From contig CP023991.1 in assembly GCA_003516025.1 (NCBI GenBank), forward strand, positions 30,001-62,000: 32,000 nucleotides of DNA, written 5' to 3'. The notes below the pieces were generated by a model. It was not told the DNA's origin. It ran no database searches and saw nothing but the letters and a program-made list of their open reading frames with translations. Shown here in pieces: positions 1 to 32,000 of the stretch. The number at the start of each line of letters is the position of its first letter. Within the stretch, counting starts at the first letter, position 1. This stretch comes from Candidatus Saccharimonadota bacterium. Lineage in GTDB: Bacteria > Patescibacteriota > Saccharimonadia > Saccharimonadales > UBA4665. The position numbers and the translations under genes are program-made.

Positions 1-2
1 AA

Positions 3-1070
3 GAACGTGCTCTGCAACAAAAATACCGGGCATATAACAACCTCCAGAATGCCAGTGGTGGACGCGTCAAACGGTTTGCTGCCCGCAGGGCAGCGGGGGC
101 GATAGGCGGGTTCAACATTGAATCACAGGTATCTGCCAACAATGCTAAAAACGCCAAGATGATTGACGATCAGACAGCCAACGGGCCCGATAACTTAGTC
201 CGTGCCTACACGGTCAATAAAAGCTACGCTGATAAATTATTGGCTAGTGGCGACTCACGCGCCTCTGACTTCGTCCGTGTCAATAAAGACGCTGCCGGCA
301 ATGAGATTGGTCGTGAATACCGTTCAGTCGGTGGCTCATGGCAAAGCGAAGCCGACGTATTAGCTTCTAACCGCGCCTTTGGCAACAACAACCATGCTGC
401 TTTCCAAAAAGCACTTACCTACGAAATGGGTAAGGCCAACACGCAGGAGGAGCAGGATCACGTTGTCAGTTCTTACGGAGCAGCTGCTGCCCGCTTTGGC
501 ATGACACAGCGCGAAGCAGGAGAGGTCTGGATAGGCTCAGCGTACGCTCAGCAGAACAGCAACCGCCAGTGGAAGCATCACAAGTGGTCAACCGGTTCAG
601 ACGGCATGCTGCACAGTTCTGTTAACGGCCTCGGTATGATGCGCGAAATTGACGAGAAGCAGGGCAACTACCAGATGATGCAGCAGAGTGCCGATACCTG
701 GACTACCATGGGTCAGGAAGTCGTTACCGCCCGGCAGGTTATGGACGGCTCGGTTACTGGTGACCGCGTCAAGGCCGAAGAGACCTTGCAGCGGGCCGCC
801 CGCATCGCGCACGCGACACGTTCCGGCGGTATGTCCCGTTCACCTGTTACCGGCCAGGAAGGTGACGTTACCGGAGCAACGACCGGCGGTGGTGGAGAAG
901 TTGGATCTGGTGCTCCTGGCCGTGTCATGGAAGAGATGAACCGCTTCGTTCAACTTACCGATATGCATGCAGGTAAGTACACTCCGCCGAAAGGCAGCTC
1001 AGCTCCGCCGACAGTTATTCCTGGCGACGTAAGCGAAGGGACTATAAACCGGCGTTCTCCAGATCGGTAA
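3..1070 (+). CDS. hypothetical protein, C-terminal part (ORF runs off the left window edge)
   Basis: The frame of the 159..1070 ORF stays open with no stop back to nt 3 (ERALQQKYRAYNNLQNASGG...), so the Met at 159 is probably internal. The product is hydrophilic and Gly/Gln/Ala-rich, with no motif I recognise. It is co-directional and closely spaced with the PrgI/VirB4 genes. Confidence 0.5.
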   Translation, partial: ERALQQKYRAYNNLQNASGGRVKRFAARRAAGAIGGFNIESQVSANNAKNAKMIDDQTANGPDNLVRAYTVNKSYADKLLASGDSRASDFVRVNKDAAGNEIGREYRSVGGSWQSEADVLASNRAFGNNNHAAFQKALTYEMGKANTQEEQDHVVSSYGAAAARFGMTQREAGEVWIGSAYAQQNSNRQWKHHKWSTGSDGMLHSSVNGLGMMREIDEKQGNYQMMQQSADTWTTMGQEVVTARQVMDGSVTGDRVKAEETLQRAARIAHATRSGGMSRSPVTGQEGDVTGATTGGGGEVGSGAPGRVMEEMNRFVQLTDMHAGKYTPPKGSSAPPTVIPGDVSEGTINRRSPDR

Positions 1071-1090
1071 AAATTCTCACTTACTATTTC

Positions 1091-1119
1091 TTGATAACAT
1101 GGTCTAATAGTTTAGTAAT
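1091..1119 (+). promoter_or_regulatory. candidate sigma70-type promoter (TTGATA-N17-AGTAAT) upstream of the 1132 ORF
   Basis: TTGATA lies at 1091-1096 and AGTAAT at 1114-1119, in the 61-nt spacer after the upstream stop. This is a weak match by eye only. Confidence 0.25.
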
Positions 1120-1131
1120 TTAAGGACTTCT

Positions 1132-1551
1132 ATGGCCTCAGAACGATTTGACACTCCGGTCTACAATGTAATACCCGTGCAACATGAAGATGCCGAAGAT
1201 GGAAAATTCTTTCCATTCCATAACCCTGTTACGGATGCCGAGGGCATTTCCATGATAGTAGGGCTGGTTCCGGCTGCCGATTTGAGCGGTGGTGATCACT
1301 TTAAATATTTGGGCCAGAAAGTTGATCCACCAGTAGAAGTAATGCCTTTACATGGCGTCCGAGGCGATAAAGCGCTCTGGTTTGACTTAAGCACGGTCAA
1401 TGACTCCGCCGCAGCACAGCAGCGCCTTGAAACGGTCCGGCAACTCATGGAAAAGGTGATTAACGTAGGTACGGATCCTCTCGGCTATTTCGAGGCTCGA
1501 TATGAGACAACGAGCGTAACTGAAACACTAGATATCCGCCCGCTGACGTAG
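1132..1551 (+). CDS. hypothetical small acidic protein (139 aa)
   Basis: AAGGA at 1122-1126 sits 5 nt upstream of the ATG. The ORF is clean, with no long competing ORF on the other strand, and has no recognisable motif. It lies inside the T4SS-like operon. Confidence 0.55.
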   Translation: MASERFDTPVYNVIPVQHEDAEDGKFFPFHNPVTDAEGISMIVGLVPAADLSGGDHFKYLGQKVDPPVEVMPLHGVRGDKALWFDLSTVNDSAAAQQRLETVRQLMEKVINVGTDPLGYFEARYETTSVTETLDIRPLT

Positions 1552-1568
1552 TCCGTAACGAAATATTT

Positions 1569-1577
1569 TGCTATACT
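1569..1577 (+). promoter_or_regulatory. candidate extended -10 element (TGcTATACT) 8 nt upstream of the PrgI-like ATG
   Basis: TG is at 1569-1570 and TATACT at 1572-1577, with the ATG at 1586 and no Shine-Dalgarno between them. This geometry would give a leaderless or near-leaderless mRNA. Confidence 0.3.
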
Positions 1578-1585
1578 AAGCATAA

Positions 1586-2743
1586 ATGGCGACGTACAAA
1601 GTTCTCCAGGATATTGAGGCAGAAGACAAGCTGGTGGGCCCGCTGACGCTCCGGCAGTGTATTTATGCTGCCATTGCTATCGTATCCATCTATTTTTCAT
1701 ACTTGGTTATATCCAAAGGCGCAGCCTTTTTGGCAGTCGTATTTCTACCGTTTATTGGTTTTGGCATTTTCTTTGCTTTCCCATGGAACAAGCAGCAGTC
1801 GACCGAAGTTTGGGCACTGGCAAAAGTCCGGTTCGCCCTTAAGCCGCGTAAGCGTATTTGGGATCAGAGCGGTATTAAACAGCTGGTTGCGATTACGGCT
1901 CCGAAGCAGGTTGAGGACCCACGCAAGAATAGCCACATGTCCGAAGTGGAAGTCCGCAACCGCCTGGCGGCCCTGGCGGCTACCGTTGACAGCCGTGGTT
2001 GGGCAGTTAAAAACGTGCCGGGCAATCTATACGCCCAGCAGGGCGGGGTACGGTCTGACCGCCTGATGGAAGGGAGCACGACGTCAGGACCGCAGGTAAT
2101 TGATTACAAGTCGAGCTCGTCAGACGATATGTTCGACCTCGAGCATAATCCATTGGCGCAGCAATTTGATGCCAAGATAAGCGCGGCAACTCAAGCGTAC
2201 CGACAGCAGCTGGTGAACCAGATGAACGCGCCGGAGCAAGCGCAGCCGGCGGTTTCCGATCAAAGCTACTGGTATGCCAGCCAACCTATGCCGGCAGTAT
2301 CAGCGACGTTCGCCCAAGCCCCCATGGCAGCCATGCCAACCCCCGAGGAAGAGGCTTTAGCCCAGGATATCAAACGCCGCCAAGAAATCATGAACGAGGC
2401 CGCCTACGGTAATATTAGCGACCGGATGAAGGTCGTCCTGCCACTATCGCAACAGCCGGTTGTTCAACCAGTACCATTACAGGCGCCGGTCGCGGCAGCT
2501 CCCGCTCCTGATACGACTTCCCAATTGGCAACCCAGATATTAACCGGTCAATCAGCTATGCCAATGCCGCCAATCACTGCGCCAATTCAGCCTGCCGTTC
2601 CAGTGACACCGGTACCAAACCCTGCTATACTTGAACTTGCTAACAACAACGACTTAGATGTGGCAACGATTGCGCGAGTGGCGCACGAAAGTGATCCGAA
2701 CCAGTCAAATGGCTCCAACGAGGTCGTCGTATCACTACATTAA
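1586..2743 (+). CDS. PrgI-family (VirB3-like) T4SS membrane protein with a long Pro/Gln/Ala-rich C-terminal extension
   Basis: The N-terminus YKVLQDIEAEDKLVGPLTLRQCIYAAIAIVSIYFSYLV...FLAVVFLPFIGFGIFFAF is the characteristic PrgI-family opening followed by two TM helices. It lies directly upstream of VirB4, as in Gram-positive T4SS. About 270 extra residues are low-complexity P/Q/A. Confidence 0.75.
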   Translation: MATYKVLQDIEAEDKLVGPLTLRQCIYAAIAIVSIYFSYLVISKGAAFLAVVFLPFIGFGIFFAFPWNKQQSTEVWALAKVRFALKPRKRIWDQSGIKQLVAITAPKQVEDPRKNSHMSEVEVRNRLAALAATVDSRGWAVKNVPGNLYAQQGGVRSDRLMEGSTTSGPQVIDYKSSSSDDMFDLEHNPLAQQFDAKISAATQAYRQQLVNQMNAPEQAQPAVSDQSYWYASQPMPAVSATFAQAPMAAMPTPEEEALAQDIKRRQEIMNEAAYGNISDRMKVVLPLSQQPVVQPVPLQAPVAAAPAPDTTSQLATQILTGQSAMPMPPITAPIQPAVPVTPVPNPAILELANNNDLDVATIARVAHESDPNQSNGSNEVVVSLH

Positions 2744-2790
2744 GGTGTAGTTGCAAACATAAAGCTATGGTGGGATAGTTTCACATTTTT

Positions 2791-3705
2791 ATGAATCCGC
2801 AAATGCCAAATCCACAAGGTCAAGTTCCCAACATGGGACAAGCCCCACAAGGCGGCACTGTACCTTCAGCAGCTCCCGCTGCGATGCCGTTGCCACCGCA
2901 GCCAGCCGCACCGATCCAGGCACCAGTCGGACAGGCAGTCGTCCAGACGGCGCCTCAAACCCGGCCGGCACCACCATCAAACCCAAACAGTACTCAAAAC
3001 ACGCTGCAAATCGCAGAAATCCGTGATGGCATCGTTATTATGAGCGACGGCAGCTTTCGTTCAGTAGTCATGGTAAAAAGTATTAACTTTGACCTTATGA
3101 GCCAGGGCGAACAGGAGGCGGTCGAGTATAGTTACCAAAGCTTCTTAAACTCGCTCTATTTCCCGGTACAGATTTTTATACGCTCCTCCAAGATCGATCT
3201 GCAGCCATATATCGAAAAGCTCGATAAAATACGTACCGAACACGATAATATGCTGCTCGCGCTCCTGATGGACGACTACATTGGCTATATTGACGCTCTA
3301 AGCCAGCAGACTAACATTATGGACAAGAAGTTTTATATAGTCATTCCTTATTTCCCGCATGTTGATACGCAAAAAGCTTTAACACAGAGCAAGAACTTTT
3401 TTAGCGGCTTAGGCGCGCTGCTGAACACCAAGGAACACCAGGTAATCGTCAATGAAGCCGACCTTGAAAAGGCCAAGAGCGAGCTTCGTAACCGCGTACA
3501 AGCGACATTATCGGGATTACTACAGTGCGGTGTCCAGGGACTGCCACTCGATACTCAGGAATTGATTGAGCTCTACTACGACACCTACAACCCCGATACG
3601 GCCGTTCGCCAGCCACTACATGACTTCAATTCACTCAATGGCGATGTAATCACTAAGGGCCAGGGCGCAGCAAATCAGCCGCACCTGGAAAGGGAACTAC
3701 AATAA
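2791..3705 (+). CDS. T4SS accessory protein: P/Q-rich N-terminus plus a domain resembling a VirB4 N-terminal module
   Basis: Residues ~75-200 (IAEIRDGIVIMSDGSFRSVVMVKSINFDLMSQGEQEAVEYSYQSFLNSLYFPVQIFIRSSKIDLQPYIEKL...KKFYIVIPYF) follow the pattern I associate with the N-terminal region of long Gram-positive VirB4/TrsE-type ATPases. Its stop overlaps the VirB4 ATG (TAATG at 3703-3707). Confidence 0.5.
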   Translation: MNPQMPNPQGQVPNMGQAPQGGTVPSAAPAAMPLPPQPAAPIQAPVGQAVVQTAPQTRPAPPSNPNSTQNTLQIAEIRDGIVIMSDGSFRSVVMVKSINFDLMSQGEQEAVEYSYQSFLNSLYFPVQIFIRSSKIDLQPYIEKLDKIRTEHDNMLLALLMDDYIGYIDALSQQTNIMDKKFYIVIPYFPHVDTQKALTQSKNFFSGLGALLNTKEHQVIVNEADLEKAKSELRNRVQATLSGLLQCGVQGLPLDTQELIELYYDTYNPDTAVRQPLHDFNSLNGDVITKGQGAANQPHLERELQ

Positions 3706-5627
3706 TGGCACGTAATAAAAAAGGCGCACAAATTGATCCTGTAGCACTCGCGGAACAGCAGCGAGCCCGTGAACAGCAAGAAGTTAACGTCGCGTTCCAG
3801 CGCGGTTTGACGGCGCTGCGTGACTTTATCGCGCCTAGTTCAATCGAATTTTCAGCCGGCTATTTCCAGCTTGGCACCCGCTATGCTCGGACATTCTTTG
3901 TCTACGGTTACCCGCGGCAGCTGTTTACCGGCTGGATGAGCAGCATGATCAACCTCGACGAAGTTATCGACCTGTCGATGTATATATATCCGGTGGAAAG
4001 CCAGGTGGTACTGGAAAACCTTCGTAAAAAAGTGACGCAGCTGGAAGCTGGTATTCAGATTGACAACGAAAAGGGCCGCATTCGTGATCCAGGTAAACAA
4101 GCGGCCATCCAGGACGCCGAAGAGATGCGCGATAAGTTACAAGTCGGTGAAGAGCGCTTTTTCCGATTCGGCCTGTATTTCACCGTTTACGCGTCAGCGA
4201 TGGACGAACTGGAGTTTATTGCTCATAAAGTCGAAGCCCTGCTTGGCCAGCAGTTAGTCTATTCTAAGGCCGCTACCAGCCAGCAGGAACAGGGACTTAA
4301 CAGCACTGTGCCGCAATTTACCGACCAGTTACAAATTCGCCGCAATATTTCCACCGGCGCCCTCAGCACCAGTTTTCCGTTTACCAGCGCTAACCTCAGC
4401 CAGGAAAATGGCATTTTGTACGGCGTAAACATGCACAACTCCGGACTGGTTATTTTTGACCGCTTCAGCCTGGAAAACGGCAACTCGGTAGTATTCGCCA
4501 AGTCCGGTGCCGGTAAATCGTTCACCGTTAAGCTTGAGGCGCTGCGCAGCCTGATGTTCGGTACTGAAATATTTATTATTGACCCGGAAAATGAATACGA
4601 GCGGATGTGTGACGCCGTTGGCGGGGCCTACGTGCGTTTAAGCCTCGGGAGTAGCACGCGAATTAATCCGTTTGACCTGCCACAGGTAATCGATACCGAC
4701 GAGGCCGACAACGCGCTGCGCTCCAACTTGATTACACTTCACGGGTTGCTTCGTCTCATGATGGGCGGCGCTCAGGCCCAGATGATGGGCGGCAATACCA
4801 CGATGATGCCGGCGCTCAGTCCGGTCGAGGAATCTGACCTGGATAGCGCCCTCATTGAAACCTACGCCAAAGCCGGCATCACTAACGATCCACTGACACA
4901 CACCGGCACGCCGCCGACAATCAATGACCTGTATGACACTTTGCTGCATATGGGCGGCACCGGCCCGCAGTTAGCCCAACGCCTGCGCAAGTATACTACC
5001 GGTACCTTTGCCGGCATCTTCAGCCAGCAGTCCAACGTCAATATCAATAACCCGCTGGTAGTATTCAATATCCGCGACCTGGAAGATGAACTCCGCCCAG
5101 TCGCCATGTACATTGTGCTCAATTACATCTGGAACAAGACTAAAAGCGATCAAAAGAAGCGCATTCTAATCGTTGACGAGGCCTGGCAGTTAATGAAATA
5201 CGAAGACTCGGCCAACTTCCTGTTCAGCCTCGCTAAGCGGGCCCGTAAATATAACCTGGGCATTACGACCATTACCCAGGATGTGGAAGACTTTATGGGT
5301 TCCCGCATGGGTCGCGCAATTGTGGCTAACGCCTCGATGCAGTTCCTGCTGAAACAATCGAGCAGCGCCGTGGATATCCTGGCGGACGTCTTCAAACTTA
5401 CCGGGGAAGAGAAGAAGCGCCTGAGCCAGTTCCCGGTTGGCCAGGGATTATTCTTTGCGGGCCAGAACCATGTACACCTCCAGGTGGTCGCCAGCCCGAC
5501 AGAGACCGGTTTGATTACGACTAACCCGCAGCAGGTGCAGCAAATGGCTACTCAGCAGCAGGGTGGAGATTTCGATCAGCCGCAAGGTACAATTGACCTA
5601 TCAAACCGCTTGTATCCAGGTGTATAA
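3705..5627 (+). CDS. virB4: VirB4/TrsE/PrgJ-type T4SS ATPase (DUF87/AAA-like)
   Basis: Walker A KSGAGKS is at nt 4500-4520 and Walker B ILIVDEAW has its DE at nt 5175-5180. The N-terminal region has the pattern YARTFFVYGYPRQLFTGWMSSMINLDEVIDLSMYIYP typical of Gram-positive VirB4. At 640 aa it is comparable to the short Gram-positive VirB4 forms. Confidence 0.9.
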   Translation: MARNKKGAQIDPVALAEQQRAREQQEVNVAFQRGLTALRDFIAPSSIEFSAGYFQLGTRYARTFFVYGYPRQLFTGWMSSMINLDEVIDLSMYIYPVESQVVLENLRKKVTQLEAGIQIDNEKGRIRDPGKQAAIQDAEEMRDKLQVGEERFFRFGLYFTVYASAMDELEFIAHKVEALLGQQLVYSKAATSQQEQGLNSTVPQFTDQLQIRRNISTGALSTSFPFTSANLSQENGILYGVNMHNSGLVIFDRFSLENGNSVVFAKSGAGKSFTVKLEALRSLMFGTEIFIIDPENEYERMCDAVGGAYVRLSLGSSTRINPFDLPQVIDTDEADNALRSNLITLHGLLRLMMGGAQAQMMGGNTTMMPALSPVEESDLDSALIETYAKAGITNDPLTHTGTPPTINDLYDTLLHMGGTGPQLAQRLRKYTTGTFAGIFSQQSNVNINNPLVVFNIRDLEDELRPVAMYIVLNYIWNKTKSDQKKRILIVDEAWQLMKYEDSANFLFSLAKRARKYNLGITTITQDVEDFMGSRMGRAIVANASMQFLLKQSSSAVDILADVFKLTGEEKKRLSQFPVGQGLFFAGQNHVHLQVVASPTETGLITTNPQQVQQMATQQQGGDFDQPQGTIDLSNRLYPGV

Positions 5628-5675
5628 TATTTAACAGACATTAGAGACTGTCTGTAACGTTTTAGGTGAATACTC

Positions 5676-8600
5676 GTGCCGACATATGATGATCAAAAAT
5701 CAGACACTGACAAAAAATTCGACGATTTAGTCGGACGTAACTTCAAGCCAGGTGAAGCCGACCAGATTGAGGCTGGCGCGCGTGACGCCGAACAGCAACG
5801 GGTTGATAACGAATTTAATAACATCGTTGGCGGTGAAAGTAGCGGCGCGGATTCCAGTAAGTCAGACGGTAACACCCAAGCTGCGGATAAGAGCGAACTC
5901 CGGGGTAAAGAAACGGATGGCGCTCAAGATGGTAAACAATCTGGAGACGCCTCTCAGCCATCGTCCGACGATCAGGATGACGGCGCAAAAAAAACCGGCT
6001 TCCGTGGTTGGAGCCGGCGCAAAAAAGTCGGCGTGGGACTAACCTCTATACTGTTAGGCGGCGGCGCTACCGGTTTTGGTTTTCTCATGTTATTGTCGCC
6101 GATAGCTAAAGTGGAAACTGTTATGAACAGTATCGATTCGTTTTATGGTGCCGCTAATGAGAGCGCCATTGATACGGCCACTCAAAACGCCCTTAATGGT
6201 TACCTGGTTAAAAAAGTCTTTCCAAACCTCGGCCGAGGTAACTGCCACACGACCAGAGACGCCGCCTGTACGGCAACCGCCTCAGACGCCTCCAATCCAA
6301 TTGGCGCTTTATATAACGCCTGGAAAGAGGATCGTATCGAGCAAAAACTGGCCAACAATTACGGCCTCGTTTTCGGTCGGAAGGGCGGCGGTAACGGGAC
6401 ACTATACATTAACGTCAACGGCAGGGATATCGACCTTAAAAATGGTGGCAATATTTGGGACAGCGCGGATACAAAAGCGTCCACTAAAAACGAAATCCGT
6501 AACGCCATTAAGACCAACTTCAAGGAAGCGTCGTTGTATGACAGGTACTACACCCGTTATAAGGTTGGTAAGTTAGTCGAGCAAAAGTACGGCGTTAAAC
6601 GCTGTACTTTTAAGTGCGACCTGCGTGACAACTTTAGCGACAACGTAGACACCAAGAAAAAGGCTGCTAAGGCACTGCTGATTCGAAGGGTCATCGGTCC
6701 GTTCAGCGAGAATACCGCGCTTGCGCTGACGTGCGTAATGGATGGAAGTTGTAACTTGGAACCTGATAATTCTCACGACATTACTGATGACAACCAGGTT
6801 GAACGGCGCAGTGATTTTAGCAGTAAAGTGCAGAGCCAGGTCAATAAATTCGCCCTGGAGTATGGCAGTGATAAGCTTGCCGACCTGTCGAAACAAGTTG
6901 ACGCCATGGGCGACGACGGCGTTATGAAGTACGCCATGCGAGCCACCCTCAGTAAGGTTTTAGGTAAAGAAATCAGTGGCGAAGCGATCGATAAAGTCGC
7001 TACGCCCATTGGCTGGATAAACTTCGCAGCCCAAATTATCAACTTCGTGGATACCGCCGGTCCAAAGATGCAAAAAATATCATTTGCGCTGTCGACAACC
7101 ATGGCAGTGCAGACGTATATGATGTACGTAACCGCGGGCAACGAGGCCCGAGCCGGGCAAACCGACATGACACAGTTCGGGAGTCTCAGCGATTCACTCA
7201 CCACGGCATCGGTCGACGATGAAGGCGATAGCTCAGATATGACGGCAACACCGATGTATCAGGAGATTATAAACCGGGGTACCACTAGCACGGATAGCAG
7301 TGTGGCATCGCTATTCAACCCACAGGCATACGCCGCTACTAGCACTAAATACACCTGTAACGACAATAAAGAGCTGCCAGCGGGCCAAAAAGTCTGCCCG
7401 GAGGAGGTCGTTAATGGTGGTAATAGCTACGCCACCGCCTTAACCGAGGGCGCGCAGACGATTCCCGGCTGGGGAGCACTGAGCAACGTCGCTCATGTGT
7501 GGACGAGTATTGTCGGTAAAGCTTTCGGTGCGATTGGCGATGTCGCAGGCGCCGCGTTATCACTCCTTCCAGGTTGGGATAACCTTATGAATACGGTCGC
7601 CGGGTGGGTCACGCCTCTATTTACCTGGGTAGCTAAATCAGTAATCCCGAATTTACTTGGCTCTCTGACTGGCGGCCGGTTGGTTGACGTGCTAATGATC
7701 GGCGCCAATACTACGTATAACGTGAGCGCGGGCACGCAGCTCGGTGCTGGCCGCGTGTCGGACGAAGACATAGCGCAGGTGCGAACCGCTTATCTCGACC
7801 AGCAGGAACAGGAGTTCCAGAGTAAAAGCCTGTATGCCAGAATATTTGATACTGAATCACCCCACTCATTAGTAACCCAGATGGCGGCAGCAATGCCGAC
7901 CACCAATAACTTCGCCTCCTCGTTCGGGAAGCTCGCCAGCAACCCATTCGGCCACCTGAGTACGGCAATATTCAGCGCCTTTACACCAAGCCGGGCATTC
8001 GCCGCAGTTTCAGCTCAGCCGGATCCGTTCGGAGTGCCCCAGTTGGCCGTACTGCCGCAAGACATTCCCGAGAATGTTGATGACACCTGGTGGAACCAGA
8101 ACTGCCCGGCAGATTACGTACAAAAATTCCTGGACAGCCAGACTGAAGACCCGACTACCGGCATGATGGTCGCCAGCGAGACCGACCCATGCTTTATCTA
8201 TAAAACGGTCAGCCAGGTTGCCGGTGGAAAATCTGATCCAAAGTTGCTGCCCAAGGACACGACGAGCACAACACAGACAGACGCAGCTGCCGGATCAGGC
8301 GACCTAAGCCTCGTGAGCGGTGACACCATGAGCCTCGCCAAACAAATCATGGATAAAGCTAACGATCCGAACGGCAGCATTAAATTCCAGACACCGGCCA
8401 ATAAGTCAGCCTTTCAGCGCGTCGTAGATACAGGTCATGCCGCAAACTGTGGTGGACCGGCTATCTCATCGAAGCTTCTAGGCGTAATCCTCACACTGTC
8501 TAAGAGTTACAAGCTTGTACTTGGCGTGTTTGTAGACGGACATGATTGTGATAGCGGCAATCATCCGAAAGGTGCGGCGGTTGATATCAATGGCGTCAAC

Positions 8601-8849
8601 CCACTGAACGGGGGCAGCGGCGGTACAGGTAATCAGTTGCATTTCGAATCTGCGTCCATGCCTATCATCCGAGAGTTTTACCAAAGGGCGGGTGAAGTAC
8701 TGGCCGCCAGTGGAGGCGGCGGACTTGGCCAGTACGGCACGTATGACGGCCGCCAATGTTTTGCCGGAACCTTGCCACCAAAAGTGCAAGGTGTAGCCTA
8801 CTTCCCGGACAGTTGTACACACTTACACATGGACACCAGAGGAAAATAA
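5676..8849 (+). CDS. large membrane protein with a C-terminal LAS-superfamily (M15A / YcbK-MepK-like) zinc peptidase domain
   Basis: GTG start with AGGTGA at 5664-5669. The first ~115 aa are acidic and disordered, followed by a strong TM helix at aa ~118-143 (nt 6027-6104). At the C-terminus, NHPKGAAVDI gives H-x6-D (His 8562-8564, Asp 8583-8585). GGGGLGQY and THLHMDTRG (HLH at 8818-8826) follow in the same order and spacing as E. coli MepK (LHMQGKAMDF ... GGVGYY ... FVHIDTG). Confidence 0.7.
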   Translation: MPTYDDQKSDTDKKFDDLVGRNFKPGEADQIEAGARDAEQQRVDNEFNNIVGGESSGADSSKSDGNTQAADKSELRGKETDGAQDGKQSGDASQPSSDDQDDGAKKTGFRGWSRRKKVGVGLTSILLGGGATGFGFLMLLSPIAKVETVMNSIDSFYGAANESAIDTATQNALNGYLVKKVFPNLGRGNCHTTRDAACTATASDASNPIGALYNAWKEDRIEQKLANNYGLVFGRKGGGNGTLYINVNGRDIDLKNGGNIWDSADTKASTKNEIRNAIKTNFKEASLYDRYYTRYKVGKLVEQKYGVKRCTFKCDLRDNFSDNVDTKKKAAKALLIRRVIGPFSENTALALTCVMDGSCNLEPDNSHDITDDNQVERRSDFSSKVQSQVNKFALEYGSDKLADLSKQVDAMGDDGVMKYAMRATLSKVLGKEISGEAIDKVATPIGWINFAAQIINFVDTAGPKMQKISFALSTTMAVQTYMMYVTAGNEARAGQTDMTQFGSLSDSLTTASVDDEGDSSDMTATPMYQEIINRGTTSTDSSVASLFNPQAYAATSTKYTCNDNKELPAGQKVCPEEVVNGGNSYATALTEGAQTIPGWGALSNVAHVWTSIVGKAFGAIGDVAGAALSLLPGWDNLMNTVAGWVTPLFTWVAKSVIPNLLGSLTGGRLVDVLMIGANTTYNVSAGTQLGAGRVSDEDIAQVRTAYLDQQEQEFQSKSLYARIFDTESPHSLVTQMAAAMPTTNNFASSFGKLASNPFGHLSTAIFSAFTPSRAFAAVSAQPDPFGVPQLAVLPQDIPENVDDTWWNQNCPADYVQKFLDSQTEDPTTGMMVASETDPCFIYKTVSQVAGGKSDPKLLPKDTTSTTQTDAAAGSGDLSLVSGDTMSLAKQIMDKANDPNGSIKFQTPANKSAFQRVVDTGHAANCGGPAISSKLLGVILTLSKSYKLVLGVFVDGHDCDSGNHPKGAAVDINGVNPLNGGSGGTGNQLHFESASMPIIREFYQRAGEVLAASGGGGLGQYGTYDGRQCFAGTLPPKVQGVAYFPDSCTHLHMDTRGK

Positions 8850-10138
8850 TGCAAGCCCTGTTCATACACACCAGACGAATTACAACTATAATTATCAGCC
8901 TGGTAGTCTTTGCCGTGTCAGTGCTTTCCAGTGGCGTAGCACAGGCTCAAGCTGTTAAATGCCCCGCGAATATAAAAGATAACCTCGGCCAGTGCAGTTG
9001 TCCGGTTGGGACGTCCGACATGGATTGTCAGGCTTTGATGGGGCCATGGCCAAACTGGGATCCGTTAAGCAATAATTACGCTAGTTGTGACGCCGCAGCC
9101 GCCACGGCGCTGACAGGCTCCGATAACGCCCAAAAAGTCTACAATTTTTTGATCGGTAAAGGTTTAAAACCATGGATGGCAGCCGGCTTTTTGGGAAATA
9201 TCTGGGAAGAATCAGCTCATGAGTTTGACCCAACGATCGTCCAGGGAGGCGGCCACGCCGATAACATCACCGTAGACGGAGTTACCGGTTACGGTATCAT
9301 TCAGTGGACATCGAAAGGACGCCAACAGGGCCTGGCTGACCTTGCTAAAGAGCGAGGGGTAAAATCAGGTGATCTTGGCGTGCAGTTGGAATACATTTGG
9401 CAGGAACTCAATACCGGCTATACGACATCTACTCTAAACCCATTACTCGCCAGCACTAATGTTACTGATGCCACGCATATCATCGAGCTGCATTACGAAA
9501 TCCACGCGGCTCCACCCATTCACCCGATTCGCACCGAAAAAGCCATTGGCTACTTAGCCTTGTACGGATCGGGCGCCGGTGACGCTTCGGCAACCGTACC
9601 AGCCACCGCCGTTGCCAGCGGATGTGGTGCCGCGGCTGGAGCTCTCGGTGGCGCGGTTGACGGTTTTATATTCCCACTCGTCACTACTCAGGGCGCCATT
9701 AAAGGCAATAAGCCGTACCCTTGGTGCTCTACCGCGATGGCTAACTGCCACCACGATTACAATGCCGCCGACATCATGACAGCCGAGGGCACACAAGTTG
9801 TCGCCGCCTATCCAGGCACGGTTGTCATGACCGAGAACATTGCCGGAAAAAATGCCGATGTCGCTATTATGGGTGACGATAAAAATGTTTATTTCTATCA
9901 ACATATGGCGCCAGGGAGTCTCCAGGTTCAAAAAGGAGCTAAAGTTACCGCTGGAACACCACTTGGCAAAGTAGGTAACCGGGCGGCGGCTTTCGGCACC
10001 GATCCTCATCTGCATTTCGACATGCTACCGCCGCCAAACACCAACCGCATGGGATGCGCCTCGGCGGCTTGCTCAAAATACCCGTTCATCAACGTACAAC
10101 CGATTTTAGTTAAAGCATTCCAGGCATTGCCACAATAA
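8849..10138 (+). CDS. secreted bifunctional cell-wall hydrolase: lysozyme-like (phage-tail-lysozyme type) domain + M23 metallopeptidase domain
   Basis: I prefer the start at 8849 (TAATG overlap with the upstream stop), which gives the signal peptide MQALFIHTRRITTIIISLVVFAVSVLSSGVAQAQA. AAGFLGNIWEES...GYGIIQWTSKGRQ...LEYIWQEL is the lysozyme-like motif set (EES at 9206-9214). The C-terminus VVAAYPGTVV...GTPLGKVGN...TDPHLHFDM is the M23 signature (HLH at 10007-10015). Confidence 0.8.
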   Translation: MQALFIHTRRITTIIISLVVFAVSVLSSGVAQAQAVKCPANIKDNLGQCSCPVGTSDMDCQALMGPWPNWDPLSNNYASCDAAAATALTGSDNAQKVYNFLIGKGLKPWMAAGFLGNIWEESAHEFDPTIVQGGGHADNITVDGVTGYGIIQWTSKGRQQGLADLAKERGVKSGDLGVQLEYIWQELNTGYTTSTLNPLLASTNVTDATHIIELHYEIHAAPPIHPIRTEKAIGYLALYGSGAGDASATVPATAVASGCGAAAGALGGAVDGFIFPLVTTQGAIKGNKPYPWCSTAMANCHHDYNAADIMTAEGTQVVAAYPGTVVMTENIAGKNADVAIMGDDKNVYFYQHMAPGSLQVQKGAKVTAGTPLGKVGNRAAAFGTDPHLHFDMLPPPNTNRMGCASAACSKYPFINVQPILVKAFQALPQ

Positions 10139-10146
10139 GGCCTTTT

Positions 10147-11679
10147 ATGAAAGGGGACGGAAACAATATGAGACAAAAGGTAATAGCAGGCATCAGCCTG
10201 ATCGCGATTGTCAGTGTTTTAGCCTGGGTGGCGACACATGGAAAACTGCACGTTACCGTAGCCGGCGGTAACGGCGACGGCACCTATCATTACCAGTTTA
10301 ATGACAACGAAGCCGAGCCAGTGCTTGATAAAACCACCGGTGTTTCAGTCAGCAAGCTCGTCTCACGTGGCACATATGAGGTGGTCGTTACCGGCAATGG
10401 CGGCAGTTACGTGGGAACAACTCAGACCAAAGGTTTCTTAGGCACTCAGGACGTCCAGGCAGCAATGGAAGCCGAGAACGAACGCAGCTTCGTAGGATCA
10501 AACCCCGATAGCTGTATGTTCTATACCGATCGTCTCATATCGGGGCCATGCGGCGGCGCGCTCAGCGACCTCAAAATCCATCAGCCAGCATCCTCGGCGC
10601 AACCATCTTACGTTGAAAACCTGGCGGTTGATAACTACAACAGCTCATCGACTACTACGCAAATCGTGGAAACCTCAGGCAAACTGCTCGGTCTTACCGC
10701 CCAATCGCAAGAAGACGCCAGTGGCCCGGCAGGTTATTACTTATTTACGTTTAATCCGAATTTTTCAGTAGCAAAGCGTCAACTACTGACTAATCTGTCG
10801 ATATCTGACGCCTATTTTGCCCGGCCCTATAAAGACGGCATGATGCTCTATGACAGTACTATGCGCGCCTGGTACGTTTCGGATGCCTCAGAGGAGGCCC
10901 AAGACCTCCATATCGACTCACCCAAGGATGACAAACTCAAAGTTGGCCTAGTGACGACTGCCGGCGACACCATTACTGCCGTCTATACCGACCAGTCTAC
11001 CGGTATCGACACCGAAGGAGCGTCAGCAGAAGCGTCAAAAGGCAAAAGTGAAGTCGTAGTATTCAAAAACAACAAGAACACTCATTTCATCTTTGACTCA
11101 GTTGTTGTAACTGCGCAGGTATGCGGCACCGACAAGCTATGCGTCGTATCCGACATCGGGCTCAAGGTATACGACATTAGTTCCGGCGAACTGAAACACC
11201 TTTATACGTTATCGGGAGTCGAAGACTTTTTTGAAATAAATAATAGGGTTTTGGCAGTCACCGAACAGGGTATCATGACGTATGACGCCGATAAGCAACA
11301 GGGTTATTTTAGCTACCTGTTCGACAAATACCAGTACTGCGGTTTAAGCATTGCCAGTAACGGCTACCTGTTATGCGTTACCGACCCCAAGGGCCAGCGG
11401 CAGGCCCTGTACGTTAATCCAGACAGTAAAGATGCCACGGCTATAGACAAAAAGGTGGCTGGCTTATTCGCGACAACCGGCATATCCAACCTCTCGATAT
11501 ATGGTAATTACCTGTACATCACCCCGAATTATGGCGAAGGCACCTATGACTGGAGTACCCGGACGCAAAGTTACGACCCGGCCAAGAAAGCAGCCACTGA
11601 CACCGCCATTGCCCAGGCAGTCGCTAAAGCAGGCATCGACACTGCGCGGTACCAAGTCATCAACATCGGCCAACAATAA
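10147..11679 (+). CDS. membrane-anchored hypothetical protein, beta-rich ectodomain
   Basis: An N-terminal TM/signal anchor (VIAGISLIAIVSVLAWVATHG) is followed by an Ig-like-looking segment and repeated beta-strand-like motifs (LKVYDISSGELKHLY, IMTYDADKQQGYFSY, ALYVNPD). The alternative start at 10168 has a better SD (AGGGGA at 10151-10156). No family recognised. Confidence 0.6.
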   Translation: MKGDGNNMRQKVIAGISLIAIVSVLAWVATHGKLHVTVAGGNGDGTYHYQFNDNEAEPVLDKTTGVSVSKLVSRGTYEVVVTGNGGSYVGTTQTKGFLGTQDVQAAMEAENERSFVGSNPDSCMFYTDRLISGPCGGALSDLKIHQPASSAQPSYVENLAVDNYNSSSTTTQIVETSGKLLGLTAQSQEDASGPAGYYLFTFNPNFSVAKRQLLTNLSISDAYFARPYKDGMMLYDSTMRAWYVSDASEEAQDLHIDSPKDDKLKVGLVTTAGDTITAVYTDQSTGIDTEGASAEASKGKSEVVVFKNNKNTHFIFDSVVVTAQVCGTDKLCVVSDIGLKVYDISSGELKHLYTLSGVEDFFEINNRVLAVTEQGIMTYDADKQQGYFSYLFDKYQYCGLSIASNGYLLCVTDPKGQRQALYVNPDSKDATAIDKKVAGLFATTGISNLSIYGNYLYITPNYGEGTYDWSTRTQSYDPAKKAATDTAIAQAVAKAGIDTARYQVINIGQQ

Positions 11680-11680
11680 C

Positions 11681-12742
11681 CTACAGCGGAATAATATGGC
11701 TCTTGTCCATAAAATGATGAACAACCACATCGGCATCGGTAGTAGTTATAAATGTCTGGTAGTCCTGCAGATAATTAGTCAGGGCCTGACGACGCGCGCC
11801 GTCAAGTTCACTAAAAACATCATCTAGTAGGAGTAGGGGAGCAGTCCCACGGGCCTGCTGGACGAGTTGTAGTTCCATGACTTTTAACATCAGTACGGCC
11901 GTCCGGGTTTCACCGCGCGAAGCCGAAGTCTGGGCCAGTCGTCCATTAATAAGCACCCGCAGGTCTTCGCGGTGTGGGCCATTTCCCGTAAAACCGCGGG
12001 CCACGTCTAGGTCAATGGTAGCTTCCAGTAAACGAAGCAGGCCAGACTCATAACTATCCGTAGGCAATTTGGTTTCGTACTGCAGCTCTACAGTCTGCTT
12101 ATGCTGTTCATTCTTATGCGCCAGGCTGCCGTAGAGGCCGCTAGCCTGGACATTCATACCATTAAGCAACTCCAGGCGTGCCCGGGCGATGCGGCCGCCC
12201 AATTCGCTTAATCGAATGTTCCATGGAAAAATTTGTCCCGCGGCAGCCGGGCCCAGTTTTTTAAGCAGGGCATTCCGCTGCGCCAGTACTCGCCGGTAAT
12301 CTTTACGGAGAGTGCTGTAGCCGGGCTGGATCTGCTCAAGCAGCCCATCAAGATAACTGCGGCGCAGTTCCGGAGCACCCGAGAACATAAACAGGTGGTT
12401 TGGTTCAAATACGACAGTCGGGATGGATTTTTGCATACTGAGCCGGCGGTACAGCTTACCCTCGATTTCGTATGTTTTTGCCGGGCGTGGTTCGGTAACA
12501 ATCTTAACCGTTCGTAGCCCCGTGTCATCACGGGCGTCAAGCCGTGCCCATGGCTGGTCGTAGGCTAGCAGTTCACTATCGCTCACGCGGTACGAACTGC
12601 CTTGAGCAACCACCAGTATAGACTCCAAGAGATTTGTCTTACCACTGGCATTGGGGCCAACAATGATATTTACCCCTGGTGTAAACTCAAAAGCTTCGTC
12701 AGCATACGACCGGAAGTGCTGCAGGCGGATATCGTAGATCAT
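11681..12742 (-). CDS. recF: DNA replication and repair protein RecF
   Basis: MIYDIRLQHFRSYADEAFEFTPGVNIIVGPNASGKTNLLESI carries the RecF N-terminus and Walker A, and LLLLDDVFSELD is the Walker B/signature region. It sits in the canonical position after dnaN. Confidence 0.95.
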   Translation of the reverse strand: MIYDIRLQHFRSYADEAFEFTPGVNIIVGPNASGKTNLLESILVVAQGSSYRVSDSELLAYDQPWARLDARDDTGLRTVKIVTEPRPAKTYEIEGKLYRRLSMQKSIPTVVFEPNHLFMFSGAPELRRSYLDGLLEQIQPGYSTLRKDYRRVLAQRNALLKKLGPAAAGQIFPWNIRLSELGGRIARARLELLNGMNVQASGLYGSLAHKNEQHKQTVELQYETKLPTDSYESGLLRLLEATIDLDVARGFTGNGPHREDLRVLINGRLAQTSASRGETRTAVLMLKVMELQLVQQARGTAPLLLLDDVFSELDGARRQALTNYLQDYQTFITTTDADVVVHHFMDKSHIIPL

Positions 12743-12763
12743 TAAGAACTATTATACGGAGAT

Positions 12764-13861
12764 TTAACTCTTTAGCGGCATGATGATATGCGCGTAGTCA
12801 TCATTATTCGGATCTTTTAGTAAAGTCGGTTCAAGCTTGCCATTAAAGCTAAACGTTACTTCATCACCCGAAAAGGCGTGCAGGGCATCAAGCAGGTAGC
12901 GCGAGTTAAGCGTAATGGAACCGCTACCGGCAATCGTTCCGCTGGCGCTGGCCGTGTTTTCACCAAGCTGCGAAGCAACCGAGCGGATACTTAGCTCACC
13001 AGAGGTCTCATCGACGTTAATCGTGATACTGCCGGCGCTTTCGCGGGCGAACAGGCTGGATACCTTGGTGACGTTTACCAGATCTGCCCGCTTTAAGCGG
13101 GCCTCGACGGCGAATGAAGTGGGGATGAGTTTCCGGTAATCCGGATACTTGCCGTCAATCAGACGAGCCACCAGATCAACGTCATTTGCCTGGAACAGTA
13201 TCTGCTGATCGTCATGCGTGACGCTCATAATCTCATCATAATCACCAATAATACGTAACAGGTCCTGAATAGCGGTTGCGGGGATTAGCAGGCGAACGTC
13301 CTGGTCGTTCTTGCTGAGGTTTTTCTCGGCCAGCCGGTAACTGTCAGTAGCCGCGGCATACAGCCTGCCTTCGCTTACCTGTAGTAATACCCCGGTAAGT
13401 ACCGGCCGGGATTCGTCACTGGAGGCAGCCATAATAACTTGCTGGAGACCTTTCTTAAGCGTGGCGGCATTTATCGTCCAGGTATTACCATTACTTATCT
13501 CCGGCATAACGGGGAAGTCGTCGGCAAGCACACCGTTAACCACAGACTGGTATTTATCTGTGGATATATGCAGCTTATTGTCATCGAGCTTCAGGTCAAT
13601 CACGCCGCTCGGCAAACTGGAGATAAAATCCTGCATGAGGCGGGCTGGAACCGTAATGGCACCTTCCTCGACAACTTTGGCTCCAATATGTTGACTGATG
13701 GCAATATCGAGATTAGTGGCTGATATCGTTAATCGGTTACCGACTGTTTTAACCAATACGTTCGCCAGTATCGGCAAAGTATTCCGTGCACTCGCCACCC
13801 GTGCAACTATTCCAAGAGCTTTGTTGAGGTTTTCCTGTGTGACCTGTAACTGCATATTCAC
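12764..13861 (-). CDS. dnaN: DNA polymerase III beta sliding clamp
   Basis: The N-terminus LQVTQENLNKALGIVARVASARNTLPILANVLVKT is typical of DnaN. At 365 aa it sits immediately downstream of dnaA/oriC. Confidence 0.95.
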   Translation of the reverse strand: MNMQLQVTQENLNKALGIVARVASARNTLPILANVLVKTVGNRLTISATNLDIAISQHIGAKVVEEGAITVPARLMQDFISSLPSGVIDLKLDDNKLHISTDKYQSVVNGVLADDFPVMPEISNGNTWTINAATLKKGLQQVIMAASSDESRPVLTGVLLQVSEGRLYAAATDSYRLAEKNLSKNDQDVRLLIPATAIQDLLRIIGDYDEIMSVTHDDQQILFQANDVDLVARLIDGKYPDYRKLIPTSFAVEARLKRADLVNVTKVSSLFARESAGSITINVDETSGELSIRSVASQLGENTASASGTIAGSGSITLNSRYLLDALHAFSGDEVTFSFNGKLEPTLLKDPNNDDYAHIIMPLKS

Positions 13862-13880
13862 ATGCTCCTTACTTTCTTCT

Positions 13881-14132
13881 TTATATATTATTAGTAGTAG
13901 TTATAGGGGGTGTGGAAAAGGTGGATAAGTAGCGTGCTACATCTGTTATATGGCGGAAAATGGCAGAGGAAAACTTACGGACAGTTGTGGTTAAAATCTG
14001 TGGTTTCACACAGGGGGTATAGTGGACAGCTCCAGCGACCTGTGGGGAGTGGGGAAAACCATGCCGACTTATACGTAGGCCTTGCCACCAGGTGTACACG
14101 AGTTTTCCACAGTTTTTGTCTATCAGTCCACA
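13881..14132. other. chromosomal replication origin (oriC), dnaA-dnaN intergenic module
   Basis: The AT-rich run at 13881-13906 contains phased TAT TAT TAG TAG TAG TTA TAG (13886-13906), followed by GGGG (13907-13910). Tandem boxes TGTGGAAAA (13911-13919) and GGTGGATAA (13920-13928) come next. Further DnaA-box-like 9-mers are TGTGGTTAA 13986-13994, TGTGGTTTC 13999-14007, AGTGGACAG 14021-14029 and TGTGGGGAG 14041-14049. On the opposite strand are TTTTCCACA 14103-14111 and CAGTCCACA 14124-14132. Confidence 0.8.
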
Positions 14133-14160
14133 GAATAGATCAGATAGCTTACCTAATAGA

Positions 14161-15576
14161 CTATGCATAGAGCAACTCCTTGATGTTGTTGACTGCATCG
14201 CGGATATCAGTATCAAGGTGAATCTCTTTCTCGATCTTCTCGACTGAGTGGATAGCTGTGGTGTGATCTTTGCGGCCAAGTTCCCGGGCAATTTTTGGAA
14301 AACTAAGGTGTAGTTCACTGCGCAAGATGTACATAGCCACTTGGCGGGGAACCACGATGTCCCTATCACGCTTACTGCCGAGAATTTCTTCGACACTAAC
14401 CTGGAAATGCCGGGCGGTCCGTTCGATGATTTGTTTGGCACTAATATGTTTCGGCCTGGTTTTTGCAGAGCCGAGCAGCCCGCTAATGATCGCCAAGTTG
14501 GGCTCCAAGGCTCGCATCTCACAAAAGGCCAGCAGCTGGTTAAGGGCGCCCTCCAGTTCACGAATGTTGGTGGTTACGTTGTTGGCTAGGTATTCTACGA
14601 CGTCCCGCGGCAGTTCGACGGCATGGGTATCTGCCTTTGTTTGGATAATGGCGCAGCGGGTTTCAAAGTCCGGAATTTGCATGTCGATACTCATACCCCA
14701 GACAAAGCGGCTGCGCAGACGCTCTTCGAGCGTTGGAATCTCTTTTGGCGGCTTATCGCTGGAAATAATAATTTGCTTTTGGGCCTGATGCAAGGTGTTG
14801 AAAGTATGGAAGAACTCTTCCTGCACCTTTTCTTTACCGGCGATAAACTGGATGTCGTCTACGATCAGTACGTCAGCCCCCCGGTAAAAGTTCGCGAAGT
14901 CAGTATTCTTCTTGTACCGCAGGGCGTCAACGAATTCCTGGAGGAACTGCTCGCTGGTGGCGTAAACTACCCGGGCGTCTTTTTTACTGGCCAGTACAGC
15001 ATTGCCAACGGCCTGCATGAGGTGGGTCTTGCCGATGCCGACGCCACCGTATAAAAACAGCGGATTGTACTTAGTACCTGGGTTGGTAGCGATAGCCTGG
15101 CAGGCGGCGTAGGCCAGTTCATTACCGGAGCCGACAATGAAGTTTTCGAAGGTGTAACGGTCATTGATGCCCTGCCGGTAGGTGTGTGACACGCCGCCGG
15201 AAACACCTGCCGGCGAATGGGGGCGGCTGCTACTTGAGACGGCAGGGGAGGGGACGAACTGCTCTTGTCTTGACTGTGCCTGCGTGTTTTCAAGGCTAAC
15301 CGCATCATTCGCCGGCCGGCGGGCAGCAACAGTGTGGATCTTATACTCAATGCGCTCGGGGTTGAGACCGTTTTTACGGAGCGTATCAGCGATCAGGTCG
15401 TTATACTTACGCTCTAATTGTTGTTTAATGAAAACGTTAGGGACACCAATGACCGCGGACTCGTCGTCGTGTTTGAGCAGCTGTGTTTGCTTAAACCACG
15501 TCATAAAGTTACCGCGTGACACCGATAACTCTATTTCGCCCAAAACCGCCTGCCACAAAGTACCGCCCGGTTGCAT
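14161..15576 (-). CDS. dnaA: chromosomal replication initiator protein DnaA
   Basis: The AAA+ core is LFLYGGVGIGKTHLMQAVGN (Walker A) and LIVDDIQF (Walker B). The C-terminal DNA-binding helix region is HTTAIHSVEKI. A Ser/Pro-rich linker separates domains I and III. Confidence 0.97.
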   Translation of the reverse strand: MQPGGTLWQAVLGEIELSVSRGNFMTWFKQTQLLKHDDESAVIGVPNVFIKQQLERKYNDLIADTLRKNGLNPERIEYKIHTVAARRPANDAVSLENTQAQSRQEQFVPSPAVSSSSRPHSPAGVSGGVSHTYRQGINDRYTFENFIVGSGNELAYAACQAIATNPGTKYNPLFLYGGVGIGKTHLMQAVGNAVLASKKDARVVYATSEQFLQEFVDALRYKKNTDFANFYRGADVLIVDDIQFIAGKEKVQEEFFHTFNTLHQAQKQIIISSDKPPKEIPTLEERLRSRFVWGMSIDMQIPDFETRCAIIQTKADTHAVELPRDVVEYLANNVTTNIRELEGALNQLLAFCEMRALEPNLAIISGLLGSAKTRPKHISAKQIIERTARHFQVSVEEILGSKRDRDIVVPRQVAMYILRSELHLSFPKIARELGRKDHTTAIHSVEKIEKEIHLDTDIRDAVNNIKELLYA

Positions 15577-15627
15577 CAGTGCTTATACTCCCTCTCTTGC
15601 TCTCTAGACCATCAACTTACAGTAGTT

Positions 15628-15656
15628 ACTATAATTGCCCATATCGGACTTTTCCA
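15628..15656 (-). promoter_or_regulatory. candidate dnaA promoter whose -35 lies inside a DnaA box
   Basis: On the minus strand TGGAAA (15656-15651) - N17 - TATAGT (15633-15628). The -35 lies within the DnaA box TGTGGAAAA (complement of 15650-15658). GAGGGAG lies 11 nt upstream of the dnaA ATG. Confidence 0.35.
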
Positions 15657-15797
15657 CAAGTATTTTTGTGATTTTACAGGGAAGGGAAGTAGGGGAGGCA
15701 AGAATGTGGCATATTTATGCACAGTTTATAGCTATCTCCGGTAAATATGTGGAAAACCCCGGATAAACTCCTTAAAATGTTTGAAAAAAGTGGACAA
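15650..15797. promoter_or_regulatory. second DnaA-box cluster in the dnaA-rpmH divergent spacer
   Basis: TTTTCCACA 15650-15658, TGTGGAAAA 15748-15756 and AGTGGACAA 15789-15797, plus a weak TGTGGCATA at 15705-15713. Confidence 0.6.
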
Positions 15798-15808
15798 TTT
15801 GTTACAAT
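15781..15808 (+). promoter_or_regulatory. candidate rpmH promoter TTGAAA-N16-TACAAT with a DnaA-box-like 9-mer in the spacer
   Basis: TTGAAA at 15781-15786 and TACAAT at 15803-15808. AGTGGACAA (15789-15797) lies between them. Confidence 0.4.
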
Positions 15809-15910
15809 AATGAGGTTATTTATTGTTAAATTCACTCTACAACGGACTTCTGCCCTCCAGCTTTAAGGAGGAGCAGGGGAGTGAGCATAGAAAAGGGAAT
15901 AGGATTATTC

Positions 15911-16048
15911 ATGCCAAAGCGAACCTACCAACCAAAGAAGCGCCACCGCGCACGCGTGCACGGTTTTATGGCACGTATGGCCAGCAAAGCCGGCCGTAAT
16001 CTGTTGCAGCGCCGCCGCAATAAGGGCCGCGCTAAGCTAAGCGCCTAA
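15911..16048 (+). CDS. rpmH: 50S ribosomal protein L34
   Basis: Hand translation gives [45 protein letters not shown] (45 aa, below the ORF-track cutoff), the near-universal L34 sequence. AGGA lies ~8 nt upstream. It is divergent from dnaA and upstream of rnpA. Confidence 0.95.
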
Positions 16049-16063
16049 ATCGCTTTAAGCTGT

Positions 16064-16100
16064 GTTTGAGCTGGGAGCTGCTAAGGTTTCCGGCTCAAAC
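16064..16100 (+). terminator. strong stem-loop between rpmH and rnpA (possible attenuator/terminator; no U-tract)
   Basis: GTTTGAGCTGG (16064-16074) pairs with CCGGCTCAAAC (16090-16100), giving 11 bp with one G-U and a 15-nt loop. The sequence that follows, TATATCTAAACC, is not a canonical T-run. Confidence 0.35.
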
Positions 16101-16127
16101 TATATCTAAACCTCAAAAGTAATAATT

Positions 16128-16141
16128 TGTTCGTATTTTGT
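16128..16141 (+). repeat. 14-nt intergenic repeat TGTTCGTATTTTGT, copy 1
   Basis: Exact match to 18057-18070 on the same strand. Both copies are in non-coding spacers. Confidence 0.6.
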
Positions 16142-16169
16142 TTAGACAGTAGTTGAATAGGGGTATATA
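16141..16169 (+). promoter_or_regulatory. candidate rnpA promoter TTTAGA-N17-TATATA, with the -10 ending 6 nt before the ATG
   Basis: TTTAGA at 16141-16146, TATATA at 16164-16169 and the ATG at 16176, with no SD between them. By eye only. Confidence 0.25.
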
Positions 16170-16175
16170 CGTAAA

Positions 16176-16523
16176 ATGATCGCACGTCGACATCGGTTCC
16201 ATGGTCTTACCGCTCTCCGGTTTGTCTATGGACGCGGCCAAACGGTTCGCAGTACGCATATCGCCATTAAATACCTGGTTAATCCGCGCCGCCACAGTTA
16301 CCGCGCCGCCGTTGTCGTCAGCCGTAAGACCAGTAAGTCAGCGGTAGTACGTAACCGGATCCGGCGCCGTGTTTACGAAGTAATCCGCGGTCTTGAGCCG
16401 GACATAGCACAGCCGTACGATATTGTAGTCACCGTGTTTAGCGACCAGGTCGCCAGTTTAGCGGCCGAAGATCTGCGCCAGGGCCTTCAGGACCAGTTCA
16501 TGAAGGCCGGTATTATCAATTAA
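16176..16523 (+). CDS. rnpA: ribonuclease P protein component
   Basis: A small basic protein (115 aa) with the RNR-type motif AVVRNRIRRRVYEVIR, in the canonical position between rpmH and yidC. Confidence 0.9.
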   Translation: MIARRHRFHGLTALRFVYGRGQTVRSTHIAIKYLVNPRRHSYRAAVVVSRKTSKSAVVRNRIRRRVYEVIRGLEPDIAQPYDIVVTVFSDQVASLAAEDLRQGLQDQFMKAGIIN

Positions 16524-16559
16524 TCAACAAAGCCAATAATGATATAGTAGAGCAATAGT

Positions 16560-17570
16560 ATGTTTACGACACTGATAGTCCAACCAATTTTTAACTTGCT
16601 GGTTCTCATTTATGCCCTTATCCCCGGCCATAACTTCGGTCTGGCCATCATCCTGTTTACGATTGTCGTCCGACTGTGCCTGTGGCCGCTCGTTAAACGG
16701 CAGCTGCATCAGACAAAGATGATGCGCCGGATTCAGCCAGAACTGCGCCGGATTGCCAAAGAAACAAAAGGTGACCGCCAGCGGCAGGCCCTGCTGCAAA
16801 TGGAGCTCTACAAGGAAAAAGGTATCAACCCGTTCCGCTCATTCGGCGTGGTACTGCTGCAGTTCCCTATCTTAATAGGTTTGTATATTGGCCTGCAGAA
16901 AGTCATTAAAGATCCGCATCAGATAGTTGATTTCGCCTATCCGGCACTGCAAAACCTGTCGTGGATGAAAGAGCTGGGGGCTAATATTGATAAATTTGAC
17001 ACCTCCCTGTTCGGACTTGTCGACTTGCACCGGGCGGCAGTAGGCCCGCTCGGCCTGTACATCCCAGCGTTACTGATTGTTATCGCCAGCGTGGTCGTCC
17101 AGTATTTGCAAGCCCGGCAGCTCATGCCGCAAGATAAAGAATCCCGTGGCCTCCGAGCCATATTAAAGGATGCCGGTAAGGGCGAGCAGGCCGACCAGCA
17201 AGAGGTTAACGCCGCTGTTTCCCGTATGACGATTTTCTTCCTGCCGGCCCTTATCTTTGTGTTTACCGTCAGTCTGGCATCGGCGCTCAGCCTGTATTGG
17301 TTTGTCGGCGGATTAGTAGCCTACATCCAGCAGTCGATCGTACTGCGCGAGGACCAGACCGAGATGGCCGAACTCTCCCAGCCTGCCGGTGCCGCGTCCA
17401 AATCGTCCGGTAAGCACGTCTCGCAACCGTCAAAGATTAGTATTAATAATATTCCCGAAGCTGAAGTCGTCGATACGGCGGCAAACGACGCGAAAAATAC
17501 CAATAACTCGACAAATGGGCAAAAATCCTCTAAAAAGAAAGGCAGTAAACCCAAAAAGAGGAGGAAGTAA
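16560..17570 (+). CDS. yidC: membrane protein insertase YidC (short, monoderm-type, polybasic C-tail)
   Basis: GLAIILFTIVVRLCLWPLVKRQLHQTKMMRRIQPELRRI...MELYKEKGINPF is the YidC/Oxa1 core. There is no large periplasmic P1 domain. The C-terminus is Lys-rich (KSSKKKGSKPKKRRK). Confidence 0.93.
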   Translation: MFTTLIVQPIFNLLVLIYALIPGHNFGLAIILFTIVVRLCLWPLVKRQLHQTKMMRRIQPELRRIAKETKGDRQRQALLQMELYKEKGINPFRSFGVVLLQFPILIGLYIGLQKVIKDPHQIVDFAYPALQNLSWMKELGANIDKFDTSLFGLVDLHRAAVGPLGLYIPALLIVIASVVVQYLQARQLMPQDKESRGLRAILKDAGKGEQADQQEVNAAVSRMTIFFLPALIFVFTVSLASALSLYWFVGGLVAYIQQSIVLREDQTEMAELSQPAGAASKSSGKHVSQPSKISINNIPEAEVVDTAANDAKNTNNSTNGQKSSKKKGSKPKKRRK

Positions 17571-18046
17571 TGCTGGCTAATCATGATGACATTGAAGAAG
17601 CGATTCAGTACGCGAAAAAGTATCTTGAAGACACACTCTCCTTCTTTGGGGTCAACCTGGATATCCATGCCACCACAGAAGACGGCGAGGTCATCGAACT
17701 CGACATTCCCTCGACTCACTTGAACGGCTTTTTGATCGGCCAGCACGGCGATACTATGCGGGCACTGCAGTTTATTGTTTCTAATGCCCTCAAGAACAAT
17801 GATTACCGCTACACACGGGTTAACGTAGATGTTGCCGAGTATAAGAAGCAGCGGGCTGACCGCCTGAGCGAAACAGCCGAAGAGTGGGTGAAGCAGGTGG
17901 TTGAAAGCGGCAAGTCAATGGATCTGCGGCCTATGAACGCTGCTGACCGCCGGACGGTACATAAAGTGGCGGCTGATGCCGGCCTGGTGAGCGAATCGCT
18001 TGGTGAAGGCCGTGAACGGCACATCGTGTTAAAACCGGCAGAGTAA
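17570..18046 (+). CDS. jag: Jag/KhpB-type RNA-binding protein (KH + R3H domains)
   Basis: Its ATG overlaps the yidC stop (TAATG). The C-terminal R3H-like region is PMNAADRRTVHKVAADAGLVSESLGEGRERHIVLKP. The yidC-jag pairing is canonical. Confidence 0.85.
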   Translation: MLANHDDIEEAIQYAKKYLEDTLSFFGVNLDIHATTEDGEVIELDIPSTHLNGFLIGQHGDTMRALQFIVSNALKNNDYRYTRVNVDVAEYKKQRADRLSETAEEWVKQVVESGKSMDLRPMNAADRRTVHKVAADAGLVSESLGEGRERHIVLKPAE

Positions 18047-18056
18047 TCCCCGCAAG

Positions 18057-18070
18057 TGTTCGTATTTTGT
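18057..18070 (+). repeat. 14-nt intergenic repeat TGTTCGTATTTTGT, copy 2
   Basis: Exact match to 16128-16141. It lies in the 28-nt convergent spacer between jag and the GT4 gene. Confidence 0.6.
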
Positions 18071-18074
18071 ATAT

Positions 18075-19181
18075 TTAAGACTCGTTGAGGACTTGCTTGT
18101 AAACCGATACTGTTTGTTCGGCCATACGTTGCCAGGAGTATGTTGCAACGCGCGCCCTTCCCTTTTCAACCAGTGCCTGGCGTAACTGGGGGCTGTCCAG
18201 GACATCAGAGACTGTGCCGGCCATATCAGCGGCACTGAGCGGATCGAAGTAGCGGGCGGCTTCTCCATAAACCTCGGGAAGACAGGTAGCGTTACTGCTC
18301 ACAACCGGCGCGCCGTGGCGCATAGCCTCGAGACCCGGCAAGCCAAAGCCTTCGCTGAGGCTGGGGAAGACGTAGGCCTGGCAGTTTTCGTACAGCCAGC
18401 GCAGCTGGCCGTCGCTGATGAAACCGGTAAAAACGACGCCGTCGATACCTTTTTGTTGCACGGATTGCTCGTGTGCCTGGTAGAGAGCGTCTTTCTTGCC
18501 CGCGAGAACCAGTTTAAGGTTCCGATGTGTCGTTTGAAGCGTTTGGAAAGCCTCGATAAGCCGACTGAGATTTTTATGGGGCGTCGGCCGGCCGATGTAC
18601 ATGATAAACGGCTGGCCCTCGAGGTCTGGCAGTACCTGGGGCGTATCAGTGATGACGTCGGCTGATTCGTAGGTGACGGTTATCTTGTCGGCCGATACGC
18701 CGGTGTAGGCTTGAACATCATTTTTGACGAACTGAGTTGGTGTTATAATTACATCAGATTTATGAGCAACAGATCGGTTTACCCACTTGTAGACCTGTTG
18801 TTTTATTGTAAAAACAACAGCGTTTTTACTAGGGTTCCGAAAGCGAATAGTCGTCAGGTCATGCATAGTCGTAACGGTTTTGCCGCGGTATCTGACAGGC
18901 TGCTGCACCATGCCGAAATGTACTAAGTCCGCGCCCAGCGTGTTGAGCTGCTTGAGGTAGCCAATTTGTTCGTCAAAACTGAATTCCTTATGCGGACAGG
19001 CGAGCGCATGGAAGTTCGGGTTGGTCGGCTGCCAGCCGTCCATGTCTTTCGGGTAGAGGAGGATGGTGTATCGGTGTTCGGTATCGATCTGCTGTAGATA
19101 GTGAATTAACCGCTCAATATAGCGCCCGGTGCTGGTACGGAGCTCGCGGGCGTCGATAACGATATGTTTTTGTTCGCTCAT
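18075..19181 (-). CDS. glycosyltransferase family 4 (GT-B)
   Basis: EGFGLPGLEAMRHGAPVVSSNATCLPEVYGEAARYFDP is the GT4 C-terminal signature. I prefer the start at 19181 (MSEQKHIVIDAREL), which forms an ATGA overlap with the upstream stop (19178-19181). The track start at 19211 adds 10 aa. Confidence 0.85.
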   Translation of the reverse strand: MSEQKHIVIDARELRTSTGRYIERLIHYLQQIDTEHRYTILLYPKDMDGWQPTNPNFHALACPHKEFSFDEQIGYLKQLNTLGADLVHFGMVQQPVRYRGKTVTTMHDLTTIRFRNPSKNAVVFTIKQQVYKWVNRSVAHKSDVIITPTQFVKNDVQAYTGVSADKITVTYESADVITDTPQVLPDLEGQPFIMYIGRPTPHKNLSRLIEAFQTLQTTHRNLKLVLAGKKDALYQAHEQSVQQKGIDGVVFTGFISDGQLRWLYENCQAYVFPSLSEGFGLPGLEAMRHGAPVVSSNATCLPEVYGEAARYFDPLSAADMAGTVSDVLDSPQLRQALVEKGRARVATYSWQRMAEQTVSVYKQVLNES

Positions 19182-20218
19182 GAAATTGCCTTTCCAGTTA
19201 CCTTCCACCACGCAGCCCGTAGTTTTCGTAAATTATGGGCATTCGGCGGCAAGTCATGGGTCATCATAGACCATATGTAGCCGCTGGTGACTGTACGGCT
19301 CTTTTGGATGTGGTGCCGCTCCGACAGTTTCTTAGGAGTGAGCCACATGACTTTAACCAAGGCCCTTAGGGCGTACCAGGCATGCCCACGCGACACCGCG
19401 CGGCCAATAAAAAGTAGGTGCGCCAGCGTAAAGCGTACCAGGACCCTGGGCAGCAGGCGGGCAGGCACATTTTTAATGAGTAACCAGGGAAGATTTTTGA
19501 TGGTCTGTTCGCTGAAAAACCCCTTGATGCGCTTCCCTGTAACGCTCATCTCGTGGTAGACAACTGACGCGGGTACATAGGCGACTTTCCAGCCGGCCAA
19601 TTGGGCCCGGAAGCTGAGATCGACATCCTCGTAGTAGGCAAAGAAATCTTCGTCGAACAGGCCGATTTCCTGTAGCATACTGACGCGGTAGAGGCTGGCG
19701 CCGCCGCTGGCACCGAAGATATCAGTCTGGGCATCGTACTTGTCTGTGTCGGTTTCGCCGCGGCCACGGGGGTATGGCAGGCCCCAGTTGGTGTAGTAGT
19801 CACCGGTGCTGTCGATATGGTCGCCATTGGCGCCGAGAAGCTTGCAGGTTACGATTCCGGCTTTGTGATGTTCGTCGGCGTAGCGGACGAGATTTCGCAA
19901 CCAATCTTTGTCGGCGATGGCATCGTTATTGAACGGGGCGGCATACGCAGCCTGTAGCTCAATTGCCCGTTTGAAGCCAGGATTTACGCCGCCGGCGTAC
20001 CCCTCGTTTTTAGCGTTCTGAATAATTTCTACATCCGGAAACTGCTTACGCACCAGTGCAACCGAACTATCGGCTGACCCGTTATCGACCATGATGATAT
20101 GCGCCTTGAGCGTCTGAGCTTCCAAAGAGGCGATACACTTCGCCAACCCATCTGCGCCGTTCCAGTTAGGAATAACTACAACAACATTAACTTTATTAGC
20201 ATCGACGTCTGTGTCCAT
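19178..20218 (-). CDS. glycosyltransferase family 2 (rhamnosyltransferase-like)
   Basis: VVVVIPNWNGADGLAKCIASLEAQTLKAHIIMVDNGSADSS...NEGYAGGVN...YEDVDLSFR is the typical GT2 (GT-A) motif set. Confidence 0.85.
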   Translation of the reverse strand: MDTDVDANKVNVVVVIPNWNGADGLAKCIASLEAQTLKAHIIMVDNGSADSSVALVRKQFPDVEIIQNAKNEGYAGGVNPGFKRAIELQAAYAAPFNNDAIADKDWLRNLVRYADEHHKAGIVTCKLLGANGDHIDSTGDYYTNWGLPYPRGRGETDTDKYDAQTDIFGASGGASLYRVSMLQEIGLFDEDFFAYYEDVDLSFRAQLAGWKVAYVPASVVYHEMSVTGKRIKGFFSEQTIKNLPWLLIKNVPARLLPRVLVRFTLAHLLFIGRAVSRGHAWYALRALVKVMWLTPKKLSERHHIQKSRTVTSGYIWSMMTHDLPPNAHNLRKLRAAWWKVTGKAIS

Positions 20219-20230
20219 TTCTACTATAAT
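20202..20230 (+). promoter_or_regulatory. candidate promoter TCGACG-N17-TATAAT for the ABC exporter genes, embedded in the divergent GT2 gene start
   Basis: TCGACG at 20202-20207, a perfect TATAAT at 20225-20230, and the permease ATG at 20241 (10 nt downstream, no SD). Confidence 0.35.
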
Positions 20231-20240
20231 ACCTCAAAAG

Positions 20241-21041
20241 ATGAGGCAATATTTCTCGAAACAAAACAGAACGCTGCTGAGCGAGCTGGTCCGGACGGAT
20301 TTTAAGCTGCGCTATCAGGGGTCAGTGCTGGGGTATGCCTGGTCGCTGCTGCGCCCTTTGCTACTATTTGTCATCCTGTACGTGGTCTTTGTTAAGTTTT
20401 TGAAAATCGGAAGCGATATACAGCATTATCCGGTATATCTGTTGCTCGGTATTGTTGTCTGGAACTTTTTTAACGAAATGACGGTGCAGAGTCTCGGATC
20501 GATAGTTGGCCGAGGAGACTTGATAAGGAAGATTCGGATTCCCCGCTGGCTTATTATCGTCAGTACGAGTATTTCGGCTTTGATCAACCTGGGGCTTAAC
20601 CTTGTTGTTGTGGCATTCTTCATGATTATTAACCATGTTGATGTATATAGAACGTTGTTGTTCGTTCCGTTTCTGCTTCTCGAGGTGTACCTGTTTGCTC
20701 TCGGGGTTTCCCTGTTCCTATCTGCATTTTTCGTAAAATTCCGTGATATTGGCTACATATGGGAAGTGGTTCTGCAGGCTGGTTTTTATCTGACGCCGAT
20801 ACTGTACCCACTTTCAATGATTACAAGCGAAACGTTACAGAAGCTTATACTTATTAACCCTGTCGCTCAAGCAATCCAGGATATTCGCTATAGCGCAGTC
20901 ACCCATCAGACACTTACGATACACAATGTATTTGATGGTGGTTGGTACGTGCTCATACCGTTTGTTATTGTCATAGCTCTATTAATAGGTGGGATTACCT
21001 ACTTTAAATCCCAGGCTGACAGTTTTGCGGAGAACATATAA
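20241..21041 (+). CDS. wzm: ABC-2 type polysaccharide/teichoic-acid export permease (Wzm/TagG family)
   Basis: LVRTDFKLRYQGSVLGYAWSLLRPLLLFVILYVVF is the ABC-2 N-terminal signature, followed by about 6 TM segments. I prefer the ATG at 20241 over the GTG at 20211, which would overlap the divergent GT2 start codon. Confidence 0.85.
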   Translation: MRQYFSKQNRTLLSELVRTDFKLRYQGSVLGYAWSLLRPLLLFVILYVVFVKFLKIGSDIQHYPVYLLLGIVVWNFFNEMTVQSLGSIVGRGDLIRKIRIPRWLIIVSTSISALINLGLNLVVVAFFMIINHVDVYRTLLFVPFLLLEVYLFALGVSLFLSAFFVKFRDIGYIWEVVLQAGFYLTPILYPLSMITSETLQKLILINPVAQAIQDIRYSAVTHQTLTIHNVFDGGWYVLIPFVIVIALLIGGITYFKSQADSFAENI

Positions 21042-21042
21042 A

Positions 21043-22221
21043 ATGGCCGATGATATAGCAATAAAAGTAGATAATGTCAGTAAGACGTTTAAACTGCCTC
21101 ATGAAAAACAAAGCTCTTTAAAAGGGGTGTTGATCAGCCGGGTCAGGGGTGGTAACCGCTCGTATGAAAGCCAGGAAGTGCTACGGAATGTTTCTTTTGA
21201 AATCAAAAAAGGCGAATTTTTTGCCATAGTCGGTAGGAACGGCTCCGGTAAAAGCACGCTACTTAAGATGCTGGCTGGCATCTACAACCCCACAAAGGGA
21301 AGCATACAGGTAGAGGGCAAACTGACGCCTTTTATTGAGCTGGGCGTCGGGTTTAATCCTGAATTAACCGGTAGGGAGAACGTCTTCTTAAATGGCGCGC
21401 TCCTAGGATTCAGCCGTAAGGAAATGGAAGGGATGTACGATAACATCGTCTCTTTTGCCGAACTTGGAAGGTTTATGGACCAGAAACTGAAAAATTATTC
21501 TTCTGGCATGCAGGTTCGCCTGGCATTCTCAATTGCGATCCGGGCAAACTCGGACATATTGCTTCTCGACGAAGTCTTGGCAGTCGGTGATGCCGCCTTC
21601 CAGCAAAAATGTTACAACTACTTCGAAGAACTTAAAGCTCGTAATCAGACGGTAGTTTTTGTCTCCCATGACATGGGTGCTGTAACACGATTTTGTACGC
21701 GGGCTATCTACATTAAGAACGGTGATATGATTCTTGACGGGACACCTAATGATGTGGCTGATTTGTACCGCGAGGAAAATATAGCGACTGAACAACCTAA
21801 ACCGACCGAATCGAATCTTGATGCGGCAAAAAAACCTAGCGGCTTTAGTGTCAGTACGAAGTTGGCTAAACAAACGGACTCGAGCGTCGTAATAGAGGTA
21901 GGTTATAAATCCAGGCAGGATGAAACGTTTGTGGGCATATCGCTGATACGAGATGGTAAAACGTTCGCTGAAATTGTCACCAATCCTGAGTATGCATTAG
22001 TGGGGTCAGGAAATTTGCATTACACCGTAGATACCAGCTTATATAACAGTGGTGTATATGAAGTTACCGCAGCACTGTTCCGTCGCAAGAACCGGGAGCT
22101 ACTGGCATTTACTAAACGGGGAAGCGAGTTCGTCATTAAGGGTAGCGACCCGATGCGGGGAGCGGCTGTCAAATTAGCCGATACGTGGAAATACGATAAA
22201 GCTAATACGATAAAGCCATGA
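21043..22221 (+). CDS. wzt: polysaccharide export ABC ATPase (Wzt/TagH family) with a C-terminal beta-sandwich (Wzt_C-like) domain
   Basis: Start MADDIAIKVDNVSKTF. Walker A is GRNGSGKSTLL, the signature is YSSGMQVRLAFS and Walker B is ILLLDEVLAVGD. A ~150-aa beta-rich tail (VVIEVGYKSRQDETFVGISLIRDG...GVYEVTAALF) resembles the glycan-cap-binding domain of Wzt. Confidence 0.88.
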   Translation: MADDIAIKVDNVSKTFKLPHEKQSSLKGVLISRVRGGNRSYESQEVLRNVSFEIKKGEFFAIVGRNGSGKSTLLKMLAGIYNPTKGSIQVEGKLTPFIELGVGFNPELTGRENVFLNGALLGFSRKEMEGMYDNIVSFAELGRFMDQKLKNYSSGMQVRLAFSIAIRANSDILLLDEVLAVGDAAFQQKCYNYFEELKARNQTVVFVSHDMGAVTRFCTRAIYIKNGDMILDGTPNDVADLYREENIATEQPKPTESNLDAAKKPSGFSVSTKLAKQTDSSVVIEVGYKSRQDETFVGISLIRDGKTFAEIVTNPEYALVGSGNLHYTVDTSLYNSGVYEVTAALFRRKNRELLAFTKRGSEFVIKGSDPMRGAAVKLADTWKYDKANTIKP

Positions 22222-23303
22222 GTCAGAGAATTAACGTTACTAAAGCGTTTTTGCCACCTATAGCCGAGTTTAATGAGCGGGTTGCTCAAATATGGGAAAA
22301 TGACCAGTTAACGAACCAAGGTCCGTTGGTGCTTGAGTTAGAACGGGAACTGAAAAAGTATCTAGGGGTAGAGAATTTCCATTTTGTAAGCAACGGTACG
22401 ACCGCCCTGCAGCTGGCGCTGCGCGCGCTCGATATAACAGACGGCGAGATAATAACCACGCCGTTTAGCTATGTGGCTACTACTTCTTCAATCCTTTGGG
22501 AACATTGCGAACCGGTATATGTCGACATAGATCCTGATACGCTGTGTATTGATTCAGCACAAATAGAAGCCACCATTACGCCGCGTACCAAGGCTATCAT
22601 GCCAGTGCATGTGTTTGGCAACCCCTGCGACGTCGAAAAGATTGATGCCATAGCTAAAAAGCACAACCTCAAAGTTATTTACGATGCAGCACATGCTTTT
22701 GGCGCTACGCATAAAGGTAAGTCGCTGTATGAGTACGGTGACATAGCAATCGGTAGTTTTCATGCCACTAAACTTTTCCACACCATCGAGGGCGGTTGCA
22801 TGATTGCAAAAGATAAAGCAGTAAGTGAGAAGATTGAGCTCCTAAAGCGATTTGGCCATAACGGTGACGAGCACATCATGCTCGGCATTAACGCTAAAGC
22901 CAGTGAATTCCAGGCCGCCATGGGTCTGTGTAATCTAAAGTATATCGATGCTATTATTGCCGAGCGTGAGCAGATCACTGCTTGGTATGACGAAATGCTT
23001 CCGAGAACCCTGCGCACACCAAACAAGCAGCCGCAAACAACCAGCAACTATGCATACTATCCCGTCATATGCACAAACAATGCTCAACTTATGAAAGTTA
23101 TGAATGCATTGCAAGCTCAAGACATATTTCCACGCCGATATTTTTACCCATCATTGAATTTGCTTCCGTATTTGCAGTCGAGGCAACGTTGCCCTCATTC
23201 AGAAAAAGTAGCTGAGTCAATAATGTGTCTTCCTCTCTATTCCGGGTTAGATAAGGCAACTGTAGTACGTATATGCAAAATCATCCAAAAGGAAATTGCA
23301 TGA
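22218..23303 (+). CDS. DegT/DnrJ/EryC1/StrS-family nucleotide-sugar aminotransferase (PLP-dependent)
   Basis: NGTTALQLALRAL, MPVHVFGNPCD and SFHATKLF (PLP lysine) are present. ATGA overlap with the wzt stop at 22218-22221. Confidence 0.9.
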   Translation: MSQRINVTKAFLPPIAEFNERVAQIWENDQLTNQGPLVLELERELKKYLGVENFHFVSNGTTALQLALRALDITDGEIITTPFSYVATTSSILWEHCEPVYVDIDPDTLCIDSAQIEATITPRTKAIMPVHVFGNPCDVEKIDAIAKKHNLKVIYDAAHAFGATHKGKSLYEYGDIAIGSFHATKLFHTIEGGCMIAKDKAVSEKIELLKRFGHNGDEHIMLGINAKASEFQAAMGLCNLKYIDAIIAEREQITAWYDEMLPRTLRTPNKQPQTTSNYAYYPVICTNNAQLMKVMNALQAQDIFPRRYFYPSLNLLPYLQSRQRCPHSEKVAESIMCLPLYSGLDKATVVRICKIIQKEIA

Positions 23304-24013
23304 AAAAAATCGGTATCATGCAGCCTTACTTCTTCCCGTATATAGGCTACTTCAGCCTTATTAAAGCAACGGACGAGTTCATACTGTTTGATACGGTGCA
23401 ATTCATACGTCATGGCTGGATAGAGCGGAACAGGGTCTTGAAATATCCAGACAGCTGGCTGTATGTAAAAGTTCCATTAGCTCCCCATGACCGTGAAATA
23501 ACGATCATGGATATAAAGGTAGATAATAGTCAGCCATGGCAAGACAAGATGTTTGCACAGCTCCAGCCATACAAAAAAAGCGCGCCCTACTATCATCAAG
23601 TAGTCGCATTGGTCAAAACAGTATTTGAGAAAGATTATGATGACATTGTCAGCCTCAACCAGGCGTGCCTAAAAGCAGTATGCCTGTATCTAGGCATAGA
23701 ACGGGAACTACCGATTTTTTCCAAGATGGGCTTGGAAATTGAGGCGGCACATGAACCTGACGAGTGGGCGCTTAATATATGTAAGGCGATAGAAGGTGTC
23801 GACGAATATTGGAATCCACCTGGCGGTATGGAATTCTTTAACCGTGCAAAGTATGCCAATGCCGGTATTACGTTGCAATTTCAAAAACCTAATCTGCATG
23901 CCTATGACCAACGGCGTCAACCATTTGAGCCTGGCCTTTCAATCATAGATGTCATGATGTTTAATGACGTTGAAACAATAAATACCATGCTGGACGATTA
24001 TGAACTCCTCTAG
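23300..24013 (+). CDS. WbqC-like family protein (glycan modification, biochemical function unknown)
   Basis: MKKIGIMQPYFFPYIGYFSLIKATDEFILFDTVQFIRHGWIERNRV is the characteristic WbqC-family opening. The preferred start at 23300 forms an ATGA overlap with the upstream stop. Confidence 0.75.
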   Translation: MKKIGIMQPYFFPYIGYFSLIKATDEFILFDTVQFIRHGWIERNRVLKYPDSWLYVKVPLAPHDREITIMDIKVDNSQPWQDKMFAQLQPYKKSAPYYHQVVALVKTVFEKDYDDIVSLNQACLKAVCLYLGIERELPIFSKMGLEIEAAHEPDEWALNICKAIEGVDEYWNPPGGMEFFNRAKYANAGITLQFQKPNLHAYDQRRQPFEPGLSIIDVMMFNDVETINTMLDDYELL

Positions 24014-24953
24014 TCCCGTAGGCGGTTATCTTGAGCTTGAGCTCGGTAGTTTTGCCAATCGGTTTGATGACGGCGTGTTGCTTAATAGTGCACGCAGTGC
24101 TTTTGAATATATATTGCAGGCCCGGCGAACTCAGAAGATATATATATCTAAATTTACCTGTGATGTCATGCTTGAGCCGCTCGCAAGATTAAATATTCCG
24201 TACGAATTTTATGCGTTAAACAACGCCTTAGAAATTGAAACACCGATAAATCTTCATGATGATGAGCTGCTGGTATACGTCAATTATTTTGGCGTAAAAG
24301 ACCAATATGCAGTGCAGCTTGCTGAACAGTATGGCAGGGGGCTGGTCATTGATGCCAGCCAAGCGCTGTTTTTTGACCATGATGTAAATGCACATACCAT
24401 TTACAGCCCGCGAAAGTTCATCGGTATGCCGGATGGAGGGATAGTCTATACGGACGTTACTCTAAAGGGCGGTCTAGAAACCGACGTATCTTATCAAAGA
24501 GCCTCGCATTTGTTAAAAAGAATCGATATCGGCCCGCAAGCTGCTTACGCGGATTTTAAGGAAAACGACGGTCAGTTAAGCGGGCAGCCGCTTAAAAATA
24601 TGTCGCAGTTGAGCCGACGTTTGCTTCAGGGCGTTGACCTGGAAAAAGTCAGATTAACACGGCAAGCAAACTTCGCCGTCTTACATGAAAAACTGCAGTC
24701 ATCCAATAAACTGCAGTTTGATGGTGTGGTCAGAGGTCCGATGGTATATCCGTATCAAACTGACGACGATACGTTAAGAAAACGTCTTATAGAACAAAAT
24801 ATATTCGTAGCTACATATTGGCCCAATGTTTTTGAGTGGTGTAGCCCCGATGAGCCAGAGTATGGACTTGCTCAGAGTATCTTGCCGCTACCCATAGACC
24901 AACGCTACGGGATTGAACATATGAATCGCATTTTAGAGGTTATACATGGCTGA
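24000..24953 (+). CDS. DegT-like / PLP-dependent-transferase-fold protein, divergent
   Basis: The opening GGYLELELGS...NSARSAFEYIL and its size (317 aa) resemble the truncated aminotransferase-like proteins commonly encoded next to WbqC genes. I could not place a clear PLP lysine by eye. It overlaps the upstream gene by 14 nt. Confidence 0.45.
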   Translation: MNSSSPVGGYLELELGSFANRFDDGVLLNSARSAFEYILQARRTQKIYISKFTCDVMLEPLARLNIPYEFYALNNALEIETPINLHDDELLVYVNYFGVKDQYAVQLAEQYGRGLVIDASQALFFDHDVNAHTIYSPRKFIGMPDGGIVYTDVTLKGGLETDVSYQRASHLLKRIDIGPQAAYADFKENDGQLSGQPLKNMSQLSRRLLQGVDLEKVRLTRQANFAVLHEKLQSSNKLQFDGVVRGPMVYPYQTDDDTLRKRLIEQNIFVATYWPNVFEWCSPDEPEYGLAQSILPLPIDQRYGIEHMNRILEVIHG

Positions 24954-26235
24954 TACTATCCGAGTACTTATCTTCCCGGCAGGCGAAATTAATTCCATAG
25001 AATTACACGACGCTTTATCAACCTCGGTAAACGTCGAAGTTTTTGGCGGATCTTCGGTTGACCGGCATGGTCCATTTGTCTTTCGTAACTACATTGGGGA
25101 GATACCACTTATATCAGATCCTCAATTCATAGAACACTTCAACCAGGTACTGTCCGATAATCGCATTGATGTCGTATTCCCCACTCATGACACGGTCGCA
25201 GATTACTTTGCTGAACATCATGATGATATTCGTGCTAAGGTGGTCGTCGCGGCTCCTGAAACTGCTGCAATATGCCGTGACAAGATGAAAACGTATCAGA
25301 CCTTTTCGGACACACATTTCATCCCGACAATTTTTGAATTAGTTGATGCAGTTGGGCAATTACCGGTATTCATAAAACCGCGCATTGGCCAAGGGTCAGT
25401 CGGGGCCCGTTTAGTTGAGCATGAAGAAGATTTGCATAGTATAATTTTCGAGGACTATGTAGTTACCGAATACTTGTCTGGAAAAGAGTATACCGTCGAT
25501 TGCTTAACCGATAAAAACGGACAGCTTAAAATAGTTTCACCACGTTCACGCGACCGCACTTTGGCCGGAGTTTCCGTAGCTGGTAAAACTGTTGCCTTAA
25601 CGCAAGAGATTCAAGAGATAGCGCAGACGATTAACGATCGGTTAAAGTTTAAAGGACTATGGTTCTTTCAAGTAAAAGCAGACCATGAGCAGCGGTTAAA
25701 ACTTATGGAGATTTCAACACGCTGCGCAGGGACCATGTGCCTTACCCGGGCACGGGGAGCAAACTTACCGCTCCTCAGTGTCTATACTGTTATGGGTTAC
25801 GATGTTGACGTGCTGGTGAATGACATGGACGTTACCGTCGACCGGATGCTTATAAATAGGTACAACTTCGACTATAACTATCAAACAGTATATTTCGATT
25901 TCGATGACACCCTCATCATAAGAGAGCAAGTTCACCCGTACTCCATCATGTTTCTCTATCAGTGTAAGAATATGCAAAAAGAGGTAGTGCTGATCACGAA
26001 ACATGCAGATGATATACGGCAAACACTTCGAAATTACGCTATAGATCCCGCACTGTTTGCAAAGATTATTCACCTTGCTCCTGACGATAATAAGATAGAT
26101 CTTATGGAGGAACATCCCGAGGGTGCTATATTTATTGATAATGCTTTTACAGAGCGGAAGTATGTTCACGATAGGTTCAAAATACCCGTCTTTGACGTCG
26201 ACGCTATCGAAGTATTATTAGATTGGAGAATATGA
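24946..26235 (+). CDS. ATP-grasp ligase domain fused to a HAD-like (DxDxT) domain
   Basis: The ATP-grasp pattern is RDKMKTYQTF...LPVFIKPRIGQGSVGARLV...VVTEYLSGKEYTVDCL...LMEISTRCAGTM. The C-terminal VYFDFDDTLI (HAD motif I) is followed by VVLITKH and IFIDNAF. Confidence 0.7.
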   Translation: MADTIRVLIFPAGEINSIELHDALSTSVNVEVFGGSSVDRHGPFVFRNYIGEIPLISDPQFIEHFNQVLSDNRIDVVFPTHDTVADYFAEHHDDIRAKVVVAAPETAAICRDKMKTYQTFSDTHFIPTIFELVDAVGQLPVFIKPRIGQGSVGARLVEHEEDLHSIIFEDYVVTEYLSGKEYTVDCLTDKNGQLKIVSPRSRDRTLAGVSVAGKTVALTQEIQEIAQTINDRLKFKGLWFFQVKADHEQRLKLMEISTRCAGTMCLTRARGANLPLLSVYTVMGYDVDVLVNDMDVTVDRMLINRYNFDYNYQTVYFDFDDTLIIREQVHPYSIMFLYQCKNMQKEVVLITKHADDIRQTLRNYAIDPALFAKIIHLAPDDNKIDLMEEHPEGAIFIDNAFTERKYVHDRFKIPVFDVDAIEVLLDWRI

Positions 26236-26236
26236 C

Positions 26237-27352
26237 ATGGCAATGATGGATCAAATAATCGATACGGCTGACAGAAAATTCGACGATGTTAAAAAATTGC
26301 AGGAAACCACAGACCCAATAGTTATGTATGGAGCTGGCAGCTATGCCCGGGATGTCACCAGCTTTCTCGATAGCCATAATGTAACGATTGATGAATATTG
26401 CATCGATGAGTCATATCTAAGCCCTGAGCAGCAGGCCTTTGACGGGACTCCGTTAAGCTCTATAGAGAGTGCCTATCAAAAACACGCGCATTTTAATGTG
26501 GTTATCGGATTCAACGATTATGTTAAAGCACGTGCAACCCTTGGCCGGCTAAGTGATAATGCCGACGTCTATTTTATAGATGCCCCCAACCAGTATGGAT
26601 TTTTTGATCATCAGTATATTCAGGACAATGTGGAATCTTTCGAGGAAACGTTTGGTTGGCTGGCTGATGAAAAATCCAAGGAGATTTTTACCGCGTTTAT
26701 TAATGCTAAAATCAGTGGCGATCCGAGCGGGTTGTATAAACTTACTGATTTTAACCAATACTTTGGTGAACCGACTAAGCTCAGCGACCGTGAATATTTT
26801 GTAGATTGCGGCGGATTTGACGGTGATACCGTCTTTAGTTTTGTAAAAAATGTTAATAGTACATACGGCCATATTTATACCTTTGAACCTGATGTGGCTA
26901 ATTACGAAAAGCTAGTCACTGCCGTTAAAAGCAAAGGCCTTCAAAACATTGACACGATCAATGCGGGTTGCTGGTCAAGTGCTACTACACTGCGTTTTTC
27001 TTCAAATGCCAATATGGCGGTGATTGTTTCAGGTGAGGCTGATGCTGATTTCAGCGTACCGGTAACCACTATTGATGAAACGGTCGGCGACGACCCCATA
27101 ACATTTATTAAAATGGACATAGAGGGGGCAGAATATGAAGCTCTTCAGGGAGCCGCACGGACAATAACGAAAAATTTGCCGACCCTTGCTATTTGCGCCT
27201 ATCACAAACCGGATGACCTCATTGTGTTGCCACAGTATATTAAACAGCTCAGCAGCGACTATACGCTTTACCTGCGCCACCACCAGTATATGTCATGGGA
27301 AATGGTCCTATATGCCATACCTAAGGCTAAGACAGAGGCAGGCGCGCTATGA
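26237..27352 (+). CDS. FkbM-family SAM-dependent methyltransferase
   Basis: YFVDCGGFDGDTVFSF, IYTFEPDVANYEKL and IKMDIEGAEYEAL are typical FkbM-family motifs. Confidence 0.8.
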   Translation: MAMMDQIIDTADRKFDDVKKLQETTDPIVMYGAGSYARDVTSFLDSHNVTIDEYCIDESYLSPEQQAFDGTPLSSIESAYQKHAHFNVVIGFNDYVKARATLGRLSDNADVYFIDAPNQYGFFDHQYIQDNVESFEETFGWLADEKSKEIFTAFINAKISGDPSGLYKLTDFNQYFGEPTKLSDREYFVDCGGFDGDTVFSFVKNVNSTYGHIYTFEPDVANYEKLVTAVKSKGLQNIDTINAGCWSSATTLRFSSNANMAVIVSGEADADFSVPVTTIDETVGDDPITFIKMDIEGAEYEALQGAARTITKNLPTLAICAYHKPDDLIVLPQYIKQLSSDYTLYLRHHQYMSWEMVLYAIPKAKTEAGAL

Positions 27353-28458
27353 GCAATCCACTTGTCAGCGTCCTATGTCCTACCTTCAACCACGGCAAAT
27401 TTATCGCGCAGGCTATGGAAGGTTTTTTGTCGCAAATTACAACCTTTGATTTTGAAATCATTATTCATGATGATGCGTCAAGCGATGACACGGTAAAGTT
27501 AATTAAAAACTACATCGCTGCTAATAAAAATAAAAGAATTAGCTTCAATACGGTATTTGAAACTGAGAACCAATACTCACAAGGTATAACTGATTACCTG
27601 AAAAATATGTTTATGAGCGCCAAAGGGAAGTACATAGCCTTTTGCGAGGGTGACGATTACTGGATCGATGCTCAGAAGTTACAGAAGCAGGTTGATTTTC
27701 TTGAGAAGCACCCTGACTACGCAGTTTGCTTTCATCCGGTAAAAGTATTTTACGAGAACCATGAAAAGCCTGATTCTGTATATCCTGAAACAACTGACTC
27801 TAAAGCCTTTACCATCAAGCAGCTCCTTAAAGAAAATTTTATCCAGACCAATTCGGTCATGTATCGTAAGCAAAATTATGCAACCTTGATTGATACGGTA
27901 ATGCCAATGGACTGGTACTTACATTTATTCCATGCTCAATTTGGTAAGATAGGCTTTATCCCGGACGCTATGTCTGCTTATCGGCGACACGTCGGCGGTT
28001 TGTGGTGGGAGGCGCAAAAAGGTACCGCGGCATTTTGGAAACGTCAGGGCCTTGTGCACATCGGCCTGTTCGTAGAACTTGAGAAAATTTATGGCACCAA
28101 TGCCCAGTACAAAAAAGTCTTACACGACAATCTACACCACATTATGTACACCATCCTTAATCTGGACAAAAGCCACAGCGGTGAACTTGTGGAAGCTGTC
28201 ATACGCTCCTATCCTGCTCAAGCAAAAGATTTCTTGGTTTACCAAAGCGGGGAGTTTAAAAAAACTATAGAAGACAGAGATGCGATATTTGTCGATCGGA
28301 ATTATCGCGAAACGTTAGCCAACGAACGAGAGGCCGAATTGGCCGTCATGTCCGAGAAGGCGCGCGTTTACGAGCAGGAATTGCTCAGGATTAAGTCATC
28401 GCCGGGATACAAGGTTGTTCAAGTCGTCAATCGGCTTAAGCGACTCGCTAAACGTTAA
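27349..28458 (+). CDS. glycosyltransferase family 2 with a C-terminal coiled-coil tail
   Basis: PLVSVLCPTFNHGKFIAQAMEGFLSQ...IIIHDDASSDDT and FCEGDDYW form the GT2 core. The last ~70 aa (nt ~28246-28458) are heptad-like and charged (RETLANEREAELAVMSEKARVYEQELLRIKSS). ATGA overlap at 27349-27352. Confidence 0.85.
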   Translation: MSNPLVSVLCPTFNHGKFIAQAMEGFLSQITTFDFEIIIHDDASSDDTVKLIKNYIAANKNKRISFNTVFETENQYSQGITDYLKNMFMSAKGKYIAFCEGDDYWIDAQKLQKQVDFLEKHPDYAVCFHPVKVFYENHEKPDSVYPETTDSKAFTIKQLLKENFIQTNSVMYRKQNYATLIDTVMPMDWYLHLFHAQFGKIGFIPDAMSAYRRHVGGLWWEAQKGTAAFWKRQGLVHIGLFVELEKIYGTNAQYKKVLHDNLHHIMYTILNLDKSHSGELVEAVIRSYPAQAKDFLVYQSGEFKKTIEDRDAIFVDRNYRETLANEREAELAVMSEKARVYEQELLRIKSSPGYKVVQVVNRLKRLAKR

Positions 28459-29436
28459 CTAACGGGACTTGGCCATCAACTCCCACAGGGCCTTATTTCC
28501 TATGGCATGTTTGAGCATTTTTCGCTTTTTTACCATCAGGGGAATAAATTTAAGCCCATGTATACGCCCTTTTAGCAGCGCAATCAGCGCCCGTTTATTG
28601 CGACCACGAAAAAGGTTGAATATTGTTTTCAGATCGGTTGCGAGCAAGCCGGGTAAGACTTTTAGGATGATGGTTACCGGAAAATTTTTAATTATCATTG
28701 GAAAATTATTCCGATATATCATGTATACCGAAAAGCCCGGGTTTTTACTGCTAGAAGCTGATCCCATATGATATGCCGCAGATTGGTCAACGTACCAATT
28801 GTCCCATCCCATAATCGTGGCGCGGGCCGCCAGATCAACGTCCTCAAGATACATCCATAAGTCTGAGTCAAAGTAATCATCTCCGAAAGGCTGGGATTTT
28901 AAAAAATCCCGGGTGAATAATGCGGCAGCGGCATTAGTGCCAAAAACTTTTTGCGTGGCCGGCAAGGGGCCAGTTGATCGATAGCCAAGCTGCATCGCGC
29001 GGCCGTAGTGATCGACGGTTATGCCGTAAGAATCAAGTACCGCATGGTCGTAATAATCGAACGTGGGCGTTTGCAGACTGCCACAGTGCTCGTGCTGTGC
29101 TGCGAATGCCGTCAGGGTCTCAAGCCAATCTTTCGCTAAGGTAGCATCGGTATTAACTAGGGCGACGTAGCGGCAATCGGCATCTTCAAATGCTTTGGCG
29201 ATACCAATGTTGTTGCCAATTGCAAAACCAGTATTCTTTGTAGCATCGACTGCAATGACACTAGGATAATTGCTACGGACAAATTCCAGGGAGCTATCCG
29301 AAGAGCCGTTATCGACATAAATGATCTGAAAGTTTTTATAGGTCTGAGTCTGGATAGAATTAAAACACTCGGGCAGTAGATCTTTATTGTTCCAGCCAAG
29401 AACAATGAACGATACGAGTGGCTCTGCTGTCTGCAT
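28459..29436 (-). CDS. glycosyltransferase family 2
   Basis: PLVSFIVLGWNNKDLLPECFNSIQTQTYKNFQIIYVDNGSSDSS...NTGFAIGNN...LEDVDLAAR is the GT2 motif set. Confidence 0.85.
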   Translation of the reverse strand: MQTAEPLVSFIVLGWNNKDLLPECFNSIQTQTYKNFQIIYVDNGSSDSSLEFVRSNYPSVIAVDATKNTGFAIGNNIGIAKAFEDADCRYVALVNTDATLAKDWLETLTAFAAQHEHCGSLQTPTFDYYDHAVLDSYGITVDHYGRAMQLGYRSTGPLPATQKVFGTNAAAALFTRDFLKSQPFGDDYFDSDLWMYLEDVDLAARATIMGWDNWYVDQSAAYHMGSASSSKNPGFSVYMIYRNNFPMIIKNFPVTIILKVLPGLLATDLKTIFNLFRGRNKRALIALLKGRIHGLKFIPLMVKKRKMLKHAIGNKALWELMAKSR

Positions 29437-29444
29437 TACTGACG

Positions 29445-31997
29445 CTAATCCTTTGCCAAAATTTGTTGATAGTAATCGGCTTTACTGAAAGTGGAGGCGA
29501 TTTTTTGCGATTCCGAGCTCATACGGACGAGCTCTTTACCGTTAAGGCTTTTGTTTAGTATACGTTCGATAGCGGCCGCAAGCTCATCTATTTTGAGCGT
29601 GTCAAACTTAAAGCCATTGGCGCCGTCGACTATTTGTTCCTGCCAGCCGGAAGTGGTGTTCCGAAGGATTGGATGGCCCATGAGCATGCCTTCTGCGACG
29701 TATAGTGCGAACGTCTCGTTTAACGAGCTGCAAACGGTAACGTTACACTTGTTAGCAATATCGAGAGCGGTATTCCTGTCTACGATGGGATGGATATGCA
29801 GATTTTTGCCCATGACTGACCGGCCGATTGTCGTGATCTGTTCAGACACGTAGTCCTTGCCAATGGCTACCAGATCAAGTGTGTATTCACGGTAATTTTG
29901 TGGGTTTGCAGCCCTATAGCGCGCTTCAAATAATTGTAGTGCCGATATGAATAAAAGTTGGCCTTTTCTGCCATCGAGCGGAATACCGGATATAAAGAAG
30001 CGGATAGTATTAAAATCGCTCGCTTTTCGTTCGACCTTAAGTTTGGCGGCTATGTCGACCCGTAGAGTGACTGGTTTTATACGGTTCGTATTAAAAAATT
30101 CGTTATATTCTTTAGCAGTCTGTATTGATGGAACAACAATATTAAGTTTGTTGTCATTGACTAACCGTTCAATCTTTGCCACCTCCCGCTTGTCGCCAAA
30201 ACGGTTCTTAGGTGTGTCTTCGTGGATAAACCAGTGGGCTTTATTCAGGCGGCCCGTCTCCAGCATCCAATAGAGATAATTCTTATAATTGCTGTACAAA
30301 GCAAGGGTATTCATTAAGACGAAATCGTTGGGGTTGATTTGCAGGCCAGCCTGAATTATCCGGCCGCCTATCCCATCGGCCATCTTGTGAATTTTATAAC
30401 CAGATGCAAGCAACGGGTTAAGTAACTTCCGTTCGATTGCCGGAGCAACAAGATGGATGTCTTTATGAGGCATTGTCTTGCCGAAATCGTTTATGACGTC
30501 AATTAGCACTAGTGGCGCACCGGTATGGTCGATTGGGTGGGATAGAAAAACCGCCTTTGGCTTGGCGTTTTTCTTATCTGTGTTAAGTACGGCCTTAGCC
30601 TGCGCTTTTACCATGGAGGCGGCAAAACGAGCGCTTCGCATGATACCTTTTTGTTTAGCACGAGCAGCAAGAGATTGGGCCCTGCCGGCCACTTTTCGGA
30701 GTTTGTGGGAAGAGCTGCCAGTATCTGGTTTTTCAATGCCATGCTCTTCAATAAAATGCAGCCCTTGTACGTAAGGAAGGTTATTGTCTGAAACCAGCTG
30801 ATCGCTCAGCACCTTAGTTACCTTAGACCATCGATAACTTTCCTTGATTTTTGCTAAGTTTTCTCGAAGCGTTGCTAATTGTTTTGGATGCTGCATAAAG
30901 TTGGAGACGATCGAAACGATTTCATCGGATGACAGGCCGGTTTTTACTCCTGCTCCATTAGCTATCAACTCATCACTTAGAGGGTCTCCACCATTACTGA
31001 TCATGGGCAGATCGCCCCATATATAGTCCATGACACGGGTGCGCCACGAGTATATGTTTTCCTCGCCCTGGCTGTTGATGCTGATTACTATGTCGGCATT
31101 TTTATACCATTGCACACGGTCTTTGAAATCAATCCAATCAACCATGAACACGGTTTTGTTCAATAAAGCGTTCTTTTTAAAGGTTTGCAGCACGTGCTCG
31201 TACTGCTTAACAAAATCAGGATGATCGTTATAAGGATTCTTGCCCCCTACGAGATAAAATTTAAAGTTTGGATTTTTTGATAATTTTTCGACTGCCTCAA
31301 TCAACGGCTCAAAGTTAAACCATGGGTAGAGCCCCCCGAACCATAGCAGCACAAAATCATTTTTGGATGTTTTGTAAGGGTTTAATTGCTTGGCTGTAGC
31401 GTCGTCTGTGTCTTCTTCGACGCCGAAGGGAACGACTAAAATACGGTTTTGACGATAGGTATACGGGTTGAGTACACCCAGGCTCCCAAGTATGCCGGCG
31501 TACATATGTTTTTGGGGCTCATTGGCACACAAGAAAAAGTCACCTCGTTTGAGGACATGGTTAAAGCGGGGAACTTCATGTAGGTAACCTCTTAGCTCGC
31601 CAGCTTTATCGGCTGAGTCCCTTGCTGAAATTTCAATAAATATTGGTACATAGCAATCGAGTACCAGAGTGATGTGATGTGACAAGTTGTCGGCTACAAA
31701 CACAGATGGATCACCCATGCTGTAACTAACAATTACGGCGTCAAAACTGTTCATAAATGCCTTGAAGTCGTCGTCCAAGGCCCAGTTATGCAGGTTTATG
31801 CCTCCATGTGAAGCGATATTCTGCTTAAATTCCTGAAATACGCTGACCGTTACATTGTGCCCGTTGTCCCTTAAGCCGGTAGCCAGTCCCCAACAGCGCA
31901 TGCCGCCGCCTTCAATTTTCTGAAACTCAGGAGTTGGAACAGGACCGTAGCTTAAGATCAATACATTTTTTGCTAGGTTTGGATCGAGTGCTTGCAT
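29445..31997 (-). CDS. 850-aa two-module glycosyltransferase (two GT-B/GT4-like halves)
   Basis: The N-terminal half opens like a GT-B (NVLILSYGPVP...GGGMRCWGLATGLRDNGHNVTV). A basic linker follows (KQKGIMRSARFAASMVKAQAKAV). The C-terminal half carries a GT4-type signature (ETFALYVAEGMLMGHPILRNTTSGWQEQIVDGANGF). Confidence 0.7.
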   Translation of the reverse strand: MQALDPNLAKNVLILSYGPVPTPEFQKIEGGGMRCWGLATGLRDNGHNVTVSVFQEFKQNIASHGGINLHNWALDDDFKAFMNSFDAVIVSYSMGDPSVFVADNLSHHITLVLDCYVPIFIEISARDSADKAGELRGYLHEVPRFNHVLKRGDFFLCANEPQKHMYAGILGSLGVLNPYTYRQNRILVVPFGVEEDTDDATAKQLNPYKTSKNDFVLLWFGGLYPWFNFEPLIEAVEKLSKNPNFKFYLVGGKNPYNDHPDFVKQYEHVLQTFKKNALLNKTVFMVDWIDFKDRVQWYKNADIVISINSQGEENIYSWRTRVMDYIWGDLPMISNGGDPLSDELIANGAGVKTGLSSDEIVSIVSNFMQHPKQLATLRENLAKIKESYRWSKVTKVLSDQLVSDNNLPYVQGLHFIEEHGIEKPDTGSSSHKLRKVAGRAQSLAARAKQKGIMRSARFAASMVKAQAKAVLNTDKKNAKPKAVFLSHPIDHTGAPLVLIDVINDFGKTMPHKDIHLVAPAIERKLLNPLLASGYKIHKMADGIGGRIIQAGLQINPNDFVLMNTLALYSNYKNYLYWMLETGRLNKAHWFIHEDTPKNRFGDKREVAKIERLVNDNKLNIVVPSIQTAKEYNEFFNTNRIKPVTLRVDIAAKLKVERKASDFNTIRFFISGIPLDGRKGQLLFISALQLFEARYRAANPQNYREYTLDLVAIGKDYVSEQITTIGRSVMGKNLHIHPIVDRNTALDIANKCNVTVCSSLNETFALYVAEGMLMGHPILRNTTSGWQEQIVDGANGFKFDTLKIDELAAAIERILNKSLNGKELVRMSSESQKIASTFSKADYYQQILAKD

Positions 31998-32000
31998 TTT

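What the first reader, a model, noticed from the sequence alone, without database searches (positions are those of the whole stretch)
1..11679. T4SS-derived gene block (PrgI/VirB3 + VirB4) joined to cell-wall hydrolases, with no conjugation functions in view, beside oriC
Seen: eight co-directional ORFs are separated by 0-60 nt or by TAATG stop/start overlaps (3703-3707, 8847-8851). The only recognisable secretion parts are a PrgI/VirB3-like 2-TM protein and a VirB4 ATPase (Walker A nt 4500-4520, Walker B nt 5175-5180). They are followed by three peptidoglycan-hydrolase domains and a membrane-anchored beta-rich protein. No relaxase, VirD4-type coupling ATPase, integrase or att-like repeat is visible. 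The right boundary is the core gene recF, 1 nt away. Established: VirB3 + VirB4 + a cell-wall hydrolase is the conserved core of Gram-positive conjugative T4SS. Inference: in a compact genome right next to the origin, this looks like a domesticated chromosomal T4SS-like machine. It is a candidate host-contact or envelope-breaching apparatus of an epibiotic small-genome bacterium rather than a plasmid/ICE transfer system. About half of its proteins (3-1070, 1132-1551, 10147-11679, most of 5676-8849) have no family I can name.
Basis: partly seen in the sequence, partly recalled or inferred. Interest (0 to 1): 0.8.

Follow-up and report, generated by a model that had tools for sequence, protein, structure and literature searches.

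The report
Saccharibacterial chromosomal type IV secretion locus
This is the origin-proximal, non-conjugative type IV secretion gene cluster that Saccharibacteria (tiny bacteria that live on other bacteria) are already known to carry and to need for growth on their host.

Summary
Eight tightly packed co-directional ORFs (gaps 61, 34, 47, -1, 48, -1, 8 nt) end 1 nt from recF, next to dnaN, dnaA, rpmH, rnpA and clustered DnaA boxes.

The parts list can be extended:
- ORF1 is the C-terminal end of an 864-aa VirB6-like protein. An identical metagenome contig shows five VirB2-like pilin genes just upstream.
- ORF4 is TrsD-like, a detached VirB4 N-domain.
- The ORF6 C-terminus has LAS (Hedgehog/DD-peptidase) zinc motifs.
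- ORF8 is a membrane-anchored beta-sandwich plus 7-bladed propeller.
- ORF2 is an orphan.

The whole order (Hsp20, pilins, VirB6, PrgI, TrsD, VirB4, variable hydrolase region, recF, dnaN, dnaA) recurs in dozens of Saccharimonadales species. It carries no relaxase, coupling protein, integrase or att repeats, so it is not an ICE.

It matches, gene by gene in order and size, the Southlakia epibionticum ML1 T4SS (SEML1_0004-0019). That system was shown by Tn-seq to be essential for epibiotic growth (Wang 2023) and was surveyed across Patescibacteria, origin proximity included (Quinonero-Coronel 2025).

One possibly new point emerged. The motor is extremely conserved (VirB4 about 85% identity, above DnaA), while the downstream proteins carry swappable lytic or phosphoesterase domains. 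This favours a host-envelope target. Interest is low to moderate.

The parts
3..1070 (+). C-terminal 355 aa (hydrophilic domain) of an 864-aa extended VirB6-like polytopic membrane protein. The gene starts 2.6 kb left of the window.
   Evidence: L001 is 100% identical to window 1-10883 and holds the full gene at L001 2215-4809. It has 7-8 hydrophobic helices at aa 244-478. A precomputed PF19590 TrbL_3 hit was not reproduced by hmmscan here. Six of 43 orthologues hit PF04610 TrbL/VirB6. tblastn detects it in 63 of 80 sister loci.
1132..1551 (+). Orphan ORF: 139 aa, acidic (pI 4.6), no TM segment. It lies in a variable slot between the VirB6-like gene and prgI.
   Evidence: No relative in 80 sister loci, and none in a 5.8-billion-cluster protein database except itself. 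About half of sister loci have no gene in this slot. The identical protein is called on 5 contigs.
1586..2743 (+). PrgI/VirB3-like 2-TM protein with a long P/A/Q-rich C-terminal extension.
   Evidence: PF12666 at E 3.1e-11 over aa 5-91. TM segments at aa 25-43 and 47-65. Present in 74 of 80 sister loci.
2791..3705 (+). TrsD/TraD-like protein, equivalent to a detached N-terminal domain of VirB4. It is translationally coupled to virB4 through a TAATG overlap.
   Evidence: NCBIfam TrsD NF041427 at E 1.9e-6. It also matches the N-terminal 100-250 positions of two VirB4 profiles, while the VirB4 ORF matches only positions 182-733 of the CD1110 profile. A precomputed PF26593 TraC-like hit exists. 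Sister loci show 63-84% identity.
3705..5627 (+). VirB4 ATPase of the MPF-FATA / CD1110 family, with intact Walker A and Walker B motifs.
   Evidence: PDB 4AG5 VirB4 at E 5e-47. The closest plasmid-borne relatives are 29-38% identical and come from Firmicutes and Actinobacteria. Median identity across sister genomes is 85%.
5676..8849 (+). 1057-aa membrane-anchored protein. From N to C: acidic disordered N-terminus, one TM segment at aa 122-140, a family-specific core of about 700 aa with no known fold, and a C-terminal LAS-type (Hedgehog/DD-peptidase) zinc-peptidase-like domain at aa ~890-1057.
   Evidence: TM segment and positive-inside RRKK. H-x6-D plus HxH motifs, and a profile hit to Sonic hedgehog N-domain at E 0.004. 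The family profile hits VanY/LdcB structures at 1e-11 through VanY-type members. The family has 1318 representatives with swappable C-termini. The AlphaFold2 model failed with pLDDT 31.8.
8849..10138 (+). Secreted or anchored two-domain cell-wall hydrolase: signal peptide, Cys-rich linker, phage-tail-type lysozyme, M23 metallopeptidase.
   Evidence: PF18013 at E 1.7e-27 and PF01551 at E 1.1e-14. N-terminal hydrophobic segment ending in AQA. Positional orthologues in 57 loci carry varied lytic domains.
10147..11679 (+). Membrane-anchored surface protein: N-terminal TM helix, beta-sandwich (aa ~31-118), 7-bladed beta-propeller.
   Evidence: AlphaFold2 pLDDT 81.6, pTM 0.78. Foldseek against the PDB finds generic propellers such as RACK1, YCF48 and BamB at E about 1e-6. 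Proteins in the same slot elsewhere carry PEGA, CarboxypepD_reg or Big_5 domains.
11681..15576 (-). recF, dnaN and dnaA. These core genes fix the right boundary of the cluster.
   Evidence: Pfam. Syntenic in sister genomes.
13862..14160 (.). dnaN-dnaA spacer with 4 near-consensus DnaA boxes. Three more lie at 15650-15756, upstream of dnaA. This is the likely oriC region.

Best explanation
The block is the right-hand two thirds of the conserved chromosomal type IV secretion system of Saccharimonadia (Saccharibacteria/TM7). It is orthologous in gene order and content to SEML1_0004-0019 of Southlakia epibionticum ML1.

Shown here:
- Parts list. A divergent array of five VirB2-like pilins lies just outside the window. 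Then come an extended VirB6-like channel protein, an orphan ORF, PrgI/VirB3, a split VirB4 (TrsD-like N-domain plus ATPase), a large membrane-anchored protein with a C-terminal LAS peptidase-like domain, a lysozyme-M23 hydrolase, and an anchored beta-propeller protein.
- Location. The cluster sits at a fixed chromosomal site between Hsp20/comF and recF-dnaN-dnaA-oriC in many species.
- Not mobile. It has no relaxase, coupling protein, integrase or att repeats.

Inferred mechanism:
- VirB4, docked to the membrane through TrsD, PrgI and VirB6, powers assembly of a VirB2-type pilus or conduit in a monoderm envelope.
- The three extracytoplasmic proteins encoded downstream act at the cell surface. 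They open peptidoglycan, most plausibly that of the host bacterium at the attachment site as well as the epibiont's own wall.
- The conduit can then reach the host envelope and move proteins or host-derived material.

The cytoplasmic motor is under very strong purifying selection. The surface-exposed parts evolve fast and exchange enzymatic domains, as expected for a host-interface machine.
For: Parts.

Synteny. In sister loci with enough flank, the gene order is conserved, from the pilins through VirB4 and a variable region to recF, dnaN and dnaA. Hsp20 and a ComF-type gene lie beyond the pilins.

Match to ML1. Gene order, sizes and domain calls agree: SEML1_0003 recF, 0006 lysozyme, 0007 (1114 aa) with a Hedgehog/DD-peptidase C-terminus, 0008 VirB4, 0009, 0010 PrgI, 0011/0013 VirB6-like, 0014-0019 pilins. 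Nearly all are scored essential in Tn-seq (PMC10633639 Tables S1/S2; text).

Conservation gradient across 48 genomes, as median amino-acid identity:
- VirB4 85%, TrsD 70%.
- Housekeeping comparison: DnaA 72%, DnaN 69%, RecF 56%.
- Pilins 37-47%, VirB6 34%, ORF6 29%, ORF7 32%, ORF8 30%.

Domain swapping:
- Position +2 proteins carry Phage_lysozyme2 (36 of 57), combined variously with M23, CHAP, NlpC/P60, Amidase_3, GDSL, SLT_2, glucosaminidase or GH3.
- ORF6-family C-termini include the LAS HxH type, VanY, GDSL, EEP, M23, beta-lactamase-like, Amidase_3+YkuD, PF04185 phosphoesterase and Tyr-phosphatase.
- Phosphoesterase, EEP and phosphatase modules are hard to explain as self-wall remodelling.

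Literature: PMC12102498, PMC12857230, PMC7427843.
Against: - No experiment or computation here shows what is transported, or whether the hydrolases act on host or self peptidoglycan. Conjugative Gram-positive T4SSs also need a VirB1-like hydrolase for their own wall.
- The VirB6 assignment rests on weak sequence evidence.
- The LAS assignment for ORF6 is marginal (E 0.004), and hhalign against VanY-type orthologues aligned only the HxxGxAxD motif (probability 11%).
- The ORF6 core has no structural model.
- The identity comparison is biased, because sister loci were chosen by VirB4 similarity.
- A coupling protein encoded elsewhere in the genome cannot be excluded from a 32-kb window. The literature finds such genes far from virB4 in many Patescibacteria.
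Confidence: 0.85

Rival explanations
1. Import machine. The T4SS works inwards, like ComB of Helicobacter or Ced of Sulfolobales. It takes up host DNA, RNA or nucleotides for an organism that cannot make them. The hydrolases only open the path.
For: - PMC11665869 proposes this, because competence (comEC) is dispensable but the T4SS is essential.
- VirB4 gives partial hits to the CedB and CedD DNA-import ATPase models (1.9e-15 and 2.1e-5).
- A ComF-type gene flanks the pilin array in sister genomes.
- A 2026 preprint reports host RNA feeding and tubular structures, possibly T4SS pili, in another Patescibacterium.
- Some ORF6-family C-termini are EEP nuclease/phosphatase-type.
Against: - The CedB/CedD hits cover only the shared P-loop region and fall far below cut-off.
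- No DNA-binding or channel component specific for import is recognisable.
- The direction of transport cannot be read from sequence.
- This rival is compatible with most of the evidence for the best explanation, so it is a variant of it rather than an alternative.
Confidence: 0.2
2. Pilus or adhesion organelle only. The system builds a VirB2-type pilus for attachment. The hydrolases serve solely to pierce the epibiont's own wall, the classical VirB1/PrgK/CwlT role. Nothing is translocated.
For: - Five pilin paralogues lie next to the cluster.
- No coupling protein or recognisable substrate is present.
- VirB1-like hydrolases are standard assembly factors of Gram-positive T4SSs (PMC12102498).
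Against: - Self-wall remodelling does not predict the extensive swapping of lytic, lipase, phosphoesterase and phosphatase modules while the motor stays about 85% identical.
- Saccharibacteria already use type IV pili for adhesion and motility (PMC10633639).
Confidence: 0.15
3. Ordinary integrative conjugative element or plasmid remnant that happens to lie next to the origin.
For: VirB4 belongs to the CD1110/MPF-FATA conjugative family. Its nearest annotated relatives are on plasmids of Firmicutes and Actinobacteria.
Against: - The same site and gene order recur in dozens of species-level genomes.
- There is no relaxase, T4CP, integrase or flanking repeat.
- GC content is the same as in the neighbouring core genes.
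- VirB4 is more conserved than DnaA.
- Plasmid relatives are only 29-38% identical.
Confidence: 0.02

Closest known systems
T4SS of Candidatus Southlakia epibionticum ML1 (SEML1_0004-0019; Wang et al. 2023, PMC10633639) and the 'Patescibacteria clade' T4SS (Quinonero-Coronel et al. 2025, PMC12102498)
   Same: - Same class of organism.
- Same position next to recF-dnaN-dnaA.
- Same order: pilin array, VirB6-like, PrgI, TrsD-like, VirB4, then a protein of about 1100 aa with a Hedgehog/DD-peptidase C-terminus, then a phage-tail-lysozyme hydrolase, then small exported beta-sandwich proteins.
- No relaxase or coupling protein in the cluster.
   Different: - This locus has one VirB6-like gene where ML1 has two, and no NTF2-like gene.
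- It has an orphan 139-aa ORF in that slot.
- The lysozyme is paired with M23 rather than glucosaminidase plus a Cys-peptidase.
- The last gene is a 510-aa beta-sandwich plus propeller protein, where ML1 has two small PEGA/prealbumin-like proteins.
- It has five pilins rather than six.
- Sequence-level orthology to ML1 itself was not computed, because the ML1 sequences were not in hand.
Gram-positive conjugative T4SS of the MPF-FATA class (CTn2/CD1110 subclass, pCF10 Prg, pGO1 Trs, ICEBs1)
   Same: - VirB4 passes the NCBIfam CD1110-family cut-off.
- It shares PrgI/VirB3, TrsD and VirB6-like components.
- It has a bifunctional wall hydrolase, analogous to PrgK, TraG, CwlT or TcpG.
   Different: - No relaxase, T4CP, oriT or adhesin.
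- It has VirB2-like pilins, which Gram-positive systems lack.
- It is fixed in the chromosome and vertically conserved.
- VirB4 is only 29-38% identical.
T4CP-less effector T4SSs (Bordetella Ptl, Brucella VirB) and the Xanthomonas bacteria-killing X-T4SS
   Same: - They work without a relaxase. Ptl and Brucella VirB also lack a coupling protein.
- X-T4SS delivers peptidoglycan-degrading effectors to a neighbouring bacterium.
- McLean 2020 compared the TM7x locus to ptx/ptl.
   Different: - Those are diderm MPF-T systems with an outer-membrane core complex.
- X-T4SS effectors use a VirD4-recognised XVIPCD signal.
- Neither feature is present here.
Polymorphic toxin/effector architecture (conserved N-terminal carrier with a variable C-terminal enzymatic domain, as in LXG, Rhs and CdiA)
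   Same: The ORF6 family has a conserved core of about 850 aa. Its C-terminal extensions are absent or drawn from at least 13 unrelated sequence clusters, which include peptidases, amidases, lipase/esterase, EEP, phosphoesterase and Tyr-phosphatase.
   Different: - No immunity gene was identified.
- The protein is predicted to be anchored by an N-terminal TM segment rather than released.
- No homology to known carrier domains.
- This is a resemblance of architecture only.

Membership tests
Type IV secretion system (any class) | VirB4-family ATPase with intact Walker A and Walker B motifs | tested here: met
   NCBIfam conju_CD1110 at 362.6 bits against a cut-off of 325. Pfam P-loop_TraG and AAA_10. 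PDB 4AG5 at 5e-47. Motifs lie at nt 4500-4520 and 5175-5180.
Type IV secretion system (any class) | Membrane translocon partners VirB3 and VirB6 encoded nearby | tested here: met
   PrgI PF12666 at E 3e-11. The VirB6-like assignment is weaker: 7-8 TM helices, a precomputed TrbL_3 hit, and 6 of 43 orthologues hitting TrbL. It was not reproduced for this protein by hmmscan.
Conjugative T4SS / ICE | Relaxase and type IV coupling protein (VirD4/TcpA) associated with the cluster | tested here: not met
   None found in the 32-kb window, the 3.7-kb left extension, or the flanks of sister loci. The rest of the genome was not available.
Conjugative T4SS / ICE | Integrase, flanking att repeats, and variable presence or site among relatives | tested here: not met
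   No integrase, and only chance-level repeats. The chromosomal site and order are identical in dozens of species. GC content equals that of the neighbouring core genes.
Patescibacteria/Saccharimonadia-clade T4SS (Wang 2023; Quinonero-Coronel 2025) | MPF-FATA-related VirB4 with TrsD and PrgI next to it | tested here: met
   A VirB4 phylogeny was not built. Placement rests on 82-90% identity to VirB4 of Saccharimonadales MAGs.
Patescibacteria/Saccharimonadia-clade T4SS (Wang 2023; Quinonero-Coronel 2025) | Array of VirB2-like pilin genes in the cluster | tested here: met
   Five PF18895 genes on L001 100-2003, all above the gathering cut-off. They lie just outside the window, on a contig 100% identical to it.
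Patescibacteria/Saccharimonadia-clade T4SS (Wang 2023; Quinonero-Coronel 2025) | Chromosomal location near dnaA/dnaN, with peptidase and lysozyme genes directly downstream of virB4 | tested here: met
.
Patescibacteria/Saccharimonadia-clade T4SS (Wang 2023; Quinonero-Coronel 2025) | Required for epibiotic growth | not testable with these tools
   Shown by Tn-seq for ML1 only (PMC10633639).
LAS / Hedgehog-DD-peptidase zinc peptidases (ORF6 C-terminal domain) | H-x(3-6)-D and H-x-H zinc-ligand motifs in a Hedgehog/DD-peptidase fold | tested here: inconclusive
   Both motifs are present: HPKGAAVD, and HLH near the C-terminus. They are conserved in 9-10 similar orthologues. The profile hits Sonic hedgehog N-domain at E 0.004 and aligns both motifs. 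There is no Pfam hit. hhalign against VanY-type orthologues gave probability 11%. No usable structure model was obtained.

The most novel reading that the evidence does not exclude
The two or three genes downstream of virB4 may not be mere VirB1-type assembly factors. They may be the working end of the machine. In this reading, ORF6 represents a large unannotated family: 1318 representatives, a conserved core of about 850 aa, and no Pfam or PDB relative. The family would be membrane-anchored carriers whose C-terminal enzymatic module is exchanged between species. Modules seen include LAS and VanY peptidases, amidase, GDSL esterase, EEP, phospholipase-C-type phosphoesterase and Tyr-phosphatase. 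The exchange would match the envelope chemistry of each epibiont's host. That would make it a polymorphic-effector logic coupled to a T4SS in a monoderm. I did not find this pattern described in the papers read here.
Probability: 0.3. Interest if true: 0.6.

Novelty: already known. Interest (0 to 1): 0.3.

Why it matters
The Saccharibacterial T4SS is one of the few machines known to be essential for the epibiotic lifestyle of the candidate phyla radiation, and its function is still open. This window adds no new kind of system. It confirms that the published architecture holds in another environmental Saccharimonadales lineage.

The comparative pattern seen here is an ultra-conserved motor alongside surface enzymes that exchange domains. 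That pattern gives a concrete, testable handle on what the machine does: test the C-terminal modules of the ORF6 and ORF7 families against host and self cell envelopes.

Tried and rejected
- AlphaFold2 on full-length ORF6 with a 5-sequence alignment failed (pLDDT 31.8), so no fold search was possible for its core.
- phmmer of the ORF6 C-terminus alone against the PDB found nothing meaningful. Only the profile did.
- hhalign of the window-type against the VanY-type C-terminal domains aligned just the HxxGxAxD motif. Common ancestry of the two subtypes is therefore not demonstrated.
- BLASTP of ORF4 against the window's own VirB4 found nothing. The link is visible only through family profiles.
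- Profiles of the VirB6-like family and of the ORF6 core against the PDB gave no informative hit outside the C-terminal peptidase.
- The precomputed Pfam hits TrbL_3 and TraC-like could not be reproduced.
- Word-based homologue searches for ORF6, ORF8 and ORF2 returned only 5, 4 and 1 proteins.
- Rfam, tRNA, repeat and promoter/terminator scans gave nothing relevant.
- The ICE reading was considered and rejected (see rival explanations).
- The 1-Mb source contig could not be retrieved, so the genome was not searched for a distant T4CP or relaxase.

Full report
**What is in the window**

The + strand of 1-11679 carries eight ORFs separated by 61, 34, 47, -1, 48, -1 and 8 nt. Two of the junctions are TAATG stop/start overlaps. 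The block ends 1 nt from the convergent recF. Next come dnaN, dnaA, rpmH (15911-16048), rnpA, yidC and jag/KhpB.

The window holds 17 near-consensus DnaA boxes against 6.9 +/- 2.4 expected. Seven of them sit in the two spacers flanking dnaA.

A metagenome contig (L001) is 100% identical to window 1-10883 and extends it 3739 nt to the left. It shows two things:
- ORF1 is the hydrophilic C-terminal third of an 864-aa polytopic protein with 7-8 TM helices and a precomputed TrbL_3 hit. I call it VirB6-like on weak evidence. hmmscan here did not reproduce the hit, and 6 of 43 orthologues hit TrbL.
- A divergent array of five VirB2-like pilin genes precedes it, all above the PF18895 cut-off.

Other parts resolved here:
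- ORF4 matches the TrsD/TraD model and the N-terminal part of VirB4 models. The VirB4 ORF matches only positions 182-733 of the CD1110 model, which it passes at 362.6 bits against a cut-off of 325. ORF4 and ORF5 together therefore look like a split VirB4.
- ORF6 has an acidic disordered N-terminus, one TM segment and a large extracytoplasmic part. Its C-terminal ~170 aa carry H-x6-D and HxH motifs. A profile of that domain finds Hedgehog N-domains (the LAS fold) at E 0.004, aligning both zinc motifs.
- ORF7 has a signal peptide, a phage-tail lysozyme and an M23 domain.
- ORF8 is modelled with confidence (pLDDT 81.6) as a TM helix, a beta-sandwich and a 7-bladed beta-propeller. Its structural matches are generic propellers only.
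- ORF2 is an orphan in a variable slot.

**Not a mobile element**

The VirB4 has relatives in at least 573 GTDB species representatives. The 80 best are Saccharibacteria/Patescibacteria-labelled MAGs, apart from one contig labelled Dormiibacterota, at 82-90% identity. In those with enough flank the order is constant: pilins (-), VirB6-like, PrgI, TrsD, VirB4, a 4.6-8.7 kb variable region, then recF, dnaN, dnaA. Beyond the pilins lie Hsp20 and a ComF-type gene.

No relaxase, coupling protein, integrase or att-like repeat occurs in the window or its extension. GC content matches that of the adjacent core genes. The source genome is about 1.0 Mb.

**Already published**

Wang et al. 2023 (PMC10633639) describe an 'apparent T4SS (SEML1_0006-0019)' in Southlakia epibionticum ML1. 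It resembles Gram-positive conjugative systems, carries essential pilins and lacks coupling and relaxase proteins.

Their tables list the same neighbourhood:
- recF (0003).
- Two small exported beta-sandwich proteins (0004 and 0005).
- A lysozyme protein with PF18013 (0006).
- A 1114-aa protein ending in a Hedgehog/DD-peptidase domain (0007).
- VirB4 (0008), an unnamed 294-aa protein (0009), PrgI (0010).
- VirB6-like proteins (0011 and 0013).
- Six pilins (0014-0019).

Nearly all are scored essential.

Quinonero-Coronel et al. 2025 (PMC12102498) surveyed 2,474 Patescibacterial virB4 genes. They report the MPF-FATA ancestry, TrsD, PrgI, pilin arrays, the near absence of relaxases, and the proximity to dnaA/dnaN. 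McLean 2020 (PMC7427843) had already noted conservation across Saccharibacteria. A 2025 review treats these systems as a recognised T4SS subgroup.

What the machine transports is still 'completely unknown' (PMC11665869).

**What the comparison adds**

Median amino-acid identities to the window, within 48 sister genomes:

| Protein | Median identity |
|---|---|
| VirB4 | 85% |
| DnaA | 72% |
| TrsD | 70% |
| DnaN | 69% |
| RecF | 56% |
| Pilins | 37-47% |
| PrgI | 40% |
| VirB6-like | 34% |
| ORF7 | 32% (detected in 27 of 48) |
| ORF8 | 30% (detected in 4 of 48) |
| ORF6 | 29% (detected in 17 of 48) |

One caveat applies: the loci were chosen by VirB4 similarity.

The positions after virB4 are conserved as slots but not as sequences:
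- Slot +2 carries Phage_lysozyme2 in 36 of 57 loci. It is combined variously with M23, CHAP, NlpC/P60, Amidase_3, GDSL, SLT_2, C39_2, glucosaminidase or GH3.
- Slot +3 and beyond carry PEGA, CarboxypepD_reg or Big_5 domains, or weak propeller hits.
- The ORF6 family (slot +1) has 1318 representatives at 50% clustering, with a conserved core of about 850 aa.
- Among its 139 closest members, 34 have no C-terminal extension and 101 have one of at least 100 aa. The extensions fall into 13 unrelated sequence clusters:
  - 50 are the LAS HxH type, as in the window.
  - 22 are GDSL plus VanY.
  - 18 are EEP, with or without M23 or a Tyr-phosphatase.
  - Single cases include beta-lactamase-like, Amidase_3+YkuD, NlpC/P60, PF04185 phosphoesterase and an HEXXH protein.

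A self-wall assembly role does not predict this repertoire. A host-envelope target does. This is inference, not demonstration.

**Mechanism, with status**

Shown:
- The parts list.
- The fixed chromosomal site.
- The absence of conjugation genes nearby.
- The conservation gradient.
- The domain swapping.

From the literature: essentiality of the orthologous genes in ML1.

Inferred:
- VirB4, with TrsD, PrgI and VirB6, assembles a VirB2-type pilus or conduit.
- ORF6, ORF7 and ORF8 act outside the membrane to open cell wall at the epibiont-host contact.
- The system exports proteins or imports host material. The direction is unknown.

**Verdict**

The system is already known. Interest is 0.3, mainly for the polymorphic downstream modules, which give a testable lead on an open functional question.

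Noticed in passing
window 20000-32000: A surface-polysaccharide cluster has GC 0.41-0.47, against 0.49-0.55 in the first 20 kb. It contains GT4, GT2, an ABC-2 permease plus ATPase, a DegT aminotransferase, WbqC, an ATP-grasp protein, an FkbM methyltransferase, two more GT2 genes and an 850-aa GT1. It may be a horizontally acquired island.
   Followed up: partly
window 1132-1551: The 139-aa acidic ORF has no detectable relative anywhere except identical copies. It sits in a slot between the VirB6-like gene and prgI. That slot is empty in about half of sister genomes and holds unrelated ORFs in the rest.
   Followed up: yes
window 11679-11681: The ORF8 and recF stop codons are 1 nt apart and convergent. 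No terminator-like hairpin lies between them, so the transcripts probably overlap.
   Followed up: no
window 3705-5627 versus 14161-15576, compared with 48 sister loci: VirB4 (median 85% identity) is more conserved than DnaA (72%) and DnaN (69%) in the same genomes. The figure is subject to selection bias, because the loci were picked by VirB4 similarity.
   Followed up: partly
window 7458-7715 (ORF6 aa ~595-680): A G/A/V/L-rich, moderately hydrophobic stretch (Kyte-Doolittle 1.0-1.4) lies inside the presumed extracytoplasmic part of ORF6. It might interact with a membrane. This is unexplained.
   Followed up: no
window 1586-2743 (ORF3 aa ~100-385): The PrgI domain covers only aa 5-91. The remaining ~290 aa form a P/A/Q-rich extension with no family match.
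   Followed up: no
L022 (DATLRC010000014.1): This contig is labelled Candidatus Dormiibacterota. It carries the Saccharimonadales T4SS-recF-dnaN-dnaA block with 86% VirB4 identity, so it is probably mis-binned.
   Followed up: no
sister loci, VirB6-like orthologues (alignment A8): Two of 43 VirB6-like orthologues carry a Peptidase_S74 domain (endosialidase chaperone, of the phage tail-fibre type).
   Followed up: no
sister loci, slot before recF (alignment A3): Among the 81 sister-locus proteins from the slot between the hydrolase genes and recF, one carries a PIN domain and one a FitA-like ribbon-helix-helix domain. I did not check whether the two lie in the same locus; if they do, they would form a toxin-antitoxin pair.
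   Followed up: no
   Followed up: partly
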